Made by a program: the position numbers and the translations under genes | Notes under the pieces: generated by a model | What the model was told of the DNA's origin: nothing | What the model saw: only the letters and a program-made list of their open reading frames with translations | Databases searched by the model: none | In this document: one piece after another, positions 1-64,000 of the stretch | Layout of the letters: each line of letters starts with the position of its first letter | How positions within the stretch are numbered: the first letter of the stretch is position 1 | Assembly (NCBI GenBank): GCA_044221705.1 | Contig: JBGAOR010000013.1 | Coordinates: 2,529-66,528 of the forward strand | DNA from: Planctomycetota bacterium | Lineage (GTDB): Bacteria; Planctomycetota; UBA1135; GCA-002686595 | DNA length: 64,000 nucleotides | Direction: 5' to 3'

Positions 1-725
1 ACTCCCTCGTGCACGCCGCCCATCGCCGCGCTTCCCAGGACCAGCAGGACCGGGTCTGGCGCACGCTCGTCGAGCGGCAGATCGGCGCCGTCCGTGCCGG
101 GATGGCGCGCGAGTTCCTCCTCGGGCTGGAGCTGGCGCAGCTCGACCCGGCGCGGATGCCGCGTCACCGCGAGCTGTCGGCGAGGCTCGCGTCGCTGTGC
201 GGCTGGCGCATCGAGACGGTGCCGGGGCTGATCCCCGCGCGCGACTTCTTCGACCTGCTGCGCGACCGGCGCTTCCCCTCGCCGGAGTGGATCCGCCATC
301 CCGACGACCTCGAGTACACGCCGGCGCCCGACGCGTTCCACGATCTCTTCGGGCACGTGCCGCAGCTCGCCTCCGCGGAGTACTGCGCGATCCTCGAGGA
401 GCTGGCCGCGGCGGCGCGCGGCTCCAGCGACGCGGAGCTGCTCGAGATCGAGCGCGTCTACTGGTTCACGATCGAGTTCGGGCTCGTGCAGCAGGGCGCC
501 GAGGTGCGCGCGATGGGCGCGGGGCTCGCGTCGTCGATCGCCGAGCTCGACCGCGCGCTGCACGCGCCGCACGTGCGCCGCCGCCCGTTCCTGATCCACG
601 AGGCGCGCCACGAGCGCTTCGAGAGCGACCGGCCGCAGGAGCTGTACCTCGTGGCGCCGGGCCTCGCGCCGCTCTCGGCGTCGCTCTCCGCGCTGGGATC
701 CGCGAACCGGCGCCGCGCGGGCTGA
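1..725 (+). CDS. phhA: phenylalanine-4-hydroxylase (aromatic amino acid hydroxylase); 5' end lies outside the window
   Basis: The ORF 9..725 translation has the iron-site region [14 protein letters not shown] and [11 protein letters not shown], typical of bacterial PhhA. The frame is open to the window edge. Confidence 0.85.
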
Positions 726-799
726 CCGCGGCCCGTCCGCGGGACGGAAAACGCTTCCGTCTTCGGATCGCGAGGGTCGCGAGTCGATGCAGGGAGGTC

Positions 800-2863
800 A
801 TGGATCCCCTCTCCAAGCCCCGTTCCGACATCGACCAACTCGACCGCGAACTCGTCCGCATCCTCGCCGAGCGTCTCGACGCCGTGCGCGCGATCGGACA
901 GGCGAAGGGTCGCGATCCTTCCGCCCCGTTGCGCGACGAGGAGCGCGAGCGCGCGCTGTTCGCGGCGTGGGCGCGCACCGCGGAGGAGCAGGGCGTCTCG
1001 TCCTACTTCGCCGGCCGCGTGCTGCGCGAGATCCTGAACTGGTCGCGGCGGGACCAGGAGCGCTTCCTCGAGCCGGCCGCGAAGAACGGTCCGCGCGCGG
1101 TGCGCGTCGGGTACCAGGGCGTGCCGATGTCGTACAGCGACCTCGCGGCACAGAAGCACTTCGCCACGCGCGACGTCGGGCGGCTCGAGCGCATCGGGTA
1201 CCGCGGGTTCGCGGCCGTCTTCGACGCGCTGGAAGCGGGCGAGGTCGACTACGCACTGCTGCCGATCGAGAACACGATCGCGGGCAGCATCGACGAGGTG
1301 TACGACCTGCTCGGCTCGCGGCGCATGACGATCGTGGGCGAGGAGGTGTGGTCCGTCGAACACTGCCTGCTCGGCCTGCCCGGCGCGAGCACGGAGGAGC
1401 TGCGCGTCGTGCGCAGCCACCCGGTCGCGCTGCTGCAGTGCACGCGCTACCTGGAAGGCCTCGTCGGCGTGCGCTCGGAGAGCTTCCACGACACGGCCGG
1501 CGCGGCGGAAGCCGTCGCGCGCGACGGCGACCGGCACGTCGCGGCCATCGCGTCGGAGGAAGCGGGGCGCGAGTACGGGCTCGTGGTCCTGCGCCGCGAC
1601 ATCTCGAACCAGCCGGTCAACATCACGCGCTTCCTGCTGCTGGCGCGGAACCGGGAGACGTTCGACGCGCGCCGACCGGCGAAGACGTCGCTGTGCTTCT
1701 CGCTGAACCACCGTCACGGAGCGCTGCTCGAGTGCCTGATGGTGTTCGAGGCGCACGCGCTCAACCTGACGAAGCTCGAGAGCCGGCCGCGGCCCGAAGC
1801 GGCCTGGGAGTACCTCTTCTACGTCGACTTCGAGGGCCACGCCGACGAGCCGAACGCGGCGGCGGCGATCGAGGCGCTGCGGTCGCACACGAACCAGCTG
1901 CAGGTGCTGGGCAGCTATCCGCGGCGCGCGGAGGAGGGGCTCGAGCTCGCCGGCCGCGCGCGCGTGCCGGTCGCGGCGCCGTCCGCGCCCGCGACGGAGG
2001 TCCCGCCGCCGCCGAAGGTCGCCGCGTGCCCGGTCGAGAAGCCGAATCCCGCGCTGAAGCTCGTCACGCTGCGCAGCGGTCAGCCGCGCACGATCGTCGA
2101 CGTCAGCGGCGTGCCGGTCGGCGGCCAGCGCTTCGTGCTGATCCTCGGGCCGTGCGCCGTCGAGAACCGCGCGCAGGTGATGGAGGCGGCCGAGATGTGC
2201 AAGCGCGGCGGCGCGACGATCATGCGCGGCGGAGCCTTCAAGCCGCGCACCTCGCCCTACGCGTTCCAGGGTCTCGGGTTCGAGGGCCTCGAGTACCTGC
2301 GCGAGGCCGGCCGCGCGTTCGAGATGCCGATCGTCAGCGAGGTGCTGCACCCCGAGGACGTCGAGCGCATGGCCGAGAAGGCCGACATGCTGCAGATCGG
2401 CGCGCGCAACATGCAGAACTTCGCGCTGCTGAAGGAAGTCGGCCGCACGCGCCGCCCGGTGCTCCTGAAGCGCGGCATGAGCGCCACGATCGAGGAGCTC
2501 CTCCTGGCGGCCGAGTACATCCTGGCCGGCGGGAACCAGCGCGTGATCCTGTGCGAGCGCGGCATCCGCACGTTCGAGACGGCGACGCGCAACACGCTCG
2601 ACCTGTCGGCGATCCCGGTGCTGAAGGCGCGCACGCACCTGCCGGTCATCGTCGACCCGTCGCACGCGGCGGGACGGCGCGACCTCGTCGTGCCCTTGTC
2701 GCTGTCCGCGGCCGCGGTCGGCGCGGACGGGTTGATCGTCGAGTGCCACCCGAACCCGGCCGTGGCGCTGTGCGACAAGGACCAGGCGCTGAACGCAGAG
2801 GACGTCGCCGACCTCGTGGCGCGCCTGCGCCCGGTGGTCGCGGCGGTCGGTCGGACGCTGTAG
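800..2863 (+). CDS. pheA: fusion protein: chorismate mutase / prephenate dehydratase / ACT (P-protein) joined to a type I-beta DAHP synthase
   Basis: One uninterrupted frame, with AGGGAGG just upstream of ATG 800. Domains in order: CM ([18 protein letters not shown]), PDT ([15 protein letters not shown] ... NITRFLLL), ACT ([18 protein letters not shown] ... ESRP), a Pro/Ala linker (about 1926..2045), then DAHPS ([28 protein letters not shown]). Confidence 0.85.
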
Positions 2864-2904
2864 TCGCTTCGGTCGCGGGCGGGCCGCCGGTTAGCCTCGG
2901 CGGC

Positions 2905-3516
2905 ATGCCGAACGAGTACTCGCCCTGGCGACCGCATCCCTGGCACGGGCTCGAAGCCGGTCCGGACGTGCCGCGGCGCGTCTTCGCGTTCGTCGAGATC
3001 ACGCCGTTCGACGGCGTGAAGTACGAGGTCGACAAGCGCACCGGCTACCTCAAGGTCGACCGCCCGCAGGGTTCCTCGTCGCTGCCGCCGATGCCGTACG
3101 GGTTCGTGCCGCGCACGTACTGCGGACGGCGCGTGGGCGAGCTCATGCCCGGGACACGCGGCGGCGACGGCGATCCGCTCGACGTGTGCGTCCTGACCGA
3201 GCGGCCGATCTCGCGCTCGGAGATCCTGCTCGAGGCGCGCGTGGTCGGCGGCATCCCGATGCGCGACGCGGGGCTCGCCGACGACAAGATCGTGGCCGTT
3301 CTGCACAGCGACGAGCTGTATGCGCGCGTGCAGGAGCTCGCCGACGTGCCCGAGGTCATCCTGCGGCGGCTCGTGCACTACTTGCGCTACTACAAGGCGC
3401 TCCCGGGGCGAGACAATCCGGTGGTGCTCGGCGATCCGTACGACCGTCGGCACGCCGAGCACGTGATCGAGGCCGCGCTGGCCGACTACCGCGAGGGGTT
3501 CCCCCGCGCGGATTGA
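2905..3516 (+). CDS. ppa: inorganic pyrophosphatase (family I)
   Basis: The translation [17 protein letters not shown] ... [10 protein letters not shown] ... DDKIVAV matches the soluble PPase signature. ATG 2905 is in frame within the long ORF 787..3516. Confidence 0.9.
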
Positions 3517-3592
3517 ACGCGCCGGCCACCCGATGCCGCTTCCCTGCGCGGCCTCGTTCCCGTCCAATGCCCGCCCGTCCGCCGCGACGACC

Positions 3593-5188
3593 ATGCAGCC
3601 GACCCCGCGAATCGAACCCGGGCCGAGAGCGCGCCTCGCGACCGCGATGCTCGCGCTCTCCGGGGCGCTCGTCGCGCCGTCCGCCACGGCCTCGGGCGCG
3701 GCCTCGGGAACCGAACCGCGCGAGTTGCGCGGCGTGAGGATCGCGGCCGAGGACGAGTCCGTGTTCGCGAGCCGCGCGTCGATCGCGGAGGCGCTGGACT
3801 TCCTCGAGCGCCACCACGTGAACGTCGTGTTCCCGGACGTCTGGTACCGCGGCGTGACGCTGCACCCGAGCGCGCTGCTCGAGAAGACCTTCGGCGTGCG
3901 GCAGGACCCGCGCTACGCCGGACGCGATCCGCTGGCGGAGATGCTCGTCGAGGCGCACGTCCGCGGCATCGAGGTCGTCCCCTGGTTCGAGTACGGCTTC
4001 GCGGCCTCGAGCGCCGCGCACCCGACGAGGATCCTGGCGCAGAAGCCGGCCTGGGCCGCCGTCGGCCGCGACGGGAAGCCCGTCGAGAAGGACGGCTTCA
4101 CCTGGATGAACTCGCTCGACCCGGCCGTGCAGGAGTTCGTCGCCGGCCTGATGCTCGAGGTCGCGCGCAACTACGACGTCGACGGCGTGCAGTGCGACGA
4201 CCGTCTGCCGGCGCTGCCCGCGACCGGCGGCTACGACAAGGACACCGTGGAGCTGTGGCGCACCGAGAAGCGCCTTTCGGCGCCCGGCCCCGACGACGCG
4301 CGCTGGATCGCGTGGCGCGCCGGCCGGCTGACGGACTTCTTCGCGCGGCTGGCGAAGGACGTGCGCGTCACCGCGCCGGGCGTCCTGCTCTCCGCGAGCC
4401 CGGCCCCCTACCCCGCGGGCCTGGAGGAGTACCTGCAGGACTCGAAGGCCTGGCTCGCGCGCGGCCTCGTCGACCTGTTCCATCCGCTGTGCTTCCGCCG
4501 CGACGTGGTCGAGTACCAGGCGCTGGCCGACGAACAGCGCGAGTTGCTCCTGCCGAACTCGCGCGTCGTCTACGCCCCCGGGATCCTGATCGAATCGGGG
4601 GCCTGGCGCGTCGACGCGCAGAGCCTCGTCCTCATGCTCGAGCACGGTCGTGACCGCGGCTACGGCGGCGAGGTCCTCTGCGGGTACGCCGGACTGCGCG
4701 CCGACGACGGCGCGCTGGCGCGGGCGTTGCTCGCGGGACCGTACGAGCAGGAGGCCCGCGTCCCGCACCGGGCTCTGCAGTGGCGGCCGAAGGCCCACGA
4801 GGTCGCCCCGCGCCCGCTGCCCGGACCCGAGGCCTGGACCCGCGAGGACGGCCACGTGCGCATGCTGAACGCCGGCCGCACGGAGGTGTCCTACCCGCTC
4901 GCGCCGCCGGTCGCGGGCTGGTTCCAGGTCCTGCTCGAGGTCCCGGACGCGGCCGGGACGACCAAGGACGTCGAGCGCACGTTCGCCGGCAGCGAAGCCC
5001 CCGCGGTGCGCGTCGCGCTCGCGCCCGGCCTCGTCGAACTCGGGACCATGAAGCTCGAGGGCCCGCGCGGACGCGTCGAACTGCGCATCGCGACCGCGCC
5101 CGACGAGACGGGGCGTCTGGCCGTCGGCCACGTGCTGCTCGCGCTCGATCGCCGGCGGTCGCCGGACGTGGTCTGGCGCGAGAACTAG
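3593..5188 (+). CDS. secreted glycoside hydrolase-like protein (GHL10 / DUF187, YngK-like)
   Basis: Signal-peptide-like N-terminus (RARLATAMLALSGALVAPSATA). Motifs VFPDVWYRG, IEVVPWFEYGF and YDVDGVQCDDRL are typical of the GHL10 TIM-barrel family. An alternative start lies at 3533. Confidence 0.75.
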   Translation: MQPTPRIEPGPRARLATAMLALSGALVAPSATASGAASGTEPRELRGVRIAAEDESVFASRASIAEALDFLERHHVNVVFPDVWYRGVTLHPSALLEKTFGVRQDPRYAGRDPLAEMLVEAHVRGIEVVPWFEYGFAASSAAHPTRILAQKPAWAAVGRDGKPVEKDGFTWMNSLDPAVQEFVAGLMLEVARNYDVDGVQCDDRLPALPATGGYDKDTVELWRTEKRLSAPGPDDARWIAWRAGRLTDFFARLAKDVRVTAPGVLLSASPAPYPAGLEEYLQDSKAWLARGLVDLFHPLCFRRDVVEYQALADEQRELLLPNSRVVYAPGILIESGAWRVDAQSLVLMLEHGRDRGYGGEVLCGYAGLRADDGALARALLAGPYEQEARVPHRALQWRPKAHEVAPRPLPGPEAWTREDGHVRMLNAGRTEVSYPLAPPVAGWFQVLLEVPDAAGTTKDVERTFAGSEAPAVRVALAPGLVELGTMKLEGPRGRVELRIATAPDETGRLAVGHVLLALDRRRSPDVVWREN

Positions 5189-5207
5189 CTCTGCGATCCG
5201 CGCGTGC

Positions 5208-6101
5208 TCACAGCTGCGTCGCGAGCCATTCGCGGTAGCGCCGGTGCAGCGCGTGCGCCGAGTTGGACGTCGAGTTCGGCGAGAGGAAGTGGCTGTACTC
5301 GAACGTGACGAGCTTGTCGACGCGGGCCGCGAGCGTGCTCTCCATCTTGTAGCGCAGCTTGGGCCACGCGATCGGCGCGTACCTCGGCTGCACGTCGCGG
5401 TCGAAGCTCTCGACGTTGGACCAGCTGGTGATGCCGTGCCGGCGCGCCAGCTCGGCGTTCGCGGCCAGGTGTTCGGGCAGCTCGGCGAAGGGCACTTCCC
5501 CGTCGTGGAAGAGCACGACGTCCGCGCGGCCCTCGAGGCGCGCGTGGACCTGGCTCCACTCCGCGCGGCGCCGCTCGAACGTCGTCGGCTCCGGCGTGCG
5601 CTTCGAGCCGACCAGCCGCGGAGACACGAGGATCGGCAGGCCCGAGATGGCGCGCAGGTGGCCGCTGAGCTCCTCGTGCGCGCGCATCACTCCGTCGTCG
5701 AACGCGTCGATCTCCTGGCTCAGGTACCAGCCGCGGAACGCGGCGGACCTGCCGTAGCGCTCCCACACCTCGTCCACGAAGGCGCGGTTCAGGTCGGATT
5801 CCTTCTGGTGCCCGCCGTGCACGCCGGAGTCGTACGTGCCGAACCACAGCGCGATGCCGTGCTCCGCCGCGAGGCCCAGGAAGAGCGCCACCAGGTCCTC
5901 CTGCACGATCAGGTGCGGGTGCACCTTGCGCAGGACCCGCGAGTCGAACGTCGCGCGATCCTTGTAGCCGCCGCGGATCAGCACGACCGTGTCGATGCCG
6001 TCGGCCTTCATCGAGGCGAAGTCGCGGCGCCATTCCTCGTGGCCCCAGTTCGCGGAGGCGACGTCGTGCGAGATCTCGTCCAGGAACGTGCCGGTGATCA
6101 T
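5208..6101 (-). CDS. DUF4434-like glycoside-hydrolase-like TIM-barrel protein
   Basis: The translation starts MITGTFLDEISHDVASANWGHEEWRRDFASMKADGIDTVVLIRGG, which resembles DUF4434. Its ATG overlaps the stop of the upstream GH38 gene (ATGA at 6098..6101). Confidence 0.8.
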   Translation of the reverse strand: MITGTFLDEISHDVASANWGHEEWRRDFASMKADGIDTVVLIRGGYKDRATFDSRVLRKVHPHLIVQEDLVALFLGLAAEHGIALWFGTYDSGVHGGHQKESDLNRAFVDEVWERYGRSAAFRGWYLSQEIDAFDDGVMRAHEELSGHLRAISGLPILVSPRLVGSKRTPEPTTFERRRAEWSQVHARLEGRADVVLFHDGEVPFAELPEHLAANAELARRHGITSWSNVESFDRDVQPRYAPIAWPKLRYKMESTLAARVDKLVTFEYSHFLSPNSTSNSAHALHRRYREWLATQL

Positions 6102-8851
6102 GGGTTCGCCTCGAAGTGGAACGCGATCGTCTGGATGGCCGCGGGGCCGAGCTCCAGGCGCGCGATCGTACCGGTCAGGTCGACGGGACCCACATCGGCG
6201 CCGTCGAGCCGCACACGGCGCGCGGACTTCGGCGGCCGCGGACCGGCCAGGTCCGGGCCGAGCTGCAGCGTCGCGCGCACGGGTTCCGCCGCGCGGTTCC
6301 AGACGCGCACCACGACGCGCCCGTCGGCCTCGACGCGCAGCGCCGAGAGCGCGACGCGCGGGTCGTCGCAGCGCAGGAACGAGCGCCGCGCCGAGATGCG
6401 CTCCGAACCGCCGCGCTCGTAGGCGCCGAGCCACACCTGCTCCGCGAGCGGCGGGTGCGCGAACGTCGCCGCCCGCGCGGCGACCTGCGCCGGCGTCTCG
6501 GATCCGGGGACGACCTCCCACGCCGAGCGCACGACGAGCCCGATCGGCGGCCGCTGCGCGTCGGGCGTCGCGAGCCCCGGCCCGGCCGGGACGCGGCGGA
6601 TGCGCCCGCCCTCGCGCGAGATCGCGCCGACGCCGCGCCACAGGGTGAGCGCCAGGAACGTCCCGCGCGCGTTGGAACCGGCCGGCGCGTCGACGATCTC
6701 GTGCTCGTGCAGCCCACGGTGCGCGACGAGGACGGCCGCATCCGGATCGGCGGCGTGCACGAAGGTCCCCGAGAACTGCGTCGCGTACGGCAGCTCGCCC
6801 GGACTCGCCTTCCAGCGTTCGGGCGCGTGCTCGGGCGTCGTCTCGGCGACGCGCTCGCGCTGCACGAGCGCGAAGGCCTGGTCGGAGGTCAGCGACTTCG
6901 TGCCCGGCGGCAGCGGGAGCAGCACGCGCACGCGGTGGTCCACGAGCTCGGCGTCGAGCATCGTCTCGAACTCGAGCCGCGACGAGCCGTCCTCGAGCCG
7001 CACGATGGTCTCGATGCGCAGCGAGAGGCGCTCGCGCTCCTTCGGCTCGATCCAGGGCAGCTTCCACGCGATCGACAGCGACATGTGCGCGGCGGTCGCG
7101 CTGCGCCAGGCCTGGACCTTCGCGACGCCCTTCCCGGTCGACCACGCCGGATCCGTGTCGGGGTCCGGACCGAAGCTGTTCAGGTCGCCGCGGTCGGAGC
7201 GCGACTCGTACGTCAGCGCGCCGTCGAAACGCTTCGACGTCGGCTTGTGCAGGATCGAGAGGCTGCCGTCGTGCCGCGCCTCGACGCGCAGGTTCTCGTT
7301 CTCGATCGAGCCGCCGGCGACGACGTCGTCGAAGCCCTGCGGCCCGGGCGCGCCGCGCACGAGCTGGTAGAACGCGATGCCGCAGCCGGGGAGCTTGGCC
7401 GCGAACTCGACCGAGAGCAGCGCGCCGCGCCGGTGCTCGAGGTGGCGGGCCGTCACCGCGTCGGGGTCGATCGACTCGACGTGGACGCGCACGGGCTTGC
7501 CGTCGGGATCGATCAACGCGAGCGCGTCGAGGTCGTCGTCCGACAGCGCGCTGGGCCAGTGCACGATGCACGCGATCGTGCCGTTCCAGGCCTCGAAGTG
7601 CGGGTTGTGGACCGCCAGCACCTCGACGCCGTCCTTGCGCGTGAACCCGGTCCGCAGCGCCAGCGCGCGCAGCGAGTCGTCGACGACCGCGGTCGCGGCG
7701 AGGCGCGCCTGGCGCAGGTGGAAGCGGCCGTCCTCCTGCGCGAGGTCGACGGCCGTGCCGCGCACCACGTCGCGGCTCTGCGCCAGGAGCAGGTCGCGCA
7801 ACGCGCGGTCGAGCCGCGCGGCGTGCTCGCGCCCGGCGCGGGAGCCCAGCGCGGCGGCCAGCGGCTCGGCGTGCTTCTCGAGGAGCCCCTGCACCTCGTG
7901 GTTCTCGACCTTCGCGTCGATGCGCGCGGACCACGCGCCCGAAAGGATCGGCTGGTGCGCGTTGCCGAGCAGCTCGCCGCGGTGGATGGTGAAGTCCTTG
8001 CGCGACGCCGCGATCGCATCGACGGCCGCGGAGATCGTCGAGTGGGCCAGCTCCACGCGCGGGAACTCGCTGCGCGCGCCCGCCAGCATCTCGGGGAGCT
8101 CGCGCTGCGGCATGAGGTGGTCGCCGCCGTTCCAGAGGAGCAGGACGCCCGAGCGCGCGTGCCCCTTGAGCTGGTCGACGGCCTCCTTGAGACGCTGCGC
8201 CGCGAGCGCGACCTCGGGCGCGCGGCCGCGGAAGTCGCCCCAGCGCGCGGGGTGTCCGAGCGCCGCCGCGTTGTCGCACCCGCCGCGCAGGTGGAGCCCG
8301 AGCACGCGCGTGCCGTCGGGAGCTTCCCAGGCGAACTCGACGCCGGCGCGCGCGAGGAGTTCCTCCGTGGCGCCGCGCACGAACAGGAACGAGCGCAGCC
8401 CGAAGCCGGCCAGGATCTGCGGCATCTGCAGCGGGTGACCGCAGCCGTCGGGCATGTACGCGTCGCGGCACGCGCCGCCGAACGCGAGGACGGTCGCGAG
8501 GCCGAGCTGGAGGTTGCGCACGAGCGACTCGCCGCTGACGAGGAACGCGTCGGTCGGCACGAAGCAGGGCCCGATCGCGAGGCGCCCCGTCGCGACGTGG
8601 GCCGCGATCTCGGACCGCCGCTCGGGCCGGATCTCGAGGTAGTCCTCGAGCAGCGCGGTCTGGCCGTCGAGCGCGAACGCGGCGAAGCGCGGATCGTCGC
8701 GCAGGATCGCGAGGACCTCGTCGACCAATCGCGCCAGCTGGAAGCGGTAGGCCTCGAACGGCTGGTGCGACGCACGCTCCCAGCGGGTGTGGGACAGGAC
8801 GAACGCTCGCAGCGCGGTCGGGCTCTTCGGCGCGCTGGCGGGTCCGCTCAT
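6098..8851 (-). CDS. glycoside hydrolase family 38-like protein (alpha-mannosidase / mannosylglycerate hydrolase type)
   Basis: 917 aa with GH38-like N-terminal and central regions (AFVLSHTRWER, ALDGQTALLEDYLEIRPE, GPCFVPTDAFLVSGESLVRNL). The N-terminal metal motif deviates from the canonical HxHxDxxW. Start taken at ATG 8851 (MSGPASAPK). Confidence 0.75.
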   Translation of the reverse strand: MSGPASAPKSPTALRAFVLSHTRWERASHQPFEAYRFQLARLVDEVLAILRDDPRFAAFALDGQTALLEDYLEIRPERRSEIAAHVATGRLAIGPCFVPTDAFLVSGESLVRNLQLGLATVLAFGGACRDAYMPDGCGHPLQMPQILAGFGLRSFLFVRGATEELLARAGVEFAWEAPDGTRVLGLHLRGGCDNAAALGHPARWGDFRGRAPEVALAAQRLKEAVDQLKGHARSGVLLLWNGGDHLMPQRELPEMLAGARSEFPRVELAHSTISAAVDAIAASRKDFTIHRGELLGNAHQPILSGAWSARIDAKVENHEVQGLLEKHAEPLAAALGSRAGREHAARLDRALRDLLLAQSRDVVRGTAVDLAQEDGRFHLRQARLAATAVVDDSLRALALRTGFTRKDGVEVLAVHNPHFEAWNGTIACIVHWPSALSDDDLDALALIDPDGKPVRVHVESIDPDAVTARHLEHRRGALLSVEFAAKLPGCGIAFYQLVRGAPGPQGFDDVVAGGSIENENLRVEARHDGSLSILHKPTSKRFDGALTYESRSDRGDLNSFGPDPDTDPAWSTGKGVAKVQAWRSATAAHMSLSIAWKLPWIEPKERERLSLRIETIVRLEDGSSRLEFETMLDAELVDHRVRVLLPLPPGTKSLTSDQAFALVQRERVAETTPEHAPERWKASPGELPYATQFSGTFVHAADPDAAVLVAHRGLHEHEIVDAPAGSNARGTFLALTLWRGVGAISREGGRIRRVPAGPGLATPDAQRPPIGLVVRSAWEVVPGSETPAQVAARAATFAHPPLAEQVWLGAYERGGSERISARRSFLRCDDPRVALSALRVEADGRVVVRVWNRAAEPVRATLQLGPDLAGPRPPKSARRVRLDGADVGPVDLTGTIARLELGPAAIQTIAFHFEANP

Positions 8852-8891
8852 GGGGCGGAGAGGATAGCGGCGGCCGCGCGCGGCGCCGCGC

Positions 8892-9890
8892 TCAACTCGC
8901 AGCCGAAGCCGCGGCGACGGCCGCAGCCGTGCGCTGCGCCGCGAGGATCGCCACGATCCGCGTGATCGCACTGGCCTCCGCCTGCGGGCCCTTCCCGGCC
9001 GCGCCGCGCGAGAGCTCGATCTGCGCCGTGCCCGCCGCGAGCGCGAAGCTCGTCGTCTTGCCGGGCTTCGGGGTGAGCGCGGCGATGCGCGCGCGGTGCT
9101 CGGCGACGACGCTCACGACCTTCGCGGCCGGTTCCGGCGCGAAGCACAGGAGCGCGATCTCGTCGTAGTCGGCCGTGCCCATCCACAGGCCCGAGTCCTT
9201 GAACGCGGTGTAGAGCGCGTGGAAGCGCGCGCACAGCGCCCCGGCCGGATCGCCCTGCAGGAACAGGACGAGCGCGGCCGTCTGCAGTTCGTCGTTGCGG
9301 CCGAACCCGCGCGCGTGGAGCCCCTGGAAGATCTCCTCGACGCGGCGCGCGATGGCCTCCGGTTCGCCCGGCGCCTGCGCGAGCAGCGCGCACAGCGGCC
9401 AGTCCGACTTCTGCGTGAGGATCGGATGGTCCTTCTTCAGCGCGTCCCAGATGCGCCCGAGCCGCGCGACCTGATCCGCGCCGACGCGGCCGTCGGGCGA
9501 GCTCTCCAGCAGGGCGAGGATCGCCAGGACCTCCTCGGTGCCGCCGGAGAAGCGCCAGCGTTCGCGGAACAGGGCCGTCGCACGCTCGACCTCGGCCTGC
9601 ATCGCCGCGACGCTCGTGCCCGTGCGCAGGAGCCAGGCCGCGAGCAGCACGCCCACGCTCGATCGCCTGTACCAGGGCTGCGAACGCCTCAACTCCTCCG
9701 CGGTCGCCGTGAGGCGCCGGGCCAGCTCGCGCGGATCGCCCGGGATCGTCACGAGCGCCAGCGCCGAATGCCGCAGCAGGTCCGCGGACTCCAACCAGCC
9801 CCGGCCGACCTCGAGCTCGGCGTAGATCTCGGCGAAACGTCCGACCGGATCGGCCGGCGCGTGGGTGTTCGCGGCGTTCATCGTGTGCAT
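8892..9890 (-). CDS. hypothetical protein (possibly DUF4003-like)
   Basis: 332-aa ORF with strong GC3 and non-artefactual composition. It sits 10 nt downstream of the TerC gene and 40 nt upstream of the GH38 gene on the same strand. I am not confident of any family assignment. Confidence 0.6.
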   Translation of the reverse strand: MHTMNAANTHAPADPVGRFAEIYAELEVGRGWLESADLLRHSALALVTIPGDPRELARRLTATAEELRRSQPWYRRSSVGVLLAAWLLRTGTSVAAMQAEVERATALFRERWRFSGGTEEVLAILALLESSPDGRVGADQVARLGRIWDALKKDHPILTQKSDWPLCALLAQAPGEPEAIARRVEEIFQGLHARGFGRNDELQTAALVLFLQGDPAGALCARFHALYTAFKDSGLWMGTADYDEIALLCFAPEPAAKVVSVVAEHRARIAALTPKPGKTTSFALAAGTAQIELSRGAAGKGPQAEASAITRIVAILAAQRTAAAVAAASAAS

Positions 9891-9899
9891 CCTCGGGCC

Positions 9900-10658
<759 letters not shown>

Positions 10659-10834
10659 GCGTATGGACTCGGTGGGGACGAGAGAGCGCGGGATGTTAGC
10701 GCCCGCGAACGGCGCCGAGGCGAGACCACGACGATTCCGCTCGCGCGATCTCGGCAACCCGGGGAGCCGTCGGGAGCCCGCCGTTCGCAGCGGCCCCGAG
10801 CGCAGTCACGGGAATCCGGCGTCGATCGGTCGGA

Positions 10835-12268
10835 TCATCGCGCGGACCCACCGCGCGCAGCTGGTTCCGTTTCGACGCCGCGCGAGTTGTCCCACAGGGC
10901 GCGCACGAGGATCGCTTCGATCTCCTCCGGCGCGCCCTTGAACTCGCGGCGTCCCACCGGCGCGTACCAGTTGGTCTTCGTGTCCCAGCGTGTGAGCGCG
11001 AGGCCCGGACGCGCCGCGTCGGCGCCGTAGAACGAACGCGCGTCGGCCGAGCCCATCGGGAAGGCCTGGATCAGCTCGCTCGCGTGCCGTTCGAGATCGG
11101 GATCGGCGGGAATCCAGCCCGACGCCTCCCGGAGGACGAGGATCGCGTAGGTCTGCTTCCCTTGGACGCGTTCGGCGCGCAGACCGAGCCGAGCGACGAG
11201 CCGCGCGCGATCCGCGGCGTGTTCGGCCTTCAGCCGTGCCTCCAGCTTGGGAACGGCTGCCTTCCACTTCGTCGCGCGGCTCGGGTCGAGGTCCGTGAAC
11301 GGCACCTCCACGGCGAGCGCGGCCTTGCGCGTGCCGTCGGAGTCCTTGCGCCCGAACGAATGGGCGAGCACGAGCTTCGCGCCGGCCAGCGCGCGCGAGT
11401 CGGGGCACGCACAGGCGGACTCGGCCTCGGGAGCCGGCTTGTCGCACCACGCACACGAGGTCGATGGCCGCGGGAAACGCGCCGCCGCCGCGGGCGCGCG
11501 CTTCCACAGTGCGAGCGCCGAGGTCTCGAGCGAGTACCAGGGAACGGGTGTCGTTCCGTACCAGGGATCGAGCGTCACCGCCGAGGCACGGCGCCAGAAC
11601 CGGGCGGCGGGTTCGGGGTCGAGGTGCGCGGACAGCTCGACCAGCCTCGCGCGCGCTCGCCACAGGTCGATCGCCGACGCGAGGGCGAGCGCGCGGTCGA
11701 TCATCCGCACGAGGAGGCGGTCGAGCTGGGCTCCGGCATCGATGGCGATCTCCTTCTTCGATTCGCCGGGATCGAACCGCGCCTCCTTCGCGGGATACGA
11801 CTCGTCGATCTGATCTCCGAGCACGGCGATCTCGACCGGTTTTTCCCCCATCTCGTAGATCCGGGCGCGTCCCGAAGACCTCGCGCCGCGGTAGCGGATG
11901 CGCGCGGAACGTCCGAGGTCGTCCTCGTACTCGACGGTCCTGGCCGCCAGGGTCTCGGAGTTCGCCTCCTCGAAGACGACCAGCCACCGCGGAGGAGGAG
12001 TCGCCGCCTTGGCGGCGCTCGCGGGCAGCGCGTCGAGCACGAGCACCTCGGGTTCGGAGGCGTGTGCGGAGACTTCCGCGCGCCAGGAGTCGCGGGACTT
12101 CGACGCGGCCGCGCCACCCTTGAACACGACACCGACGCGCGGAACTTCGAGCAGGTCCGCCGGGACGGACGGCGGATCCTGGGTGGCGTGGACGCAGGGC
12201 GCGAACGCGCCGAGAACGAGGAGGAGCGAGCGCAGGCAGTGCGCGAGAGCGGGCGCGTTCTTCGGCAT
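10835..12268 (-). CDS. secreted hypothetical protein
   Basis: 477-aa ORF with a signal peptide (LRSLLLVLGAFAPCVHA), GGAG 9 nt upstream of ATG 12268, and balanced composition. No family recognised. Confidence 0.6.
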   Translation of the reverse strand: MPKNAPALAHCLRSLLLVLGAFAPCVHATQDPPSVPADLLEVPRVGVVFKGGAAASKSRDSWRAEVSAHASEPEVLVLDALPASAAKAATPPPRWLVVFEEANSETLAARTVEYEDDLGRSARIRYRGARSSGRARIYEMGEKPVEIAVLGDQIDESYPAKEARFDPGESKKEIAIDAGAQLDRLLVRMIDRALALASAIDLWRARARLVELSAHLDPEPAARFWRRASAVTLDPWYGTTPVPWYSLETSALALWKRAPAAAARFPRPSTSCAWCDKPAPEAESACACPDSRALAGAKLVLAHSFGRKDSDGTRKAALAVEVPFTDLDPSRATKWKAAVPKLEARLKAEHAADRARLVARLGLRAERVQGKQTYAILVLREASGWIPADPDLERHASELIQAFPMGSADARSFYGADAARPGLALTRWDTKTNWYAPVGRREFKGAPEEIEAILVRALWDNSRGVETEPAARGGSAR

Positions 12269-12358
12269 CGGGAGGACTCCGCGGGAGGCGGGGAAGCGAG
12301 GCTGACGATCGCCCGCTCAAGTTTCCAGGAGGCGAACCTCTTGCATTGCCCGGCCCAG

Positions 12359-12396
12359 CTGGCATGATTATGCGCGCGTGCGCATGACTATGCCTC
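12359..12396. promoter_or_regulatory. pair of ARG-box-like operator sites overlapping the argR start
   Basis: GCATGATTATGC (12362..12373) and GCATGACTATGC (12382..12393). Each has GCAT-N4-ATGC dyad symmetry, and the centres are 20 bp apart. A TTGCAT hexamer lies at 12341..12346 upstream. Confidence 0.4.
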
Positions 12397-12893
12397 GCCC
12401 CACCGTGACCTCCCCGACGACATCTTCCGACTCGGCTCCGCGCGACACGCGTCGTGCACGCATCCTCGAGATCGTGCGCGCCGGCCGCGTCCGCAACCAG
12501 GAAGAGCTGCGCGCGCACCTCGCCGAGTTCGGCATCGACGTCAACCAGGCGACGCTCTCGCGCGACCTGCGCGACCTGGGGCTGCTGAAGGGCCGCGACG
12601 GGTACGAGATCCCGAGCACCGCCAGCCCGACCGCGGACGACGCCGGCGTCGCGCTCGTCGCCGCCGCGCGCACGTGGCTGGGCGAGGCGCGCGCGGCGCA
12701 GTCGCTGGTCGTCCTCAAGACGCCTCCCGGCGGTGCGAACCCGCTGGCGATCGCGATCGACCGCGCGCGCCTCGACGGCGTCGTCGGCACGATCGCCGGG
12801 GACGACACGGTGTTCCTCGCGGCGGCGGGAGCGGCGCAGGCGCGCCGACTCGTCCGCGAGCTCATGGCCCTCAAGGCGCGGCGCGCATCGTGA
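12378..12893 (+). CDS. argR: arginine repressor
   Basis: Winged-helix N-terminus ([45 protein letters not shown]) and C-terminal oligomerisation / arginine-binding domain ([11 protein letters not shown]). The start may be GTG 12378 or ATG 12384/12390. Confidence 0.9.
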
Positions 12894-13873
12894 AGACCGC
12901 CGCCATCCTGGGCGCGTCCGGTTACACCGGGCGCGAGCTCGCGCGATTGCTCGCGTCGCACCCGACGCTGCGGCTCGCCGGCGCTTTCAGCGCGCGCGAG
13001 GGCGACGCGCCCGACGCACCGGAGCTGCCCTGCGACGCGCGCATCGAGGCGCTCGACTGGACGCGCGTCGCCGCCTGCGACGGCGTGTTCCTGTGCACGC
13101 CGCACGCGGCGTCGGCCGAGCTGGCGCAGCGCGTGCTCGCGCTCGGCCCCAAGGTCGTCGACCTGTCGGCGGACTTCCGGCTGCCCGACGCGGCGCTGTA
13201 CCAGGCGACGTACGAGCACCGCCATCCGGCGCCCGAGCTCCTGGCGCGCGCGCCGTACGGCCTGACGGAGCTGGCGCGCGAGGCCGTGCGCGGTGCACGC
13301 CTCGTCGCGAACCCGGGCTGCTATCCGACCGCGACGCTCCTGGCGCTGAAGCCGCTCGTCGCCGCCGGGCTCGTCGATCTCTCGGCCACCGTCGTCGTCG
13401 ACGCGAAGAGCGGCGTCTCGGGTGCCGGCAAGAACCCGTCGCCGCGCACGCACTTCGGCGCGAGCCACGAGAACTTCCTGGCCTACGGCGTCGGCGGCCA
13501 CCGTCACGCGCCCGAGATCCGTCTGCACTCGGGCGTCGCGGACCTCGTGTTCGTCCCCCACCTCCTGCCCGTGTTCCGCGGCATCCTGGCCACGATCTAC
13601 GTGAAGCCCGCGCGCGGGATGGATGCGGCGCGGGTGCGCGCGTGCCTCTCCGAGACGTACGCCGGCGAGCGCTTCGTGAAGGTCTACGACCGCGGACAGC
13701 CCGAGCTGAACCGCGTGCAGATGACGAACCAGTGCCACATCGCGGTGGCGCAGCAGGCGGGCACGATCGTGCTGACGTCGGCGATCGACAACCTGGTCAA
13801 GGGCGCGAGCGGGCAGGCGCTCCAGAACATGAACCTCGTCCTCGGTCTCGAGGAATCGGCGGGGCTCGTCTGA
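12890..13873 (+). CDS. argC: N-acetyl-gamma-glutamyl-phosphate reductase
   Basis: [21 protein letters not shown] and the active-site region [14 protein letters not shown] 12890 overlaps the argR stop (GTGA). Confidence 0.92.
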
Positions 13874-14718
13874 TGGCGAAGTCGCAGCGCATCCTGGTCA
13901 AGGTCGGCGGAGCCCAGCTCGAGCAGCCGGGTCCGCGCGCCGACCTGTGCCGCGCGGTGGCGCAGGCGCGCGACGCCGGGCTCGAGCTCGTGCTCGTGCA
14001 CGGTGGCGGCAACCAGATCCGCGAGCTGGTGCGCAAGCTGGGCCTGCCCGAGAGCTACCACAACGGCCTGCGCGTCACCGACGCGGCGACGGCCGACGTC
14101 GTGCTGATGGTGCTGGCCGGGCTGGTGAACAAGGAGCTCGTGCACGCGCTCGAGACGATCGGCGTGCGCGCCTGCGGGCTGTCGGGCGCGGACGGCGCGA
14201 CGTTCCGCGCCACGAAGTTGCGCGACGACGCGGTCGACCTGGGCTACGTCGGGGCCGTCGGACGCACCGACGTGCGCCTGGTCGACCTGCTCCTGCGGGA
14301 CGGTTTCCTGCCCGTGATCGCCACTGCCGCGCCGCTGCAACCCGGCGAGGACGCGCCGGGCGACCGCTTCTACAACGTGAACGCAGACCTCGCGGCCGGA
14401 CCGCTGTCGCGCGCGGTGCGCGCCGACGCGCTCCTGTTCCTCACGGACGTTCCGGCCGTGCTCGACGCCGACAAGAAGCGCATCCCCGAGCTCTCGCCCA
14501 GCGCGGCCGCCGAGCTGCGGCTCGCGGGCGTCATCCACGGCGGCATGATCCCGAAAGTCGACGCCGCGCTGGCGGCGCTGGCCGCGAACCCGGGCGCGAT
14601 GGTCAAGATCGCGCCCGCCGCCGGCACCGACGCCGTGCGGCGCGCGCTTTCCCCCGACGTCGGAACGCGATTCGTCGCCGACCGCGAGCACGTGAGTGGC
14701 CGAGAGGAGATCCGCTGA
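13873..14718 (+). CDS. argB: acetylglutamate kinase
   Basis: ILVKVGGAQ, LVHGGGNQI and NVNADLAAG motifs. The ATG shares one base with the argC stop (TGATG). Confidence 0.92.
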   Translation: MAKSQRILVKVGGAQLEQPGPRADLCRAVAQARDAGLELVLVHGGGNQIRELVRKLGLPESYHNGLRVTDAATADVVLMVLAGLVNKELVHALETIGVRACGLSGADGATFRATKLRDDAVDLGYVGAVGRTDVRLVDLLLRDGFLPVIATAAPLQPGEDAPGDRFYNVNADLAAGPLSRAVRADALLFLTDVPAVLDADKKRIPELSPSAAAELRLAGVIHGGMIPKVDAALAALAANPGAMVKIAPAAGTDAVRRALSPDVGTRFVADREHVSGREEIR

Positions 14719-14719
14719 C

Positions 14720-15928
14720 ATGGACGAGCACGTCCTGAAGACGTACCTGCGGGCCGACGAAGTCTTCGTCGACGGCCGCGGCGCCGAAGTGCGCGATGCC
14801 ACGGGCCGCGTGTGGCTCGATTTCCTGGGCGGGATCGCCGTGTCCGCGCTGGGCCACGGCCACGCGAAGCTCGCCGCGGCGATCGCCGACCAGGCCGGCA
14901 AGGTGATCCACCTATCGAACCTCTTCCGGCACCCGTACACCGAGGAGGTCGCGACGCGCGTGGCGCGTCTGACCGGCCTGGAATCGGTCTTCTTCGCGAA
15001 CAGCGGCGCGGAAGCCAACGAGGCCGCGCTCAAGCTGTCGCGCAAGTACCAGCGCACGCGCGGCGCGCCCGAGCGCACGTCGTTCGTCGCACTCGAGGGC
15101 GCGTTCCACGGGCGGACGACGGGTGCCTTGTCGTTGACGCACACGCTGAAGTACCGCGAGCCCTTCGGACCGCTGCTCGAGTGCGCGTGGGTCCCCCCGG
15201 GCGACGCCGCGGCGCTCGAGCGCGCGCTGACGACGCTGCGACCCGCGGCGCTGTTCGTCGAGCCGATCCAGGGCGAGGCGGGCGTGCGCGACGTGCCGCT
15301 CGACTTCCTGCGCGCCGCGCGCGAGCTGTGCACGCGCACGGACACCGTGCTCGTGCACGACGAGGTGCAGGCCGGCTGCGGCCGCACCGGGACGTTCCTG
15401 GCCGGCGACGCGGCCGGCGTGAAGCCCGACATCGCGACGCTGGCGAAGCCGATCGCCGCCGGGCTGCCGCTGGGCATGTGCGTCGTGGCGAAGCCCTTCG
15501 CGTCCGTTCTCCAGCCCGGCGACCACGGCTCGACGTTCGCCGGCGGACCGCTGGCGTGCCGCGCGGCGCTCGTCTTCCTGGAGGAGCTCGAGGAAGGCGG
15601 ACTGCTGGCCGCCGTGCGCGAGCGCGGCGACGAGCTGCACGCCGGCCTCGCGCGCCTGAAGCAGGATTTCCCGCTCATTTCCGAGCTGCGCGGCCGCGGG
15701 CTGATCCGCGGCGTGCGTCTCCAAGACGGCGCCGAGGAGATCCAGAAGGACCTCTACCGGCGCGGTCTCATCACGAACCGCACCGGCGGCGACACGATCC
15801 GCCTGCTGCCCCCGTACGTCATCACGAGCGCGCAGATCCAGCGCGGGCTCGCGATCCTGCGCGACGCGCTCGAGGCGCGCGGCTCCGCGACGAAGTCGGC
15901 CCCGAATCCGGCGACCGTCCGCGCGTAG
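14720..15928 (+). CDS. argD: acetylornithine aminotransferase
   Basis: Class III aminotransferase motifs (FANSGAEANEAALKL, HDEVQAGCGRTG, PDIATLAKPIAAG). GAGGAG lies about 12 nt upstream of ATG 14720, which follows the argB stop by 1 nt. Confidence 0.9.
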   Translation: MDEHVLKTYLRADEVFVDGRGAEVRDATGRVWLDFLGGIAVSALGHGHAKLAAAIADQAGKVIHLSNLFRHPYTEEVATRVARLTGLESVFFANSGAEANEAALKLSRKYQRTRGAPERTSFVALEGAFHGRTTGALSLTHTLKYREPFGPLLECAWVPPGDAAALERALTTLRPAALFVEPIQGEAGVRDVPLDFLRAARELCTRTDTVLVHDEVQAGCGRTGTFLAGDAAGVKPDIATLAKPIAAGLPLGMCVVAKPFASVLQPGDHGSTFAGGPLACRAALVFLEELEEGGLLAAVRERGDELHAGLARLKQDFPLISELRGRGLIRGVRLQDGAEEIQKDLYRRGLITNRTGGDTIRLLPPYVITSAQIQRGLAILRDALEARGSATKSAPNPATVRA

Positions 15929-15940
15929 TGTGCGCTCGAC

Positions 15941-15967
15941 GGTGCGGGTGCCACAGCGGCCCGCACC
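15941..15967 (+). terminator. stem-loop between argD and argF (possible attenuator or partial terminator)
   Basis: GGTGCGGG (15941..15948) pairs with CCCGCACC (15960..15967) around an 11-nt loop, followed by the pyrimidine-rich tctccgttcc. There is no clear U tract. Confidence 0.3.
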
Positions 15968-16018
15968 TCTCCGTTCCTGACACCGTCTTCATCACTCCCT
16001 GCTCGACTCCGACGCACG

Positions 16019-16969
16019 ATGACCAAGAAGCCCTTCGGTACGCTGCCCCAGAAAGACCTGCTCACCGTCGCCCAGCTCGGGCCCGGCGACGTCGAGACCA
16101 TCTTCGGCGCGACGACAGCGATCAAGTCGGATCGCCAGGCGTACTCCGAGGCGCTGCGCGGCAAGCGCCTGGCGATGATCTTCGAGAAGGACTCGCTGCG
16201 GACGCGCTTCACCTTCGACGTCGGCATGCAGGACCTGGGCGGCTCGGCGGTCTTCATGGACCACCGCGACGTGCGCCTCGGCTCGCGCGAGTCGCTCAAG
16301 GACATGGCCAAGAACCTCGAGCGCTGGGTCGACGGCATCGTCGCCCGCGTCTTCAAGCAGCGCGCGCTGGAGGAGATCGCCGCGAACTGCTCGATCCCGG
16401 TCGTCAACGGCCTCTCGGACCACGTGCACCCGTGCCAGGCGCTGTCCGACTTCTTCACGCTCACCGAGCGCTGGGGCAAGGTGAAGGGCCGTCGCCTGGT
16501 CTACGTCGGCGACGGCAACAACACGTGCCACTCGCTGCTGCACGTGGCCGCGCGCCTGGGCGCTCACATCACCGTGTGCTCGCCCGAAGGCTACGAGCCG
16601 AACGCGCGCGTCGTCAGCGAGGCCATGCTCATGGCGCGCGAGTCGGGCAGCGACATCCAGATCACGAACGATCCCGAGAGCGGCGTGAAGGGCGCCGACG
16701 CCGTGTACACGGACGTCTGGGCCTCGATGGGCCAGGAGGACGAGATCGAGGAGCGCTCCGCGATCTTCAACGACTACCGCGTGGACGAGGAGATGATGGC
16801 GCTGGCGAAGCCCGACGCGCTGTTCATGCACTGCCTGCCGGCGCACCGCGGCCAGGAAGTGACGGCCGGCGTGATCGACGGCCCGAACTCGATCGTCTAC
16901 GACATCGCCGAGAACCGTCTGCACGTGCAGAAGGCGATCCTCGTGCTGCTCATGGGCGGGAGGCGCTGA
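16019..16969 (+). CDS. argF: ornithine carbamoyltransferase
   Basis: The SLRTR, HPCQALSD, DVWASMG and FMHCLPAHRG motifs indicate anabolic OTCase rather than the acetylornithine type. Confidence 0.92.
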   Translation: MTKKPFGTLPQKDLLTVAQLGPGDVETIFGATTAIKSDRQAYSEALRGKRLAMIFEKDSLRTRFTFDVGMQDLGGSAVFMDHRDVRLGSRESLKDMAKNLERWVDGIVARVFKQRALEEIAANCSIPVVNGLSDHVHPCQALSDFFTLTERWGKVKGRRLVYVGDGNNTCHSLLHVAARLGAHITVCSPEGYEPNARVVSEAMLMARESGSDIQITNDPESGVKGADAVYTDVWASMGQEDEIEERSAIFNDYRVDEEMMALAKPDALFMHCLPAHRGQEVTAGVIDGPNSIVYDIAENRLHVQKAILVLLMGGRR

Positions 16970-16970
16970 G

Positions 16971-17471
16971 ATGCTGAAAGCCATCGACGACTTCGCGGCG
17001 ATCTGGGAGCACGAGAGCGCGAAGACGATCCAGGTCCTCGGCGCGCTCACGGACGCCGCGCTCGAGACACGCGTGACCCCGTCGGGACGCACGCTCGGGT
17101 TCCTCGCCTGGCACATCGTCACGACGATCCCGGAGATGCTGAACCACGGCGGCATCCCCGCCGCAGGCCCCGGTCAGGACGCACCGGTCCCGTCGAAGGC
17201 GGAGCAGATCCGAGCGGCCTACGCCAGCGCAGCCGCGACCGTCGTGCCGGCATTGCGCCGGACGTGGAGGGACACGGACCTGGCCAAGAAGGTCCCGATG
17301 TACGGCGAGGAGTGGAACGGACACGACGTGCTCGAACGCTTCCTGTTCCACGAGATCCACCACCGCGCCCAGATGACGATCCTCATGCGTCAAGCCCACC
17401 TGCGCGTGCCCGGCATCTACGGGCCGGCGCAAGAGGAGTGGGCCCAGTTCGGCATGCCGACGATGCCCTGA
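16971..17471 (+). CDS. DinB-family (DinB_2 / YfiT-like) metal-dependent protein
   Basis: Four-helix-bundle DinB pattern (FLAWHIVTT ... FLFHEIHHRAQM). The ATG lies 1 nt after the argF stop, inside the arg cluster. Confidence 0.8.
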   Translation: MLKAIDDFAAIWEHESAKTIQVLGALTDAALETRVTPSGRTLGFLAWHIVTTIPEMLNHGGIPAAGPGQDAPVPSKAEQIRAAYASAAATVVPALRRTWRDTDLAKKVPMYGEEWNGHDVLERFLFHEIHHRAQMTILMRQAHLRVPGIYGPAQEEWAQFGMPTMP

Positions 17472-17543
17472 CCGCCGAGCGCACGCGCGCTCTCCATCTC
17501 CCCTCCCCTTTCCGCACACGCTATCCAGGCTCGAATCACCACC

Positions 17544-18904
<1,361 letters not shown>

Positions 18905-18908
<4 letters not shown>

Positions 18909-20332
18909 CGAAGCTCTGGGGCGGTCGTTTCGCCGGCGAATCCGACCCGCACTTCTTCGAGTGGCAGAAGAGCCTGCCCCACGACGTCGCGCTGCTCGCG
19001 GCCGACATCACGGGCAGCATGGCCTGGGCCAAGGCGCTCGTCGACGCCGGCGTCCTGAAGACCGGCGAAGGCCGGCGCATCACCGACGCGCTGGCGCAGA
19101 TCTTCGAGGAGGCGGCGCAGGACGACTCGAAGCTGGCGGAATCCGACGCGGAGGACGTGCACTCGCTCGTGGAGACCGAACTGGGCAAGCGCGTCGGCGA
19201 CCTGGCCAAGCGCCTGCACACCGGCCGTTCGCGCAACGACCAGGTCGCGACGGACCTCAAGCTGTTCCTGCGCGAGCTCGTCGTCGTGCTCGACGAACGC
19301 CTGCGCGACCTGATGATCGCGCTGGTCGACCTGGCCGACGCGAACGCCGACCTGCCGATCCCGGGCTACACGCACATGCAGCGCGCGCAGCCCATCACGG
19401 CCGGCCACCACGCGCTGGCCTACGTGTCGATGTTCGACCGCGACCGCTCGCGACTCGAGAACGCGCTGGTCCGCATGAACACGTGTCCGCTCGGCAGCGG
19501 CGCGCTGGCCGGCACGGCGTTCCCCGTCGACCGCGAGGAGATCGCGCGCGACCTGGGCTTCACCGAGCCGACGCGCAACAGCCTGGACGCCGTCTCGGAC
19601 CGCGACCACCTGGCCGAGGCGCTGTTCGCAGCGTCGCTGATCTCGGTGCACCTCTCGCGCCTGGCCGAGGACTGGATCTTCTTCGCGTCGCACGAGGCCG
19701 GATTCCTCGAGCTGTCCGACGCGATTGCGACAGGCTCGAGCCTGATGCCGCAGAAGAAGAACCCCGACGGGTTCGAGCTCCTGCGCGGCAAGAGCGGACG
19801 CGCGATCGGCGAGCTGACGGGGTTCCTCGCGACCTTGAAAGGGCTACCGATGGCGTACGACCGCGACCTGCAGGAGGACAAGCAGGCACTCCTGATGGGC
19901 CTGCCGCCGATCATCGAGCAGGTCGAGATCGCCGCGCTGCTCGTGCGCAACGTGCGCTACCGCGCCGACCGCTGCCGCGCCGCCGCCGAGAAGGGCGGCA
20001 TGAACGCCACGGACCTGGCCGACCTGCTCGTGAAGACCGGCGTAGCGTTCCGCACGGCGCACGAGCGCGCCGGCACCGTCGTGCGCGCCGCGCTGGAGAG
20101 CGACTGCGAGATCCAGGATCTGCCCAAGGCCGTGCTGGCGGACCTCGTCCCCGAGCTGGACGGACTCGACCTCGCCCAAGAGCTGTCGGTCGAAGCCGTG
20201 CTCGCGCGCCGCGACGTGACCGGCGGTACCGCACCGGCCCGCGTGCGCGAGGAAGTGGAACAGTGGAAGCAGGCATTCGTCGAGGAGCTCGAAGCGCTCG
20301 ACGCGGAAGACGAAGACGACGAGGTCCTATGA
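18905..20332 (+). CDS. argH: argininosuccinate lyase
   Basis: KLWGGRFAGE N-terminus, fumarate-lyase signature GSSLMPQKKNPD, TGRSRNDQVATD. GTG 18905 overlaps the argG stop (GTGA). Confidence 0.93.
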
Positions 20333-21537
20333 ACGAGACACGCGCCAGCGACACCCGCCCCGTCCTCCCCGCCGGCTTCAAGGCCGCCGCGGTCCATGCC
20401 GGCATCCGTGCGCGCCGCACGAAGATGGACCTGGGCCTGATCGTGGCCCCCGAGGCGTTTCCCGCCGCGGCCCTCTTCACGACGAACCAGCTGACCGGCG
20501 CGCACGTCGCCGTGTGTCGCGAGGCGCTCGAGAAGAGCAAGGGCCGCGTGCGCGCGCTGCTCGTGAACTCGGGCAACGCGAACTGCTCGACGGGCGCAGA
20601 AGGCCTGGCCGACGCGCGCCGCGTGCAACGCACACTGGCCGAGCTGATCGGTTGTCCGGCCGAGGAGGTGCTCTTCATGAGCACCGGCGTCATCGGCGCG
20701 CGCCTGCCGGTCGAGAAGATCCTCGACGCGCTGCCCAACCTGGTGAACGCGGCTCACGAGAAGGGCCTGGGCGATTTCGCCACGGCGATCATGACGACGG
20801 ACCTCGTGCCGAAGGTGCGCACGATCGCGATCGAGGAGAAGTCGGGCCCCGCGTTCCGCGTCACCGGCGTGGCCAAGGGCAGCGGCATGATCCACCCGAA
20901 CATGGCGACGATGCTGGCCTACCTGCTGACCGACGGTCCGCTGCCGCACGACGCGCACGCGACGCTGAAGCGCCTCGCCGACCAGAGCTTCCACCGCCTG
21001 ACCGTCGACGGCGACACGAGCCCGAACGACACGGTGCTCCTGTGGAGCTCGCGCGGTCCCGCCACGTCGGCGACGCAGGAGGCGGCATGCGTCAGCGCGC
21101 TCGTCGAGGTCTCGCAGGAGCTGTGCCGCCTGATCGCCGCCGACGGCGAGGGCGCGACGCGCCTCGTGACCGTGCAGGTGACCGGCGCGCCCAGCGAACA
21201 GGCGGCGTCGAGCGTCGCGCGCACGATCGCGACGAGCCCGCTGATCAAGACCGCGATCCACGGCCGCGACCCGAACTGGGGCCGCATCCTCGCGGCGGCC
21301 GGCCGCGCGGGCGTCGAGTTCGACACGGACAAGGCGCGCGTCTGGATCGGCGACGCCGACGTCTACTCGAACGGCAAGCCGCACCCCGAGAACGAGCAGG
21401 AGGCGCACCTGCACCTGCTGCAGAAGCACGAGGTCGTGATCGGCGTCGACCTCGCCGCCGGCAGCGCGGCGGCGGAGGCCTGGACGTGCGACTTCTCGGC
21501 CGACTACGTGCGCATCAACGCCGACTACCGGTCGTGA
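20329..21537 (+). CDS. argJ: bifunctional glutamate N-acetyltransferase / amino-acid acetyltransferase
   Basis: AGFKAAAVHAGI, VNSGNANCSTG and the autocleavage region ATMLAYLLTDG. ATGA overlap with the argH stop. Confidence 0.92.
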   Translation: MNETRASDTRPVLPAGFKAAAVHAGIRARRTKMDLGLIVAPEAFPAAALFTTNQLTGAHVAVCREALEKSKGRVRALLVNSGNANCSTGAEGLADARRVQRTLAELIGCPAEEVLFMSTGVIGARLPVEKILDALPNLVNAAHEKGLGDFATAIMTTDLVPKVRTIAIEEKSGPAFRVTGVAKGSGMIHPNMATMLAYLLTDGPLPHDAHATLKRLADQSFHRLTVDGDTSPNDTVLLWSSRGPATSATQEAACVSALVEVSQELCRLIAADGEGATRLVTVQVTGAPSEQAASSVARTIATSPLIKTAIHGRDPNWGRILAAAGRAGVEFDTDKARVWIGDADVYSNGKPHPENEQEAHLHLLQKHEVVIGVDLAAGSAAAEAWTCDFSADYVRINADYRS

Positions 21538-21606
21538 AAATCGGGCGGTGATCGACCGCGCGGCGCGCGGAGGGTACACGGTGCGGGCAGGAGCCCTCGG
21601 GCCTTC

Positions 21607-22299
21607 ATGCGACTCCGAATCGTCCTGCTCTCGATCCTGATCGCGCTCGCGGTCTTCCTGGGCATCCGGCCGCTCTACCGGTCGGACTGGGCGCTCGAGA
21701 ACGTCCTGGTCGTCGTCGGCTTCGCCTTCCTGTGGCTCACGCGCAGGTGGTTGCCGCTCAGCGACGCGTCGGTCTGGTTCGTGTTCGTGTTCTTCGTCTT
21801 CCACCTGGTCGGCGCGCACTACACGTACTCGGAGGTGCCCTACGACCGGTGGTTCGAGTGGATCACGGGGCGCACGCTGAACTCCGTCCTCGGATTCGAG
21901 CGCAACCACTACGACCGGCTGGTGCACTTCCTATTCGGGCTGCTGCTCGCGGTCCCGATGCGCGAGCTGTTCCTGCGCGTCGTGCCGGCGCGCGGGATCA
22001 CGGGCTACTGGCTGCCTGTCCAGATGACGCTCTCGTGGTCCGCCATCTACGAAGTCGTCGAGTGGTTCACGGCCGAGGTCTTCGGCGGCGGTCTCGGCGC
22101 CGCGTTCCTGGGCACGCAGGGCGACGAGTTCGACGCCGAGAAGGACATGGCTCTGGCCGGCCTCGGCGCGGTGATCGCGATGTGCGCCGTCGCGGCGGTG
22201 AACCGCTCGCGCGGGTTCGACGGGCAGCTGCGCTGGCTGCGGGAGCGGGTCGCGAACCTGCCGAGCCGGAGCGACGGATGCGGGGAGCCCCGCGCCTGA
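21607..22299 (+). CDS. DUF2238-like inner membrane protein (YjdF-like)
   Basis: Multiple predicted TM helices. HYTYSEVPYDRWF and NHYDRLVHFLFGLL resemble the YjdF/DUF2238 family. Confidence 0.7.
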   Translation: MRLRIVLLSILIALAVFLGIRPLYRSDWALENVLVVVGFAFLWLTRRWLPLSDASVWFVFVFFVFHLVGAHYTYSEVPYDRWFEWITGRTLNSVLGFERNHYDRLVHFLFGLLLAVPMRELFLRVVPARGITGYWLPVQMTLSWSAIYEVVEWFTAEVFGGGLGAAFLGTQGDEFDAEKDMALAGLGAVIAMCAVAAVNRSRGFDGQLRWLRERVANLPSRSDGCGEPRA

Positions 22300-24224
22300 T
22301 AGTCTCGCTCGCCGTGCGATCCGTCCTCCACGCCCTCGCCCTCGCCTCCGTCGTCGCGCTGCCGTGCGGCGCCCAGTCTCCCGTGCCCGCGGCGCAGGCC
22401 GCGACGCCCGCGCGCTTCGGCCAGTACCTGCGCGAGATCGGCGGCCTCGCCGAGCCGGGCTTCGCCGCGATCGACGTCGAGGGCCGTCTGTGGGTCACCG
22501 AGCGCTTCACCGGCGCGGTGCGCGCGTTCGGCGCGGACGGGAAGGAGCTCGCGCGCTTCGCGCTCGAGGTGAAGCCCGGCCTCCCGCGCGAGCCGCGCGG
22601 CATCGCGATCTCTCCGGCGGGCGAGATCTACGTCGCGGACGGCGTCGAGCAGCTCGTGGTCGTGCTCGACGGCGCCGGTGCGAAGGTGCGCGCGATCGGC
22701 AACAGGGGGTCCGGCCCGGGCGCGATGCGCGAACCGCGCGGCCTGGCGATCGCCGGCGACAAGCTCTACGTGGCCGACGCGGGCAACCACCGCATCGATG
22801 TGTTCGGGTTGGACGGCAAGTTCGAGCGCGCCATCGGACGCCGTGGCTTCGGCGACGGCGAGCTCCTGGCGCCGAACGACGTCGCGGTCGACGCGCAGGG
22901 CCGCGTCTTCGTCGCGGACCTCGGGAACCAGCGCGTCGTGCGCTTCGAGAAGGACGGCGCTTCGGCCAGGTCCTGGGGCGGGCTGGGTCCGTACTCCGGC
23001 CTCTTCCACGCGCCGACCGGCATCGCCGAGCGCGGCGGGCGCGTCTTCGTCGCCGACCGCGACAACCACCGCGTGCAGGTCTTCGACGGCGACGGCAAGC
23101 CCGACCACGAGTGGGGCATCCACGCGATCCGGCCGCGCGAGGGCGGCGGGAAGCTGCACTATCCCAGCGCGATCGCGCTCTCGCCGAAGGGCGACGTCGC
23201 GGCCGTGGTCGAGGACCTCGAGGGCCGCGTCCAGTTCTTCGGCAACGCGGGCGACACCGGCGCCGATCCGCCGGTCGTCGACCGCAGCTCGGCCGCGCAC
23301 TACGAGGGCGGCTGCGACGTCGCGCGCAACCTGCTCGCGGTGCTCGAACCGGCCGGCCCGTCCGTGTCGATCTTCGACATGGCGCATCCGACGCCGATCG
23401 AGATCACGCGCTTCGGCCGCTCGGGCGCGACCGCGGGCAAGTTCCTCGTGCCGGCGGACGTCGAGTTCGCCGTCGACGGGAAGAGCGTGTGGGTGTCGGA
23501 CCCGCTCGTGCACCGGATCTCGCAGTACGCGCTGGCCTACGAGCCGGGCGGCGTCCTGCGCTTCGATCCCTACATGGCGAAGTTCGTGCGCGCGCTCGAC
23601 CTGGAGAGCGCGCCGAAGCTGCCCGCCGCGCCCTGGCCGCCCGAGCCGACCGCGCTCGAGTTCGCGCCGAACGGGACGCTCTACGTGGCCGACCGCGCGA
23701 ACGGGCGCGTGCTCGCGCTCGAGCCCGAGGGCCAGGTCTTCCGCTCGTTCGGGGAGCCGGGCACCGGTCCGGGACGTCTGCTCGAACCCGTCGCGCTGGC
23801 GTTCGGGCCCGCGACCGAGGGTTTCCTGTACGTCGCCGACGCGCGCGGACGGAAGGTCGAGGCCTTCGACCTCCTGGGCCAGTCGCGCGGCTCGTGGCCG
23901 ATCCCGGACGGACGCGATCGCGACGCGCGGCCGCGCGGACTCGCGGCGGCGGAAGGCGGCGGGTTCTGGGTCAGCGCGGAGGACGCGCACGTGCTCGTGC
24001 GCGTCGACGCCGAGGGCGCGCCGGTCGCGACGATCGGCACGCCCTGGGCGCCGGGCCTCGGGAAGCTCGAGTTCTTCCATCCCGAGGGGCTCGCGCGGAA
24101 CGGCGACGGCCTGGTCGTGATCGACGCCGGCAACCACCGCTTCCAGGTGCTCGACAAGTCGGGCGGATTCCAGACCGCGTGGGGATCGCGCCTCTTCCTG
24201 GAACCGATCCTGAAGGCCAAATAG
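22278..24224 (+). CDS. secreted NHL-repeat beta-propeller protein
   Basis: Signal peptide (LALASVVALPCGAQS). Repeated motifs of the type LYVADAGNHRIDVFG, VFVADLGNQRVVRF, VFVADRDNHRVQVFD, LVVIDAGNHRFQVLD. Start ATG 22278 overlaps the end of the preceding gene by 22 nt. Confidence 0.8.
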   Translation: MRGAPRLIVSLAVRSVLHALALASVVALPCGAQSPVPAAQAATPARFGQYLREIGGLAEPGFAAIDVEGRLWVTERFTGAVRAFGADGKELARFALEVKPGLPREPRGIAISPAGEIYVADGVEQLVVVLDGAGAKVRAIGNRGSGPGAMREPRGLAIAGDKLYVADAGNHRIDVFGLDGKFERAIGRRGFGDGELLAPNDVAVDAQGRVFVADLGNQRVVRFEKDGASARSWGGLGPYSGLFHAPTGIAERGGRVFVADRDNHRVQVFDGDGKPDHEWGIHAIRPREGGGKLHYPSAIALSPKGDVAAVVEDLEGRVQFFGNAGDTGADPPVVDRSSAAHYEGGCDVARNLLAVLEPAGPSVSIFDMAHPTPIEITRFGRSGATAGKFLVPADVEFAVDGKSVWVSDPLVHRISQYALAYEPGGVLRFDPYMAKFVRALDLESAPKLPAAPWPPEPTALEFAPNGTLYVADRANGRVLALEPEGQVFRSFGEPGTGPGRLLEPVALAFGPATEGFLYVADARGRKVEAFDLLGQSRGSWPIPDGRDRDARPRGLAAAEGGGFWVSAEDAHVLVRVDAEGAPVATIGTPWAPGLGKLEFFHPEGLARNGDGLVVIDAGNHRFQVLDKSGGFQTAWGSRLFLEPILKAK

Positions 24225-24689
24225 GTGTCGCCCATGTCCCCTCTCGCGTTCGTGCGCGGCGTCGCGGTCGTCCTGGCGATCCCGGCGGTGCTCGTCGTCG
24301 CTTCCGCCGCGCGCCCGGTGGCGTCGCCGAGCGCGGCGTCGCGCGAGCGCGCCGAGAGGATCGTGACCTCGAACGGCGGCCGCTACGTCGTTCACGTGAC
24401 CGAGCCCGAGGGCGGCTTCGTGCGCGGCAAGCCGCTGTCGCTCGTCGTGCGCGTGACGCGCGCCGGCGATCCGTCCGCGACCGTGAAGGGGCTCGGCCTG
24501 GTCGTCGACGCCGACATGCCCGAGCACCTGCACGGCACGAACCGCGCGCCGCGCGTCGAGCGCCGCGACGACGGCACGTTCGTCGTCGAGAACCTCTACC
24601 TGCACATGCCCGGCTGGTGGGAGGTCTTCCTGGACGTCGTCGAGAGCCCGTGGACGGAGCGCGCGCAGTGGCGCGTCGAACTCGAGTGA
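24225..24689 (+). CDS. small secreted protein of unknown function
   Basis: GTG 24225 immediately follows the TAG of the NHL gene. Has an N-terminal TM / signal segment and high GC3. Contains DADMPEHLHG and HMPGWWE. Its stop overlaps the start of the peroxidase gene. Confidence 0.6.
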   Translation: MSPMSPLAFVRGVAVVLAIPAVLVVASAARPVASPSAASRERAERIVTSNGGRYVVHVTEPEGGFVRGKPLSLVVRVTRAGDPSATVKGLGLVVDADMPEHLHGTNRAPRVERRDDGTFVVENLYLHMPGWWEVFLDVVESPWTERAQWRVELE

Positions 24690-26002
24690 TCCGGCGCGGC
24701 CCTTCGCTGCTCCTCGGCGCGTTCGCGCTCGCCGCCGCGAGCTGCGCGGCCGGCTCGGATCCCGTGCCTGACGCCGCGGCCGCGTCGACTCCGTCCGCGC
24801 CCGCGCCGCAGGAGCGCGCGAGCGCATCCGTGCCGGCGGTCGCCGCCGCGCCGCAGGCCGACCGGCCGAGCGCGCAGCTCGTCGCCGCGCTCGACGCGAC
24901 GACGATCCAGCGCATCCTGCGCCACGGCCCCCTGGGCGAACCCGAACCCGATCCGACGAACCGCGTCGCGACGTCGCGCGAGGCGGCGCACCTCGGACAG
25001 CGCCTCTTCTACGATCCGCGACTCTCGCTCGACTCGTTCCACTCGTGCGCGTCGTGCCACATGCCGTCGCGCGCGTTCGCCGACGGTCTTTCCCTGCCGG
25101 ACCCGCCCGGCTCGAGCGAGCGCCACAGCCCGACCGTGTTGAACGTCGCGCACCAGCGCTGGTTCTTCTGGGACGGGCGCGCGGATTCGCTGTGGAGCCA
25201 GGCGCTGGCCGTCATCGAGAACCCGAAGGAACTCGGCGTCGGCCGGCCGGGCCTCGCGCGGCTCGTCGCGCGCGACGACATCTACCGGGCCGAGTACCGC
25301 GCCGCGTTCGGCGAGGAACCGTCCGACGCCGCGGAGCACGCGGACCGCACGGCCGTGAACGCCGCCAAGGCCATCGCGGCCTACGAGACGCGGCTGCAGA
25401 GCGGCGATTCGGCCTTCGACCGCTTCGCGTCGGCTCTCGCGGCGCGCGACCTCGACGCCGCGGCCGCGTATCCGCCGGACGCGCTGCGCGGGCTCTTGCT
25501 CTTCCTCGGCCGCGGGAACTGCCGCTCGTGCCACGCCGGCACGAACTTCTCCGACGGCGAGTTCCATTCGATCGGCATGCCGCCGCTGGGCGGGGGCAAG
25601 CTCGCCGACGCGGGCCGGATGCGCGGCATCGAGCGCCTGCGCGCCGATCCGTTCCGCGGGACGGGCCCGTGGAGCGACGCGCCGTCGTCGGAGCGCGCGC
25701 TGGAGGTCGACGCGCTCGTCCAGAACTCCGAACAGTGGGGCCAGCTGCGCACTCCGTCCCTGCGGAACGTCGCGCGCACGGCGCCCTACATGAGTCAGGG
25801 ACAGGTGGCGACCTTGCGCGCGGTCCTCGAGTACTACTCGACCCTGGAGGGCGCGGTCCCGTCCGGCCACCACGGCGAGCAGGTCTTGAAGCCGCTGCAC
25901 TTCAGCCCGGAAGAAATGACCGACCTCGAGGCCTTCCTCCGGTCGCTCGACGGCCGCGATCCGCCGCCCGAACTCGTCTGGTCGCCGCCGAAACCGCGCT
26001 GA
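24686..26002 (+). CDS. di-haem cytochrome c peroxidase / MauG-family enzyme
   Basis: Two CxxCH haem motifs (CASCH, CRSCH) with CCP family context (RLFYDPRLS, WDGRADSLWSQA, LRTPSLRNVARTAPYM). Lipoprotein-like N-terminus (LGAFALAAASC). Confidence 0.88.
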   Translation: MIRRGPSLLLGAFALAAASCAAGSDPVPDAAAASTPSAPAPQERASASVPAVAAAPQADRPSAQLVAALDATTIQRILRHGPLGEPEPDPTNRVATSREAAHLGQRLFYDPRLSLDSFHSCASCHMPSRAFADGLSLPDPPGSSERHSPTVLNVAHQRWFFWDGRADSLWSQALAVIENPKELGVGRPGLARLVARDDIYRAEYRAAFGEEPSDAAEHADRTAVNAAKAIAAYETRLQSGDSAFDRFASALAARDLDAAAAYPPDALRGLLLFLGRGNCRSCHAGTNFSDGEFHSIGMPPLGGGKLADAGRMRGIERLRADPFRGTGPWSDAPSSERALEVDALVQNSEQWGQLRTPSLRNVARTAPYMSQGQVATLRAVLEYYSTLEGAVPSGHHGEQVLKPLHFSPEEMTDLEAFLRSLDGRDPPPELVWSPPKPR

Positions 26003-26088
26003 GAGGCGCACTCCCTGGCGGTGCGGGGCGCGACGGCTACCATGGAACGGATACAGTTCGAGCAACGCCCGTAGGAGCCTCCGCGCCG

Positions 26089-28653
26089 ATGCGCAACTCG
26101 TCCCCGACGCCGACCCGTTCCCTCCTGTTCCTCGCGGCGCTCCTCACGACGACGACGGCCCGGACCGCGGCGGCCCACGACGGCGACGGCAAGACCCGGG
26201 ACCGGCGGCCGCGCTTCGAGGTCGCGCGCGGCACGCGCGGCAGCGCGTCGCAGAACCTCCCGCTCGCCGCCGAGAACTTCGCGTTCCCGGCCAGCAACGT
26301 GCAGCTCCTGTCGTGGATCCCGCTGCGCGACTTCGGCTTCGCGCAGGACAACGCCAACTCCTGCTCGGGCTACGTGTCGCCCGGCGGTCGCGAGTACGCC
26401 ATCCTCGGCCTGTACACCGGCACCGCGTTCGTCGACATCACCGATCCGGGCGACCCGGTCATCGTGGCCTCGATCCAGGGCCCCTCGAGCCTGTGGCGCG
26501 ACATGAAGGTGTTCGGCTCCACCTGCTACGCGGTGAGCGAAGGCGGCGGAGGCATCCAGGTCATCGATCTCGCGCAGATCGACGCGGGGGTGGTGACGCT
26601 CGTCGGCGCGATCACGACGGGCGGATCGCAGGCGACGCACACCGTCGGGCTCGACGCGGCCTCGGGATTCCTCTACCGCTGCGGCGGTTCGGGCAACGGG
26701 CTGCGCATCTACAACCTGGCGAACCCGCTCAACCCGACGTACGTCACGACGTGGAGCGACCGCTACGTCCACGAGTGCCAGGCGGTCACGTACACGTCCG
26801 GCCCGTACGCGGGCAAGCAGATCGTGTTCGCGTGCGGCGGGCTGAACGGCGGCTTCGACGACACCGCGCTCGACATCCTCGACGTCACGAACAAGTCGAA
26901 CATCATCCTGCTGAAGCGCTTCCGCTACTCGAACGGCGCGTACTCGCACCAGGGTTGGCTGTCGGCCGACAAGCAGTGGTTCTACCTGAACGACGAACTC
27001 GACGAGCACGGCAGCAACCAGATGCGCACGCGCGTCATCAACGTCGCGTCGCTCACGAACCCGGTCGAGTTCCCCTCGTTCACGACGGGCTCGAACGCCA
27101 TCGACCACAACCTGTACGTCCACGACGGCAAGATCTTCGAGTCCAACTACCGCAGCGGTCTGCACGTTTTCGATGCGGCGGTGCCGTCGGCGCCGGTGCG
27201 CATCGCCTGGTTCGACACGTACCCGCAGGACGAAGCCGCGAACTTCAACTCGCTCTGGAACAACTACCCCTTCCTGCCGAGCGGCACGATCGTCGGCAGC
27301 GACATCGAGAAGGGCCTCTTCGTGTGGCGGCTCGGCGCGCCCGAGATCGATTTCGCGTTCCCCGCGAGCACGCCGCTCGTGGTCAGCCCCGAGGGCGAAG
27401 CCGTCGCGCTCGAGCTCGTCACGGCGCCCGGCGTCACCGTCGCGGGGGGCGCGTCGCTCCACGTGAACTCGGGCGCGGGCTGGAGCGAGATCCCGCTCGC
27501 GGCGCAGCCGACGGGCGGCTACCTGGCTTCGTTCCCGCCGGCCGCGTGCGGCGCGGACCTCGCCTGGTACGTCACGGCGCGCTCGAACACGGGTCGCACG
27601 TGGTCGTGGCCCCAGGGCGCGCCGGCGATCGTGGCGCACGTCACCGCCGCGGCGGCCGTGAGCGTGGCGGTGTCCGACCGGCTCGACGTCCCCACCGGCT
27701 GGACCGGCAGCTCGATCGGCGACACCGCGACGAGCGGCCGCTGGGAGCACGGCGATCCGAACGGATCGACCGCGCAGCCCGAGGACGACCACTCGTTCGC
27801 CGGCACGAACTGCTGGTTCACGGGGCAGGCGCCGCCGCAGTCGCAGGTCGGCCTCGCGGACGTGGACGGCGGGTTCACGACGCTCACGACGCCGGTGTAC
27901 GACCTCTCGGCCCTGCAGCAGCCGGTGATCTCGTACTGGCGCTGGTACGCGAACGCGATCGGATCCGGGACGCCGTTCGAGGACGTGTTCACGGTCCAGA
28001 TCTCGAACGACGGCGGCGCGACCTGGTCGACCGTCGAGGTGATCGGCCCGACGGGCGAGGTCGTGTTCGGCGGCTGGTTCCAGCATCAATTCCGCGTCGC
28101 CGACGTGATCGCGCCGACGAACCAGGTGCGCCTGCGCTTCGTCGCCTCGGACCTCGGCAACCCGTCGACGGTCGAGGCCGCGATCGACGACCTGGCGATC
28201 GCCGACGTGACCTGCCCGACGCCCGGACCGACGACGTACTGCGTCGCCAAGGTGAACAGCCAGGGCTGCGTGCCGGCGATCTCGACCAGCGGCACTCCGA
28301 GCGCGTCCTCGGCATCGGCCTTCCCGATCCAGTGCGCGAACGTGCTCAGCAACAAGCCCGGCATCCTGGTCTACGGCGCGCAGCGCGCCGCGACGCCGTT
28401 CCAGGGCGCGACCCTGTGCATCGCCGCGCCGGTCCGGCGCACCCCGATCCAGATGTCGGGCGGCAATCCGCCGCCGGCGGACTGCTCGGGCGTCTTCACG
28501 TTCGACTTCAACGCGCTCGTGCGCGCCGGGACCGACGCGGGCCTCGTGCCCGGGCGCCGCGTCGTGGCGCAGTACTGGTCGCGCGACGTCTTCGATCCCA
28601 CCGGCTTCGGCAGCAGCCTGTCCGATGCCTGCGAGTTCACGATCCAGCCCTGA
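26089..28653 (+). CDS. secreted LVIVD-repeat / choice-of-anchor-B-like propeller protein with a jelly-roll domain and the conserved C-terminal domain
   Basis: AGGAG lies about 12 nt upstream of ATG 26089, and there is a signal peptide (LLFLAALLTTTTARTAAA). LVIVD-type blades (GGGIQVIDLAQ, NGLRIYNLANP, ALDILDVTNKS, SGLHVFDAA). A MAM-like region follows, then a Cys-containing tail of about 140 aa (28231..28650). Confidence 0.8.
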   Translation: MRNSSPTPTRSLLFLAALLTTTTARTAAAHDGDGKTRDRRPRFEVARGTRGSASQNLPLAAENFAFPASNVQLLSWIPLRDFGFAQDNANSCSGYVSPGGREYAILGLYTGTAFVDITDPGDPVIVASIQGPSSLWRDMKVFGSTCYAVSEGGGGIQVIDLAQIDAGVVTLVGAITTGGSQATHTVGLDAASGFLYRCGGSGNGLRIYNLANPLNPTYVTTWSDRYVHECQAVTYTSGPYAGKQIVFACGGLNGGFDDTALDILDVTNKSNIILLKRFRYSNGAYSHQGWLSADKQWFYLNDELDEHGSNQMRTRVINVASLTNPVEFPSFTTGSNAIDHNLYVHDGKIFESNYRSGLHVFDAAVPSAPVRIAWFDTYPQDEAANFNSLWNNYPFLPSGTIVGSDIEKGLFVWRLGAPEIDFAFPASTPLVVSPEGEAVALELVTAPGVTVAGGASLHVNSGAGWSEIPLAAQPTGGYLASFPPAACGADLAWYVTARSNTGRTWSWPQGAPAIVAHVTAAAAVSVAVSDRLDVPTGWTGSSIGDTATSGRWEHGDPNGSTAQPEDDHSFAGTNCWFTGQAPPQSQVGLADVDGGFTTLTTPVYDLSALQQPVISYWRWYANAIGSGTPFEDVFTVQISNDGGATWSTVEVIGPTGEVVFGGWFQHQFRVADVIAPTNQVRLRFVASDLGNPSTVEAAIDDLAIADVTCPTPGPTTYCVAKVNSQGCVPAISTSGTPSASSASAFPIQCANVLSNKPGILVYGAQRAATPFQGATLCIAAPVRRTPIQMSGGNPPPADCSGVFTFDFNALVRAGTDAGLVPGRRVVAQYWSRDVFDPTGFGSSLSDACEFTIQP

Positions 28654-28654
28654 A

Positions 28655-31600
28655 ATGAGCGGCCCAACGGCCGCTTCGAGGACCCCCATGCTGTTCGCCG
28701 TACGCCCCCACCTCTTCCGCTACACCGGACCGGTCGCGGCGTGGCCGCGACCGGAAGCGCTGGACTCGGCGCTCCAGGCCTTCCGCGCCGAACACGGCGC
28801 GAGCTGGCAGGTCGCCCGCGACACCGAGACCGGCTTCGCCGAGATGCTCTACGGCGGCGGCGCGCAGCTCGGGGCCGCGGTGCGGACGGAGGCCGAAGCG
28901 CAGGTGCTCGCCGGGCTCGCGCTCGCCGCGACCGCGTCGGTGCACGGCGTCGCGACGGAAACGCTGCACGTCGAGCGCGTCGTGTTCCTGCCCCTGGGCA
29001 TGATCGGCACCTCGGACAAGTGGACCGTGCGCTACGGGCAGCGGCTCGGCGGCCTGGACGTCGAGGGCGCCAAGGTCAACGTGCTGCTCGACTCGACCGG
29101 TCGCATCCTGTCGGTGCACTCGACCGCGGTCGCGGGCGTCGAGACGATCCCGTCGCTGCCGACCTTCGGCCCCGAGAGCGCGCTGGCCGTCGCCGGCGAC
29201 GCCTTCCTCGCACGCCACGAGATCCAGGCGGCCGACGCCTCGCGCCCGGTGCTCACGGCGCGCCGCACGCTCGCCGACGGACGGCGCGTCGCGCGCGCGG
29301 CGTGGTCGATCGACCTGTCGCACGGACCCGCCAGCGAGACCCCGATCGCCGACCGCTACTGGATCGACGCGCTGAACGGCTCGGTCCTGGCGGTGGAGAA
29401 CCAGATCCACCACTTCGACGTCACGGGCACGGTGCGCACGAAGGCGACGCCGGGCCTCGCGCCCGACACCGCCAGCAACCCCGAGACGGACCAGATCATG
29501 CGCTACGCGCGCGTGACGAGCTCGGCCGGCGAAGTGACCACCGACGCCAGCGGCGTCTTCGTGTACCCGGGCGTGAACACGCCCCTGTCCGTCACGGTCA
29601 CCTACTACGGGACCTACAACGACGTCCAGAACGCGGCCGGCGCGGAGTACTCGCTCACGACGACGGTCCAGCCCAACACGCCGACCACGATCAACATGAA
29701 CCCGGCGCCGACGGACCAGCTGACGGCGCAGGCGAACGCGATGATCGGCGTCAACCGGCTGCGCGATTACGTGCGCTCGGTGAACCCGACGGACGCGACG
29801 TCCGACTTCCGCTACGTGGTGAACGTGAACCAGGCGAACACCTGCAATGCGTTCTTCAACGGCAACTCGATCAACTTCTTCCTCGCCGGCGGGGGCTGCC
29901 CGAACACCTGCTACTCGACCGTGATCAGCCACGAGGCCGGCCACTGGCTGAACGTCCTCTACGGCACGGGCAACGGCGGCGACGGGATGGGCGAAGGCAA
30001 CGCCGACGTGTTCGCCATGTACAACTACGACGATCCGGTCGTGGCCCAGGACTTCTTCGGCGTCGGCTCGCCGATCCGCACGGGCCTCAACAACCGGACC
30101 TTCTGCGGCGATACGACCCCGGCCTGCTACGGCGAGGTCCACTCCGACGGCGAGCCCTGGATGGGCGCCGCCTGGAAGATCCGCAACCGCCTGAACCAGA
30201 CGAACGGCAACGCGGTCGGCGATGCGATCTCGAACGCGATCTTCATGGGCTGGATGAACGGCTACAACCAGTCGCAGATCCGCTCGATCATCGAGACCCA
30301 GTGGCTCACGCTGGACGACGACGACGCGAACCTCACGAACGGCACGCCGCACTTCGGCGACATCGACGGCGGGTTCCGCGACCAGGGCTTCCCGGGCGTC
30401 ACGCTCGTCGCGCTGGCGATCGCCAACGTCACCGCGCTGCCCGACACCGAGAACGTGGCCGGACCGTACACGGTCGACGCTTCGATCTCGGCCAACTTCA
30501 GCCCGCCCCTGACCGGCACGATCCTGCGCTGGCGCGTGAACGGCGGCGCGTTCCAGGACGTGGCGATGGCGAGCCTGGGCGGCGGTTCCTACCGCGGCAC
30601 GATCCCGGGTCAGCCCTATCCGTCGCTCGTGCAGTACTACGTCGTGGCGACGGACAGCGCGGCCCGCGTGGCCACGTCGCCGCCGAGCGCGCCGGAGCAA
30701 CTCCACTCGTTCGACGTCGGCACGCGGAACTCGATCGCGAGCTACGGTTTCGAGACGACGGCCTCCGGCTGGACCACGGGCACGGTCGGCGACACGAGCA
30801 ACCCCGAGGTCGACTGGGCCCGCGGTCTCCCGCTCGGGCGCGGCGGCAACGTGGGCGGCACGCCCTGGCGCGATCCGAGCGCGGCATTCGCCGGGTTCTC
30901 GTGCTTCGCGAACGACCTCGGGTCCGGAGCGAACGACGGGGCGTACTCGGCCAACGTGCACAGCTGGCTGCGCTCGCCGGCGCTGAACCTCACCGGGCGC
31001 CAGAACGTGAGGCTGCGCTTCCAGAGCTGGCTCTCGTGCGACGGGAACGCCAACGACCAGGTGCGCGTGCTCGTGAACGGCACGACCTTCTACCTGAACC
31101 CGGCGGCGCCGCGGTCCGACACGGGCTGGGGCATGCAGGAGTTCGACATCTCCTCGGTCGCCGCGAACAACCCGTCGGTCCAGATCGAGTTCCAGCTGCG
31201 CTCGAACGGCACGAACCAGTTCGGCGGCTGGGCGATCGACGAAGTGAGCGTGTTCGACCTCTCGGTGATCGTGCCCCCGTGCCCGGCTCCGCAGAGCTAC
31301 TGCGTCGGCGCGCCGAACACGGTCGGAGGCGGAGCGCAGATGGGGTACTCGGGCACGGGCAACCTCGTGCTCAACAACCTGCAGCTCTTCGTCTACGCCT
31401 GCCCGCCGCACACGTCGGGTCTCTTCTTCTCCGGCACGACCGCCGTGCAGACCCCGTTCGGCAACGGATTCCGTTGCGTGGGCGGATCGACGGTCCGCCT
31501 GGGCATCCTGACCACCGACACGTTCGGCGACGCGACGCTCCCGCTCGACCTGAACAACCTGCCGGGCGGGGCCGCGCTCCCGGGTCAGGTGCGGAACTTC

Positions 31601-31681
31601 CAGTTCTGGTACCGCAATCCGGCCGCGGGCGGCGCGGGCTTCAACCTCAGCAACGGCCTGTCGGTCACGATCTGCAACTGA
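28655..31681 (+). CDS. thermolysin/fungalysin-like gluzincin metalloprotease with a jelly-roll domain and the conserved C-terminal domain
   Basis: HEAGH followed 19 aa later by EGNAD (HExxH ... ExxxD gluzincin arrangement), with a propeptide-like N-terminal region. MAM-like domain (GGWAIDEVSVFD). C-terminal tail 31292..31678. Start ATG 28655 lies just after the upstream stop; alternatives are 28625 and 28688. No obvious signal peptide. Confidence 0.8.
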   Translation: MSGPTAASRTPMLFAVRPHLFRYTGPVAAWPRPEALDSALQAFRAEHGASWQVARDTETGFAEMLYGGGAQLGAAVRTEAEAQVLAGLALAATASVHGVATETLHVERVVFLPLGMIGTSDKWTVRYGQRLGGLDVEGAKVNVLLDSTGRILSVHSTAVAGVETIPSLPTFGPESALAVAGDAFLARHEIQAADASRPVLTARRTLADGRRVARAAWSIDLSHGPASETPIADRYWIDALNGSVLAVENQIHHFDVTGTVRTKATPGLAPDTASNPETDQIMRYARVTSSAGEVTTDASGVFVYPGVNTPLSVTVTYYGTYNDVQNAAGAEYSLTTTVQPNTPTTINMNPAPTDQLTAQANAMIGVNRLRDYVRSVNPTDATSDFRYVVNVNQANTCNAFFNGNSINFFLAGGGCPNTCYSTVISHEAGHWLNVLYGTGNGGDGMGEGNADVFAMYNYDDPVVAQDFFGVGSPIRTGLNNRTFCGDTTPACYGEVHSDGEPWMGAAWKIRNRLNQTNGNAVGDAISNAIFMGWMNGYNQSQIRSIIETQWLTLDDDDANLTNGTPHFGDIDGGFRDQGFPGVTLVALAIANVTALPDTENVAGPYTVDASISANFSPPLTGTILRWRVNGGAFQDVAMASLGGGSYRGTIPGQPYPSLVQYYVVATDSAARVATSPPSAPEQLHSFDVGTRNSIASYGFETTASGWTTGTVGDTSNPEVDWARGLPLGRGGNVGGTPWRDPSAAFAGFSCFANDLGSGANDGAYSANVHSWLRSPALNLTGRQNVRLRFQSWLSCDGNANDQVRVLVNGTTFYLNPAAPRSDTGWGMQEFDISSVAANNPSVQIEFQLRSNGTNQFGGWAIDEVSVFDLSVIVPPCPAPQSYCVGAPNTVGGGAQMGYSGTGNLVLNNLQLFVYACPPHTSGLFFSGTTAVQTPFGNGFRCVGGSTVRLGILTTDTFGDATLPLDLNNLPGGAALPGQVRNFQFWYRNPAAGGAGFNLSNGLSVTICN

Positions 31682-31711
31682 CGGTCGCGGAGCCCGGCTC
31701 CGCCACGAGCA

Positions 31712-31754
31712 CCAGGGCCGATCCGGCGCGCGCAGCGTGCCGGGTCGGCCCTGG
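31712..31754. terminator. bidirectional stem-loop between convergent genes
   Basis: CCAGGGCCGA (31712..31721) pairs with TCGGCCCTGG (31745..31754). An inner CCGGC/GCCGG stem extends the helix. It lies between the protease stop and the recG stop. Confidence 0.45.
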
Positions 31755-31793
31755 GCTTCTCGTGCAGGAGTCCGACCACCTCGGCGCGCGCGA

Positions 31794-33842
<2,049 letters not shown>

Positions 33843-34077
33843 GGTCAACGGCGGGTCAAGGCGTGGTGCTGCGCGAAGAAAACTGCACGCTTGGAGGGTA
33901 GAATCGTGGGTTTTCCGGAGACCTTACGAAGAAGCGTGTACCGGCGCCGTTCTTATTCGTCATCTCGTGTGTGAGAGGCCCGACCCCCGTCCCGGGCCTC
34001 GGTCACCCCTCCAGTCCCCGCCCCAACCCGCCGACGAGAGCCAGAGCTCCTCGGCCGTCCCCAGTCGGAGTGCCGCC

Positions 34078-35604
34078 GTGCGCCTACTCGCTGCCACGCT
34101 CGCCGCCTCGTTGACAGGCTCGTGCCTGGGCCTGTCTCCCGCTTGGGCGGCTGGGGCCAGTTCCCCGGTTTCGTCGATGGCGATCGCCTCCCGGAGCCCG
34201 GGAAAGCCGACCCGTGCGACTCGGGGGGACGAGATCCCGGTGGCCGGGGCGCAGGCGGGTTCGGTCGAAGCCCAGAGGAGCGCCGCGCGCGTCGCGCTCA
34301 TCGAACGGCTGAACCAGTTGGCGGCCTGGTGCAACGAGAAGGAGCTCTTCATCGAGCGGGATCGCATCTGGCGCAAGGTGCTCGAGATCGCTCCCGACGA
34401 CGCCACCGCCCGCAAGGGGCTGCGCTACGCGCGCAACGTCGACGGCTCGTGGAAGGAGCCGGCGCCGCGCGAACTCAGGAACATCGGGAAGAAGTTCCTC
34501 GACGAGTTGCCGAAGCGCGAGGACGCCGCGTACGCGCCGTACGGCGACACGCTGCTCGCGATGGCCCGCGCTCCCGAGCGCGCGGTCGCGGAGCGGGACG
34601 CGCTCGTGGCCGAGATCCGCTCGATCGCGCCCAACCACGCCGGACTCCACGAGTGGCTCGGCGACGTGCAGATGGGCGATCGCTGGGTGATGCCCGAGAC
34701 CGCGACCGCGAAGGAGCGCCGCGCCGCGATCCGCGCCGAAGCCAAGCGCGTCATGGAAGCCGGCGCGCCGATCCCCAGCGACAAGGCCGGAGCCGACGAA
34801 GCGGCACTGGGCGTCACGTGGAGGACGGTCCTCCAGGGCGAGAACGTGCGCGTGCTCTCGACCGGCCCCGAGGAGGAAGCGCAGCGGATCGCGCGCGCGT
34901 GCGAGGGTGCGGGGACACTGCTCGCCTTCGTGCTCGGGACAGAGATGCGCTTCCCGGGTGCGTACACGGTCTACGTGCTCACCGAGCCGGGAGAGAAGGA
35001 GCAGTTCCTCGCGCGGCTCCCTGGCCTGGCCGACGACGAGCGCGCGCGTCTGTCCGCGCTCGAAGGCACCGGGATCCCGCGCTCGAGCAACGTGGCGCTC
35101 TTCGGCAAGGAGCCCGCGCGCAGGGTCGATGCGGCCGTGCGGCACACGATCGGCAACATCCTCGGCATCTCGGTCGGCGTCTCGCACAAGACGGCCTGGG
35201 CCTGGGAGGGCATCGGCCAGTACCTGACGCGCGAACTCGTCGGGACGCGCCTCACCTGGTTCGTCTCCGAGGCCGCCGACCCGGCGACGGCCGGACTGCG
35301 CGGCAAGTTGATGACTCCGGAGTCCAACTGGATCCAGGAGGCCTACGACCTGCTCGCGACGGGCACGGCCGTGCCGCTCGACGACCTCCTGCGGCGCGAC
35401 CTCGACCGGCTCGACGTACCGGGAGCGCTCACGGGCTACGCGCTCGTCGCTTATCTGCTCGAGGGGCAGCCGTCGGCCACGCTCGAGTTCGTCACACGGT
35501 CGGCCAAGGGCGACGACCCCGCGGCGATCACGGGCGAGGTCCTGAAACGAACCCCGGTGGATCTCCAAGAACGCCTCGTGCAGTGGCTCTCGGAACGGCG
35601 CTAG
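34078..35604 (+). CDS. secreted hypothetical protein with a degenerate metallopeptidase-like motif
   Basis: GTG 34078 gives a signal peptide (RLLAATLAASLTGSCLGLSPAWA). Sequence upstream in frame is low-GC3 and non-coding-like. Contains HTIGN ... AWAWEGIGQYL, which resembles a decayed HExxH ... WxxEGxAxY module. Confidence 0.6.
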   Translation: MRLLAATLAASLTGSCLGLSPAWAAGASSPVSSMAIASRSPGKPTRATRGDEIPVAGAQAGSVEAQRSAARVALIERLNQLAAWCNEKELFIERDRIWRKVLEIAPDDATARKGLRYARNVDGSWKEPAPRELRNIGKKFLDELPKREDAAYAPYGDTLLAMARAPERAVAERDALVAEIRSIAPNHAGLHEWLGDVQMGDRWVMPETATAKERRAAIRAEAKRVMEAGAPIPSDKAGADEAALGVTWRTVLQGENVRVLSTGPEEEAQRIARACEGAGTLLAFVLGTEMRFPGAYTVYVLTEPGEKEQFLARLPGLADDERARLSALEGTGIPRSSNVALFGKEPARRVDAAVRHTIGNILGISVGVSHKTAWAWEGIGQYLTRELVGTRLTWFVSEAADPATAGLRGKLMTPESNWIQEAYDLLATGTAVPLDDLLRRDLDRLDVPGALTGYALVAYLLEGQPSATLEFVTRSAKGDDPAAITGEVLKRTPVDLQERLVQWLSERR

Positions 35605-35623
35605 GGAAGAGAGAGAGAGGGAG
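35603..35623 (+). promoter_or_regulatory. 21-nt all-purine tract (Shine-Dalgarno-like) ahead of the 35633 gene
   Basis: agggaagagagagagagggag ends 9 nt before ATG 35633 and includes a short (GA)n run. Confidence 0.4.
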
Positions 35624-35632
35624 TCGACGAAC

Positions 35633-36916
35633 ATGTTCAGCGCTCACATCGCCCTGGGATTGCTCCTGATGCTGGCCCCGGCCGCGCACGCCGGGGACGT
35701 ACCCGTGGGTTGGACGGACAAGGAGGCGTCGACCGCGCAGCTGCAGGCCGGACTGCCCAAGCCCGCGTTCGACGCCATCGCGCGCTGGACGGGCTTCTGC
35801 TCGGCGCAGAAGTACCGCATGGACCTCGACGCGCAGGGCCGGGTGCTCGTGCTGACCCCGGTGAAGCGCGGGCGGACCAGCGAGACGCTGCGGATCGTCG
35901 GACAGGCCGAGACGTGGTTCGACGGACTGCTCCCGCCTGTCGCCCGCGGGAACACCGTCCCCGCCGCGGCTCCCGGCACAGACGGGAAGCCCGCCGAGAA
36001 GCGCCCCGCGCCGGCCCCGTTGCCCGAGGACCCCGAAGGCCCGCCTCCCAGCGCCCCGAAGAGCACGGGGACGGGGACGGGTGGAGCGAAGGCTCCGACG
36101 CCGCCCACTGCCTGGGGATCCGGCGCCGGCACACCCGACTCGCAGACCGCCGTGCTGCTCATCCTGCACGACGAGAAGGACTACAACGCCCTGCTCGACC
36201 ACCTGGAGGGCAGCGTCGCCTACCTGAAGGACTGGGTGGCGGGCGCGCGCAAGCAGACCGGCCTGACGCTCGAGGACCCGCTCGTCGGCGCGTTCGTCGA
36301 GAACGCATCGGGCCAGGAAGAGTGGAATGGGGACCACGAGGTGTTGAACCGCGTCGTGCAGCTGCTGACGCTGCGACGCTTCGGTCAGCAGCCGAACTGG
36401 ATCGTCCAGGGCATCGCCTGGGAGGCCGAGATGGCGCTGTTCGAGTCCGTCTATTGCTTCCCCTACCGCGACGGGTTCGTCTTCGCGACCGAGCACACGA
36501 GCTGGCCCAGCGATCTGCGCATCGCGTTCAAGGATCGCGCCGCCAAGCCGCTGACGATCGGCGAGCTGGCGGGCTGGCAGCGTGGGACCTGGGATGCCGA
36601 GGCCGCGCCGGTCTCCTGGGGATTCGTGCGCCACCTCGCGGAGGCCCAGAAATCCAAGGAGCACGCGCTCTCCACGCTGTTGGAGGACCTGCGCCGCATC
36701 CGCGACGAGAAGGACCGCCAGCCCACGGGTGCGAACACGTGGAAGCGCATCGAGGGCTGGACGATGTCCGCGGAAGACCAGGAGAAGGCCCTCGTCGCGG
36801 CGTTCGGCAAGGACGTGTTCAAGAAGGCGACCGTGACGATGCGCGGGCTGCGCGACATCGCCGGCAGCACGCCCGGCGAGGCCAAGGCCAAGTCCAAGAG
36901 CACGTCGCGGCGCTGA
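35633..36916 (+). CDS. secreted hypothetical protein, paralogue-like to the preceding gene
   Basis: Clear signal peptide (ALGLLLMLAPAAHA). Pro-rich linker. HEVLN ... PNWIVQGIAWEAE lies at an equivalent position to the motif in the upstream gene. Confidence 0.65.
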   Translation: MFSAHIALGLLLMLAPAAHAGDVPVGWTDKEASTAQLQAGLPKPAFDAIARWTGFCSAQKYRMDLDAQGRVLVLTPVKRGRTSETLRIVGQAETWFDGLLPPVARGNTVPAAAPGTDGKPAEKRPAPAPLPEDPEGPPPSAPKSTGTGTGGAKAPTPPTAWGSGAGTPDSQTAVLLILHDEKDYNALLDHLEGSVAYLKDWVAGARKQTGLTLEDPLVGAFVENASGQEEWNGDHEVLNRVVQLLTLRRFGQQPNWIVQGIAWEAEMALFESVYCFPYRDGFVFATEHTSWPSDLRIAFKDRAAKPLTIGELAGWQRGTWDAEAAPVSWGFVRHLAEAQKSKEHALSTLLEDLRRIRDEKDRQPTGANTWKRIEGWTMSAEDQEKALVAAFGKDVFKKATVTMRGLRDIAGSTPGEAKAKSKSTSRR

Positions 36917-37043
36917 ACTCGCCGCGACACGCGGCGACATTCCTGGTGGATCCTGGCGGCGCGCCCGGCACACTCCGTGCGCGCCGCGCCATCGGCCGGA
37001 GCTCGCCGCCCGCAGGCACTCACCCCCCGGAGCACGAAACGGC

Positions 37044-38477
37044 ATGCACCTGCGCTTCTTCGGCGCGACCGGCGGCACCACGGGCTCCTGTCACGCGCTG
37101 ACCCTGGGTGATCGCACGGTGCTGTTCGACTGCGGGTTCTTCCAGGGCCGCCGCGCGGAGTCGTACGCGCGCAACTCGCGCTTCGCGTTCGACCCGCGAT
37201 CCGTGGAGTGCGTGTTGCAGTCGCACGCGCACATCGACCACTCCGGGAAGCTGCCGATGCTCGCGCGCCAGGGGTTCCGGGGCGCGATCCACGCCACCCC
37301 GGCGACGCGCGACCTAGCCCGCGTCCTGCTCGAGGATTGCGCGCGCATCCTCCAGTCCGATGCACAGTTCCTGAATCGACGGCGCGCCGAGGAGCGGGAG
37401 GGTCGCGGTCCATCGCGCCGGGACCTCCTGCCGCAGGAGGACGTCGAGCCGCTGTACGTCCAGGCGGACGTGGACGCCGCGCTCGACCTGTTCCGCACGC
37501 ACGCCTACGGCGAGTGGTTCGACGTGACACCCGGGTTGCGCGCCCGGTTCCACGACGCGGGGCACATCCTGGGCTCGGCCTGGATCGAGGCGGAGGCGAG
37601 CGAGGACGGGATCGCGCGCCGCATCGCGTTCACGGGCGACTACGGCCGCAAGGGGCAACCGATCCTGCGCGATCCGGAGCCCCTGCGGCCGTGCGACGTG
37701 CTCATCACGGAGACCACGTACGGCAACCGCTCGCATCCTTCGACGCAGGCCGGAGCCGAGGCCATCTACGACGCCGTGCGGCGCCTGGCGCGGCGCGGCC
37801 GCGGACGCCTGCTGGTCCCGGCGTTCGCCGTCGGGCGCACGCAGAACCTGCTCTACGTCCTGGCGCGCGGCGTCCACTCCGGCGCGATCGAGCCGGTCCG
37901 CGTGGTCGTCGACAGCCCCCTGGCCACGCGTGCGACCCAGGTCGTCGCGGATCACCCGGAGCTGTTCGATCCCGAGGCGCTCGCCGAGGTCCGGCGATTC
38001 GAAGAGGAGCCGGCGTTCCGCACGCGGCTCGCCTTCACGAACTCGGTCGAGGAGAGCCAGGCGCTCAACCGCGACCCGCGGCCCTGCATCGTGATCGCCG
38101 CCTCGGGCATGTGCGAGTCCGGGCGCATCCTGCACCACCTCGCCTGGCACGTGGGGAGCACGGACACGGAGATCCTGATCGTGGGCTTCCAGGCCGAGCA
38201 CACACTCGGGCGCCGCTTGCAGGAGGGTCGCGATCCGGTGCGCATCTTCGGCCGCGAGTGCGCCGTCCGCGCGCGGGTCACCTCGATGCTCGGGTTCTCG
38301 GCGCACGCCGATCGGGAAGGGCTGCTCGAAGCCCTGACCCCGCTCGCGCCTGGAGACCCGCGCGTGTTCTTGATCCACGGCGAGGAAGAAGCGCGCCGCC
38401 CCTTCGAGCAGGACCTGCGACAGCGCGGCTTCACGCGCGTCGAGGCGCCTTCGGACGCGCGGACCTGGCCGATCTGA
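37044..38477 (+). CDS. MBL-fold beta-CASP ribonuclease (RNA-metabolising metallo-beta-lactamase)
   Basis: HAHIDHSG (HxHxDH), DAGHILGSA, TETTYGNR, and the beta-CASP / C-terminal motif GFSAHAD. Confidence 0.88.
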   Translation: MHLRFFGATGGTTGSCHALTLGDRTVLFDCGFFQGRRAESYARNSRFAFDPRSVECVLQSHAHIDHSGKLPMLARQGFRGAIHATPATRDLARVLLEDCARILQSDAQFLNRRRAEEREGRGPSRRDLLPQEDVEPLYVQADVDAALDLFRTHAYGEWFDVTPGLRARFHDAGHILGSAWIEAEASEDGIARRIAFTGDYGRKGQPILRDPEPLRPCDVLITETTYGNRSHPSTQAGAEAIYDAVRRLARRGRGRLLVPAFAVGRTQNLLYVLARGVHSGAIEPVRVVVDSPLATRATQVVADHPELFDPEALAEVRRFEEEPAFRTRLAFTNSVEESQALNRDPRPCIVIAASGMCESGRILHHLAWHVGSTDTEILIVGFQAEHTLGRRLQEGRDPVRIFGRECAVRARVTSMLGFSAHADREGLLEALTPLAPGDPRVFLIHGEEEARRPFEQDLRQRGFTRVEAPSDARTWPI

Positions 38478-38576
38478 CCGCTCGGCCCGCGCGTTTTCCG
38501 CTGCGCTACCCCGTTCGGCGGCGGCGTGCGAAGGGGTAGAACCAGGGCGAAAGCGACCGCGCCTCGCCCCCGCCCC

Positions 38577-39944
38577 ATGGCCGCCCCCCTCGACACCGAC
38601 GACGACCTCGCGAACCAGCGCGTCAGCGCCACCGATCTGCGCGACGCCTGGCCGGTCCTCGACGTCGAGGGCCGCGTCGAGGGCTTCCGTCACCTGACGT
38701 CGGCCGAGGCCGAGGAGTTCTTCCTCGAGCTGTCGGGCATGGACCGCGCCCAGGTCGTCGTCGGCCTGCCGAGCGCGGAACAGCGCTGGTGGTTGCGCGC
38801 GCTGCCGCCCGACGACCTGGCCGACGTGCTCCAGGAGACGCCCGAGGAGGAGCGCCCGCGGCTCCTCGACCTGCTCGACGACGCGACGCGGCGCGAGATG
38901 AACGTGCTGCTCGCCTACTCCGAGGACGAGGCCGGCGGCCTGATGAACCCGCGCTACGCGCGGCTGCGGCCGGAGATGACCGTCGACGAGGCCATCGGTT
39001 ACCTGCGGCGTCAGACGCGCGAGCGTGTCGAGAGCATCTACTACGCCTACGTGCTCGACCACGAGTCGCGCCTGCTCGGCGTGGTCTCGTTCCGGCAGCT
39101 CATGATGGCGCGCGGCGACGCGCGCGTGCGCGACGTGATGACGAAGGACCTCGTCACGGTCCTCGACGAGATGGACCAGGAGGCGGTCGGCCGCCTGTTC
39201 GCGCAGCACGACCTGCTCGCCATCCCGGTCGTCGACGCGCTGGGGCGCATGCAAGGCGTCGTGACCGCCGACGACATCGTCGACGTCGTGCGCGAGGAGG
39301 CCACGGAGGACATCCAGAAGATCGGCGGTACCTCGGCCCTCGAGGCGCCGTACCTGCAGGTCGGTTTCGTGGACATGTTCAAGAAGCGCGCGGGCTGGCT
39401 GACGCTGCTCTTCGTGGGCGAGATGTTCACCGCCAGCGCGATGGGACACTACGAGCACGCGATCGAGCGCGCCGCGGTCCTGTCCATGTTCATCCCGCTC
39501 ATCATCTCGAGCGGCGGGAACTGCGGTTCGCAGGCCAGCACGCTCGTGATCCGCGCGATGGCGCTGGGCGAGGTCCGCCTGCGCGACTGGTGGCGCGTGT
39601 TCCTGCGCGAGCTGGCCGCGGGCCTCGCGCTCGGGCTGGTCCTGGGCCTCCTCGGGGTCCTGCGGATCGTGATCTGGCAGTCGTCGTTCCACAGCCCGGA
39701 CGACGCGGCGCAGGGCTATTACGGCCCGCACTACAAGCTGATCGCGGCCACGGTCTTCGCCAGCGTGATCGGCGTCGCGCTGTGGGGCACGCTGGCGGGC
39801 GCGCTGCTGCCGTTCCTGCTCAAGCGTTCCGGCCTCGACCCGGCCAGCGCGTCGGCGCCGCTCGTCGCGACGCTCGTCGACGTCACGGGGCTCGTCATCT
39901 ACTTCAGCGTGGCGATCGCTCTCCTGAGCGGGACCCTGCTCTGA
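38577..39944 (+). CDS. mgtE: magnesium transporter MgtE
   Basis: MgtE N-domain, tandem CBS pair (MNPRYARLRPEMTVDEAI, VVSFRQLMMA, LAIPVVDALGRMQGVVTADDI), then the TM domain with FIPLIISSGGNCGSQ and LVDVTGLVIYF. Confidence 0.9.
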   Translation: MAAPLDTDDDLANQRVSATDLRDAWPVLDVEGRVEGFRHLTSAEAEEFFLELSGMDRAQVVVGLPSAEQRWWLRALPPDDLADVLQETPEEERPRLLDLLDDATRREMNVLLAYSEDEAGGLMNPRYARLRPEMTVDEAIGYLRRQTRERVESIYYAYVLDHESRLLGVVSFRQLMMARGDARVRDVMTKDLVTVLDEMDQEAVGRLFAQHDLLAIPVVDALGRMQGVVTADDIVDVVREEATEDIQKIGGTSALEAPYLQVGFVDMFKKRAGWLTLLFVGEMFTASAMGHYEHAIERAAVLSMFIPLIISSGGNCGSQASTLVIRAMALGEVRLRDWWRVFLRELAAGLALGLVLGLLGVLRIVIWQSSFHSPDDAAQGYYGPHYKLIAATVFASVIGVALWGTLAGALLPFLLKRSGLDPASASAPLVATLVDVTGLVIYFSVAIALLSGTLL

Positions 39945-42249
39945 CCCAGCTGGGTGCCGCGTCGAAGCACGAGCCGAGCGCGGCGTCCATCTCCGGCCGC
40001 AGCACCGGGTCGTGCGCGTTGCAGCCGCGGTCGGCGGGGTCGGTGCCGACGCGCGCGAGCCAGACCGCGCGGAGATCGAGGCCGTCCACGCTCGTCGCCG
40101 ACTGCAAGGCGCTGGAGAGTGCGTCGATCTGGGTCGCGCCCCAGTCGCCCGCGATCGCCGGTCCGTCGCGGAGCTCTGGGGCGAACGTCACGCGCGTCAG
40201 GACCGCCGGGCGTTCGAAACGCCGCGCGACCCGGTCGAGCCCCTCGAGCGCGAGGCGCAGCGAGTGCTCGATCTCCATGCGCGGAAACACCGCGCCGGGC
40301 TCGGCGCGCGGATCGAGATCCATCCCGACCGCGTCGAGGTCGCCCCAGAACGCGATCTTCTCGGCCTCGGCGACGTCGCCCGCGCCGTAGGTGAGGCCGC
40401 CCGAGAACGCGCCGCGCGCCGCGCCGATCACGCGGCGCCAGCCCTCGTGCTTCCACGCGGCCTCCTCGGGCCGCGAGCGCCGCTCCTCGCTCGACGCGCT
40501 GGAGACGGCGCGCAGCGACGAGCCGACGCTCAACCAGTCGACGCTGCACAGGCTGGCCAGGAGCGCCGCGTGCTCGACCGCTCGCGCGTGGTGCGCGAAG
40601 TACGCGGCCCAGTCCCCTTCCTCGTTGCGCGTCCACGCGCCGGAGTAGGAGCCGGCGTCGCTGGCGAGCACGCTCGGGTACAGCGCGACCCGCATCCCGA
40701 GGTGCCGCGCGGCGAACGCTGTCGCGAACAGCGCGACGTCGCCGCACTCGGGCGCCAGCGCGCGCGGCGCACCCCACGGGTCGCCGATCCCGGCGTCGCG
40801 GAAGACGGCGTCGAGCGCGACGGACCGCGCCCCGCGCGTGCGCGCGGAGCGCAGCGCCACGTGCGCGCGGATCGAGCCGTATCCGATGCGCGGGTCCAGC
40901 GCGCTCTCGGCGAACGCGACGCCGGCGACCGGCGCCGCTCCCAGCACGGACCTCCGGCGCTGCTCGCCGCGGCGCGCGACCTCCTCGCGGTGCGGCTCGG
41001 TGCGCGCGCGCAGCTCGGCCGCGAACGATTCCTCCAGGTCCTCGTCCGCCTCGAACGCGCGCGTGCCGCACCACAGGCTGCGCACGTACGCGTCGCCGCG
41101 CGTGGCGCGCACGTGGTCGAACAGCGCCGCGCGCGCCGGCACGAGCACGTGCGCGGAGATCTGCGCGTCCGACCGCGGATCGACGAGCACCGCCGCGCGC
41201 GGCAGCGCGCCGGCGATCGCAAGGCGCGCCAGCCACCGATCGAGGTCGCGCCCCCACCACGATCGCGCGGCCGACACGCTCGCCCCGTCCTCGATCCAGG
41301 CGACGACAGCGGGCCCGAGCACGGCGCGCAGCCCGGCTCGGGTCGCCGCGGCGCCGCCGTCGGTGACTCCGGCGAGCACCAGCATGTCCGCCGCCGGCCG
41401 CGCGCGGTTCCAGCGTCCCAGGCTGTCGCTCTCGCCGCCGAGCCGCAGGTCCTCGACCGCCGCGAGCAGGCGCACGGCCACGCGCGGAGCCGGCGCACCC
41501 GTCCAGGCCGCCGCGCGCGCGCGCGCCGCCTCGAGTTCGCGCAGGATGCGGGCCGCGACCACCGCTTCGATGCCGGGCGCGATCTCGAGCTTGAAGCCGT
41601 CGCTCTCGGTCGACGCGTCCACGGGACCGCGCAGCGCGAGTCGCGCGAGCCCCACGCGGTCCAGATCGCGCTGCACGAGCCCGCCCGCCGGCCGGAGATT
41701 CCCGCGCAGCACGAGGTCCCCGCCGCGCCACGTCGCGAACGAGGGCGTCGCGCGCGGGATCGCATCCTCGATCTGGGGCACGAGCCCCGCCAGATCGTTG
41801 CCCAGCCACAGCGTGACCGGCAGTCCGGGTCGATCCGGATCCGCGAAGGTCGCGCGCGCCGCGTCTTCGGGCGCCTCGTGGTCGAGGTCCGCGACGCGGA
41901 ACCCGCCGCCGCCCTGCATCTCGATCCCCGCGCGCGCGGCGAGCGTCGCCGCCACGCCCGAGCGCGGCGTCCCGATCACGATGCGCGCGGCGTCCGGATC
42001 GCCGGGCGTCTGCACGAGGACGCGGACGTCGCGGCCGCTGCGCGCGCGCTCGAGCGCCGCGAGGCGGCGGAGAGGCTCCGCGGCCGCTTCCTCGTCGACG
42101 TGGATCTCGACCGTGCGCGCCAGGGCGAGGTTGCGCGCCAGCGCCGCGGCGCCGCCCTGGGCCACGGGCTGGCGCGCGTCGCACGCGGCGAGACACGCCG
42201 CCCCGAGCGCGACGAGGATCGGGACGACGGCGCGGATCCGTGCTCGCAC
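39904..42249 (-). CDS. lipoprotein of unknown function (C-terminal half possibly a glycoside-hydrolase-like TIM barrel)
   Basis: GTG start followed by a lipobox (ILVALGAACLAAC). 781 aa with non-artefactual composition. The 3' end overlaps the mgtE 3' end by 41 nt (convergent). Confidence 0.6.
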   Translation of the reverse strand: MRARIRAVVPILVALGAACLAACDARQPVAQGGAAALARNLALARTVEIHVDEEAAAEPLRRLAALERARSGRDVRVLVQTPGDPDAARIVIGTPRSGVAATLAARAGIEMQGGGGFRVADLDHEAPEDAARATFADPDRPGLPVTLWLGNDLAGLVPQIEDAIPRATPSFATWRGGDLVLRGNLRPAGGLVQRDLDRVGLARLALRGPVDASTESDGFKLEIAPGIEAVVAARILRELEAARARAAAWTGAPAPRVAVRLLAAVEDLRLGGESDSLGRWNRARPAADMLVLAGVTDGGAAATRAGLRAVLGPAVVAWIEDGASVSAARSWWGRDLDRWLARLAIAGALPRAAVLVDPRSDAQISAHVLVPARAALFDHVRATRGDAYVRSLWCGTRAFEADEDLEESFAAELRARTEPHREEVARRGEQRRRSVLGAAPVAGVAFAESALDPRIGYGSIRAHVALRSARTRGARSVALDAVFRDAGIGDPWGAPRALAPECGDVALFATAFAARHLGMRVALYPSVLASDAGSYSGAWTRNEEGDWAAYFAHHARAVEHAALLASLCSVDWLSVGSSLRAVSSASSEERRSRPEEAAWKHEGWRRVIGAARGAFSGGLTYGAGDVAEAEKIAFWGDLDAVGMDLDPRAEPGAVFPRMEIEHSLRLALEGLDRVARRFERPAVLTRVTFAPELRDGPAIAGDWGATQIDALSSALQSATSVDGLDLRAVWLARVGTDPADRGCNAHDPVLRPEMDAALGSCFDAAPSWVRAGSRSGERSPR

Positions 42250-42276
42250 GCGTGCGACCTTAGCGGCGCGCGGAGC

Positions 42277-43836
42277 TCACGGGAAGTTCGCGCGGCGCAC
42301 GACGAACGCGCGCTGTGCGCCGATGCCGAACCGCGCGACGAGGAAATCCCCAGGGAGAGGCTGCGAGGCGCGGCCGGCGAAGTCGTTGGGCGTGAGGATC
42401 CAGAGCACCTCGCGTCCGCCGGACCGGAGCTCCTCGACCGTGGGCTCTGGCTCGGCGGTCCAGGCGACCGACTTCTCGCCCGACGCGCACGCGACGGCCC
42501 GCGCGACGTACCCGAACGACGGCTCGACGAGCGCCTGCTGCAGCGGCCACGGCGCGACGAACGCCGCGTCGCGGCGCGCGGCGGCGAAGTGCGCGACCTC
42601 GCGATCGAGCATCAGGCCGTCGCGGTAGCGCATGGAGCGCTCGAGCAGCCAGCCGTCGTTCGCGGCCAAGGGTTCGGCGGCGCCCGGCGCGGCGAACGCC
42701 GCCGGTCGGTCGGGCTGGAACCGGCCGTGCGCGCCCAGCAGGCCGAACAGCGCGATCGCCGCGATGCCCGGCGCTGCCGCGGCGCGCGGCGCGAAGCGCG
42801 CGGCCGACGCCACGAGCAGCGCGATCGTCGCCGGGTACGCCGCGACGAAGTAGCGCGGCAGCGCGTTCTCCCACTGCACGAGCAGGCCCAGGTACGCGAC
42901 CAGGAACACGGCCGGCGCCCAGACCGCGAGAGGGATCGGCGCGCCGCGCGTCCGGCGCGCGAACGCGACGGCTCCGGCGCCGGCGATCAGCGCGAGCGCG
43001 ATTCCGAACTCCGGCACGGTCCACAGCCGCTTCGTCGCCAGCGGGAGCAATCCGGCGAAGAGTCCCGAGCCCGGCGGCGCGCGCTCGAACGCGTGGAGCA
43101 GCGCGATCTGCGCCGCGAAGACGGCGCACAACCCCGCGTGCGCGAACGTCCAGGCGCGTTCGTTCGACGCGCGATCCCGCGCCCCGGCGATGCGCGGAGC
43201 CGACGCGCGCGCGAGCAACACGGCCAGCGCCGCCGCGGCCGCGACGACCCCGGTCGGTTTCACGAGGAGCGCCGCGGCGGCCCACAGGAACGACGCGCGC
43301 CAGCGCCGCTCCGCGGTCGCCGCGATCGCGCACGCCACGGTCGCCGTGAGCGGCATCTCGAGGCCGATCTGGCACGCGATCGCCTGCACGCCCGGCTGTG
43401 CCAGGAACGCGCCGGCCGCGAGCCAGGCGAGCCCGCGCCCGAACGGTCGCGCCATCGCGAACACGGCCGCGCACGCCGCGCCGGCGCAGGCGAACGAGGC
43501 GAGGTGCAGGAGCACGAAGCGCGTCTCGCGGTCCGGCAGCGCGCGCTCGAGGAGCGCGAGCAGCGGCGGGATCGCGCTGAACGGATAGACGCACGCACCG
43601 CCGTCGACGTACCCCGGTTGCTCGCGCAGGAGCCGGAACGGGTCGAGTCCGTTCACGGCCTGCCAGTGCGCCTGCGGGAAGAGGCCGATCAGCGCGTCCC
43701 AGTACGGCGGGTCGAAGAGGACCGTGCCGCGCAGGACCACGAGCGCGACGAACGCGGCGAGCGCGACCCCGGCGCTCTCCCAGCGCGGACTCGGAGCCGA
43801 GGACGAGTCCCGCGGGTGATCGGTGGCGGAGTTCAA
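42277..43836 (-). CDS. polytopic membrane protein, GT-C-fold (ArnT/PMT-like) glycosyltransferase candidate
   Basis: About 10 hydrophobic helices, then a soluble C-terminal region of about 150 aa. The N-terminal part of the long ORF (43837..44469) is Gly/Pro/Arg junk, so the start is placed at TTG 43836. The start is uncertain. Confidence 0.55.
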   Translation of the reverse strand: MNSATDHPRDSSSAPSPRWESAGVALAAFVALVVLRGTVLFDPPYWDALIGLFPQAHWQAVNGLDPFRLLREQPGYVDGGACVYPFSAIPPLLALLERALPDRETRFVLLHLASFACAGAACAAVFAMARPFGRGLAWLAAGAFLAQPGVQAIACQIGLEMPLTATVACAIAATAERRWRASFLWAAAALLVKPTGVVAAAAALAVLLARASAPRIAGARDRASNERAWTFAHAGLCAVFAAQIALLHAFERAPPGSGLFAGLLPLATKRLWTVPEFGIALALIAGAGAVAFARRTRGAPIPLAVWAPAVFLVAYLGLLVQWENALPRYFVAAYPATIALLVASAARFAPRAAAAPGIAAIALFGLLGAHGRFQPDRPAAFAAPGAAEPLAANDGWLLERSMRYRDGLMLDREVAHFAAARRDAAFVAPWPLQQALVEPSFGYVARAVACASGEKSVAWTAEPEPTVEELRSGGREVLWILTPNDFAGRASQPLPGDFLVARFGIGAQRAFVVRRANFP

Positions 43837-44263
43837 GCAGCCTCGACCGCCGAGGATAGTGGCGCGCGACGCGGCGAGCACCCGACTCCGCGGGTTCCGG
43901 CGCGGACGGCGGCCACGCGGCCGGAGGCCCACGCCCGCCGTCGCGCCCGGCCCGGGCGGGTCCACGCGCGCGACCGCGGGGTCACGGGCCGGCCGGCGGG
44001 GCCGCCAGACATCGAGGAGCCCGCCGCGAGCAGCCGGCCGCGAACCGGTCCGGCCCGAGTATCGTGGCACGCGGCGTGATGAGCTTCGCCCGATCCATGT
44101 GCCCCCACGATCCGCAGGGCTGCGCGCCGGTACGCTCGCCGTGCCCGCGCTCGGGGCTCCCGACGCGGCCGCGCGCTCTCGCTCCGCGTGTGTGCGGATC
44201 CCCGCGGGCCGGCCGGCGATACCGGGCGGGTTCGCGGCCGACCCGCCGCGCTGGAGCTCGATC

Positions 44264-46312
44264 TTGAGGGCGCTCGCCGGCCTGTTCCTGCTCGCGGCGC
44301 TCCACCCCGCGGCGGCGGCGATGCCCCGCCACGGCGCGGTCTTCCCGCCGCCTCCGACCGGACCTTCGGCGGGCGACGCGCCGCCGCCCGCCCCGCCGCC
44401 CGCGCCGAGCGCCCCCAACGGACCCGGCGCGGCCAACCCGGGTCCCGGTCCGGGGATCCCCGGCGCCACGGGCGGTACGCCCGGATCCGTCCCGACCGGA
44501 ACGCGTCCGTCGGCGACACCGGTTCCGACGGGCGGCGCGCCCGGCCTCGAGCCGCTGAGCTGGGAGCTGTGGTGGCGCTACAACCGCGACGACTTCCTCG
44601 ACCTGAAGTCCAAGGTCGAAGCGATCGGCCCCGTGACGCACGGCGACGCGGGCGCCGAGGCCGACCAGCGCGTGGCCAGCGGGATCGACGCCGCGGTCGC
44701 GGCGTTGTCGCGCGAGAGGCAGCGCGACCTCGTCTCGGGCCTGCTCGTCGCCATCGCGCGCTCGTGCGACGACGCCGCGCTCGCGCGCGGCCCGGAGATC
44801 ACGCGCCTCATCGGCCCGTACGTCGGCGATCCCGACCAGGAGATCGGCGAGACCGCGGCGGCGGCGCTCGGGATCCTGCGGCACCACGCGGCGATCCCGG
44901 AGCTCGCGGCGCTCCTGCACGACGACGAGACCGGCCGCAAGTTCGCGAACGGCCGCGTGTCGGCCCGCACGCGCGCGTTCGCCGCGTACGGCCTGGGGAT
45001 CTCGGCCGCGCGATCGGAGCGCGAGGACCTGCGCGCGTTCGTCGCGCACCACCTGCAGCGCGTGCTGGAGGATTCGCGCGGCGACGCCAGCGCCGACCTG
45101 GCCGCGGCGTGCGTGATCGCGCTGGGCCTCGTCCCGATGCCGGCCGAGACGGACGCCGGCGAGAACAGCGGTTCGATCCATCCCCGCGCGGGCTCGAAGC
45201 CGGACGAGCTCCCGCCGCGTTCGCGCGCCTCGCAAGCGGCGGCGCTCGTGCGCTACCTCGGCGACGACACGCGGCCGGTGCTCGCGCGGGCGCACGTGCC
45301 CGACGCGCTGGCACGGCTCGCGGAGGGCGCCGGGACGGAGCTGCGCGCCGACATCGCGCGCGAGCTCGCGTCCGTGCTGGAGCGCCAGTCGCGCGAGGAC
45401 GCGGGCGTGGTGCGCGGCGCCGTGCTCGCGCTCGGACGGATGGGCGACGCCGACGGCGACGCGGCCGACGCGCGCGTGCGCGCGACGCTGAAGCGCGCGC
45501 TCGACGCGGGCGACGCGCAGGCCCGGCTCTTCGCGCTCGTGTCGCTGGCGCAGGTCGCGACCCGCCGCGGCAGCGCCGAGGACCCCGGCGCGGTGCAGTC
45601 CGAAGTGCAGTCGCTCCTCCTCGAGAGGCTCACGCGCGGCAAGGCCCGCGAGCGGTCGTGGTCCGCGCTGGCGCTCGGGATCCTCGAGCGCGGCCGCGCG
45701 GCGATGCACCGCGAGCCGTCGCCGTCCGTGCGCGCCGCGCTGCGCCGCGCGCTGATCGACGCGTCGGCGCCCGACCAGGTCGGCGCGCTCTCGATCGGCC
45801 TCGGTCTGTGCGCCGACCGCGCGTCCGTGCCGGAGCTCCTGAAGAAGCTCGACGACATCCGCGATCCGGTCGGCCGCGGCTACGTCGCGACCGCGCTCGG
45901 GCTCACGGGAGCGCAGGAAGCGCTCGCGCCGCTGCGCGCGATCCTCGGGAAGTCGCGCTTCCAGCCCGACCTCCTGCGCGAGATCGCGATCGGGCTGGCT
46001 CTGCTCGGAGACGTGGACCTCGAATCGGCCCTGCTCCAGGAACTGCGCGGCGCGAAGAGCCTCGCCTCGCAAGCCAGCGTCGCGCGCGCGCTCGGCTTCG
46101 CGGGCACGCTGGCCACGGTCGATCCGCTGGTGAAGATGCTGGGCGATTCGTCGCTGACGGCCGGCGCCCGCGCGTTCTCGGCCGTCGCGCTGGGGATGGT
46201 CTGCGACCGCGAGAGCACGCCCTGGAACGCGTTCCTCTCGATCGGCGTGAACTACCCGTCGGCCCCGCCGACCTTGTCCGACGGGTCGGCGGGCATCCTC
46301 GACATCCTGTAG
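44264..46312 (+). CDS. secreted HEAT-repeat (PBS-lyase HEAT-like) protein with a Pro-rich N-terminal linker
   Basis: TTG 44264 gives the signal peptide RALAGLFLLAALHPAAAA. A Pro/Gly-rich stretch of about 75 aa follows. Repeated helical pairs (AAAALGILRHHAAIPELAALL, VRGAVLALGRMGD, YVATALGLTGAQEALAPL, ARALGFAGTLATVDPLVKML). An alternative GTG lies at 44192. Confidence 0.7.
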   Translation: MRALAGLFLLAALHPAAAAMPRHGAVFPPPPTGPSAGDAPPPAPPPAPSAPNGPGAANPGPGPGIPGATGGTPGSVPTGTRPSATPVPTGGAPGLEPLSWELWWRYNRDDFLDLKSKVEAIGPVTHGDAGAEADQRVASGIDAAVAALSRERQRDLVSGLLVAIARSCDDAALARGPEITRLIGPYVGDPDQEIGETAAAALGILRHHAAIPELAALLHDDETGRKFANGRVSARTRAFAAYGLGISAARSEREDLRAFVAHHLQRVLEDSRGDASADLAAACVIALGLVPMPAETDAGENSGSIHPRAGSKPDELPPRSRASQAAALVRYLGDDTRPVLARAHVPDALARLAEGAGTELRADIARELASVLERQSREDAGVVRGAVLALGRMGDADGDAADARVRATLKRALDAGDAQARLFALVSLAQVATRRGSAEDPGAVQSEVQSLLLERLTRGKARERSWSALALGILERGRAAMHREPSPSVRAALRRALIDASAPDQVGALSIGLGLCADRASVPELLKKLDDIRDPVGRGYVATALGLTGAQEALAPLRAILGKSRFQPDLLREIAIGLALLGDVDLESALLQELRGAKSLASQASVARALGFAGTLATVDPLVKMLGDSSLTAGARAFSAVALGMVCDRESTPWNAFLSIGVNYPSAPPTLSDGSAGILDIL

Positions 46313-46338
46313 CGGCCGACCGTTCAGCGCGTCGCCGC

Positions 46339-46358
46339 GGGGCAGTAGGCTCTGCCCC
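46339..46358 (+). other. stem-loop abutting the GT4 start codon
   Basis: GGGGCAG (46339..46345), loop taggct, CTGCCCC (46352..46358), followed directly by ATG 46359. It lies 27 nt after the HEAT gene stop. Confidence 0.3.
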
Positions 46359-47486
46359 ATGAAGATCGGCCTCGTCCACGCGCACCCCGGCAGGAATCAG
46401 GGCACAGACGAACACGCCCGGCGCGTCGTCGCGCACCTCGCGGCCCGCGGGGACCAGGTCACGGTCGTGACGAACGCACGCACCGAGCCGCTGGCGACCG
46501 GGACGCATGTCGAGGTCCTGAAGCCGTTCGCCCTGTCCGCCGCGAGTCGCGCGAAGGGCTTCGACGCGGCCGTCGAGGCCTGGTGCGCGAAGGCGAAGCT
46601 CGACGCCGTCTACTCGCTCGGATGCACGTCGAAGTCCGACGTCCTGCGCCTGTCGGAGGGCGTGCGCCAGACGCGGATCGACCTCGCGGCCGATTCGGAG
46701 TACGCACGGTCCGCCGAGGAGAAGGCGTGGCTCGAGATCGAAGCGCGCGGCATGCAGCGCGATCGCGCGAAGCTCGTCGCCGTGCCCTCGGAGCTCGTGG
46801 GCAAGGACGCGATGAAGCGCCACCACGTCCTCCCCGAGCTGATCCGCCTCGTGCGGCCGGGCATCGACCTCGACATGTACTCGCCCGAGCTCCACGAGCA
46901 GATGGGCGCCCTGTCGCGCAAGTCGTTCCAGATCGACCCGCACGAGTTCGTCGTCGTCTTCGCGGCCGACGACTGGCACCTGCACGGCTTCGATCGGCTG
47001 CTCAAGGTGTGGGATGCGGTGTCGGCGAGCCGCGCCGGAGCGCACCTGCTCGTCGCGGGCGCCGAACCGGACCGCGCGAAGTACGAGAAGCAGGTGGAGG
47101 CCTCGCGCTGCAAGGACGCGGTCCGCTTCGCGCCCCCGGGCACGGACCTCGCGCGCGTGATCCACGCGGCCCACCTCTTCGTGCTGCCCACGCGCTACGA
47201 CGCGTTCTCGCGCGCCGGGCTGGCCGCGCTCGCGTCCGGGGTGCCGGTCGTCACGACGGCGGCGAACGGGCTGGCGGAGCTGATCGACGAGGACGTGAAC
47301 GGCATCGCGCTGTTCGGCGACGATTTGCGACAGACGCTGTACCAGCAGCTCCTGTCGTGGACGAAGCCCGAGCGCGCGCGCGCCGCCCGCGATTCGGCGC
47401 GGAGCGCGGCCGAGCGCTGTCCGCTCGAGTCGGAAGCCCGCGACGCGGCAGCGGCGATCGACGAAGCGGCCGCGACGCGGACCTAG
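46359..47486 (+). CDS. glycosyltransferase family 4 (GT-B, RfaG-like)
   Basis: MKIGLVHAHPG N-terminus and the C-terminal GT1/GT4 core (FVLPTRYDAFSRAGLAALASGVPVVTTAANGLAELIDEDVNG). Confidence 0.85.
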   Translation: MKIGLVHAHPGRNQGTDEHARRVVAHLAARGDQVTVVTNARTEPLATGTHVEVLKPFALSAASRAKGFDAAVEAWCAKAKLDAVYSLGCTSKSDVLRLSEGVRQTRIDLAADSEYARSAEEKAWLEIEARGMQRDRAKLVAVPSELVGKDAMKRHHVLPELIRLVRPGIDLDMYSPELHEQMGALSRKSFQIDPHEFVVVFAADDWHLHGFDRLLKVWDAVSASRAGAHLLVAGAEPDRAKYEKQVEASRCKDAVRFAPPGTDLARVIHAAHLFVLPTRYDAFSRAGLAALASGVPVVTTAANGLAELIDEDVNGIALFGDDLRQTLYQQLLSWTKPERARAARDSARSAAERCPLESEARDAAAAIDEAAATRT

Positions 47487-47669
47487 ACGGCGGAGAACGC
47501 TGGCCGCGGCGCGGAGCGATCGCCGAGACCGAGCACCGCCGCGGCCGGGAGGCCCGGAACCCGCGTGGAACGGCGCGCGGAAGTGCATACTGCGCGGAGT
47601 TCGGCGCCGGCCGGTGCTAGGAGGCCCCGCCTCCCCGTCGAACCGATCCCTCGCGATGGACTCCAGCTC

Positions 47670-48542
47670 ATGATCGGCACCCTGATCCTCCTCGGCGCCC
47701 TGTGCGCCCTCGCGACCCTCGCCTGGGGGCCGGGCATGCACCTCGAGTACGCCGAGCGCGTGCACCGCCGCCGCCGCGAGCTCCTGCCCGCCGACGTCGC
47801 GAAGCTCATCGACGCGGAGCGCGCGGCCTTCGACTACGGCAACCTCGCGGCCGACATCATCAACTTCAAGGCGTTCGGCGGCGCGTACAGCCACTGCCAC
47901 CGCTGGGCCATCGTCGAGGAGATGCGCGAGCTGTCGACCTCGCCGCGACAGGAGGCGTTCGTGATGGGCTACCTGTCGCACCTCGCGGCGGACACGATCG
48001 CGCACAACCACTTCGTCCCCTACCACCTGGCCCGCTACGCGCGGACGAAGGGGCTCGGGCACCTGTACTGGGAGCTCAACGCGGACCGCTTCGTGCCCGA
48101 GGCGCGCTGGTCGCGCGTCGCCGGCTTGAAGAACCAGGACGCGCTCGAGGAGCTCGACGACCTCGTGAACCGCACCGTGCCGAAGAAGGCGCTGTCGATG
48201 GGCACGAACAAGGTCATCTTCAACCACGTGCTGCTCGTGTCCGAGCGCGAGCGCTGGCGCGGCGCGATGGCGCGCATCCACCCGATCTCGATGGTCACGC
48301 TCGAGAAGGGCTTCCTGCGGATGTTCCAGGCCGCCGCGGTCGACCGCATCCGGCTCGCGCTGCACCCGCGCGGCTTCCGCGCGATCCAGCGCGTCGACGC
48401 CAACGGCGCCGAGGCGCAGAAGAAGGCGATGAAGGTGCGCACGGGCATCCTCCAGCGCCTCGTCCCGCGCCAGGTGCGCACGGAACGGGCGGAGGAGAGC
48501 GCGCTGGCGTTCCTCGAGGGGATGCAGTCGCCGCCGCCGTAG
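47670..48542 (+). CDS. zinc-dependent phospholipase C-like family protein
   Basis: N-terminal hydrophobic segment, then WGPGMHLEYAE, DYGNLAADI, YSHCHRW and GYLSHLAADTIAHNHFVP, which fits the His/Asp metal-ligand pattern of the family. ATG 47670 preferred over the ORF-track start 47565. Confidence 0.7.
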   Translation: MIGTLILLGALCALATLAWGPGMHLEYAERVHRRRRELLPADVAKLIDAERAAFDYGNLAADIINFKAFGGAYSHCHRWAIVEEMRELSTSPRQEAFVMGYLSHLAADTIAHNHFVPYHLARYARTKGLGHLYWELNADRFVPEARWSRVAGLKNQDALEELDDLVNRTVPKKALSMGTNKVIFNHVLLVSERERWRGAMARIHPISMVTLEKGFLRMFQAAAVDRIRLALHPRGFRAIQRVDANGAEAQKKAMKVRTGILQRLVPRQVRTERAEESALAFLEGMQSPPP

Positions 48543-48551
48543 GCGCGGGGG

Positions 48552-50468
48552 CTAGAAGCGGAACCAGCGCAGCACGAGGTCCGTGCGGTCGCCGTCGCCG
48601 TTGAAGTCCGTGCCCGCTCCGCCCTGCTGCGCCTCGGACGCGATCAGCGCGACGCAGTCCTTCGAACCGAAGCGCGCGAAGTCGACGACGTCGCGCGGGA
48701 GGTCGGAGGCCACGCTCAGGCCGAACGTCGCGCCGGTCGTGACGTTCGTGCGCTCCAGGATGAAGTCCATCTCGTCGCCGTCGGCGTTGATGTCGCGCGA
48801 GTCCTCGACCTCGGACATGCGGTAGAACGCCCAGCCGCCGGCCTGCGTCATCCCGGCCGAGTCCTTGTCCAGCGCCAGGAGCGCGCCGGGGAACACGAGC
48901 CGGTTCGACGAGAAGAACGCGAAGGTGGGGATCGCGTCGTTCACGTCCGTGTCGCCCGGGACCTGGGCCGTGCCCTGGTTCAGCGACACGTTGCCGATGC
49001 GCTCCGTGAACGCGACGCCCAGGCGGTTCTCGGACTCGCGCGGCGAGATCCACGAGGCCTCGACGACCTCGGTACCGCTCGAACCGTGGAAGAAGTCCCA
49101 GTTCGCCGAGCTCGGCGACGGCGAGAGCCAGCCGACCAGGTTCGCGTCGAGCGCGTTGTTCGCGTCGATGTCTCCGCCCGTGGCTTCGCTGGAGACGATC
49201 ACGAAGCGGTTCGAGAGCTCGTACAGCCCGTGCCCGCCGCCCGGCACGTCGAACAGCGCGCGGATCTGCGCGGCCGTGTTGATCGGCAGGATCGGCTCCG
49301 TCAGGGGGTCGTCCGAGATCGCGAGCCAGCGCACGACGCGGTCGTCCGAGGCCCCGTCGTTGTTCAGGTCGCAGGTGTCGTCGCCCTCGGCCACGATCGT
49401 CGCGACGTAGTTCCCGGCGAACGCGATGCGCTCGCGGCCGGCCAGACCGTGGTTGACCGGCGGGTTCATCGCCGGGTCCGCGTTCCAGGCGCCGAACGTC
49501 AGGACGCAGAGGACCTGGTCGGTCGAGTCCGTGTCGTTCGCGGCGCAGTACGCCGGACGGAAGCTGGCACCGACCGCGGCCGAGTTGAGGCTGCCGACGC
49601 CCTGACCGGCCTCGCTGACGAGGAAGCCGACGTGCCAGTCGCCGGCCGCGATCGTCTTCGCGCGCCGCGGGCTGGCCGGATCGACGGCGCGCGCGGTGCA
49701 GCGCGCCACGCTGGTGCTGCTCGTGCCGTCGAGCAGGCCGAGCACGTTCGCGTCGAGGGAGTCGACGTCGCCGTTCAGGCTGCGACCGGCCAGCGTCTCG
49801 TCGAACGCCAGGAACACGAGGCCCTCGTCCTCGCCCAAGAGGCGCGGCGAGAGCTCGCTCACGGTGTCCGCCGTCGCGACCGGGATCGGGACGAGAGGCG
49901 CGCTCGACTCCACGAAGCGCAGGTTGCTGCCGCCGACCCCCGCCGTCGCCGTCTTGGCGGCGTAGACGATCCGGCTGCCGAGACCGAGCACGGCCAGCAC
50001 GGCGTCCGTGGAGAGATCGTCGACGTACACGAGCGTGGGCGCCGCCTCGGACCAGTGCAGCAGCACGTCGTCCGCCTGCATCATGTCGCCGTTCCAGTCG
50101 CGCCCGTCGCGGCCTTCGTCGACGGCGATGTAGAGCTCGTTGCCGGCCCAGGCCACGTCGTCGGCGGCGACGCCCAGCCGGAACTGCGTGTTCGCGGCCG
50201 TGTTCACGACGTGCGCGACCTGGTCGGCGACGTCCCCGTCGCCGTTCAGGATCGTGCCCGGGTTGCCGCTGGAGCTCGTGGCGTCCTCGGCGGCCAGGAA
50301 CGCGATGTAGGCGCCCGAGATCCGTACCGGCGTCGACCCCGCGGTCGCGACGTTCGTCGAGCGGACCAGGAAGCTGACGTTGGCGGAGTCGCTCGATCCG
50401 CCCGAGCAGGCGGCCGCGGCCAGGGTGGTGGTGAGGATCGCGAGGTGGGTCTGCGTGCGGTTCTTCAT
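48552..50468 (-). CDS. lipoprotein with repeated DxDxDG-type calcium-binding loops (FG-GAP / integrin-alpha-like propeller candidate)
   Basis: ATG 50468 gives MKNRTQTHLAILTTTLAAAAC (lipobox). Recurrent loops LNGDGDVAD, DWNGDMMQADD, LNGDVDSLD, DLNNDGASDD, INADGDEMD and DFNGDGDRTD are spaced through the protein. Confidence 0.7.
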   Translation of the reverse strand: MKNRTQTHLAILTTTLAAAACSGGSSDSANVSFLVRSTNVATAGSTPVRISGAYIAFLAAEDATSSSGNPGTILNGDGDVADQVAHVVNTAANTQFRLGVAADDVAWAGNELYIAVDEGRDGRDWNGDMMQADDVLLHWSEAAPTLVYVDDLSTDAVLAVLGLGSRIVYAAKTATAGVGGSNLRFVESSAPLVPIPVATADTVSELSPRLLGEDEGLVFLAFDETLAGRSLNGDVDSLDANVLGLLDGTSSTSVARCTARAVDPASPRRAKTIAAGDWHVGFLVSEAGQGVGSLNSAAVGASFRPAYCAANDTDSTDQVLCVLTFGAWNADPAMNPPVNHGLAGRERIAFAGNYVATIVAEGDDTCDLNNDGASDDRVVRWLAISDDPLTEPILPINTAAQIRALFDVPGGGHGLYELSNRFVIVSSEATGGDIDANNALDANLVGWLSPSPSSANWDFFHGSSGTEVVEASWISPRESENRLGVAFTERIGNVSLNQGTAQVPGDTDVNDAIPTFAFFSSNRLVFPGALLALDKDSAGMTQAGGWAFYRMSEVEDSRDINADGDEMDFILERTNVTTGATFGLSVASDLPRDVVDFARFGSKDCVALIASEAQQGGAGTDFNGDGDRTDLVLRWFRF

Positions 50469-50572
50469 GAAAGTCTCGATCGGTGACCAACGCGCAGGAT
50501 AGCTGGCGGGATCGCGCGGCTGCCACCGCGTTCGCGCTGGAATCGCGCGCCCGTGCACGTTCTGATCCGTGT

Positions 50573-52489
50573 GTGCGCGTCCTCATCGCCTCCGCGCCGC
50601 ATCGCGACACGTTCGGCTACTCGATGCCGCCGCCGGGCCTCCTGCGCCTGGGCGGCTGGCTCGAGCGCGAGGGCGTCGACGTCGCGCTCGTGGACCTGGC
50701 GCACGAGCTGGCCGCGGGGCGACTGCCCGAGGGCGACGGCCTGTGCGATGCCGCGGCGGACCTCCTCCTGCGAGGCGGACCGTTCGACGCGATCGGCCTG
50801 TCGGTGATGGGCGCGACGCTGCCCGCGGGGCTCGCGATCCTGGAGCGGATCCGCGCGCGCGATCGCGCGATTCCGCTCTGGATCGGCGGCCCGGGCACGA
50901 CCGGCGTCGACACCGCGCTCGTCGAGCGCGCGCACTGCGTCGACGTCGTCGTGCGCGGCGAGGGCGAGATCACGACGACGGAGCTCGCGCGCGCGCGCGG
51001 CCTGTCGCCGCACGGCATCGCGGGGCTCACGTGGCGCGACGCCGGCGGACGGGCCGTGCGCGAGCCGGACCGCGCGCCGATCGCCGACCTCGACGCGCTC
51101 GCGCCGTATGCGTGGCATCTCCTGCCGCCGATCGCGGCGTACAAGCGCATCACCGGCGCGGCCGACGGGCTCGTGCCGGTCGACTCGGGCCGCGGCTGCG
51201 TCTACGACTGCTCGTTCTGCACGATCGGGAGGTTCTGGTCGCGGCGCTCGCGCGTGCTGCCGGCGCGCAGGCTCGCGGACGAGGTCGAGGCGCTGCGCGC
51301 GATCGACGGCGCGCACGCGGCGTACCTGTGCCACGACCTCTTCGCGGCGAACCGCGCGCACGCCGTGCAGTTCTGCGCCGAGATGGTCGCGCGCGGGAAT
51401 CCCGTGCCGTGGGAAGTGCGCGCGCGCGCCGACCACCTGGACCGCGAGCTGCTCCAGCTCATGGGGCGCGCCGGCTGCTACCGCGTCCTGCTCGGCATCG
51501 AGTCGGCGGCCGAGAGCGTGCGCGAAGCGTGCGACAAGTCTCTGCGCCCCGGCACGGACCTCCTGACGGTCGTGCGCGACTGCGTCGAGGCGGGCGTGAC
51601 GCCGATCCTGTCGGTGATCCTGGGGCTGCCGGGCGAGGGGCCGGCCGAGCTCGAAGCGAGCCTCGACTTCTGCGCGCGCGCGGCGCTGCTCGGCGGCGTG
51701 AACGTGTCGCTGCACCTCGTGAACCCGCAGCCGGGTTGCACGCTGGGCGAGGAGCACGGCGCGAGCGCGCGCGCGGTGCCGGGGATCCCGCCCGACATGG
51801 CGCGCGGCGCGGGCGAGACGGCGGCGGAGCGCGCCTGGATCGACGCGCACCCCGATCTCTTCACGACGTTCGCGCTGCTCGCCGGCGACCCGGTGGGCCA
51901 AGGCGCGCTGTCCGAGATCGCGAGCGAGCTGCCCGAGGTCCTCCACCGGTATCCGCGCACGTTCGCACTGCTCGGCCGCGCGCTCGAAACGAGCGCGCAC
52001 GGCGGGTTCGCGGCCTGGAAGCGCCACGGCCGGAGCTTCGAGGCCTTCGCGCGCGTCCAGCGCGATCCGCTCGTCGACGACGTGCTGGCCGTCGAGCAGG
52101 CCGGCGTGCGCGCCGCCGCACTGGCCGTGCGCGCGCCGAGCGTCGGCCCGCGCGCGCGCGGCGTGCTCGTCGAGACACGCTGCGACGTGGCCGCCGTGTT
52201 CGAGGCCCTGCGCGGCGGCCGCGAGCTGCCCCGCGCCGAACCGCGCGCGTCCTGGATCTGCGCCGTGCCCGCGGACCCGTCGCGCGCGCTGGCCGGAATC
52301 CGCACACTGCGCGTGTCGGCCGACGTCGCGCGCCTCCTGCAGGCGCTGGACGGCGCGCGCCCGATCGACGAGCTCGAGGCCGCGCGCCCGGGCTTCGCGG
52401 GCGCGATCGCGAGCCTCGAACGCGCCGGCCTCGTGGAATCGGGAACAGGAACGGCCGCCGCGGAGCGGATGGAGACGACGACACCATGA
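50573..52489 (+). CDS. B12-binding-domain radical SAM protein (class B) with a PqqD/RRE-like C-terminal segment
   Basis: GTG 50573 (VRVLIASAPH); GC3 is poor upstream. Rossmann-like B12 domain (IGLSVMGATL ... VVVRGEGE). Canonical CVYDCSFC at 51197..51220. The last 70 aa or so (VSADVARLLQALDGARPIDELEA ... IASLERAGLVE) resemble a winged-helix RiPP recognition element. Confidence 0.85.
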   Translation: MRVLIASAPHRDTFGYSMPPPGLLRLGGWLEREGVDVALVDLAHELAAGRLPEGDGLCDAAADLLLRGGPFDAIGLSVMGATLPAGLAILERIRARDRAIPLWIGGPGTTGVDTALVERAHCVDVVVRGEGEITTTELARARGLSPHGIAGLTWRDAGGRAVREPDRAPIADLDALAPYAWHLLPPIAAYKRITGAADGLVPVDSGRGCVYDCSFCTIGRFWSRRSRVLPARRLADEVEALRAIDGAHAAYLCHDLFAANRAHAVQFCAEMVARGNPVPWEVRARADHLDRELLQLMGRAGCYRVLLGIESAAESVREACDKSLRPGTDLLTVVRDCVEAGVTPILSVILGLPGEGPAELEASLDFCARAALLGGVNVSLHLVNPQPGCTLGEEHGASARAVPGIPPDMARGAGETAAERAWIDAHPDLFTTFALLAGDPVGQGALSEIASELPEVLHRYPRTFALLGRALETSAHGGFAAWKRHGRSFEAFARVQRDPLVDDVLAVEQAGVRAAALAVRAPSVGPRARGVLVETRCDVAAVFEALRGGRELPRAEPRASWICAVPADPSRALAGIRTLRVSADVARLLQALDGARPIDELEAARPGFAGAIASLERAGLVESGTGTAAAERMETTTP

Positions 52490-54738
52490 TCCAACGTCAG
52501 GACTTCCCCGTGAGCCTCGTGTTCCCGCCGCAGGGGCACTTCACGCAGCCCTACCTGGCTCTGCCCTGCATCAAGGGCTGGCTGCGCGCCCACGGGTTCG
52601 ACGACGTCGAGCTGCTCGACGCGAACATCGAGGCCTACGACGCGTTCCTGTCGGGCGACTACGTCGCGCGCTGCGCCGAGCGCGTCGCGACGCGCCTTCC
52701 GCTCGAGCGCTTCGCCGCGCGCGAGTCGCTGGGCTTCCGCGACCTGGCCGCGTTCCGCGCCGCGTCCGAGTGCGCGGCCAGCGGCGCCGCCGTCGCGGCG
52801 CGCATCGACGAAGCCAAGTCGGTGATGCGCGGCGGCGCGTTCTTCGACGCCGAGCGCTACGTGCCTGCCGTGCGCACGATCTACCACGCGCTGCGCATCG
52901 TCTCGGCCGCGCACTTCCCGAGCGAATTGACGCCGCACAACTTCACGATGCGGTACGGCAACGACCGCTCGGCCGAGGTGCTCCTGGCGACGCTCGACGA
53001 GGACGAGAACCCGTTCCTCGCCTTCTACCGCGAGCGCGTGCTTCCGCGGCTCGTCGCGCGCCGTCCGCGCGTGCTGGGCCTCTCGATCATCTACGGCTCG
53101 CAGCTCGTGCCGGCGCTGACGCTGGCGCGGCTCGTGAAGGCCGCGCTGCCCGACTGCCACGTCACGGCCGGCGGCGGGTTCCTGGCCTACATCGGCCGGA
53201 AGCTGATGAACGCGCCGGGCATGGACGCGTGCCTCGACAGCCTGATCTTCCACGAGGGCGAGGCGCCGATGCTCGCCCTGTGCGAGGCGCTGCGCGACGG
53301 ACGCGCGCTCGGGACGATCGGTTCGCTCTCGTGGTTCGACCGCACGGGTGGCGCCGCGCGCCTCGTCGAGAACGAGCGCGGGCACCCGATCCGGCTCGAC
53401 GACGCGCCCGCCCCGGACTTCGACGGCCTGCCGTTCGGGCTGTACCTCAGCCCCGAGATCGTCGTCCCCTACGACGTGAACCGCGGGTGCTACTACGGCG
53501 AGTGCACGTTCTGCACGCTGCCGACCGTCATCGGCCCGGGCTACCGCACGCGCAGCGCGAAGACCATCGTCGACCACGTGCTGCAACTGCGCGATCGACT
53601 CGGGACGAGCCACGTGAACTTCATCACGGACTGCATGCCGCCCGGGCTGCTGCGCGACCTGCCCGAGGAGCTCATCGCGCGCCGCGCCGGCATCCACTGG
53701 TGGGCCGACGCGCGCGTCGAGCCCAAGGCCTACACGAAGGAAGGCTGCGAGCGGCTGGTCGAGTCCGGCTGCCGCAAGCTGCTCTTCGGCTTCGAGACGG
53801 CCACGCCACGCCTCCTGAAGCTGATGAAGAAAGGGCAGAGCCTGAAGTCCGTCGTGGACGTCGCGCGCAACTGCTCGGACGCCGGGATCAGCGTCACGTT
53901 CTTCGCGATGGTCGGGTTCCCGAGCGAGACGCAGGCCGAAGCGCAGGCGACCGTCGACTTCCTGGTCGAACACGCCGACATCGTGCGCGAGGTCTCGCTG
54001 CAGACGTTCCACATCGACGAGGAGAACCACGTCTACCGCAACCCGTCGGAGTTCGCGGTGCGCATCCGCTCCGACCCGACGGCCGACCTGCAGCTCTACC
54101 ACGACTACGAGGCCGAGGTCGGGATGACGCAGGGCGAGGCGGCCGAGATGTTCGAGCGGATGATGGCCGCGCTGCGCGCGCGCTATCCGCTCTTCTCCGG
54201 CGACAACATCTTCTGGTTCATGCAGAAGAGCCACTACTTCCTGCACCTGGCGCGCGGGACGAGCCCGGACGAGTTCGTCGCACGCTGTCGCCGCCGCGCG
54301 GAACGGCGCGCCGACGAGTCGCCGGATCCGACGCTGGCGGTCGGCGCGGACTGCGCGAGCGTCGCGATCCCCTTCTCGTGGGCCGAGGCGGTCGCGGGCC
54401 TCGGCACTCCCGCCGCGCGGGCAGCGCGGCCGGAGTTCCTGACCGGCCGCTACGTGGCCGACGCCGAGGAGCAGGCCGCCGCGGGCCTCGCGCCGCTCTG
54501 GCCGGCGGCGCGCGCGCTCGTCTACTGCGGCGAGACGGCCGAATTCGCCGAGGTGCGGACGGACGGCGCGCGCGCGCTGGCCGCGCTGCGTACGGCGGGC
54601 AACCTCGGCGCGCTCAGCTCGGCGCTCTCCGCGCCCGCGCGCTCGAACCTGGAACGCTTCGCGGGCGAGCTCGCGAAGCGCGGTATCCTCGTGCGCCGCG
54701 AGGAACCCTCCCGCACCACCGTCCGAGGTCCGCGATGA
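52486..54738 (+). CDS. B12-binding-domain radical SAM protein with a CX4CX2C cluster motif and an RRE-like C-terminal segment
   Basis: ATGA overlap with the upstream rSAM stop. N-terminal B12-like domain (LVFPPQGHFTQPYLALPCIKGWL ... LIFHEGEAP). CYYGECTFC at 53488..53514. TIM-barrel core (LLFGFETATPRLLKLMKKG). The tail EVRTDGARALAALRTAGNLGALSSAL ... FAGELAKRGILV is RRE-like. Confidence 0.85.
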   Translation: MIQRQDFPVSLVFPPQGHFTQPYLALPCIKGWLRAHGFDDVELLDANIEAYDAFLSGDYVARCAERVATRLPLERFAARESLGFRDLAAFRAASECAASGAAVAARIDEAKSVMRGGAFFDAERYVPAVRTIYHALRIVSAAHFPSELTPHNFTMRYGNDRSAEVLLATLDEDENPFLAFYRERVLPRLVARRPRVLGLSIIYGSQLVPALTLARLVKAALPDCHVTAGGGFLAYIGRKLMNAPGMDACLDSLIFHEGEAPMLALCEALRDGRALGTIGSLSWFDRTGGAARLVENERGHPIRLDDAPAPDFDGLPFGLYLSPEIVVPYDVNRGCYYGECTFCTLPTVIGPGYRTRSAKTIVDHVLQLRDRLGTSHVNFITDCMPPGLLRDLPEELIARRAGIHWWADARVEPKAYTKEGCERLVESGCRKLLFGFETATPRLLKLMKKGQSLKSVVDVARNCSDAGISVTFFAMVGFPSETQAEAQATVDFLVEHADIVREVSLQTFHIDEENHVYRNPSEFAVRIRSDPTADLQLYHDYEAEVGMTQGEAAEMFERMMAALRARYPLFSGDNIFWFMQKSHYFLHLARGTSPDEFVARCRRRAERRADESPDPTLAVGADCASVAIPFSWAEAVAGLGTPAARAARPEFLTGRYVADAEEQAAAGLAPLWPAARALVYCGETAEFAEVRTDGARALAALRTAGNLGALSSALSAPARSNLERFAGELAKRGILVRREEPSRTTVRGPR

Positions 54739-54926
54739 AGACGCCCGAGAAGAAGAACGACGCCGACCCCGCGCAGAACCCGGCCCGCATCCCCGGCCCG
54801 AAGAAGCGCGAAGAGCGCGGCGCCGAACCGGCCGTGCCGGAGATCGACTTCGCCAAGCTCGACCTGCGGGTGGAGGTCGTGGACGAGCGCATCAGTCCGG
54901 GCGAGACGAACGTGTTCGACAAGTGA
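54735..54926 (+). CDS. 63-aa peptide, candidate radical-SAM-modified precursor
   Basis: ATGA overlap with the rSAM stop. 61 of 64 codons, stop included, end in G or C (exceptions are gaa, gaa, agt). Translation: MKTPEKKNDADPAQNPARIPGPKKREERGAEPAVPEIDFAKLDLRVEVVDERISPGETNVFDK. Two hairpins follow the stop. Confidence 0.6.
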   Translation: MKTPEKKNDADPAQNPARIPGPKKREERGAEPAVPEIDFAKLDLRVEVVDERISPGETNVFDK

Positions 54927-54960
54927 GCCGCAGCCTTGGGCTGCGAACCACGCGTGACGC

Positions 54961-54992
54961 GCGCGTGAGTCCGGGCTGACGACTCACCGCGC
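54961..54992 (+). terminator. GC-rich stem-loop downstream of the rSAM-peptide operon
   Basis: GCGCGTGAGTC ... GACTCAC(C)GCGC, about 11 bp with one bulge. It is preceded by a smaller hairpin, CGCAGC-cttgg-GCTGCG, at 54929..54945. No U tract, which is common in high-GC genomes. Confidence 0.3.
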
Positions 54993-55246
54993 GTCGCTCC
55001 TCGGCCCCGGCGCGCGCCGCCTGCTCACCCCGTCGTCGGCGCCCGCCGGAACGAGCCCAGCCCGGGCCCCCGCCGCCCGGCTCGCCGTCGCCCGCTCCAA
55101 GCCTCCCGGCCCGCCCCTGCCGACTTCCGTAAGGGACCAGTAAGCTGGAACCAGTCCCACCGCGTCGCGGCGACCCGGACCTGGATCGCCTCGGCGCCCC
55201 ACTGGCTCCTTCTCCCTCGGCATCGACCCGGTGCCGGCTCTCTCCC

Positions 55247-57121
55247 ATGAAGCACGCCTGGATTCCGCTCTCGCTCCTCGCCCTCGCCTCCAGCGCTTTC
55301 GCCGAAGGCACGAAGTACGCGCACAAACCCGCGCCCGCAGGAGTCCCCGCCGCGACGCCGCAGCCGGTGACTTCCTTCATCAACGGTTCGGATTCGTGCA
55401 CGACCCCGGACGTCATCGCGGGCCTCGGACCCCACGGGTTCGACAACTCGGCCGCGACGACGGGAGCGGAGGGCCAGACCGACCCGCTGTGCCTGGCGTT
55501 CGGCTCCACCGCGATCGACCAGGACGTGTGGTTCTCGTGGACGGCGCCCTCGAGCGGGACGGCGTTCCTCGACATCTGCTCGAGCGGCAGCACGGTCGAC
55601 ACGAAGGTCGCCGTGTACTCCGGCTCCGGATGTCCGAGCGGACCCGCGATCGGCTGCAACGACGACGCGTGCCCGGGGCTGCAGAGCAACGTGACCTTCC
55701 CCTGCGTGGCGGGCAACCCCTACACGATCCAGGTCGGCACGTACCCGGGCGCGGGCGGCGGCGTCGGTTCCTTCACGTTCACGATCAGCGCGGGCCCGGG
55801 CAACGATTCGTGCACGACCCCCCAACCGATCGCCGGCCCCGGCCCGCACGCGTACGACACGACGTTCGCGACGACGGGCACGCAGGGACAGGCCAACTCG
55901 CGCTGCTTCATCTTCAACACGTCCGCGATCCAGTCCGACGTCTGGTACACGTGGACCGCCGCCGCGAGCGGATGGGTCGCCGTGGACACCTGCACGGGCG
56001 GACAGCACGACCTGCGCGTGGCCGTGTACGCCGGCGCGGGCTGCCCGGTCGGTGAACCGATCATCTGCGACGACGACGCCTGCGGCACGATCGGCGCCTC
56101 GTCGCGCGCTCCGTTCCTGGCCACCGCCGGCCAGTCGTACACGATCCAGGTCGGCAGCTACCCGGGTCAGGCCGGCGCGCCGGGGTTCTTCACCCTGTCG
56201 CCGTTCACCCCCGCCGCGGGCGATTCGTGCAGCGCGCCGATCGACATCGCGGGCGCGGGGCCCTTCAACTGGGACAACTTCGACGGCGTGACCGGACAGG
56301 AAGGCCAGAACGAGGCTCTGTGCTCCAACGAGATGATCACGCACGACCTGTGGTATCGCTGGACGTCGTACTGCACGTCGAACGTGACCGTCACGCTGTG
56401 CGCGCTCTCGAGCCTCGACACGAAGGTCGCGGTGTACTCCGGCAGCGGCTGCCCGGCGAGTTCGGCCCTGGCTTGCAACGACGACGCCTGCGCGGCCGGC
56501 GGACCTTCCTCGGTCACCTTCGCGGCCGTCGACGGCCAGACCTACATGATCCAGCTCGGCTGCTGGCCGGGCGAGACGCCCGGTGCGGGCGCGTTCACGA
56601 TCACGACGAGCTGCCCGCCGCCGACCGGGACCGTCTACTGCATCGGCGACGGCCAGTCGCCGCACACCGCGTGTCCGTGCGGCAACAACAGCCCGACGGC
56701 GGCCGGCGTGGGCTGCCTCAACTCGCTGGGCAGCGGCGGACGGCTGCGCGCATTCGGGAACCCGAGCCTCACCGACGACAACGACGGCTCGGCCTCGGTC
56801 ACGCTGATCGGCAACAGCATGCCCAACAGCTCGTGCCTCTACTTCCAGGGCACGGCGATGCAGAACGCGGGCAACGGATCGGTGTTCGGCGACGGCCTGC
56901 GCTGCGCCGCCGGCTCGATCCTGCGCCTCGACACGGAGTCGAACGTCGCGGGCACGTCGCAGTACCCGAACCCGTCGCAGCCGCTGCCGCTCTCGGTCCG
57001 CGGGAACGTGCTGTCCCCGGGAACGCGCACGTACCAGGCCTGGTACCGCAACGCAGCGGCGTTCTGCACGGCCTCGACGTTCAACCTGTCGAACGGCGTC
57101 GAGATCGTCTGGGCGCTCTAG
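55247..57121 (+). CDS. secreted protein: three tandem Cys-rich domains of about 135 aa plus the conserved C-terminal domain
   Basis: Signal peptide (IPLSLLALASSAFA). Three repeats, each with DSC..P..IAG.GP, DVW(F/Y).WT, DTKVAVYSGSGCP, C(N/D)DDAC and YTIQVG.YPG. C-terminal module 56632..57118 contains ACPCGNN and WYRNAAAFC..STFNLSNG. Confidence 0.75.
   Translation: MKHAWIPLSLLALASSAFAEGTKYAHKPAPAGVPAATPQPVTSFINGSDSCTTPDVIAGLGPHGFDNSAATTGAEGQTDPLCLAFGSTAIDQDVWFSWTAPSSGTAFLDICSSGSTVDTKVAVYSGSGCPSGPAIGCNDDACPGLQSNVTFPCVAGNPYTIQVGTYPGAGGGVGSFTFTISAGPGNDSCTTPQPIAGPGPHAYDTTFATTGTQGQANSRCFIFNTSAIQSDVWYTWTAAASGWVAVDTCTGGQHDLRVAVYAGAGCPVGEPIICDDDACGTIGASSRAPFLATAGQSYTIQVGSYPGQAGAPGFFTLSPFTPAAGDSCSAPIDIAGAGPFNWDNFDGVTGQEGQNEALCSNEMITHDLWYRWTSYCTSNVTVTLCALSSLDTKVAVYSGSGCPASSALACNDDACAAGGPSSVTFAAVDGQTYMIQLGCWPGETPGAGAFTITTSCPPPTGTVYCIGDGQSPHTACPCGNNSPTAAGVGCLNSLGSGGRLRAFGNPSLTDDNDGSASVTLIGNSMPNSSCLYFQGTAMQNAGNGSVFGDGLRCAAGSILRLDTESNVAGTSQYPNPSQPLPLSVRGNVLSPGTRTYQAWYRNAAAFCTASTFNLSNGVEIVWAL
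55382..56630 (+). repeat. three in-frame tandem repeats of about 405 nt (protein-domain repeats)
   Basis: Repeat units start near 55382, 55799 and 56219. Conserved Cys positions and motifs recur at the same spacing in all three. Confidence 0.6.
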
Positions 57122-57270
57122 GACGCGCGCGTCCGGCGCGTCACGAGCGCGCCGGCCTCATGCCGCGGGCCGCGGAGCTCTCGGGCTCCGCGGCCCGCGC
57201 TGCATCGCGCGCAGCGCCGGTCGCGGGGTTCCATTCCGCGGCGCGAGCGCGATACTCGATCGCGCTCGAC

Positions 57271-57702
57271 ATGGACACCTCCGACTGGAAGCACGCGCGC
57301 GGCCGCTACGAGGACCGCCCGATCGTGGCGCGCTACCGCGAGTTCGCGCCCGACTTCCCGCGCGCGGGCTACCCCGAGCGCCTGAACGTCTTCTGGCGCA
57401 TGGGCGAGCCCACGGAGTCCGGCCTCGGTTCAGAAGCGGAATCCGCGCGCATCGCGACGTTCGAGTCGCGGCTCGCCTCCGCCGTGGAGACCGATCGACA
57501 CACCGTGTTCTCGCTGATCCTGACCTGGAACGGACGCGCGGAGTTCGTGCTGCACACCGCCGACGTCGACGGGTTCCTGGCGCGGCTCGGCGCGATGCCG
57601 CACGAGGAGGAGAACTACCCGATCGAGATCCAGGTCGAGCCGGACCCGGAGTGGGCGTACGACCGCTCGGTGCGGCCGCCGGGTCCGTCATCGCCGCACT
57701 GA
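57271..57702 (+). CDS. DUF695-like protein
   Basis: 143-aa ORF from ATG 57271 (MDTSDWKHARGRYEDRPIVARY ... FSLILTWNGRAEFVLHTAD), reminiscent of DUF695. The upstream in-frame extension is Ala/Arg-rich and unlikely to be coding. Confidence 0.6.
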   Translation: MDTSDWKHARGRYEDRPIVARYREFAPDFPRAGYPERLNVFWRMGEPTESGLGSEAESARIATFESRLASAVETDRHTVFSLILTWNGRAEFVLHTADVDGFLARLGAMPHEEENYPIEIQVEPDPEWAYDRSVRPPGPSSPH

Positions 57703-57781
57703 GGCTGCGGCGGGGTGCTAGCGGGCGCAGCGCCGATCCGTTCCGCCGCGTCGGCTACGATCGCGCGCAGAGCCGGCCCAC

Positions 57782-58198
57782 ATGACGAGCGAACCCGAGA
57801 CGACCGACACCATCTACGCATCGATCTCGTACGACGACGCGCACGCGGCCATCGAGTGGCTCGAGCGCGCGTTCGGTTTCAGGCGTCGTCTCGTCGTGCC
57901 GGGCCCGGACGGCACGGTCGCGCACTCCGAGCTGAGCTACGGCTCGGGCGTCGTCATGGTCTCGTCCTCGAAGCCGGACAAGGGCCGCGTGAGCCCACGG
58001 CGGCTCGGCGCGGTGGCGCACGCCCTGTGCGTCCGCGTCGACGACCCCGACGCGCTCTACCGCCGCGCGAAGGCGGCCGGCGCCGAGGTCACCGAGGAGT
58101 TGCGCGACGAGGACTACGGCTCGCGCGGCTTCATGGTGCGCGACCTCGAAGGCCATCCCTGGTACTTCGGGACGTACCGGCCGGGCGCGCATTGGTGA
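57782..58198 (+). CDS. VOC family protein (glyoxalase / bleomycin-resistance fold)
   Basis: YDDAHAAIEWLERAFGF ... AHSELSYGSGVVMV ... DYGSRGFMVRDLEGHPWYFGTY is a typical small VOC protein. Confidence 0.85.
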   Translation: MTSEPETTDTIYASISYDDAHAAIEWLERAFGFRRRLVVPGPDGTVAHSELSYGSGVVMVSSSKPDKGRVSPRRLGAVAHALCVRVDDPDALYRRAKAAGAEVTEELRDEDYGSRGFMVRDLEGHPWYFGTYRPGAHW

Positions 58199-58389
58199 TC
58201 GTTCACGGCGCCCGCTCGCGCCGGATCTGCCGCGGCCCTTCCCGGAGCGGAGGCGCGCACCCTGGGCGAGCGGTTCCGCGCGATCCGGACGGCCGCGGCT
58301 GCATCGCCGGTGCCCGGAGCCTGGAGCACTGGAATTGCACTGTAGATTGGAGTGAGCCACCTGCGGCTCTTCCCGAAGTCGATTCCACC

Positions 58390-59577
58390 ATGCGCATCTC
58401 CACACTCCTGACCGCCCTGTCCGTCTGCTTCCTGGCCGGCCCGTCGATCGCCGGCCGGCTGATCGCGGTCGACAGCTCGCGCGCGCTGTACGACGTCGAC
58501 ATCGCGACCGGCGCCAAAACGCAGATCGGGACGGTGTCGGCCGGCGCGGGCTCGCCCAGCGGCCTGGCGCGCAATCCCATCACGGGCACGATCTACCTGT
58601 GCTCCTCCACCGTCGATTCGTTGTTCACCCTCGACATCACCACCGGTTCCGCCGTGGTGGTCGGTCCCCTGGGCTCCACGACGATCGTCATGCAGGGGCT
58701 CGAGTGGGACAGCACGCAGGGCGCGTTGTGGGGCGCGTCCAACGGGAACCTCTTCCAGATCGGCCCGATGAGCGGCGCGGCGACGCAGATCGGAACGTCG
58801 GGACTCACGTCGTTCACGAACCTGGGCTACGTGCCCTCGACGGACTCGCTGTACGCCACGAACGTCGGCACCGACCGTCTGTACAACGTCAACCGCGGCA
58901 CGGGCGCGATGACCATGATCGGTCCGCTCGGGTCGACGGCAGCGAACGCGAGCGGGCTCGCCTACGACACCGACAACGACGTCATGTACCTGATCGACGG
59001 GACGTCGGACACGCTCTACACGGTCAACCTCACGACCGGCGCTGCGACGATCGTCGGCTCGACGGGCACGGGCAACCTGCAGGGGCTCGTCTACATCCCG
59101 GGGAACGCGCCGGTCACGCCGTTCTGCTTCGGCGACGGCACCGGCGTCGCCTGCCCGTGCGGCAACAACGGCGCCCCCGGGAATGGCTGCCGCAATTCCG
59201 TGGCGGTCGGCGGCGCGAACCTGTTCGCCTCCGGCAACGCGAGCATCGCCAACGACACGTTCCTGCTGCAGGGCCAGGACATGCCCAACAGCTCCGCCCT
59301 GTACTTCCAGGGCACGGCGCAGCAGGCGGGCGGCGGTCAGGCGTTCGGCGACGGGCTGCGCTGCGCGGCGGGCACGATCGTCCGCCTGGGCATCGAGCAG
59401 AACAACCTGGGCACGAGCCAGTACCCGACGTTCCCCGAGCTCTCCATCTCGGTGCGCGGACTGTGCACCGTCGGCGCGACGCGGACGTACCAGGTGTGGT
59501 ACCGCAACGCGGCAGCGTTCTGCACGTCGAGCACGTTCAACCTCTCGAACGGCCTGCAGGTGACCTGGCTGCCCTGA
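58390..59577 (+). CDS. secreted repeat (propeller-like) protein with the conserved C-terminal domain
   Basis: Signal peptide (LLTALSVCFLAGPSIAG). About five repeats of the pattern LY.V(D/N)..TGA.T.IG..G. C-terminal module 59119..59574 with ACPCGNN, YFQGTAQQ, FGDGLRCAAG, WYRNAAAFCTSSTFNLSNG. Confidence 0.75.
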   Translation: MRISTLLTALSVCFLAGPSIAGRLIAVDSSRALYDVDIATGAKTQIGTVSAGAGSPSGLARNPITGTIYLCSSTVDSLFTLDITTGSAVVVGPLGSTTIVMQGLEWDSTQGALWGASNGNLFQIGPMSGAATQIGTSGLTSFTNLGYVPSTDSLYATNVGTDRLYNVNRGTGAMTMIGPLGSTAANASGLAYDTDNDVMYLIDGTSDTLYTVNLTTGAATIVGSTGTGNLQGLVYIPGNAPVTPFCFGDGTGVACPCGNNGAPGNGCRNSVAVGGANLFASGNASIANDTFLLQGQDMPNSSALYFQGTAQQAGGGQAFGDGLRCAAGTIVRLGIEQNNLGTSQYPTFPELSISVRGLCTVGATRTYQVWYRNAAAFCTSSTFNLSNGLQVTWLP

Positions 59578-59597
59578 CGCGCGCACGCGGAACGCAG

Positions 59598-59629
59598 GCG
59601 GGCCGCGCGGCAGGTGCCGGGCGGCCCGC
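59598..59629. terminator. stem-loop between convergent genes
   Basis: GCGGGCCGC (59598..59606) pairs with GCGGCCCGC (59621..59629) around a 14-nt loop. Confidence 0.4.
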
Positions 59630-59667
59630 GTCGTCGCGTACCGAAATCCCGACGACTCCGCGGCGGA

Positions 59668-60243
59668 TCAGAACTGGTAGCGCACGCCGAAGAAGAGCGT
59701 GTCGGAGAAGTCGCTGATGGTCTCGTAGTTGACGCCGCCGCTCAGGCGATCGTCGAAGTAGTAGCGCGCGCCGAGGCCGAGCCCGACCTCCGTGTCCTCG
59801 AAGTCGACGAACTCGAGCAGGCCGTTCAGCTCGATCTGCTCGTTCGCCATGTAGCGCACGCCGCCCTCGAGCGCCCAACCGGTGTCGTCCGCACTGCCGA
59901 CGTCGGCACGCGCGATCGAGAACAGTCCGTAGGCGTCGAGCCCCTTCTGGAGCGGGACGGCCCATCCCGCGCCGATCTTGAACAGGGACAGGTCGGCATC
60001 GCCGCCCGAGTCCTGGTACGACGCCTTCACGAAGAGGTCGCGCCACGCGCGGTAGGAGCCGACGAGCTGGAACCCGAGTTCGGAGTCGGCGCCGGGCACG
60101 TCGACATCGACCAGCCCGACGTCGAACTCGCCGTAGGTGTAGTTGAAGTTGGCCTGACCGGGCTCGGCACCCGTGGCGGAATCGGCGTGGCCCTGCCACC
60201 CGAGCGACGGGGCGAGGGAGAGCGTGAGGAGCGGCAACAGCAT
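59668..60243 (-). CDS. small outer-membrane beta-barrel protein
   Basis: Signal peptide MLLPLLTLSLAPSLGWQGHA. Alternating hydrophobic beta-strand pattern and a terminal aromatic signature (FFGVRYQF). ATG 60243 preferred over TTG 60264. Confidence 0.7.
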   Translation of the reverse strand: MLLPLLTLSLAPSLGWQGHADSATGAEPGQANFNYTYGEFDVGLVDVDVPGADSELGFQLVGSYRAWRDLFVKASYQDSGGDADLSLFKIGAGWAVPLQKGLDAYGLFSIARADVGSADDTGWALEGGVRYMANEQIELNGLLEFVDFEDTEVGLGLGARYYFDDRLSGGVNYETISDFSDTLFFGVRYQF

Positions 60244-60351
60244 GTCTCGAATCCTTGGTTTCAATCCGTCAGGACGCCGACGGCTCGGGGGGGGCCGGCG
60301 CAGGATAGGGCAGTCCGGCAGCCGCGTCGCCTGGCCCGCGCCAGGTCCGAG

Positions 60352-60864
60352 TCAGATCCGGTGCATGAACCGGAACACGCGCTCGTGCATCACGCGCACG
60401 ACGTAGTCGTCCTGGCCGCCGAGGCACTCCATGCAGCGCTTCAGCTCGCCGAACTTCGAGCCCGGCGGCAGCTCGACGGTCAGCACCATGTGGAAGTAGC
60501 CCTCGATCATCTTCTGCGAGATGTCGTGCACGCTGCCGCCGGCCTGCGCGAGCGCGCCGGTGATCTCGGCCAGCACGCCCGGACGGTTCCGCCCCACCGC
60601 GGTGATCACGACGCTCGTCGCCGGATCGTCGTCGCTGGGCTCGGGCAGGTTCGGCAGCGAGCGCCGCGCGCGTTCGGCGTCGGGGCCGCGGTCGGGCGCG
60701 GGCTCGGCGTACGTTCCGCCAGTGCCGGTCACGATCCGCACGCCGAGCTCCTCCGCGACGGAGAGCGCGTGCGGCGTCGCCAGCGTCTCGCCGTCCACGA
60801 CGATCTGCCCGCCGGCCGGAGCCAGGCGGCGCACGTCGTCGGCGGTCAGGTAGCGGCGGGCCAC
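60352..60864 (-). CDS. ACT-domain (UPF0237-like) protein with an N-terminal extension, last gene of the BMC shell operon
   Basis: The C-terminal 90 aa (VVITAVGRNRPGVLAEITGALAQAGGSVHDISQKMIEGYFHMVLTVEL) resemble single-ACT UPF0237 proteins. The N-terminal 45 aa or so (YLTADDVRRLAPAGGQIVVDGETLATPHALSVAEELGVRIV) are of unknown function. GTG start lies 13 nt after the BMC-T stop. Confidence 0.7.
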   Translation of the reverse strand: MARRYLTADDVRRLAPAGGQIVVDGETLATPHALSVAEELGVRIVTGTGGTYAEPAPDRGPDAERARRSLPNLPEPSDDDPATSVVITAVGRNRPGVLAEITGALAQAGGSVHDISQKMIEGYFHMVLTVELPPGSKFGELKRCMECLGGQDDYVVRVMHERVFRFMHRI

Positions 60865-60877
60865 GGCGGTGTCGCGA

Positions 60878-61474
60878 TCAGAGGTGGCGCACGAGCTCGG
60901 GGTGCGGGCGCGGGATCACGACCTCGCGTGCGAGCAGGCCGCGCTCCTGGGCCGCGCGCGCACCGGCCGCGACCGAGCTGCGCACGTCGCTGACCTCGCC
61001 GGTCAGCGTGAAGAAGCTCTTCCCGCCCAGGCCGTTCGCGATGCGCACGTCGATCAGGTCGACCGTCGCCGTCTTCAGCGCGACGTCCGCGCTGGAGATC
61101 GTGGCCGCCACCGTCGTCGTCTCGATCACGCCGATCGCGTCGAGCGTGCCGTTGATGCGTCCACCCTTGCGCTTCAGCATCGGCACGACCTGCTCGTGGA
61201 TCTGCGGGATCACGAGCTGGTCGACCAGGTCGGATCCGGCGAGGGCCGCGCCGCGCGCCGCGCTGGCGCGCACGTCGGCGACGGCGCCCGTGAAGAGCAT
61301 CACGTACTTGCCCGGCTGCACCGGCGTCGAGAAGAGCAGCTCGACGCGCGCTTCCTTGAGCACGGCGTCGGCCACCTCGACGCCCTTGGCGACGCTGGCC
61401 AGCTCCAGCACTCCGATCGCCACGTCGAGCTCGGCGTCGTCGCGGACTTCGGGATTGTGGTCGTTGCGGTTCAT
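60878..61474 (-). CDS. BMC-T shell protein (tandem BMC domains), similar to Haliangium BMC-T1
   Basis: Two BMC domains (AIGVLELASVAKGVEVADAVLKEA ... and AIGVIETTTVAATISSADVALKTA ... GKSFFTLTGEVSDVRSSV). ATGA overlap with the upstream BMC-P gene. Confidence 0.88.
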   Translation of the reverse strand: MNRNDHNPEVRDDAELDVAIGVLELASVAKGVEVADAVLKEARVELLFSTPVQPGKYVMLFTGAVADVRASAARGAALAGSDLVDQLVIPQIHEQVVPMLKRKGGRINGTLDAIGVIETTTVAATISSADVALKTATVDLIDVRIANGLGGKSFFTLTGEVSDVRSSVAAGARAAQERGLLAREVVIPRPHPELVRHL

Positions 61475-61806
61475 GACGTTCCCCTGCTGCCCTTCCCGGG
61501 CCGGTCGTGCTCGCGCGTCGGACCGACGATGCGGCCTTCCTCGAGCTCCATCGTGTCGATGATCGCGGCGATCGCCGTCTGGAATCCGATGTCGTGGCTG
61601 CGGCCGATCGCGTGGCGCGCGGCGCGGCCGAAGACGACGAGCACGCGCTCGCCGATCCCGGCGCCCAGCGGATCCACGGCCACGAGCGTCTCCGCGGATT
61701 CGCGGCCGTCCGTCGTGAACGGGCGCACGACGAGGAAGCGCAGGCCGACGAGGCTCGGGTCCTTCTTCGTGGCCCACACGTTGCCGACGACGGTGCCGAC
61801 GAGCAT
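61471..61806 (-). CDS. BMC-P pentameric vertex protein (EutN/CcmL family)
   Basis: MLVGTVVGNVWATKKDPSLVGLRFLVV ... AVDPLGAGIGERVLVVFG is a canonical EutN/CcmL sequence. Confidence 0.88.
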   Translation of the reverse strand: MLVGTVVGNVWATKKDPSLVGLRFLVVRPFTTDGRESAETLVAVDPLGAGIGERVLVVFGRAARHAIGRSHDIGFQTAIAAIIDTMELEEGRIVGPTREHDRPGKGSRGTS

Positions 61807-62163
61807 CTAGAGGCCTCCCCCGAGCGGCTTGCGCTCGGCGGCGAGCCGCGCCGGATCCCTCATGCGCCAGGATGCGGGCGCGTCGGGCACGTCGAAGTCG
61901 TCGACGATGCCGACGATCGCGGCCTCGAAGGCGAAGTCGCCGTCCAGGCCGAGCTGCGCGACGCGCGCGGCCTTGCCGAACGCGACGACGACGTGCTCGC
62001 CGATCGCGGCGCCCAACGGATCGGCGGCCACGACCGGCGTGACCTTGGGCGCGCCCGGCTCGCGGCGCTCGTCGAGCGCTTCGACCACGAGCAGCCGCAG
62101 CCCGGCCAGGTCCTGGACCTTCTTCGTCGCCCACACCTCGCCCACGACGCGCCCGAGGAACAT
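61807..62163 (-). CDS. BMC-P pentameric vertex protein (EutN/CcmL family), second copy
   Basis: MFLGRVVGEVWATKKVQDLAGLRLLVV ... AADPLGAAIGEHVVVAFG. The start shares one base with the upstream stop (TGATG), and the stop abuts the next start. Confidence 0.85.
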   Translation of the reverse strand: MFLGRVVGEVWATKKVQDLAGLRLLVVEALDERREPGAPKVTPVVAADPLGAAIGEHVVVAFGKAARVAQLGLDGDFAFEAAIVGIVDDFDVPDAPASWRMRDPARLAAERKPLGGGL

Positions 62164-62804
62164 CAGATGCTCCCCGCGTTCGCGCGGCCGCGCAGGCCCT
62201 CGAGCGCGCGCCGCACGGCCTTGACCGCCTCGTCGATCTCCGCGTCCGTCCCGGCGAGGCGCAGCCGTCCGACCGCGCCCTCGGCGCCGAGTCCGACGAT
62301 GCGGATCGGCGAGGCCTTCTCGGCCTCGTTCGCCGCGAGCGTCACGTACACCGCCGGGTTCACCTCGAGCGTGTAGAGCGTGTCGTCGCCCAGGACGAGC
62401 ATCCCCGCGCGCGTCCGGTTGATCATCATCGCGTGGTGGTCGCTGATCTTGCGGATGATCTCGCTCGTCAGGAGGTTCGGCTTGAGCGCGTCCTCGAACG
62501 TGACGCCCGCCGCCTTCAGGATCAGCTCGCCGGCCTGGCGCACCATGCCCTGGTCGGGGCCGTGCACCTCGAGCGTGCCGTAGCTGCGCTCGGTCACGAG
62601 CGCCCCGGGCTTCACGTCGCAGCTCTTCAGCGCGACGTCCATCAGGCGGTTGATCACGATGCCCGGCTGGACCTCGAGCCAGAACGCGGCTTCGCCCGTG
62701 ACGGGGAAGAACCCGTCCGAGTTCGTGGCCACGGTCGCGGCGAACTGCGGTTGCATCTGGTCGATGAACACCGCGCCGCGCAGCTCGATTCCGGAGTGCG
62801 TCAT
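62163..62804 (-). CDS. BMC-T shell protein (CsoS1D-like permuted tandem BMC), similar to Haliangium BMC-T2/T3
   Basis: VFIDQMQPQFAATVA, AFWLEVQPGIVINRLMDVALK, YGTLEVHGPDQG, LAANEAEKA and GRLRLAGTDAEIDEAV match my recollection of the double-stacking trimer family. Confidence 0.85.
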   Translation of the reverse strand: MTHSGIELRGAVFIDQMQPQFAATVATNSDGFFPVTGEAAFWLEVQPGIVINRLMDVALKSCDVKPGALVTERSYGTLEVHGPDQGMVRQAGELILKAAGVTFEDALKPNLLTSEIIRKISDHHAMMINRTRAGMLVLGDDTLYTLEVNPAVYVTLAANEAEKASPIRIVGLGAEGAVGRLRLAGTDAEIDEAVKAVRRALEGLRGRANAGSI

Positions 62805-62843
62805 GCCTCACGTGTCCCGCGGCGGCGCCGCGGGATCCGCGTG

Positions 62844-63134
62844 TCACTTCGTTTCCGGGAGCGGCGGCAGGAAGAGGTCGAGGTCGCCCGCGGGGCGCGG
62901 GATCACGTGCTGGCCGACCAGCTCGCCGACGCGCTTCGCGGCCGCGGCGCCGGCTTCGACGGCGGCCTTCACGGCGCCGACCTCGCCGCGCACGAGCACG
63001 GTCATCAGCGCTCCGCCGCTGCGTTCCTTGCCGATCAACGTGACCTTCGCGGCCTTGCACATGGCGTCCGCGGCTTCGACGGCGCCGACGAGACCCTTCG
63101 TCTCGATCATGCCCAGGGCGATCATGCTGTCCAT
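62844..63134 (-). CDS. BMC-H hexameric shell protein (PduA/EutM/CcmK type)
   Basis: [32 protein letters not shown] ... [15 protein letters not shown] is the canonical BMC domain. Confidence 0.92.
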
Positions 63135-63194
63135 CGTCTTCGAACCTCTGCGTGGGGTGTCGGGGGATGCGGGGATCGGTCGTGCGCGAGGCGG

Positions 63195-64000
63195 TCAGGC
63201 CTTGCACGAACCGGTGGTGATCTCGTGGTGCGCGCAGCCCTTGCAGGGGCCGAGCGGACAGCCCGTGCCGGCATTCGCGAGCAGGGACTGGATGTCGCTG
63301 GTGGAGAGTCCGGAGCCCTGCTGCACGTTCGACTTCGGCGCAGCCGGCGCGACCGGTCGCGGCGCGGGCGCGAGCGTCGCCGTCGCAGTCGACTGAGGCT
63401 GCACGAAGCTCGGCGGCGCGCTCTTCGTGCCCGCGCCGACCTTGGAGGTCCAGGCCGTCGCGGTCGCGGCCGGAGCGGCGCTCGCGGGCAGCGCCGGCGC
63501 CGCGGACACCGCGGGGTTGCCGCGCCAGTTGCTGGACGCGTCGGGCGTGAACGCGGACGACGACGCGCGCGGCGCGGCGCCGGACAGGGCCGGATCGCCG
63601 GGGAGCCCGGATCCGCGCGGCATGCCTTCCTTGGTCAGCGCGGCGACGCGCTCGTGGTCGCGGCGATCGATGTCGGCCCAGTCGCGGCGCGGGAAGGCGA
63701 CGCGCTTCACGTTGAGCAGGTGCCGCGCCGAGATGTTGTCGCTCGTGATGTTCCCGGCCTGCGGGCCGCAGCCCAGCGAGAACGAGGCCACGAGGTTCGT
63801 CGCGTAGCCGACCGCGCCCTGCGAGCACGGCCCGTTCACGACGATGCGGTTCGCGGGCTTCTCCAGGAAGAACGCGTCGAGCACGCGCTCGTCCTTGGCG
63901 TGGATCCCGAGCGTGTGGCCGAGCCCGTCGGACTCGAGCATCGCGATCGAGGTCTTGCAGCCCTCTTCCCAGCCGTTCACGAGGTGCAGCGACAGGACCG
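63195..64000 (-). CDS. CoA-acylating aldehyde dehydrogenase (PduP/EutE-like) with a long C-terminal extension; 5' part lies outside the window
   Basis: LESDGLGHTLGIHAKD, RIVVNGPCSQGAVGYATNLVASFSLGCG and ISARHLLNVKRVA match the C-terminal end of acetylating aldehyde dehydrogenases. The frame stays open past 64000. A 165-aa extension follows the catalytic domain. Confidence 0.8.
   Translation of the reverse strand, partial: VLSLHLVNGWEEGCKTSIAMLESDGLGHTLGIHAKDERVLDAFFLEKPANRIVVNGPCSQGAVGYATNLVASFSLGCGPQAGNITSDNISARHLLNVKRVAFPRRDWADIDRRDHERVAALTKEGMPRGSGLPGDPALSGAAPRASSSAFTPDASSNWRGNPAVSAAPALPASAAPAATATAWTSKVGAGTKSAPPSFVQPQSTATATLAPAPRPVAPAAPKSNVQQGSGLSTSDIQSLLANAGTGCPLGPCKGCAHHEITTGSCKA

Follow-up and report, generated by a model that had tools for sequence, protein, structure and literature searches.

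Four proteins encoded in the window, i.e., the 64,000-nucleotide stretch of Planctomycetota DNA analyzed here, end in copies of one domain, which represents a new, undescribed domain family. The family is large, restricted to Planctomycetota and located essentially always at the extreme C-terminus, and comparative evidence suggests that the tail is probably a shared tag that anchors or sorts secreted proteins. On balance, we lean toward the view that this self-folding, mostly disulfide-stabilised beta-sandwich of ~135-160 residues serves the Sec-exported proteins of an uncultured Planctomycetota lineage as a shared localisation handle.

The first-pass annotation of this DNA had noticed that an LVIVD protein and the neighbouring metalloprotease end in a shared Cys-containing module. 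BLASTP bears this out, with tail 1 (28231-28650) and tail 2 (31292-31678) aligning over their full length at 25% identity (E=5e-4); the motifs quoted for them, YC..N..G, G(I/L)(L/F).(Y/S)G, TPF(Q/G).G, C(I/V).(A/G), Q(Y/F)W(S/Y)R(D/N) and EFTIQP/SVTICN, fall in aligned columns. Two further tails, suspected near 56632..57118 and 59119..59574, were confirmed as relatives by profile matches, and tail 4 is strongly linked to tail 2 (E=9e-17). By BLASTP and the family profile, tails 1-4 form one homologous family; the profile matches all four at E values of 1e-45 to 1e-76 and nothing else in the six-frame translation of the window. Each tail is present in a single copy, ends at a stop codon and holds the invariant C / FGxGxxC / R / QxWxR / N columns.

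The gene-end positions given earlier for the first two tails were also correct, as the ORFs 25045..28653 (+) and 28625..31681 (+) end there. A broader profile moves the domain start ~13-15 residues upstream, to 28192 (tail 1) and 31247 (tail 2), adding a conserved C-P-x-P linker cysteine. The start proposed for tail 3, 56632, was one base out of frame, 56633 being the in-frame position. Furthermore, the single "subtype A" to which tails 1 and 2 had been assigned is in fact two, and three subtypes are distinguished: A1 (tail 1), A2 (tail 2) and B (tails 3 and 4), the last having an additional CxGDG...CPCGN...GC head (Table 1).

Table 1. Tail-bearing genes, pre-tail domains and tails in the window.
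Feature	Position	Strand	Evidence	Motifs or composition
LVIVD / choice-of-anchor B protein gene, 854 aa	26089..28653	+	ORF and gene call; TIGR04312 choice_anch_B E=2.9e-88	
Pre-tail domain of LVIVD protein, ~180 aa, MAM-like / choice-of-anchor-J-like	27694..28224	+	BLASTP vs protease pre-tail region E=1e-6	
Tail 1, subtype A1	28192..28650	+	Profile A2 1.3e-53, profile A4 2.2e-45; end = stop codon	YCxAKVNSxGC ... PFQGxxLC ... SGGNPPPxDCSG ... QYWSRD ... EFTIQP
HEXXH metalloprotease gene, FTP propeptide	28688..31681	+	ORF; PF07504 FTP E=1.1e-4	
Pre-tail domain of protease, MAM-like / choice-of-anchor-J-like	30764..31291	+	BLASTP E=1e-6; NF038128 choice_anch_J 22.7 bits, cutoff 30	
Tail 2, subtype A2	31247..31678	+	Profile matches 4.2e-55, 3.5e-51; AlphaFold2 pLDDT 97.2	YCxGAPNxxGxGA ... 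PFGNGFRCVGG ... FQFWYRNPAAGGAGFNLSNGLSVTICN
Gene of secreted protein with PPC / galactose-binding-like repeats, tail 3	55247..57121	+	PF23759 GBD_T9SS_assoc E=1.9e-9; PF04151 PPC	
Tail 3, subtype B	56600..57118	+	Profile A5 8.3e-73, profile A4 3e-52	Cys-rich CxGDG..CPCGN..GC head + beta-sandwich core
Gene of secreted DUF4394 protein, tail 4	58390..59577	+	PF14339 DUF4394 E=4.2e-13	
Tail 4, subtype B	59107..59574	+	Profile A5 1.5e-75, profile A4 2.5e-53	

A Sec-type N-terminus is found in three of the four tail proteins of the window. The LVIVD protein carries an N-terminal Sec-type signal peptide, and its orthologues are named choice-of-anchor B, some of them with PF08309 LVIVD. The signal peptide of the tail 3 protein, taken from the sequence, is MKHAWIPLSLLALASSAFA. 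For the metalloprotease, whose HEAGH motif was read directly from the sequence, inspection of the N-termini at starts 28688, 28625 and 28655 revealed no obvious Sec signal peptide. The gene for the DUF4394 protein with tail 4 has an exact copy in GCA_044229935.1. Apart from their tails, the LVIVD protein and the protease had been described as otherwise unrelated; this does not hold, as the ~180-aa domains preceding the tails are homologous. The MAM label given to this jelly-roll before both tails comes from sub-threshold matches (Pfam MAM E=0.47, InhA-like_MAM E=0.067, choice_anch_J 22.7 bits) and from the UniRef name of one orthologue.

Searches of Pfam-A, NCBIfam 20.0 and PDB sequences gave no match to the tail family, and no recurrent Pfam-A or NCBIfam family was found on the tail in 114 members at E<=1 (25 most frequently matched families listed). 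A fold search of the PDB returned nothing at E<=1e-3, the best matches listed being generic FN3/Ig-like sandwiches with TM<=0.53. These negative results agree with the earlier statement that the tail matches no known domain. AlphaFold2 predicts tail 2 to be compact and all-beta (pLDDT 97.2), with 11 strands of 3-9 residues; in the tail 4 model the core reaches pLDDT 85-97 and the Cys-rich head ~50, and the modelled tails span 134-152 aa. The earlier remark that the tail has no TM helix, no PEP or LPXTG motif and no T9SS CTD pattern was likewise upheld, the tail ending in a beta strand and the respective models being unmatched.

Several described modules were considered as the identity of the tail. 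A PEP-CTERM, LPXTG or other tripartite signal was rejected, as there is no hydrophobic helix at the end and no NCBIfam sorting-signal model matched. LPXTG, PEP-CTERM, MYXO-CTERM, GlyGly-CTERM and PGF-CTERM do share the choice-of-anchor logic, in that passenger families of alternative anchors also bear the tail; however, such signals comprise ~25-35 aa (motif, transmembrane helix and basic cluster, with sortase-type processing), whereas the tail is a soluble folded domain. An outer-membrane beta-barrel anchor of the autotransporter or OmpA-like type, which would have long amphipathic transmembrane strands and an aromatic beta-signal at its end, was rejected in view of the strands of 3-9 residues, the conserved cysteines and the terminal Pro; the OMP_b-brl protein encoded in the window, for comparison, ends in ...VRYQF. 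Type I dockerins (PF00404) resemble the tail as C-terminal modules with well conserved paralogues on many unrelated secreted proteins of one genome, placed at the same position on orthologous passengers. Nevertheless, they consist of duplicated Ca-binding helical repeats of ~70 aa, whereas the tail is all-beta, ~140 aa long and more strictly terminal; a dockerin identity was discarded on the all-beta model and the lack of a PF00404 match on any tail.

At E<=1e-3 the family profile retrieved 22,146 representatives of 50% identity clusters (17,991 at E<=1e-10), and all 79 genome loci as well as every named sequence originate from uncultured Planctomycetota. These loci, from 12 Planctomycetota MAGs, contain 140 tails, with at least two tails in 38 loci and up to ~20 tails per MAG within the small sampled fraction of each. 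The first-pass annotation had raised the prospect of internal copies being as common as C-terminal ones. They are not: the domain ends within two residues of the C-terminus in 336/340 proteins and its end coincides with the stop codon in 135/140 tails of the genome loci, while two seemingly internal copies that were examined (L059 and L003) proved to be masked N runs. All 340 proteins have a single copy with no tandem arrangement. The C-terminus of the tail is a beta strand of the form ...[VIL]x[WF]xP, the last residue being Pro in 233 and position -3 being W or F in 294 of the 340 proteins. Subtype B tails are 54-68% identical on unrelated passengers, and the C / FGxGxxC / R / QxWxR / N columns are invariant over 97-138 representatives. 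Cys-less variants of the tail occur, and the disulfides are therefore not essential. A Sec-type N-terminus, of the signal-peptidase-I type, was counted in 95/112 Met-starting representatives by a crude rule rather than a trained predictor.

The tail is attached to a wide range of passengers, of kinds that known sorting signals typically carry: GBD_T9SS_assoc (9/97), the choice-of-anchor families C, E and NxxGxxAF, as well as HAF, DNRLRE, FG-GAP, lectins, Endonuclease I, a metalloprotease family that depends on myxosortase, and peptidases of the M10 and M23 types, among others. Choice-of-anchor-type domains were named for their fusion to alternative C-terminal sorting signals, and the same logic, previously suggested for the tail, is evident in the orthologues nearest to the LVIVD passenger (120 proteins, at least 48% identity): 71 end in the tail (A1, A2 or B), ~25 in dockerin-like repeats (four of them with a precomputed PF00404 assignment) and the remainder in other C-terminal tails. 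The tail of Engelhardtia mirabilis P0437 (...ASNAVSLELAP), on the same passenger, also occupies the same position, with a comparable length of ~130 aa and a similar last strand, ending SN[AG]-x-x-V-x-[FL]-x-P; however, its profile-profile alignment with the tail covers the last 20 columns alone (E=0.026, probability 1.9%). In addition, a tail-only protein, composed of signal peptide, linker and tail, is encoded in a ribosomal-protein operon between rpsG and fusA; it is kept on 9 contigs and forms a 16-member cluster. The existence of such a stand-alone protein argues that the tail has a function of its own. Where the loci contain a complete tail protein, it is nearly always at least 260 aa long and has a real passenger, and one clear stand-alone family was found.

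In the mechanism that we favour, the carriers would cross the inner membrane via their N-terminal signal peptides and the tail would fold in the oxidising periplasm. One shared partner would then bind the folded tail, presumably through a conserved polar/aromatic face (FGxGxRC ... R ... QxWxR[ND] ... LS[ND]) and the free [WF]-x-Pro carboxy terminus, so that passengers as different as proteases, nucleases, cupredoxins, lectins and beta-propellers would arrive at the same location. There, non-covalent contacts of the tail with an envelope glycan or a scaffold protein would retain them on the cell surface, following a dockerin-like or SLH-like logic, and the tail may double as a recognition element for outer-membrane crossing, as the T9SS C-terminal domain does. 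The partner and the surface location are inferred, as would be any cleavage of the tail, and the conserved Arg, Trp, Gln and Asn residues could equally well contact an external ligand. The sorting, anchoring or secretion role initially proposed is partly supported: comparative evidence speaks well for a probable role in localisation, in which the tail may drive export, anchoring or both. The gene neighbourhoods yielded no machinery. Among 117 immediate neighbours with 152 Pfam families, none of which occurred more than five times, no recurrent partner was found, the sole recurrent neighbour being a Ser/Thr-kinase-WD40 protein, of a family that is highly paralogous in Planctomycetota. No T9SS machinery (SprA/Sov, PorV, PorU, GldKLMN) was found in the window or among the 117 neighbours, genome coverage comprising the window and ~12 kb flanks.

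An unlikely reading is that the tail acts as a secretion signal proper, whereby a dedicated outer-membrane translocon would read the folded domain prior to its cleavage or covalent attachment, in analogy to T9SS but in a phylum not known to possess one. The strict extreme C-terminal site with the conserved [WF]-x-Pro, the combination of an N-terminal signal peptide with a folded C-terminal beta-sandwich, the dozens of cargo-like paralogues per genome (up to ~20 counted per sampled MAG fraction) and passengers overlapping T9SS-type cargo domains, e.g., GBD_T9SS_assoc and PPC, are consistent with it. T9SS C-terminal sorting domains (type A TIGR04183 / PF18962 Por_Secre_tail; type B TIGR04131) are likewise folded beta-sandwiches at the extreme C-terminus of Sec-exported carriers, with one copy per protein, many cargo paralogues per genome and similar passengers (proteases, lectin-like domains, GBD_T9SS_assoc, choice-of-anchor families). 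However, they measure roughly 80-100 aa, whereas the tail, at ~135-160 aa and with 11 modelled strands, is ~1.5-2 times larger, has conserved cysteines and occurs in Planctomycetota; T9SS is not known outside Bacteroidota and the FCB group. PF18962, TIGR04183 and TIGR04131 were unmatched on the four window proteins and absent from the 25 most frequent families over 114 members at E<=1, and T9SS CTD structures were absent among the fold matches listed (50 per model). Against an export signal also stand the tail-only protein, which has essentially no cargo, the exchange of the tail on orthologues with dockerin-like modules, which serve attachment rather than export, and the lack of a machinery gene linked to tail genes in the neighbourhoods examined. 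Cargo of the T11SS (Slam) also has a folded targeting domain, a beta-barrel, at the C-terminal end, and there this soluble domain is what an outer-membrane translocator recognises; nevertheless, no evidence from sequence or fold connects it with the tail, and Slam cargo is often lipoproteins, unlike the tail proteins with their signal-peptidase-I-type signal peptides. A broader proposal, which we judge unlikely, is that the tail could be the cargo tag of an undescribed, clade-specific Planctomycetota outer-membrane export-and-attachment system, an independently arisen counterpart of T9SS, in which subtypes A1, A2 and B would each serve a receptor or destination of their own and the tail-only protein encoded in the ribosomal operon would form part of the structure.

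It appears quite improbable that the tail works as a lectin-like or carbohydrate-binding module aiming secreted enzymes and binding proteins at external particles or algal/microbial polysaccharide instead of the cell's own envelope. A beta-sandwich in which Trp, Tyr, Arg, Gln and Asn positions are invariant would be compatible with such a role, and there is a weak, sub-significant fold likeness to sandwich domains of carbohydrate-active proteins. However, a described CBM was rejected, as no Pfam, NCBIfam, PDB sequence or fold match was found on the tail, with CAZy-only families lacking structures lying outside the search. Moreover, glycoside hydrolases are rare as passengers, the common ones being cupredoxins, nucleases, proteases and propellers, and the tail is always single and terminal, unlike CBMs, which are found at N-terminal, internal and tandem positions.

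The tail-only protein and the very high conservation among paralogues could also point to a self-assembling structural unit, with tail-only proteins forming a surface lattice or fibre into which tail-bearing enzymes co-assemble, but given the single clear stand-alone family and the passengers on almost all complete tail proteins we find this very doubtful. Least credible is the idea that the tail does no targeting and merely caps and stabilises its passenger or helps it to fold. The compact disulfide-bonded fold of the model and a C-terminal Pro that would presumably resist carboxypeptidases might suit such a cap, but a nearly identical one on unrelated passenger folds and its interchange with dockerin-like modules are both hard to explain in this way.

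To our knowledge, the placement of proteins on or beyond the unusual envelope of Planctomycetota is poorly understood, and we know of no phylum-specific sorting signal that is a folded domain. The family marks out a large and coherent group of proteins, probably extracellular or exposed at the surface, in Planctomycetota that are abundant in freshwater and other environments. Its more than 22,000 clusters (50% identity) all bear the label "hypothetical" at present, and neither Pfam nor NCBIfam has a model for them. With a tail profile, thousands of proteins could be annotated and a surface proteome predicted for each genome, and the same profile would serve as a precise phylogenetic-profiling query for a receptor or machinery. 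Should the tail prove to be a tag for sorting or anchoring, engineering could also employ it as a display handle.

Four proteins encoded in the window, which has a G+C content of 72%, end in the same C-terminal beta-sandwich domain of 135-160 residues, here called the tail (tails 1 to 4). Genes in the window and in the genome loci discussed below were called with a codon log-odds caller. Tails 1 and 2 could be aligned end to end (E=5e-4), tail 2 matched tail 4 at E=9e-17, and profiles of the family, searched against the six-frame translation of the window, returned the four tails as sole matches (1e-45 to 1e-76), each of them directly closed by a stop codon. The homology between the ends of the LVIVD protein and the neighbouring protease, proposed in a first-pass annotation, is thus supported; all the motifs quoted there fall in aligned columns, and the two further regions named as related (near 56632..57118 and 59119..59574) are tails 3 and 4. 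Certain details had to be revised. Position 56632 is out of frame, the in-frame start being 56633, and the tail ends were correctly placed, while the starts were not, the domain beginning approximately 13-15 residues earlier and taking in a conserved C-P-x-P cysteine. Furthermore, the LVIVD protein and the protease had been described as otherwise unrelated, but a preceding domain of ~180 aa is common to both (E=1e-6); its designation as MAM-like finds sub-threshold matches and none above threshold. At none of its candidate ATG codons (28625, 28655, 28688) does the metalloprotease show a recognisable Sec signal peptide, in contrast to the other three tail proteins. An exact copy of the DUF4394 protein was found in assembly GCA_044229935.1.

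Tail-bearing genes and neighbouring features, in window coordinates, with corresponding genome loci (L) where available
Feature	Gene or region	Tail	Match or locus
Choice-of-anchor B / LVIVD protein, tail 1	26089-28653	28192..28650	TIGR04312, E=2.9e-88
HEXXH metalloprotease with fungalysin/thermolysin propeptide, tail 2	28688-31681	31247..31678	PF07504
Secreted protein with PPC / galactose-binding-like repeats, tail 3	55247-57121	56600..57118	
DUF4394 secreted protein, tail 4	58390-59577	59107..59574	
NHL to LVIVD gene neighbourhood	22278-28653		L084 10001-15759
B12-binding radical SAM gene, first	50573-52489		
B12-binding radical SAM gene, second	52486-54738		
63-aa ORF	54735-54926		
Tail 3 gene and DUF695 gene	55247-57702		L003 1075-3399
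Outer-membrane beta-barrel protein	59668-60243 (-)		PF13505
Microcompartment shell cluster	60878-63134 (-)		L080 2941-4325
Tail-only protein P0186			L081/L082 8001-8576; L083 1042-1617

No description of the tail family exists in the libraries and papers searched, in line with the earlier view that the tail matches no familiar sorting or anchoring domain. Pfam-A and NCBIfam 20.0 gave no match on the tails of the four window proteins, and no family was recurrent on the tail when 114 members were scanned singly against Pfam-A and NCBIfam (E<=1). The tail profile met only chance antibody matches among PDB sequences (E>=0.04), and no description of the domain was found in the literature searched. 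The AlphaFold2 model of tail 2, based on an alignment of 114 sequences, was very confident (pLDDT 97.2, pTM 0.91) and all-beta, its 11 strands each measuring 3-9 residues; in the subtype B model the core was confident and the Cys-rich head poorly defined. Neither model had a Foldseek match in the PDB at E<=1e-3, the best matches being generic FN3/Ig-like, X325/LPMO-like and transglutaminase sandwiches (TM<=0.53); T9SS C-terminal domains, CBMs and outer-membrane barrels were not prominent among the matches. With its short strands, conserved cysteines and terminal Pro, the tail cannot be an outer-membrane barrel; the beta-barrel protein that the window does encode has the canonical ...YQF terminus. 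The gene of that small protein (ending ...VRYQF) lies directly downstream of the tail 4 gene, an adjacency that is probably coincidental.

The family is very large and taxon-restricted. A profile of the four tails retrieved 1,641 proteins from a word-indexed database, and when 1.84 billion representatives were searched exhaustively with HMMER, 22,146 were retrieved at E<=1e-3, 17,991 at E<=1e-10 and 4,172 at E<=1e-30. All retrieved source names were Planctomycetota or Planctomycetia. More than 571 stretches came up in a genome scan; its top 80 (79 distinct loci) belong without exception to 12 uncultured Planctomycetota MAGs, a taxon list biased towards subtype B, whose alignment was used for the scan. 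These MAGs originate from lakes, a glacier-fed stream and other sites and contain up to ~20 tails each in the small part sampled, with at least two tails in 38 loci. Among cultured relatives of the LVIVD protein, that of Engelhardtia mirabilis is the closest (50% identity).

Three clear subtypes were distinguished. Subtype A1 (tail 1) has an SGGNPPPxDCSG loop and six cysteines, A2 (tail 2) carries PFGNGFRCVGG ... FQFWYRNPAAGGAGFNLSDGL, and B (tails 3 and 4) possesses an additional CxGDG..CPCGN..GC head followed by MPNSSALYFQGT ... FGDGLRCAGG ... YQVWYRNAAAFCTxSTFNLxNG. Cys-less variants also match the tail profile (~1e-5). The first Cys, FGxGxxC, an Arg, QxWxR and an Asn are invariant in all subtypes, and the invariant polar and aromatic residues suggest a binding face.

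The position of the tail is strict. Each of 340 proteins carries one tail, never in tandem, and in 336 it ends within two residues of the C-terminus, in agreement with the C-terminal position described in the first-pass annotation. The four exceptions comprise a truncation, a five-residue extension and two other extensions (P0300 and P0143) that look like read-through or frameshift. Of the 340 proteins, 69% have Pro as their final residue and 86% a Trp or Phe at position -3. Since the word-indexed protein search returned tail matches no longer than about twice the query, longer proteins retrieved by the exhaustive search were used to check the position again. The 748 kb of genome DNA surrounding the 79 matches contained 140 tails, of which 135 end at a stop codon; two seemingly internal copies inspected (L059 and L003) proved to be interrupted by runs of masked N. 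Signal peptides of the Sec type and signal-peptidase-I kind were recognised by a crude rule on 95 of 112 full-length carriers.

The passengers, i.e., the parts of the carriers ahead of the tail, are diverse, and dozens of well-conserved tail paralogues occur on unrelated ones, those of subtype B sharing 54-68% identity. Pfam and NCBIfam annotation of 97 full-length representatives, together with precomputed Pfam of the first matches, revealed propellers (FG-GAP, Kelch, PD40, BNR), Laminin_G_3, C-type lectin, GBD_T9SS_assoc (9 of the 97 representatives), DUF4394, DUF7453 and plastocyanin-type cupredoxins, as well as enzymes (Endonuclease I, M10 and M23 peptidases). Several passengers belong to NCBI alternative-anchor families, namely choice-of-anchor C, E and NxxGxxAF, HAF repeat, DNRLRE, FDP and a myxosortase-dependent metalloprotease family. 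Among the homologues of the LVIVD and MAM-like passenger, the 120 closest (48-98% identity) were also compared for their C-terminal module. The tail studied here, mostly A1 but also A2, B and variants, was present on 71 and dockerin-like repeats on ~25, mostly from Phycisphaerae MAGs (PF00404 precomputed on four); a different tail of ~130 aa ending ASNAVxVxFxP was found on 11, E. mirabilis included, and a tail ending SNLVIHAFP and a TIG domain with a basic end on three each. C-terminal modules at this position are thus exchangeable, and one of the alternatives, the dockerin-like one, is a known attachment module. The end of the ASNAVxVxFxP tail (on P0437, P0394, P0404 and others) resembles the last strand of the studied tail, LSNGLxVxWxP; hhalign aligned that strand only (E=0.026, probability 1.9%), and no homology is claimed. 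A GSDH-PKD protein encoded at this E. mirabilis locus has a further, different tail-like sequence at its end.

In a protein of 191 aa (P0186), nothing but a linker of ~35 aa separates the signal peptide from an A2-type tail. In Planctomycetia MAGs its gene is part of the ribosomal-protein operon, where it is flanked by rpsG and fusA; it is conserved on nine contigs, and the protein is one of a 16-member cluster at 90% identity.

We thus believe, with somewhat more confidence than doubt, that the tail is a localisation handle recognised by one shared, putative partner, because of its strict terminal position and single copy, the signal peptides of its carriers, the conserved paralogues on unrelated passengers, the resemblance of these passengers to those of known sorting signals and the interchange with dockerin-like modules. 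Within this reading we lean towards non-covalent surface retention, given the dockerin swap, the tail-only protein of the ribosomal operon and the invariant polar and aromatic residues. The main rival, a T9SS-like export tag, is compatible with surface retention; we regard such a tag as rather unlikely. The tail could also be a lectin or CBM aimed at external substrates, to which its invariant polar and aromatic residues would be suited; glycoside hydrolases are rare among the passengers, and the combined features of the tail match sorting or anchoring modules rather than catalytic or substrate-binding ones, making this option improbable. A self-assembling structural unit seems very improbable, and a passive stabilising cap scarcely credible.

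In a search for the putative partner, the 597 called genes of the window and the loci were clustered, which gave one recurrent tail-less family, a Ser/Thr-kinase-WD40 protein at 10 loci; this family is highly paralogous in Planctomycetota, and its recurrence near tail genes is judged incidental. The 117 immediate neighbours of tail genes were heterogeneous (152 Pfam families, none more than five times), and among the window genes nothing resembled sorting machinery. Modular C-terminal anchoring or sorting domains are of a known kind, and what is new here is the fold, the sequence and the host phylum. The family, with its function as we infer it, offers a solid, testable way into the question of how Planctomycetota localise their proteins and marks an obvious annotation gap.

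Regarding the surroundings of the four genes, the LVIVD gene is preceded by genes for an NHL-repeat protein, a YtkA-like protein and a di-haem cytochrome c peroxidase (CCP_MauG). In cultured E. mirabilis, too, the NHL, CCP and LVIVD genes are found next to one another, an arrangement that points to a conserved functional unit. A possible RiPP-like cassette (50573-54926) lies immediately upstream of the tail 3 gene; it contains a pair of neighbouring B12-binding radical SAM genes and, after them, a 63-aa ORF without a family match. Synteny of the tail 3 gene with its downstream neighbour, the DUF695 gene, is preserved in MAG CAZKIY01 (L003), where runs of masked N give the tail its seemingly internal position. 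Finally, the window harbours a bacterial microcompartment shell cluster with BMC, two EutN/CcmL genes, CsoS1D_N and an ACT-domain gene, which is also found at a second locus.

Follow-up and report, generated by a model that had tools for sequence, protein, structure and literature searches.

The window analysed here, a 64,000-nucleotide stretch of DNA from a bacterium of the phylum Planctomycetota, contains three consecutive genes coding for two radical SAM enzymes and a small peptide. The genes of this cassette and the elements on its two sides are as follows (coordinates refer to the whole window).

48552..50468, minus strand: divergent gene of a 638-aa lipoprotein with a lipobox signal peptide and about seven DxNGDGD-like repeats
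50573..52489, plus strand: rSAM1 (ORF1), a 638-aa class B radical SAM enzyme
52486..54738, plus strand: rSAM2 (ORF2), a 750-aa class B radical SAM enzyme
54735..54926, plus strand: peptide gene (ORF3), coding for a 63-aa precursor-like peptide, MKTPEKKNDADPAQNPARIPGPKKREERGAEPAVPEIDFAKLDLRVEVVDERISPGETNVFDK
54954..54998, plus strand: GC-rich hairpin 3' of the peptide gene (about 17 bp; -56.3 kcal/mol, z = -2.54 by RNA folding)

ORF1 is open in frame from position 50483, and the start compatible with its homologues (alignment A2) is the GTG at 50573 (MRVLIASAPHRDTFGYSMPPPG...). ORF2 and ORF3 begin with the ATG codons at 52486 and 54735, and the stop codons of the three ORFs occupy positions 52487-52489, 54736-54738 and 54924-54926, respectively. 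The ORFs had been described in the initial annotation as chained by ATGA stop/start overlaps, and these were found at both junctions (52486..52489 and 54735..54738). The GC content of the genome is 72 per cent, and many spurious long ORFs are present in the window. The GC values of ORF3 by codon position (0.69/0.41/0.94) follow the pattern of the flanking genes, and the phase of the frame plot changes exactly at 54735, where ORF3 starts. Because of this coding pattern and phase switch, the ORF3 signal exceeds what chance would produce in a genome of such composition, and ORF3 is a real gene. The GC content of the cassette equals that of the genome, which, together with the constancy of its neighbours, argues for vertical inheritance.

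Hairpins had been reported to follow the peptide gene, and a strong one was indeed located at 54954-54998. It has no U-tract and does not match the terminator consensus, and the sister strains carry a deletion that includes it. Scanning the sequence 3' of ORF3 for terminator and promoter consensus sequences yielded nothing. Rfam gave no match between 48 and 58 kb, indicating that this region contains no cobalamin riboswitch or other known RNA.

Both large proteins carry the combination of features by which class B radical SAM enzymes are recognized (PF02310, PF04055 and a three-cysteine motif). Both domains had been proposed from the sequence, and each protein passed the Pfam gathering scores for the B12-binding domain (PF02310; 44.8 bits for rSAM1 and 37.8 bits for rSAM2) and for the radical SAM domain (PF04055; 56.2 and 66.4 bits). 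In rSAM1 the B12-binding Rossmann domain (residues 12-138) is followed by the radical SAM core (206-367), a helical region and a winged-helix-like C-terminal tail. In rSAM2 the Rossmann domain is interrupted by an insertion of about 130 aa, and is followed by the radical SAM core (332-493), a helical region and an RRE-like C-terminal tail. The cluster motifs and the tails map to the following positions.

51197..51220, plus strand: rSAM1 [4Fe-4S] motif CVYDCSFC, of the form CX3CX2C (C209, C213, C216)
52253..52423, plus strand: rSAM1 C-terminal beta-beta-alpha-alpha-alpha domain (residues ~561-617), a candidate RRE or winged helix
53488..53514, plus strand: rSAM2 cluster motif CYYGECTFC, of the form CX4CX2C (C335, C340, C343)
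54511..54678, plus strand: rSAM2 C-terminal RRE-like domain (residues ~676-731)

The two cysteine motifs, already noted in the initial annotation, are conserved among homologues: CVYDCSFC was invariant in 16 diverse rSAM1 homologues and CYYGECTFC nearly invariant in the 77-sequence rSAM2 alignment A4. The spacing in rSAM2 differs from the canonical CX3CX2C, and in the alignment of the two enzymes it appears as a one-residue insertion relative to rSAM1. Homologues are numerous for both proteins (more than 120 full-length sequences with 50-82% identity for rSAM1, more than 120 with 61-99% identity for rSAM2), and the two enzymes share only 28% identity with each other across the core.

The top NCBIfam model for both enzymes was ApyD (NF050148), with 183.5 bits for rSAM1 and 109.9 bits for rSAM2; these scores are far below the equivalog cutoff of 750 bits, and only positions ~24-429 of the 645 in the model are aligned. 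TIGR03975, a model of proteusin-type radical SAM C-methyltransferases of RiPP maturation and the second-best model for rSAM2, scored 62 bits with rSAM1 and 102 bits with rSAM2 (cutoff 281.85). The values obtained for rSAM1 and rSAM2 were 97.7 and 44 bits with the BchE model, 95.6 and 66 bits with HpnJ, and 69.6 and 78.1 bits with the ladderane model. For these B12-rSAM models of lipid and cofactor pathways (BchE, HpnJ, HpnR and the ladderane model) the scores are far under the cutoffs of 360-650 bits, and they are under the ApyD scores as well. Taking into account that ApyD ranks first for both proteins and TIGR03975 next for rSAM2, the nearest curated models for the two enzymes are those of RiPP enzymes, ahead of BchE and the hopanoid enzymes. 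The absence of a SPASM domain was borne out, as Pfam, NCBIfam and inspection of the sequences revealed neither SPASM nor any other auxiliary Cys cluster in either enzyme. Without a SPASM match or a C-terminal Cys cluster, and with a Cys-free peptide, the cassette does not have the hallmarks of sactipeptide or ranthipeptide systems. No link to defence systems was found: PADLOC returned a single weak generic radical SAM match, to rSAM1, and nothing else.

The initial annotation had compared the C-terminal segments of both enzymes to PqqD-type RiPP recognition elements. The sequence strings cited for this likeness are present, but neither isolated tail matched the Pfam PqqD family (PF05402) at E<=10. 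In AlphaFold2 models (pLDDT 84 for the rSAM1 tail, 82.8 for the rSAM2 tail) the tails share the order beta-beta-alpha-alpha-alpha, each with only two predicted strands (E27-32, E42-47, H49-57, H64-70 and H74-83 in rSAM1; E37-42, E47-52, H53-65, H68-73 and H77-92 in rSAM2). When the rSAM2 model was compared with the PDB by Foldseek, RREs ranked at the top, with TbiB1 (5v1u/5v1v, probabilities 0.90/0.72/0.82) followed by PqqD (3g2b), the lasso peptide protein B1 (6jx3) and CteB (5why); these matches are weak, with E-values of 0.3-7 and TM-scores of 0.4-0.5. The model thus places the rSAM2 tail nearest to lasso RREs and PqqD. For the rSAM1 tail, Foldseek found no convincing RRE match in the PDB, and its candidacy as an RRE draws on the shared order of secondary structure elements and on faint matches to ApyI (E=0.034, NCBIfam) and to PbtF (E=0.17, profile against PDB sequences). 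Profile searches against PDB sequences gave exclusively sub-threshold matches, which for rSAM1 were winged-helix regulators besides PbtF, and for rSAM2 spurious armadillo and designed proteins. Comparison of the two tails with each other by hhalign gave a probability of only 27%, too low to establish a common origin.

The peptide is highly charged and Cys-free, as originally described (26 of its 63 residues, 41%, are charged, and there is no Cys). Alignments divide it into three parts.

54735..54842, plus strand: residues 1-36, a hypervariable, charged, Pro-rich N-terminal region in leader position, weakly constrained
54843..54884, plus strand: residues 37-50 (IDFAKLDLRVEVVD), a conserved amphipathic segment
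54885..54923, plus strand: residues 51-63 (ERISPGETNVFDK), a nearly invariant C-terminal core

Conservation is thus concentrated in the last ~26 residues and comes close to invariance over the final 13. The N-terminal region is free to vary in length and sequence, the sole part kept being an REER(G) patch in the close subclade; such hypervariability at the leader position is unusual among RiPP leaders. Column conservation over 67 loci gave the pattern LD[FL]xxLDLx[VI]Ex[VI][ED] for residues 37-50, which makes this segment a candidate recognition sequence for the RRE-like tails. The core motif ERIxPxETN[VI]FDK is always C-terminal in the homologues, and the version in the window ends in NVFDK. 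Core residues R, P, E, T, N, F, D and K were invariant in 67 of 67 loci, where they are specified by several synonymous codons, and the core is the probable place of one or more modifications. Compared with the sister strains the peptide gene has 7-8 nucleotide differences, every one of them synonymous. This, and the use of several codons for invariant residues, shows that selection acts on the protein sequence of the peptide; the existence of homologues (21 close ones, and 61 clusters at 50% identity) is in line with a conserved small ORF under purifying selection.

Neither NCBIfam (E<=10) nor Pfam contained a match for the peptide. Five of six diverse homologues were likewise unmatched in NCBIfam at E<=10, and the sixth produced a chance match to amphi-Trp (E=0.015). 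A family of radical SAM-modified peptides associated with FtsH in Myxococcota had been named as a possible relative; since NCBIfam gives nothing even at E<=10, this family is not a match. The host itself is a planctomycete of the Saltatorellus clade and no member of Myxococcota. The earlier statement that the system fits no named class therefore stands as far as NCBIfam families are concerned, and a literature search found no description of the peptide or of the cassette family.

The triad rSAM1-rSAM2-peptide, whose conservation had been suggested as a test of the annotation, recurs in 80 species-level Planctomycetota genomes, including those of Engelhardtia mirabilis and Saltatorellus ferox. 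Of the 68 loci that could be evaluated, 66 contained exactly one peptide ORF with the core motif at its end, and this ORF stays with the enzymes even where unrelated genes sit between the genes of the cassette. Within the Saltatorellus group, about 66 species possess the conserved cassette together with its peptide. The identity of rSAM1 to its window counterpart co-varies across the loci with that of rSAM2 (r = 0.89). A selected ribosomal precursor gene clustered with modifying enzymes, the first part of the general definition of a RiPP, is what these loci contain.

Genes found in the neighbourhood code for a lipoprotein, a phospholipase C (PLC), a GT4 glycosyltransferase, a PPC/GBD protein, a DUF695 protein and a glyoxalase. 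About 45 of the 80 loci have a homologue of the divergent lipoprotein upstream of rSAM1 (29-75% identity); the lipoprotein itself had no match in Pfam, NCBIfam or the PDB. In agreement with the initial annotation, which saw no adjacent protease or exporter, none is conserved near the cassette across the loci. The 624-aa PPC/GBD protein encoded downstream was considered as a possible protease or partner and rejected, since the sister strains and the loci outside the close subclade lack it. The genes inserted within the cassette in 16 loci were also rejected as additional components, because they are heterogeneous and most of them are on the opposite strand.

To our knowledge, few enzymes are as hard to assign as class B radical SAM enzymes, and only a handful of those that modify peptides have been characterized. 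The characterized peptide-acting B12-rSAMs known to us, ApyD, PoyB/PoyC, the bottromycin methyltransferases and MpcB, can all be taken as methylating models. ApyD, a Tyr beta-C-methyltransferase of aminopyruvatide biosynthesis in Burkholderia thailandensis (PMC10635010), is, like the window enzymes, a B12-binding radical SAM protein; it has about 640 aa, is described as RRE-containing and is the best curated model for both of them. It acts on the penultimate aromatic residue before a C-terminal Asp (..YLYD), and the window core has an invariant Phe-Asp in ..VFDK. The resemblance is confined to the N-terminal ~430 positions (see above), and the aminopyruvatide pathway has one B12-rSAM, whereas the window cassette has two. 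Its partners, the MNIO ApyH, ApyI, the P450 ApyO and the SAM methyltransferase ApyS, are absent from the window locus, the ApyA precursor, which ends in GYLYD, is unrelated to the window peptide, and its hosts are Pseudomonadota and Actinomycetota rather than Planctomycetota.

Class B radical SAM paralogues that C-methylate different unactivated side-chain carbons (Val, Ile, Pro, Phe) are known from PoyB/PoyC and BotRMT1-3 (PMC9204698). These pathways, the former represented by TIGR03975, are similar to the cassette in that several paralogues serve one ribosomal peptide. The window peptide, however, does not have the NHLP or Nif11 leader of the PoyB/PoyC type, as judged from the lack of an NCBIfam match, the epimerase, dehydratase, YcaO and protease partners of the proteusin and bottromycin pathways are missing, and the candidate recognition domains are fused to the enzymes. 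The compact RiPP locus for clavusporin (mpc) in Streptomyces has a B12-rSAM that introduces beta-methyl groups at many positions of a short core; the locus is broadly conserved in one phylum and has a physiological rather than an antibiotic role (PMC10849626). In contrast to the window cassette, mpc includes a transporter, an S9 peptidase and a DUF5825 partner protein, and an acidic follower comes after its hydrophobic core, whereas the window core is acidic and C-terminal.

The cassette is real, and from its sequence it looks like an undescribed peptide-modification system. We propose that it is a new, vertically inherited, RiPP-like peptide-maturation cassette of the Saltatorellus clade, which probably C-methylates the invariant C-terminal core; the probability of this reading is, in our estimate, about 0.62. 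One operon would yield a precursor of 50-75 aa together with two radical SAM enzymes of the cobalamin-dependent class B, which are distant paralogues. The C-terminal winged-helix or RRE-like domain of each enzyme would dock on the segment LD[FL]xxLDLx[VI]Ex[VI] and bring the adjacent core ERIxPxETN[VI]FDK to the active site. If the known enzymes are a guide, each would most likely add a methyl group to an unactivated side-chain carbon, and the two probably target different residues. Ile, Pro, Val and Phe are the residues in the core for which there is precedent, and Phe-61 in ...VFDK may parallel the penultimate Tyr that ApyD methylates in ...YLYD. As no protease or exporter is linked, the product may act inside the cell as a modified small protein, or it may be trimmed by unlinked enzymes. 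We infer the role of the peptide as substrate, the mode of docking, the methylation and the target residues from these comparisons. What speaks for the proposal at the level of sequence and models is the ATGA-coupled operon, ApyD as the nearest model, the conserved triad, the confident models of the tails and the position of the rSAM2 tail nearest to RREs; what speaks against it is the hypervariable leader region, the missing PqqD match, Foldseek E-values of 0.3 or higher and the lack of a conserved protease or exporter.

An alternative, which we regard as unlikely, is that the core is modified and then excised by unlinked peptidases to give a housekeeping cofactor or metabolite, as PQQ is derived from PqqA and mycofactocin from MftA; methylation would not be required. 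With its near-invariance and constant C-terminal location, the core is like that of precursors of the MftA and PqqA type. The gene occurs once per locus, keeps a stable chromosomal position across about 80 species, shows no sign of horizontal transfer and lacks the linked immunity, exporter or protease genes expected of an antibiotic RiPP. In the mycofactocin (MftA/B/C) and PQQ (PqqA/D/E) systems, as in the cassette, the precursor is short, its invariant core lies at or close to the C-terminus, and conservation is housekeeping-like across a clade; guidance of the radical SAM enzyme by a PqqD-type RRE would be a further shared trait if the tails act as RREs. Chemistry other than methylation is known for B12-rSAMs, the ring-contracting OxsB being an example with the same CX4CX2C cluster motif as rSAM2 (PMC9204698). 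OxsB, a class B enzyme of oxetanocin biosynthesis, differs, however, in having a nucleotide substrate, no peptide substrate and no RRE, and we detected no overall sequence similarity between it and the window enzymes. Moreover, the known peptide-derived cofactor pathways use radical SAM enzymes of the SPASM or twitch type that lack B12 domains, usually with the RRE as a separate protein, and always have several tailoring genes clustered; neither SPASM-type enzymes nor such tailoring genes are seen here. Conserved genes of dependent oxidoreductases are not found nearby, and the Tyr of the mycofactocin and PQQ cores is absent, as are Trp and Cys, these three being the usual formers of redox-active groups.

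The sequence invariant throughout the clade would also fit a small protein with a function of its own. Such a protein could be a regulator, scaffold or subunit, with the enzymes acting on a lipid, a tetrapyrrole or a component of the cell envelope, an explanation that we find quite improbable. Planctomycetes have an unusual lipid chemistry, rSAM1 has a real if weaker similarity to BchE and HpnJ (97.7 and 95.6 bits), genes of a phospholipase C, a glycosyltransferase and a lipoprotein are among the neighbours, and sequence models do not recognize the tails as PqqD. These three neighbours are, however, missing from roughly half of the loci or more, the highest scores belong to the RiPP enzyme models ApyD and TIGR03975, and RREs are the best structural matches of the rSAM2 tail. 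In addition, the peptide gene accompanies the enzymes through many rearrangements, and precursors typically combine a disordered, variable N-terminus with conservation at the C-terminal end. That ORF3 is open only by chance, given the high GC content of the genome, with the radical SAM genes as mere neighbours, could be supposed from the abundance of spurious long ORFs in the window and the lack of a family match, but has to be rejected as extremely improbable in view of the coding GC phase, the 61 homologue clusters, the purely synonymous divergence and the presence of the peptide in 66 of 68 loci.

Returning to the proposed maturation cassette, its chemistry is directly testable, as the system is compact and well delimited, consists of three genes with a sharply defined 13-residue candidate core, has a pair of distantly related enzymes with, apparently, one substrate in common, offers about 66 natural sequence variants, and occurs in two hosts that are in culture, Saltatorellus ferox Poly30 and Engelhardtia mirabilis Pla133. 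The layout of the putative precursor would combine a freely varying N-terminal 'leader' with recognition and core functions located within the last ~26 residues. Neither the family models in NCBIfam and Pfam nor the papers that we found cover this peptide. Its conservation in a deep lineage, the fixed chromosomal position and the lack of export and immunity genes suggest a physiological role: the product could be a cofactor or a modified small protein and not an antibiotic. If true, this would be rare among RiPP-like systems. In a more far-reaching version, which we consider rather unlikely, the product would be a clade-defining, vertically inherited modified small protein or peptide-derived cofactor, found solely in the shapeshifting Saltatorellus lineage of Planctomycetota and made by two RRE-fused B12-rSAMs. 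At least one of these, rSAM2 with its CX4CX2C motif, would catalyse a reaction other than simple methylation on the invariant ISPxETNVFDK end, and the system would represent a new class of RiPPs with a housekeeping instead of an antibiotic role.

The best-supported reading of the rSAM1-rSAM2-peptide cassette is that of a RiPP-like maturation system. Since the window is GC-rich (70-77%) and crowded with spurious long ORFs, each ORF was checked individually. The genes of the cassette, with their GC contents at codon positions 1/2/3, and the neighbouring genes discussed here are the following.

43823-48542, plus strand: HEAT-repeat protein, GT4 glycosyltransferase and Zn-dependent phospholipase C genes, upstream of the cassette
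48552-50468, minus strand: divergent gene for a 638-aa lipoprotein with about seven DxNGDGDxxD-like repeats (calcium-binding, propeller-like)
50573-52489, plus strand: ORF1, rSAM1, 638 aa; GC 0.79/0.56/0.95
52486-54738, plus strand: ORF2, rSAM2, 750 aa; GC 0.70/0.50/0.95
54735-54926, plus strand: ORF3, 63-aa peptide; GC 0.69/0.41/0.94
55247-57121: gene for a 624-aa secreted protein with PPC and GBD_T9SS_assoc domains, within the 2.3-kb segment 54927-57267
60352-63998, minus strand: bacterial microcompartment locus (ACT-domain protein, EutN/CcmL, BMC shell proteins)

ORF1 is open in frame from 50483, but because all aligned rSAM1 homologues start with MRVL(I/L)ASAPHRDTFGYSMPPPG, the GTG at 50573 was assigned as its start. 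The ORF2 start codon (ATG at 52486) overlaps the TGA that ends ORF1 (52487-52489), and the ORF3 ATG (54735) is arranged in the same way with respect to the ORF2 TGA (54736-54738), as had been described in the initial annotation for both junctions (52486-52489 and 54735-54738); all motifs and tail strings quoted there were also found in the sequence. The third-position GC phase changes precisely where ORF2 gives way to ORF3 and is gone beyond 54926. Of the hairpins reported to follow ORF3, a GC-rich 17-bp hairpin is present 3' of the gene (54954-54998, z = -2.5 in RNA folding), but it did not match the terminator consensus in a consensus scan.

The assignment of the two large proteins as B12-binding radical SAM enzymes was confirmed: both exceeded the Pfam gathering thresholds for the B12-binding and the Radical_SAM domains. 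The top NCBIfam model for both was NF050148 (ApyD), with 183.5 bits for rSAM1 and 109.9 bits for rSAM2 against a cutoff of 750 bits; the second-ranked model for rSAM2 was TIGR03975, a RiPP C-methyltransferase family (102 bits). Models of BchE, HpnJ, HpnR and ladderane-lipid enzymes scored lower, and no NCBIfam model reached its own cutoff for either enzyme. Taken together, the Pfam and NCBIfam scores show that both are class B rSAM enzymes nearest to peptide C-methyltransferases and members of no curated family. The only solved relatives detected by sequence were AprD4, 9ccb, TsrM and TokK. With 28% identity over the core, rSAM1 and rSAM2 are distant paralogues. The cluster motif of rSAM2 (53488-53514) is CX4CX2C, with one residue inserted relative to CX3CX2C, a spacing that is kept in 77 homologues and has a precedent in the ring-contracting B12-rSAM OxsB (PMC9204698). 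In agreement with the initial annotation, a SPASM domain is absent from both enzymes, as is any Cys cluster at the C-terminus.

The C-terminal tails had been likened to PqqD-type RREs. Neither tail matched Pfam PqqD, and searches of PDB sequences with tail-alignment profiles gave only sub-threshold matches: for tail 1 winged-helix regulators and the thiopeptide RRE protein PbtF (E=0.17), for tail 2 nothing meaningful. Tail 1 matched the NCBIfam ApyI model weakly (E=0.034). AlphaFold2 models, built from alignments of 70 (rSAM1) and 77 (rSAM2) sequences, were confident, with pLDDT values of 84 and 83, respectively, and in both the predicted fold consists of two strands followed by three helices. 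In Foldseek searches of the PDB the top three matches of the rSAM2 tail were to the leader-bound lasso-peptide RRE TbiB1 (prob 0.90, 0.72, 0.82), followed by PqqD (3g2b), lasso B1 (6jx3) and the RRE-bearing sactisynthase CteB (5why), with E-values of 0.3-7 and TM-scores of 0.4-0.5; the rSAM1 tail model had no convincing match. From these results combined, the rSAM2 tail is likely, though not proven, to be an RRE, and for the rSAM1 tail the same is plausible, equally short of proof.

The exact 63-aa peptide sequence is also encoded on metagenome contigs approximately 97% identical to the window in DNA, where the 7-8 nucleotide differences in ORF3 are all synonymous and in third positions. A word-indexed search yielded 21 peptide homologues; when 1.84 billion cluster representatives were searched exhaustively with a profile, 61 clusters were obtained, nearly all 44-87 aa long and matching to the last residue. 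The N-terminal half, a charged, Cys-free region rich in Pro, is hypervariable in both sequence and length; the C-terminal pattern is LD[FL]xxLDLx[VI]Ex[VI][ED]ERIxPxETN[VI]FDK-stop. Among the last 13 residues R, P, E, T, N, F, D and K are invariant in 67 loci. As these residues use two to six different codons in the same loci, the selective constraint on the peptide end acts on the protein and not on DNA or RNA. In two metagenome homologues (P0299 and P0313) ETNVFD(K/T) is not C-terminal and the ORF continues for 17 and approximately 90 residues, respectively; these extensions probably reflect stop-codon loss, frameshift or mis-assembly, and are probably not real follower peptides. Neither the peptide nor its diverse homologues matched any Pfam or NCBIfam model even at E<=10, apart from a chance amphi-Trp hit of one homologue (E=0.015); the curated family of rSAM-modified peptides mentioned in the initial annotation is not a match.

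To assess conservation of the triad, a single genome for each GTDB species was scanned by pattern and tblastn, which gave 132 confirmed rSAM1 relatives; the best 80 of these formed the synteny set. Nearly all 80 loci have Planctomycetota-type labels; for seven the label says only 'bacterium' or 'uncultured bacterium', and two bear Proteobacteria labels (L070, Glaciecola sp.; L079, Paracoccaceae). Among the 80 are two cultured strains, Engelhardtia mirabilis Pla133 and Saltatorellus ferox Poly30. An rSAM2 homologue (56-90% identical) follows rSAM1 on every long-enough contig except L057, and 66 of the 80 loci contain exactly one ETN[VI]F-bearing ORF. Twelve of the remaining 14 are truncated contigs; the other two, L057 and L089, are the only evaluable loci that break the triad. 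In L057 (11896-13225) the 1.3 kb following rSAM1 contain no rSAM2, and in L089 (17622-21752), where both enzymes are present, the next 4 kb downstream lack a peptide ORF. Across loci, rSAM1 and rSAM2 co-vary in their identity to the window (r = 0.89). Extra sequence separates cassette genes in 16 loci, where the three genes still stay together; the inserted ORFs, mutually unrelated and mostly on the opposite strand, were rejected as additional components.

Conserved genes for a protease, an exporter or immunity are lacking around the cassette; the initial annotation had likewise noted that no protease or exporter is adjacent. The DxNGDGD-repeat lipoprotein gene, whose product had no Pfam, NCBIfam or PDB sequence match, is upstream of the cassette in about 45 of the 80 loci, and about 28 loci have a Zn-dependent phospholipase C gene close by. 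The HEAT-repeat/GT4/phospholipase C gene order is the same in the closest relatives (L011, L012, L016-L019); genes downstream of the cassette vary between loci. RecG, MgtE, GH38 and the microcompartment locus also lie in the window neighbourhood, and two relatives (L011, L012) have the same microcompartment locus with an aldehyde dehydrogenase downstream of the cassette. Segment 54927-57267 is missing from the approximately 97% identical sister-strain contigs (L001-L010) and present in the more distant L014 and L016, which suggests that the sister lineage lost it recently by deletion; the breakpoint is directly after the peptide stop codon, adjoining the hairpin. The cassette and the genome have the same GC content. 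The three-gene unit appears to be inherited vertically, in a stable chromosomal neighbourhood, across the Saltatorellus lineage.

In a RiPP-like maturation system the enzyme tails would dock on the conserved amphipathic segment of the peptide (residues 37-50 in the window), and the invariant C-terminal 13 residues would be the core. The B12-rSAMs shown to act on peptides (PoyB/PoyC, BotRMT1-3, ApyD, MpcB) all C-methylate side chains (PMC10635010, PMC10849626, PMC9204698). By analogy, Ile, Pro, Val and Phe of the core, residue types with precedent, are candidate methylation targets, and the presence of two paralogues suggests two different sites or reactions. The main rival explanation casts the small protein as a partner, not a substrate, with a lipid or a cofactor as the target of the enzymes. 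This is less likely in view of the ranking of the HMM scores, the RRE-like tails and the tenacious linkage of the genes. Taking the maturation system as the preferred reading, the lack of a protease or exporter and the clade-wide invariance of the core leave two options for the product: it could be a modified intracellular small protein, or a cofactor that unlinked enzymes release from the peptide.

The type of system, a class B rSAM enzyme with a recognition domain and a precursor, is already known. ApyD, described by its discoverers as an RRE-containing B12-rSAM, acts on a precursor that ends in GYLYD, where it makes (2S,3R)-beta-methyltyrosine at the penultimate position (PMC10635010), and the invariant near-C-terminal Phe-Asp of the peptide parallels the Tyr-Asp on which ApyD acts. 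The cassette family was not found in the searchable literature and is outside every curated model. It differs from the known examples in its two B12-rSAMs with fused putative RREs, its hypervariable N-terminal 'leader', its acidic, invariant C-terminal core, the absence of a linked protease or exporter, and its apparent vertical inheritance across the Saltatorellus lineage. As two cultured strains carry the cassette, the system is directly testable.

Follow-up and report, generated by a model that had tools for sequence, protein, structure and literature searches.

ApyD from Burkholderia thailandensis is a B12 radical SAM enzyme which contains an RRE and beta-methylates the Tyr that precedes the C-terminal Asp of its precursor ApyA (PMC10635010). 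This family (NF050148) gives the best NCBIfam match of radical SAM enzyme 1, the first of two such enzymes encoded upstream of a 63-residue peptide in the window, i.e. the whole stretch of 64,000 nucleotides of planctomycete DNA that was analysed (Table 1). As in ApyA, where Tyr precedes Asp, the peptide carries an aromatic residue, Phe, before its Asp-Lys C-terminus. However, the score is 183 bits versus a cut-off of 750, and the match is confined to the B12-binding and radical SAM core (model positions 24-429 of 645). The peptide itself is unrelated to ApyA: ApyA terminates with Tyr-Leu-Tyr-Asp, whereas the planctomycete peptide lacks Tyr, terminates with Asp-Lys and is accompanied by two radical SAM enzymes. 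Unlike in the ApyD cluster, no MNIO plus partner, P450 or methyltransferase occurs among the neighbours examined here.

In PoyB/PoyC-type systems, unactivated carbons in the side chains of a ribosomal peptide, among them those of Val, Ile and Thr, are the targets of methylation. The locus resembles the proteusins of the TIGR03975 type (PoyB, PoyC, polytheonamide) in the presence of several B12 radical SAM enzymes and of a peptide without Cys-based crosslinks. Unlike the proteusins, the peptide lacks a leader of the NHLP or Nif11 type (it matches no Pfam or NCBIfam family), its putative core comprises 13 nearly invariant residues instead of being long and variable, and no epimerase, N-methyltransferase or protease is found here. 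The best NCBIfam matches of enzyme 2 are ApyD (110 bits) and TIGR03975 (rSAM_ocin_1, 102 bits), far below the respective cut-offs of 750 and 281.85; enzyme 1 reaches 61.8 bits against TIGR03975. The best matches of both enzymes are RiPP C-methyltransferase families, but the scores lie far under the cut-offs of every named NCBIfam family, and the chemistry of the enzymes is not readable from homology.

PqqA and MftA are processed by a radical SAM enzyme which uses a PqqD-type RRE. Similar to these precursors, the peptide is short, has a nearly invariant C-terminal motif and would give one fixed product, and PqqD is among the top fold matches of the enzyme 2 tail (see below). In contrast, PqqE and MftC are SPASM-type enzymes while the enzymes described here are of the B12 type, the reactive residues of PqqA and MftA are Glu/Tyr or Val-Tyr while no Tyr is conserved in the peptide, and the conserved peptidases and downstream enzymes of the PQQ and mycofactocin pathways are absent.

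The B12 radical SAM enzymes BotRMT1-3 attach methyl groups to carbons of Pro, Val and Phe in the bottromycin core GPVVVFDC (in part after PMC9204698). Pro and the sequence Val-Phe-Asp also occur in the putative core of the planctomycete peptide, a resemblance that is possibly coincidence; bottromycin formation further needs a C-terminal follower peptide as well as YcaO, amidohydrolase and P450 enzymes, none of which is present here. A CX4CX2C cluster motif like that of enzyme 2 is also known from OxsB, the cobalamin-dependent radical SAM enzyme of oxetanocin biosynthesis (PMC9204698). OxsB, however, acts on a nucleotide, catalyzes ring contraction and has no RRE, and there is no detectable sequence closeness.

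Table 1. Features of the locus, with positions given in the window.
Feature	Position	Strand	Basis
Predicted lipoprotein, ca. 638 aa, divergent; lipobox and repeated D-x-N/D-x-D-G-D motifs	48552-50468	-	Sequence
Radical SAM enzyme 1, 638 aa; B12-binding and radical SAM domains	50573-52489	+	Pfam
CX3CX2C motif CVYDCSFC of enzyme 1, residues 209-216	51197-51220	+	Invariant in 120 sequences
Tail of enzyme 1, residues 525-638; possible RRE or winged-helix domain	52145-52486	+	AF2, pLDDT 89
Radical SAM enzyme 2, 750 aa; B12-binding and radical SAM domains; stop overlaps peptide start	52486-54738	+	Pfam
Cluster motif CYYGECTFC (CX4CX2C) of enzyme 2, residues 335-343	53488-53514	+	Three Cys invariant in 121 sequences
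Tail of enzyme 2, residues 640-750; RRE-like beta-beta-alpha-alpha-alpha domain	54403-54735	+	AF2, pLDDT 81
Gene of the 63-aa peptide, putative RiPP-type precursor	54735-54926	+	ORF, ATGA overlap, GC3, homologues, codon-level purifying selection
Peptide residues 1-35; hypervariable, hydrophilic, Pro/Lys/Glu/Ala-rich, variable in length	54735-54839	+	Alignments, peptide list
Peptide residues 36-50 (EIDFAKLDLRVEVVD); alternating hydrophobic/acidic, moderately conserved	54840-54884	+	Codon-level comparison
Peptide residues 51-63 (ERISPGETNVFDK); nearly invariant C-terminal segment	54885-54923	+	Codon-level comparison, HMM search
Two GC-rich hairpins directly 3' of the peptide stop	54929-54997	+	MFE -45.7 kcal/mol, z-score -2.5 versus shuffles

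The peptide gene and its conservation

Translation of the peptide ORF gives MKTPEKKNDADPAQNPARIPGPKKREERGAEPAVPEIDFAKLDLRVEVVDERISPGETNVFDK. The start codon ATG (54735-54737) shares the sequence ATGA with the stop codon TGA (54736-54738) of the upstream gene, and a GAGG at 54725-54728 is located 6 nt 5' of the ATG. Codon positions 1, 2 and 3 are occupied by G or C in 44, 26 and 60 of the 64 codons (0.69, 0.41 and 0.94), the exceptions at the third position being two GAA codons, AGT and the stop TGA. The neighbouring genes show the same coding distribution, and at about 54700 the GC3 phase shifts into the peptide frame. A previous sequence-only reading had counted 61 instead of 60 G/C-ending codons, but its conclusion that the composition matches that of genes in this DNA holds; it had also correctly described the overlap of the ATG with the upstream stop codon, the Pro/Lys/Glu-rich composition of the N-terminal 35 residues (to which Ala may be added) and the absence of Cys, Trp, Tyr and His from the entire peptide.

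In DNA with a GC content of 72%, where 18 kb contain 96 ORFs of 40 aa or more, a run of 63 open codons is by itself weak evidence for a gene. Decisive is the comparison of homologous loci. The ORF is intact in 80 out of 80 species-level loci, with TGA (38), TAG (40) or TAA (2) as stop codon, and in the C-terminal part synonymous changes accumulate with essentially no amino acid changes: pN/pS is 0.15 over the last 13 codons, and over the last 7 codons of 80 distinct sequences pN is 0 versus a pS of 0.44. Judged by these comparisons the ORF is a real gene under strong purifying selection. The sequence-only reading, which had taken the ORF for a genuine gene, had named absent or frameshifted ORFs in homologous loci, and conservation not exceeding nucleotide drift, as observations that would speak against it; neither was encountered.

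Conservation is distributed unevenly over the peptide. In the family, total length is mostly 51-78 aa and the N-terminal 20-50 residues are hypervariable; except for a REERG patch in the clade to which the window belongs, the family alignments contain no conserved column in this region, and the N-terminal half offers no conserved leader. The last 26 residues, in contrast, follow the pattern [LM]DLx[VI]Ex[VI][ED]ERIxPxETNVFDK, in agreement with the earlier suggestion that the C-terminal 25 aa could be the conserved part. What had been regarded as one beta-strand leader or core seems to split into a recognition-like segment, LDxxxLDLxVExV, and a near-invariant 13-residue end, ERIxPxETNVFDK. Most of residues 36-50 are encoded by codons -26 to -14, where pN/pS is 0.46, with near-invariant L, D, L at positions -22 to -20 and V/I, E, V at positions -18, -17 and -15. 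In analogy with the leader motifs that RREs bind, residues 36-50 may form the enzyme-recognition sequence; residues 51-63 would be the core that undergoes modification. In a pattern-unbiased HMM search, ETNVFDK was the C-terminal end in 55 of the 61 representatives.

This HMM search covered 1.84 billion representative proteins and returned 61 representative clusters, which belong to the peptide family only; distant relatives with different cores were not found. Relatives of the peptide are present in 96 species-level genomes, which are Planctomycetota or unclassified MAGs with the exception of one bin labelled Glaciecola. Apart from this bin, the gene appears to be restricted to one little-studied branch of the Planctomycetota. 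Cultured carriers with complete genomes are Engelhardtia mirabilis Pla133, Saltatorellus ferox Poly30 and Rohdeia mirabilis Pla163. Even at E <= 1, the peptide family matched nothing in Pfam or NCBIfam, and a Pfam scan of the peptide at E <= 10 gave no informative match. Literature on Saltatorellus radical SAM enzymes, on NVFDK and on planctomycete B12-dependent radical SAM enzymes with a precursor peptide yielded no published description. The peptide family is undescribed, being without a Pfam family, an NCBIfam family or a paper.

The radical SAM enzymes and their C-terminal tails

Enzyme 1 matches the Pfam families PF02310 (44.7 bits, cut-off 32.1) and PF04055 (56.1 bits, cut-off 29.5), and enzyme 2 matches the same families with 37.8 and 66.4 bits, both above gathering. 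The cores of the two proteins share 28% sequence identity. Both possess the domains of class B (cobalamin-binding-domain) radical SAM enzymes and a three-Cys [4Fe-4S] motif, and on the basis of domain homology both are expected to bind cobalamin. A SPASM match was not found in either enzyme with Pfam or NCBIfam, and a Pfam scan (E <= 10) of the N-terminal extension of enzyme 2 gave no informative match. An NCBI entry of 638 aa (P0142) shows 100% identity over the full length of enzyme 1; the strings are not an exact match, possibly differing in the start residue only. More than 390 homologues of enzyme 2 have 60-99% identity, and among the matches listed all source names are Planctomycetota or unclassified. 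The closest solved relatives of the enzymes are AprD4, TsrM and TokK, all of them small-molecule enzymes; the nearest is AprD4, which is not known to be cobalamin-dependent.

Both enzymes carry a C-terminal tail downstream of the core. The known role of RRE domains is the binding of precursor peptides, and in AF2 models, where both tails fold with confidence, they show the secondary-structure order beta-beta-alpha-alpha-alpha of a peptide-binding RRE, with the elements of the enzyme 1 tail arranged as beta-alpha-beta-beta-alpha-alpha-alpha. When the enzyme 2 tail was compared to the PDB with Foldseek, the top seven matches were all RRE proteins, with E values of 0.35-2 of which none is significant; these include TbiB1 (5v1u, prob 0.85, E 0.35), PqqD (3g2b) and lasso B1 (6jx3), and several of the seven are structures with a leader peptide bound. 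Foldseek gave no meaningful match for the enzyme 1 tail. A PDB profile search found only weak winged-helix matches for this tail (FurB, E 0.03; PbtF, E 0.84) and only noise for the enzyme 2 tail. The two tails could be aligned in register by hhalign (E 8.8e-4, prob 23%), and neither gave a Pfam match to PqqD or another informative match at E <= 10. The assignment of the tails as RREs, which comes from predicted models, is not statistically secure.

The three-gene module and its neighbours

Of the 80 species loci, 72 show the order enzyme 1, enzyme 2, peptide; sufficient upstream DNA is available for 74, and these include all 72. The same arrangement is recovered from the enzyme side: all six loci reached from enzyme 2 homologues (61-66% identity) have a gene for a protein of 53-64 aa directly 3' of enzyme 2, and the five downstream peptides that were read among these all end in ETNVFDK. 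As in RiPP modules, a short candidate precursor gene thus adjoins the enzymes and is co-inherited with them. The module persists even where enzyme identity drops to about 56-60% and the flanks are reshuffled. Because the flanking genes vary by lineage and are unrelated in Saltatorellus ferox, the two enzymes and the peptide constitute the minimal conserved module. It contains no conserved candidate substrate gene other than that of the peptide, and no conserved protease or leader peptidase, transporter or immunity gene was found across the loci of the different lineages; a peptidase or exporter is common in RiPP clusters but not obligatory. Two species loci (L057 and L063) have a peptide gene without a radical SAM gene within 10 kb upstream.

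The divergent lipoprotein gene on the opposite strand 5' of enzyme 1 is found in about 40 of the 80 species loci (29-75% identity), and the protein has no Pfam or PDB match. It was considered as a fourth component and then classified as a neighbour, in view of its occurrence in about half of the loci and the lack of detectable homology.

The hairpins directly downstream of the peptide gene may mark the end of the operon; they were not flagged in a simple terminator scan because they have no U-tract. A scan for consensus promoters and terminators over 50-56 kb found none, as is expected from the GC content and promoters that do not follow a sigma-70-type consensus. An Rfam scan of the whole window revealed no RNA family, including no cobalamin riboswitch.

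A putative RiPP-type precursor and the alternatives

With moderate confidence, we consider the peptide a RiPP-type precursor of which the almost invariant 13-residue core is modified at unactivated carbons by both enzymes. This is indicated by the selected gene, its linkage to both enzymes, the likeness of these enzymes to peptide modifiers and the lack of another conserved substrate candidate. Several observations count against it: the N-terminal 'leader' is hypervariable, which is unusual among RiPP precursors; a conserved leader peptidase, transporter or immunity gene was not found in the loci compared; the L057 and L063 peptide genes have no radical SAM gene nearby; the RRE assignment is insecure; and cobalamin binding is deduced from domain homology, with AprD4 as the nearest solved relative. 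The sequence-only reading had likewise proposed a radical SAM substrate modified at unactivated carbons. The first part of this proposal gains support from the gene status, the near-inseparable linkage and the RRE-like order of the tails, whereas the modification itself is still putative.

In the proposed mechanism, the three genes would be co-transcribed and the peptide translationally coupled to enzyme 2, in line with the observed gene order and ATGA overlap. The RRE-like tail of each enzyme would dock the segment LDxxxLDLxVExV as an added beta-strand, after which ERIxPxETNVFDK could enter the active sites and a 5'-deoxyadenosyl radical would abstract hydrogen from unactivated side-chain carbons. 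Since Cys, Trp, Tyr and His are all missing from the core, any modification must target unactivated carbons or the side chains of Asn, Asp, Lys, Ser or Thr. By analogy to ApyD, PoyC and BotRMT1-3, the likeliest reaction seems to be a C-methylation mediated by cobalamin, with residues such as Phe, Val, Ile, Pro, Thr or Asn as acceptors, although a different radical reaction could also take place, especially in enzyme 2 with its CX4CX2C motif. The near-invariance of the core across the clade suggests a single fixed product and not a diversifying antibiotic family.

Alternatively, the small protein could be an accessory subunit, scaffold or chaperone of enzymes that act on, for instance, a small molecule, a lipid or another protein; an accessory or scaffold protein had also been named as an alternative in the sequence-only reading. 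Co-occurrence and translational coupling would fit such a role equally well, and it would agree with the missing conserved protease or exporter, with enzymes that reach the cut-off of no characterised family and with solved relatives that work on small molecules. We nevertheless regard it as unlikely, because a conserved tail of 26 residues on a disordered, hypervariable N-terminus would be an improbable structural subunit and conservation is maximal at the extreme C-terminus, as expected for a reactive core; the predicted RRE-like topology of both tails and the best family-level matches, which are peptide C-methyltransferases, also argue against it.

The position of the gene in many lineages suggests a further possibility, namely that the peptide is an unmodified small protein with a role of its own, connected to downstream genes for a multihaem cytochrome c, a VWA protein and NADH dehydrogenase, and that the adjacent radical SAM genes reflect synteny inherited within one clade. 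Among about 70 loci with sufficient sequence, 31 have the start of a multihaem cytochrome c gene no more than 1.5 kb 3' of the peptide, usually followed by the VWA gene and the nuo operon, and L057 and L063 retain the cytochrome and VWA neighbours in spite of the missing radical SAM genes. Because all carriers belong to one lineage, the synteny could indeed be historical. However, the linkage to the radical SAM genes (72 of 74) is far more constant than that to the cytochrome gene, and the module survives enzyme divergence and flank reshuffling. Moreover, the cytochrome context is missing from both the clade of the window and the Saltatorellus group (a search of the window found no cytochrome c, VWA or nuo genes), yet both keep the three-gene module. 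An independent role of this kind therefore also seems improbable.

A variable N-terminus followed by an invariant stretch of exit-tunnel length that ends at the stop codon is also the conservation pattern of the arrest peptides SecM and TnaC. The C-terminal 20-26 residues could accordingly be imagined to act in the ribosomal exit tunnel at the stop codon and control the downstream gene, which in several loci begins -10 to +20 nt from the peptide stop. The constant partners of the peptide are nevertheless the enzymes upstream, while the downstream gene varies: in addition to the cytochrome c gene of some loci, it is a gene for a 624-aa GBD/PPC protein in the window, after a gap of 320 nt with the hairpins, and an opposite-strand histidine kinase gene in Saltatorellus. 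Since TGA and TAG stops are about equally frequent, no particular release factor would be required. A regulatory leader or ribosome-arrest peptide is for these reasons a rather remote prospect. Finally, a chance open frame is practically dismissed: ORFs of this length are common at 72% GC, but the GC3/GC2 phase fits a coding sequence, the 61 clusters attest to a protein family, and the 80 intact loci with synonymous but no non-synonymous change already refute it.

Taking the precursor reading a step further, the peptide might give rise to a single fixed intracellular molecule, a peptide-derived cofactor or modified protein factor of Saltatorellus-type Planctomycetota, which the two cobalamin radical SAM enzymes would produce out of a core without the usual reactive residues and which would be functionally tied to the multihaem cytochrome c, VWA and complex I genes found downstream in many lineages; we offer this as a speculation with little chance of being correct.

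If the peptide is the substrate, the locus represents a new RiPP-type family in which two cobalamin radical SAM enzymes with predicted RRE tails act together with a precursor, the 13-residue core of which has remained almost unchanged over no fewer than 96 species in a planctomycete lineage that has hardly been studied. Modification of unactivated carbons would place it in an area where B12 radical SAM enzymes remain poorly charted, and the system is accessible in the three cultured carriers. That the product would be nearly invariant points to a conserved role in physiology and not to a weapon under diversifying selection.

The peptide gene and its conservation

The window has a G+C content of 72%, and 96 open reading frames of at least 40 amino acids occur in 18 kb of it; an open frame like that of the peptide is weak evidence by itself, and the case was therefore built on comparison across genomes. 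The 63-codon ORF (see table) encodes MKTPEKKNDADPAQNPARIPGPKKREERGAEPAVPEIDFAKLDLRVEVVDERISPGETNVFDK, in which the absence of Cys, Trp, Tyr and His proposed in the sequence-only reading is confirmed. Its ATG shares the sequence ATGA with the TGA of the upstream gene, GAGG is located 6 nt 5′ of the ATG, and in a sliding GC3 plot the coding phase shifts at about position 54700, leaving the upstream gene's frame for that of the peptide. G or C is present at codon positions 1, 2 and 3 in 44, 26 and 60 of the 64 codons, respectively; the third-position count had been put at 61, which is one too many, the exceptions being GAA, GAA, AGT and TGA. The hairpins that follow the stop codon have no U-tract, so a consensus terminator scan misses them.

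Features around the peptide gene in window coordinates, from a GC3-based gene map with Pfam and NCBIfam scans
Feature	Position	Strand	Remarks
Zn-dependent phospholipase C	47583-48542	+	
Predicted lipoprotein, no known domain	48552-50468	-	divergent from enzyme 1
Radical SAM enzyme 1, 638 aa	50573-52489	+	B12-binding and Radical_SAM domains
Radical SAM enzyme 2, 750 aa	52486-54738	+	B12-binding and Radical_SAM domains
CX4CX2C motif of enzyme 2 (CYYGECTFC)	53488-53514		
Peptide	54735-54926	+	
Two strong GC-rich hairpins (7 bp and ~18 bp)	54929-54997	+	directly 3′ of peptide stop; MFE -45.7 kcal/mol, z = -2.5
624-aa protein, galactose-binding-like and PPC domains	55247-57121	+	preceded by a 320-nt gap
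Bacterial microcompartment shell locus	60352-63134	-	probably reaching 63980

A word-indexed protein search yielded 21 homologues of about 63 amino acids (98-61% identity), those with a named source being from Planctomycetota MAGs; when aligned, the homologues vary in the N-terminal half and are almost invariant in the C-terminal half. A scan with the peptide alignment, one genome per GTDB species, found a relative encoded in 96 genomes, including Saltatorellus ferox Poly30, Rohdeia mirabilis Pla163 and Engelhardtia mirabilis Pla133; Saltatorellus and Engelhardtia are classified by NCBI as Planctomycetia incertae sedis. In all of the best 80 loci, which were retained, the ORF is intact and ends in ETNVFDK-stop, loci that were themselves collected with patterns containing ETNVFDK. 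Two approaches free of this bias agree. In the first, 1.84 billion representative proteins were searched with an HMM and no fixed pattern. This returned 61 clusters, all of the peptide family, with representatives ending in ETNVFDK (55), ETNIFDK (2), ETNVFDR (1) or ETNVFAK (1), the other two being read-through or chimeric calls; it gave no remoter relatives with other C-termini. The second started from enzyme 2, for which more than 390 homologues (60-99% identity) were found; a gene of 53-64 amino acids directly follows the enzyme in each of six loci at 61-66% identity, including the complete Engelhardtia mirabilis genome, and all five enzyme-led loci that were translated end in ER[IV]xPxETNVFDK.

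Codon usage was compared over the last 26 codons of 80 distinct nucleotide versions, with Nei-Gojobori proportions. Invariant residues are spelled by several codons (Thr as ACG 38 and ACC 41, Pro as CCG 46 and CCC 30, Val as GTC 58 and GTG 18), and the stop is TGA in 38, TAG in 40 and TAA in 2. For the last seven codons (ETNVFDK) pS is 0.44 and pN is 0, giving a pN/pS of 0; this ratio is 0.15 for the last 13 codons (ERIxPxETNVFDK; pS 0.44, pN 0.07) and 0.46 for the 13 codons before these (pS 0.52, pN 0.24), while the N-terminal 20-50 residues are not alignable between sub-lineages. Synonymous change without amino acid change in ETNVFDK places the constraint on the protein, not on DNA or RNA. 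The peptide gene is thus real and selected as a protein, with the strongest selection at the very C-terminus.

Linkage to the enzymes and gene neighbourhood

The peptide is co-inherited with the two enzymes. When the window proteins were compared with all loci by tblastn, 72 of the 80 species loci had enzyme 1, enzyme 2 and the peptide in this order. Six others (L017, L026, L027, L036, L046 and L049) lie on contigs too short upstream to show both enzymes, and the remaining two, L057 and L063, with the peptide at ~9.9-10.2 kb of the locus, lack any radical SAM gene in the 10 kb upstream; on the downstream side, cytochrome c and VWA genes are kept in both, and nuo in L063 as well. Seven loci have an insertion of 1.2-3 kb that separates enzyme 2 from the peptide gene, which is intact. 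The insert of L039 is an unrelated secreted protein, and that of L019 holds an ORF (8775-10181, minus strand) which we take to be a transposase by its appearance, as well as a small membrane protein (8315-8806, plus strand). Loci L037 and L038, from one MAG (isolate 3_bin.35), have a near-identical peptide C-terminal half and upstream region on two contigs; L038 appears to be a second contig copy, either by duplication or by assembly or binning redundancy. Glaciecola is a gammaproteobacterium, and the full module of both enzymes and the peptide on a contig labelled as a Glaciecola sp. MAG (JBLFXY010000193.1) is probably a planctomycete contaminant of binning.

The remaining neighbours vary. 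The divergent lipoprotein, with a LAAAAC lipobox and many D-x-N/D-x-D-G-D repeats, has no match in Pfam or PDB; about half of the related loci have it at the same position (29-75% identity by tblastn). A multihaem cytochrome c gene (Cytochrome_C554/C7-like) starts at most 1.5 kb downstream of the peptide in 31 of about 70 loci, for example ~10 to 500 nt past the stop codon in L019, L021, L023, L026, L029, L033, L034 and L044; a VWA-domain protein and a nuo (complex I) operon usually come after it. This context is absent from the window's own clade, in which the 624-aa protein replaces it; the flanks are unrelated in Saltatorellus ferox. Since neighbours vary and no protease or transporter is conserved around the module across the compared loci, the minimal module consists of three genes.

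Other genes were seen in single loci. Cytochrome oxidase genes lie upstream in L009. In L008 (Engelhardtia mirabilis CP036287), and only there, a BtuCDF-like ABC transporter (FecCD, Peripla_BP_2, ABC_tran; 338-3330) is encoded ~5 kb upstream of the module, with cobalamin or a siderophore as its possible substrate. The microcompartment locus of the window encodes an ACT-domain protein, BMC-domain proteins and EutN/CcmL pentamer proteins; at the syntenic locus L001, the microcompartment genes are followed by one for an aldehyde dehydrogenase.

The enzymes and their C-terminal regions

Each enzyme is of the B12-domain radical SAM class and has peptide-modifying enzymes as its nearest named relatives. 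The cores of the two are only 28% identical to each other. The best NCBIfam matches of both are RiPP C-methyltransferase families, with 183 bits (enzyme 1) and 110 bits (enzyme 2) against a cut-off of 750 for the ApyD model and 102 bits (enzyme 2) against a cut-off of 282 for TIGR03975; with scores below these cut-offs, the enzymes are relatives of those families and not members. Among solved structures, AprD4, the unnamed entry 9ccb, TsrM and TokK are the closest. Enzyme 1 has an invariant CX3CX2C motif, the canonical form; enzyme 2 has CX4CX2C in its place, invariant across 121 homologues. The cobalamin radical SAM enzyme OxsB is non-methylating. A CX4CX2C variant has been reported for that enzyme (PMC9204698).

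The final ~110 residues of both enzymes, here called tail 1 and tail 2, are less conserved than the catalytic core. AlphaFold2 models based on family alignments have a pLDDT of 89 for tail 1 (beta-alpha-beta-beta-alpha-alpha-alpha) and 81 for tail 2 (ending beta-beta-alpha-alpha-alpha). The top seven Foldseek matches of tail 2 in the PDB are RiPP recognition elements (RREs), none statistically significant, and include TbiB1 with bound leader (5v1u/5v1v; probability 0.85, E 0.35), PqqD (3g2b) and lasso B1 (6jx3); the sactisynthase CteB is found further down, also not significant. Tail 1 gave no meaningful Foldseek match in the PDB, and a profile search gave weak winged-helix matches (FurB, E 0.03; the RRE protein PbtF, E 0.84). 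The two tails align in register by hhalign (E 8.8e-4, probability only 23%), and Pfam PqqD matches neither. Taken together, these results are suggestive of an RRE for tail 2 and only compatible with one for tail 1.

A proposed precursor and its modification

The evidence is best explained by both enzymes acting on the peptide as their substrate, which would make the peptide a RiPP-type precursor. The linkage would also be consistent with an accessory subunit of the enzymes, a role that we consider rather unlikely as it fits poorly to a disordered, hypervariable protein with conservation highest at the very C-terminus, and to RRE-like tails on the enzymes. That the peptide is an independent, unmodified small protein with inherited synteny is favoured by L057, L063 and the cytochrome context; the linkage to the enzymes is far more constant than that to any other neighbour, which makes this unlikely. 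The conservation pattern would suit a regulatory arrest peptide well, but the downstream gene varies and both TGA and TAG stops are in use, so that such a function is very improbable. That the ORF is not a gene is refuted by the comparative data.

As a substrate, the peptide would be bound by the enzyme tails through its LDxxxLDLxVExV stretch, and ERIxPxETNVFDK would be the core. The chemistry may be C-methylation of unactivated carbons, which would fall within ERISPGETNVFDK. ApyD, an RRE-containing B12 radical SAM enzyme, beta-methylates Tyr before a C-terminal Asp (PMC10635010), and this offers a concrete analogy for Phe61 of V-F-D-K, as a lead and not a result. Other radical chemistry is also possible, given that enzyme 2 carries CX4CX2C and that the family scores are low.

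Ribosomal peptides modified by B12 radical SAM enzymes are a kind of system already known; new are the precursor family, the two enzymes with putative RRE tails alone, a core that hardly varies and the restricted taxonomic range. The peptide has no matching model in Pfam or NCBIfam, and a literature search gave no paper with its motif or tying these organisms to such a system. The proposal is readily testable because three carriers (Pla133, Poly30 and Pla163) are in culture. Unlike typical antibiotic RiPPs, the module has a nearly invariant core, has no exporter, immunity gene or protease, and is often followed by cytochrome c, VWA and nuo genes; these features point to the possibility that its product is fixed and used physiologically.

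Follow-up and report, generated by a model that had tools for sequence, protein, structure and literature searches.

Two neighbouring genes of a Planctomycetota contig, here called B1 and B2, end in the same type of C-terminal domain (the tail), which belongs to a large and previously unannotated family found on diverse Sec-exported proteins of uncultured Planctomycetota. We tentatively suggest that this tail is a surface anchoring or docking module held non-covalently by an envelope receptor, a reading to which we give not quite an even chance. Both genes lie in the window, i.e. the whole stretch of 64,000 nucleotides that was analysed, together with two further tails. The genes and tails are as follows.

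55247..57121, plus strand: gene B1, 624 aa (ORF and translation; GC3 0.92), in which a Sec-type signal peptide (MKHAWIPLSLLALASSAFA) is followed by three PPC/GBD_T9SS_assoc-like repeats and, after a short Pro-rich linker, by the tail
56633..57118, plus strand: B1 tail, subtype B, 162 aa, with YCIGDG at the start of the actual domain
58390..59577, plus strand: gene B2, 395 aa (ORF, translation and Pfam), in which a signal peptide (MRISTLLTALSVCFLAGPSIAG) precedes a DUF4394/DUF6923 beta-propeller and the C-terminal tail
59119..59574, plus strand: B2 tail, subtype B, 152 aa
31274..31678, plus strand: A2 tail, subtype A, on the protein encoded by 28625..31681
28207..28650, plus strand: A1 tail, divergent subtype, on a choice-of-anchor B protein ending at 28653

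The tails of the window

Against the tail HMM the B1 tail gives E 1.4e-64 and ends one residue before the stop, the B2 tail gives E 3.5e-75 and ends at the last residue, and the A2 tail gives E 7.5e-38. The B2 tail was used as query for structure models and searches; an identical 395-aa B2 protein is deposited at NCBI (P0340, GCA_044229935.1). In B1 the Pfam matches (PF23759, PF04151) are confined to the passenger. The passenger of A2 has an FTP propeptide and a weak, sub-threshold choice-of-anchor J match, and that of A1 is matched by TIGR04312 (choice-of-anchor B) with E 2.9e-88. Within 33 kb of the window there are thus four genes with a tail, each on a different passenger, as the earlier note had stated. 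Its coordinates for the B2 tail stand, whereas its start of the B1 tail (56632) is one base out of frame and has to be moved to 56633. A weak tblastn match of the B2 tail at 120..200 of the window lies inside an aromatic-amino-acid-hydroxylase-like ORF and was discarded as chance.

BLASTP of the full B1 and B2 proteins yields one significant alignment (B1 464-622 against B2 245-393, 58% identity, E 1e-47) and no similarity outside the tails; the tails alone give 58% identity with E 8e-54. The close correspondence over the last ~150-160 residues that had been proposed from reading the sequence is borne out by this single alignment, in which all listed motifs are present, namely (Y/F)CxGDG, ACPCGNN, GCxNS, MPNSSxLYFQGTA, FGDGLRCAAG, GTSQYP, SVRG and TRTYQxWYRNAAAFCTxSTFNLSNG. 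At the DNA level the two tails are 69% identical over 465 nt and their final 91 nt are 76% identical (69/91). The DNA similarity claimed earlier is therefore real, but it does not indicate recent paralogy, because 58% amino acid identity under protein constraint, combined with 72% GC and a codon bias with GC3 >0.9, accounts for it. Another MAG (L003, ~76% nucleotide identity) already has both genes at the orthologous locus, with 74% amino acid identity for B1. Since tail identity is higher between orthologues (66% and about 72%) than between the paralogues B1 and B2 (58%), concerted evolution or recent duplication of the B tails was ruled out.

The B tails are related to the A2 tail with E 1e-13 to 1e-16 (2e-16 for B2). 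The A1 tail is a distant member, with E 3e-5 against A2 (BLASTP) and an end-to-end hhalign alignment with the family profile (probability 92.8%, E 3.9e-7). The kinship with subtype A, originally recognized in the distal half, is confirmed in this way for A2 and, by BLASTP and hhalign, for A1.

Extent and conserved features of the family

A search with the tail profile returned 9,795 protein clusters at E<=1e-3 and 2,245 at E<=1e-30, counted as 50%-identity representatives. Each of the 80 genome loci listed belongs to a MAG of uncultured Planctomycetota, and single genomes hold many copies; the 79 distinct loci among the matches listed derive from 12 MAGs, and at least two tail genes occur in 38 of the 80 sequences scanned (these loci and the window). 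A restriction of the similarity to B1 and B2 as two recent paralogues was looked for and is ruled out by the profile search. The lineage-expanded C-terminal family with at least two subtypes that had been proposed is supported by its size, by its distribution in Planctomycetota MAGs and by the division in a six-cysteine subtype B and a subtype A (55 relatives) without the CPCGN motif. Further divergent subtypes are represented by the A1 tail and the P0430 type.

The tail is strictly terminal: 0-2 residues separate its end from the stop codon in 143 of 144 representatives, with tandem copies in none, and likewise in 138 of 141 tails from the MAG loci and the window. The sole exception among the representatives looks like a frameshift. 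An N-terminal hydrophobic signal is present in 99/120 members starting with Met compared with 9/136 control segments. Among 100 representatives 46 Pfam passenger families were found, including FG-GAP, DUF5122 and Kelch propellers, GBD_T9SS_assoc, TSP3, lectins, M23 peptidase and Cu-oxidase, and the NCBIfam passengers comprise HAF repeat, delta-60, choice-of-anchor C and Q and MtsC-like domains. Paralogous tails on such unrelated passengers are still 55-67% identical. Across subtypes F76, G77, G79, C82, R89 and R129 are invariant, and C24, R81, Q125, W127, Y128, F140, N141 and L142 nearly so. Judged from sequence conservation, this constraint would be consistent with one shared partner.

B1 and B2 show the complete subtype-B pattern with a profile match reaching the stop, six cysteines, FGDGLRC, WYRN and FNLSNG. 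These six cysteines (in CxGDG, CPC, GCxNS, RC and FCT) are invariant in 100/100 representatives of subtype B, and the pattern CCCCCC is found in 116 of 117 subtype-B rows. Across subtypes the invariance that the earlier note proposed to test does not hold, as only the pair C24/C82 is common to all of them. The same applies to the CPCGN “knot”, which exists in subtype B as an N-terminal extension and is no family-wide core. The CPCGN and FCT cysteines occur together. The pattern would fit disulfide staples; in subtype B the extension CxGDG...CPCGN is probably pinned to the sandwich via the FCT cysteine, and the four cysteines specific for this subtype could in principle also form a metal site.

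Existing annotation does not describe the tail. Pfam-A and NCBIfam gave no match at E<=0.1 to the tail in any of the four window proteins, and over 100 representatives no Pfam or NCBIfam family was matched by more than 9 members; therefore none covers it. The AlphaFold2 model of the B2 tail (150 sequences) is an all-beta sandwich with pLDDT 95.3 and pTM 0.90. An earlier model from 23 sequences had reached pLDDT 76, and its fold search returned generic Ig-like matches alone. Foldseek of the pLDDT-95 model against PDB gave no match with E<0.049 (best query-normalised TM 0.41), and the sole match of a profile sequence search of PDB was a T-cell-receptor chain with E 0.15. The domain was also not found in the literature on choice-of-anchor proteins, sorting signals of Planctomycetes, the GC-type dockerin and expanded surface-protein domains.

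Proposed role and competing readings

The most informative evidence on function comes from proteins homologous to the B2 propeller. Of the best 120 of these, which share 47-100% identity with the query, 23 have the tail. About 50 have instead a PEP-CTERM-like end (PxPEP, hydrophobic stretch, RRR) according to their C-termini read by eye, with a precomputed PF07589 match for 24; three carry a type I dockerin (PF00404) and five a C-terminal CxANCDGST repeat, one of the latter being named “GC-type dockerin domain-anchored protein” by NCBI. These alternative forms are about 47-58% identical to the query. As PEP-CTERM and dockerins replace the tail on homologous propellers, the tail occupies the anchor slot. 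A regex scan of ~818 kb around tail loci revealed neither PEP-CTERM nor GC-dockerin motifs.

In the reading we favour, the tail would be a Sec-exported beta-sandwich of ~130-150 residues that takes up the anchor slot of extracellular proteins. It would be retained rather than cleaved after export and would dock non-covalently on one common envelope receptor, keeping the passenger (propeller, PPC repeats, peptidase or lectin) at the cell surface. Candidates for this receptor may be a glycan or LPS-like polymer or a scaffold protein. Tail-only proteins, which consist of signal, linker and tail without passenger, also exist. One of them, with 191 aa and an N-terminal hydrophobic segment, is conserved between rpsG and fusA, in a ribosomal-protein operon that is likely highly expressed. 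Such stand-alone forms would fit better with a binding function of the tail itself than with a disposable export tag. A more far-reaching idea, which we regard as rather doubtful, is that the tail is the cargo tag of an undescribed Planctomycetota-specific sorting or surface-attachment system with thousands of cargoes, its own machinery or receptor and the tail-only protein between rpsG and fusA as core; if true, such a system would be comparable in scope with T9SS-CTD or PEP-CTERM/exosortase.

Less probable is a true export or sorting signal, i.e. a tail by which dedicated envelope machinery would move the cargo across or onto the outer membrane and which would then be removed or covalently attached, as in T9SS CTD or PEP-CTERM/exosortase. 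Strict single-copy placement at the C-terminus and the many, diverse Sec-exported cargoes per genome suit a cleaved export signal equally well as an anchor, and the interchange with PEP-CTERM, a beta-sandwich that falls in one broad fold class with T9SS CTDs and passengers with GBD_T9SS_assoc and choice-of-anchor domains all point in this direction. However, the tail matches no HMM of T9SS, PEP-CTERM or other sorting models, and solved structures give no fold match. Its 130-160 aa exceed the length of T9SS CTDs, considering the identity among paralogues it is also more conserved, and conserved tail-only proteins would be signals without cargo. To our knowledge no T9SS is known in Planctomycetota, and no machinery gene recurs beside tail genes: ORF clustering found no conserved non-tail gene common to the neighbourhoods of the 79 loci. 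Nor did a receptor, scaffold or processing enzyme come to light, which weighs against the favoured reading as well. Recurrent non-tail clusters were ruled out as partner genes, being either artefacts antisense to the tail or genes unrelated to it (by reading Ser/Thr kinase-WD40, TPR membrane protein, sigma factor-like and NadA-like).

It is also unlikely, and slightly more so, that the tail is a ligand-binding adhesion module of CBM or lectin type, directed to a common external target such as algal or particle polysaccharide and not to the surface of the producer. The beta-sandwich, the stand-alone proteins and the invariant Arg, Trp, Gln and Asn, which are of the kind found in sugar-binding sites, would agree with this, and the weak neighbours in the fold search include the carbohydrate-active LPMO, laminarinase and beta-GRP (all E >0.04). 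But the possibility raised in the earlier note that the tail is a known lectin or CBM fold is answered in the negative by Pfam, NCBIfam, PDB sequence and fold search. Moreover, propellers, adhesin repeats and peptidases predominate as passengers, with no glycoside-hydrolase among the 25 most frequent passenger families, and bona fide anchors fill the same slot on homologous passengers. Self-association, in which tails would bind each other or the abundant tail-only protein to form a heterogeneous surface layer or lattice, could draw on the likely high expression of this protein and on the very high conservation across paralogues, but there is no significant S-layer-like structural match (8cka, E 0.13) and we consider it very improbable.

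Comparison with known systems

Little is understood about how the very large extracellular proteomes of Planctomycetota are displayed and retained, and the freshwater clades in question have not been cultured. Since a large unannotated family takes the place of PEP-CTERM and dockerins on homologous passengers, it can serve as a sequence marker for surface-proteome prediction in uncultured Planctomycetota and as an entry point to the receptor or machinery that goes with it. With an HMM of the tail, thousands of proteins that are now “hypothetical” would be annotated.

Among known systems the CTD of T9SS (Por_Secre_tail, PF18962/TIGR04183) resembles the tail as a strictly C-terminal beta-sandwich on diverse Sec-exported proteins, with many carriers per genome and overlapping passengers (GBD_T9SS_assoc, choice-of-anchor). 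T9SS CTDs comprise ~70-100 aa, whereas the tail is about twice this size, putatively Cys-stapled and much more conserved; it has no match to the HMMs PF18962, TIGR04183 and TIGR04131, and no CTD is found among the 50 Foldseek matches listed. With PEP-CTERM/exosortase (PF07589, TIGR02595) the tail has in common its position on DUF4394 propeller homologues. PEP-CTERM is a ~25-residue motif of PEP, transmembrane helix and basic cluster; the tail, in contrast, is a soluble domain of 150 residues without transmembrane segment that ends in ...FNLSNGxxVxWxP, and the Pfam scan of the window proteins gave no PF07589 match on it. CBM and lectin beta-sandwiches are similar in general architecture and in conserved aromatic and polar residues, but CBMs are found N-terminally, internally and in tandem, which the tail never is, and it has neither a Pfam match nor a close relative in PDB. 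Dockerins (PF00404 and GC-type) are C-terminal on unrelated extracellular proteins, too, and alternate with the tail on DUF4394 propellers. They are duplicated Ca-binding helical modules of ~60-70 residues with known cohesin partners, while the all-beta tail has neither an HMM match nor a known partner. The role suggested here, non-covalent attachment to a common partner, would nevertheless be dockerin-like, and SLH domains would be alike in this role.

Tail genes in the window and their surroundings

In the window (72.4% GC) the tail, a C-terminal beta-sandwich domain of ~150 residues, was detected by its HMM in three copies, i.e. in the secreted proteins B1 and B2 (subtype B with six cysteines including a CPCGN motif) and in A2 (subtype A without this motif). 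The tail of A1 is more remote, yet hhalign still matches it to the profile of the family over its full length (probability 92.8%, E 3.9e-7). Their passengers (the protein parts upstream of the tail) are mutually unrelated, in agreement with the earlier note that saw four tail proteins on four architectures.

Tail genes of the window
28207..28650, tail of A1; passenger: choice-of-anchor B protein (TIGR04312, E 2.9e-88)
28625..31681, A2, tail HMM match; passenger: FTP propeptide and a weak, sub-threshold choice-of-anchor J match
55247..57121, B1, 624 aa, ORF with strong GC3 signal; passenger: three PPC/GBD_T9SS_assoc-like repeats
58390..59577, B2, 395 aa, ORF with strong GC3 signal; passenger: DUF4394 propeller

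The full proteins B1 and B2 share a sole significant BLASTP alignment (residues 464-622 vs 245-393, 58% identity, E 1e-47), in which all tail motifs listed in the earlier note are present. Its start of the B1 tail at 56632 was off by one base, the in-frame tail being 56633..57118. The likeness it described at the DNA level exists (69% over 465 nt, 76% over the last 91 nt) but is of the level that the protein identity and an extreme codon bias would together give. NCBI assembly GCA_044229935.1 encodes an identical B2 protein.

In another MAG of the Planctomycetota, locus L003 shows synteny to 54183..59552 (~76% nucleotide identity) and contains both genes. The B2 tail is 66% and the B1 tail ~72% identical to its ortholog (the latter estimated from the residues outside the N run), compared with 58% between the two paralogous tails; the passengers reach 75% (B1) and 60% (B2). 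As both genes occur in L003 and ortholog tails are closer than paralogue tails, the duplication is old. A private or recent duplication was rejected on these grounds, and the identities give no sign of gene conversion between the B1 and B2 tails. A run of N at L003 ~2953..3057 hides the last part of the tail in the B1 ortholog.

The genes around B1 and B2 are unrelated (two B12-radical-SAM, DUF695, glyoxalase, small outer-membrane beta-barrel, ACT and BMC shell proteins).

Neighbouring genes
50483..52486 and about 52480..54738, plus strand, two tandem B12-binding radical SAM genes
54735..54926, plus strand, 63-aa ORF whose start overlaps (ATGA) the stop of the second radical SAM gene
59668..60264, minus strand, small outer-membrane beta-barrel gene (PF13505), ending ...GVRYQF
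60352..62804, minus strand, ACT-domain gene, then BMC shell genes
60878..62134, minus strand, tandem BMC domain protein (E 6.8e-39)
62163..62804, minus strand, weaker BMC match, below the Pfam gathering score

The 63-aa ORF (GC3 0.95) shows 64% identity in L003, where its C-terminal half, PE(I/L)DFAKLDL.VEVV(D/E)ERISPGETNVFDK, is nearly identical; it is possibly a RiPP precursor or partner peptide. A 767-bp segment (59584..60350) with the beta-barrel gene is absent from JBGASC010000079.1 of GCA_044229935.1 (locus L083), where the upstream and downstream flanks are 99.5% and 94.7% identical to the window, and looks like a strain-level indel. The same gene has 84-85% nucleotide identity in locus L038.

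Extent, fold and cysteines of the tail family

With the B2 tail as query, a word-indexed search gave 716 proteins at E<=1e-3; the 120 listed carry no functional name (all ‘hypothetical protein’ or unnamed) and have Pfam matches on passengers only. When 1.84 billion representatives clustered at 50% identity were searched exhaustively with a profile, the tail was found in 9,795 of these proteins at E<=1e-3 (6,832 at E<=1e-10; 2,245 at E<=1e-30). Scanning one genome per GTDB species gave at least 569 pattern matches, at least 544 of them confirmed. The best 80 of these (79 distinct loci) all belong to uncultured Planctomycetota; they come from 12 MAGs, each with 2-11 tail loci and several of lake origin as judged from isolate names. 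These loci and the window comprise 141 tails, and in 38 of the 80 sequences at least two tail genes lie within about 12 kb. On the 245-kb contig JAPLOF010000015.1 of a Lake Pavin MAG at least four tail loci (L013, L015, L028, L073) are located within ~52 kb (166-218 kb), which parallels the window with its four in 33 kb; thus, tail genes tend to form islands.

No Pfam-A or NCBIfam model matches the tail at E<=0.1 in the window proteins and none covers it among 100 diverse representatives, where the commonest Pfam family matches only 9 of the proteins, on their passengers. PDB sequences searched with a profile gave no match. AlphaFold2, using a 150-sequence alignment covering both subtypes, gave a confident all-beta model (pLDDT 95.3, pTM 0.90) with about ten strands and one short helix, for which Foldseek retrieved only generic Ig/FN3/LPMO-like sandwiches from the PDB (E >= 0.049, query TM-score <= 0.41). 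The known lectin or CBM fold considered in the earlier note was therefore not recovered.

The cysteines, whose invariance had been in question, are kept at C3, C12, C14, C24, C82 and C135 (B2-tail numbering) in 100 of 100 representatives, and all six are present in 116/117 subtype-B rows, the exception being probably an alignment artefact. Subtype A retains only C24 (in ‘YC..PNS’, equivalent to ‘GC.NS’) and C82 (‘RC’); it is devoid of C3, C12 and C135, has ‘AAGGAG’ in place of the ‘FCT’ loop and shows in many tails a linker cysteine (‘PPC’) plus terminal ‘FCP’ instead. One pair is thus universal and the others are gained and lost in sets, which in exported proteins is characteristic of disulfide staples. 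The CPCGN ‘knot’ is a subtype-B N-terminal extension, probably tied to the sandwich through C135; alternatively C3, C12, C14 and C135 could form a Cys4 metal site.

Terminal position and interchangeable modules

The tail ends 0-2 residues from the C-terminus in 143/144 representatives (the sole exception carries an Arg-rich extension of the kind that frameshifts produce), never occurs twice in one of these proteins, and ends 0-2 codons before the stop in 138 of the 141 genomic tails. In L064 1772..7285 and protein P0242 apparent frameshifts join the tail to downstream sequence; together with L003 these are cases of distortion by assembly and annotation artefacts. A hydrophobic N-terminal signal was found in 99/120 Met-start members vs 9/136 internal control segments. 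Passengers of 100 proteins cover 46 Pfam families, including propellers (FG-GAP, DUF5122, Kelch, DUF4394), GBD_T9SS_assoc, TSP3, C-type and legume lectins, M23 peptidase and multicopper oxidase; NCBIfam adds HAF repeat, delta-60, choice-of-anchor C and Q and MtsC-like domains.

With the B2 passenger alone as query (residues 1-243), the C-termini of the 120 best matches (47-100% identity) were inspected. The propeller ends with ...GSTGTGNLLGLAY(I/V), followed by differing modules in different genomes.

C-terminal modules of the 120 best B2-propeller homologues
The tail: 23
PEP-CTERM-like ending (PxPEP, hydrophobic stretch, RRR): ~50 by reading, 24 with a precomputed PF07589 match
Type I dockerin (PF00404): 3 (P0358, P0372, P0432)
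CxANCDGST repeat: 5 (P0371, P0376, P0379, P0413, P0438, the last named ‘GC-type dockerin domain-anchored protein’ by NCBI)
Other dockerin-like repeats: P0382, P0392, P0426
Distant variants of the tail: P0430 (hhalign probability 96.5%, E 7e-10), P0448, P0454
Two further unannotated Cys-containing modules: several

One propeller with interchangeable C-terminal modules is the ‘choice-of-anchor’ pattern, which puts the tail in the anchor or sorting slot. The two further modules (~100 aa; P0378, P0384, P0390, P0405, P0425, P0427, P0442, P0444-P0446, P0452, P0457, and P0393, P0397, P0411, P0416, P0447) with the motifs ‘...PFCTCTVGHEW...GIQGADxxGxGGC...TDTMVVTIG’ and ‘...GPCxGTTLGLGxxNxxLVNT...PCxTSNVxxxP’ may also belong to this slot. 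Many homologues of ~250 aa stop abruptly at ‘GPIPVELxGFxxE’. A motif scan of ~818 kb of tail-rich MAG sequence, a sample biased to tail genes, found no PEP-CTERM or GC-dockerin endings.

Putative function and relation to known systems

The tail is an exported, folded module, present in single copy and strictly at the C-terminus, that is common to very many unrelated extracellular passengers and interchangeable with bona fide anchors. Tentatively, we prefer a mechanism in which it would dock its passenger non-covalently onto one common envelope receptor. This is suggested by unusually high conservation among paralogues (55-67%), by polar and aromatic residues invariant across subtypes (R81, R89, Q125, W127, R129, N141) and by conserved proteins consisting of only a signal or transmembrane segment, linker and tail. 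Among the latter is a 191-aa family (P0306 cluster, 16 members) with N-terminal hydrophobic segment, linker and subtype-A-like tail.

Genes of the tail-only family in three Planctomycetota contigs
L080 8001..8576
L081 8001..8576
L082 1042..1617

These lie in the ribosomal-protein operon region, with rpsG (S7) on one side and a Ribo_biogen_C gene and fusA on the other; one of the contigs is from a MAG that also has subtype-B tails. A diverged homologue, P0304 (L085), also adjoins Ribo_biogen_C.

Rather unlikely is a signal for export or sorting through a putative machinery, cleaved in the process. We regard as improbable a ligand-binding, CBM-like module directed at an external substrate, and a self-association or lattice module as very improbable. 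The neighbourhoods of the 79 loci offered no candidate for a recurring partner gene. It is conceivable, if doubtful, that the tail is the mark of a sorting or attachment system not yet described. No paper describing the domain was found in the literature. The family itself is a solid, large-scale finding and offers a testable entry point to the surface biology of planctomycetes. The tail would resemble the T9SS CTD, PEP-CTERM and dockerins in function, whereas in sequence-, motif- and fold-based tests it groups with none of them, and we rate it as a new family and fold within the class of C-terminal localisation modules.
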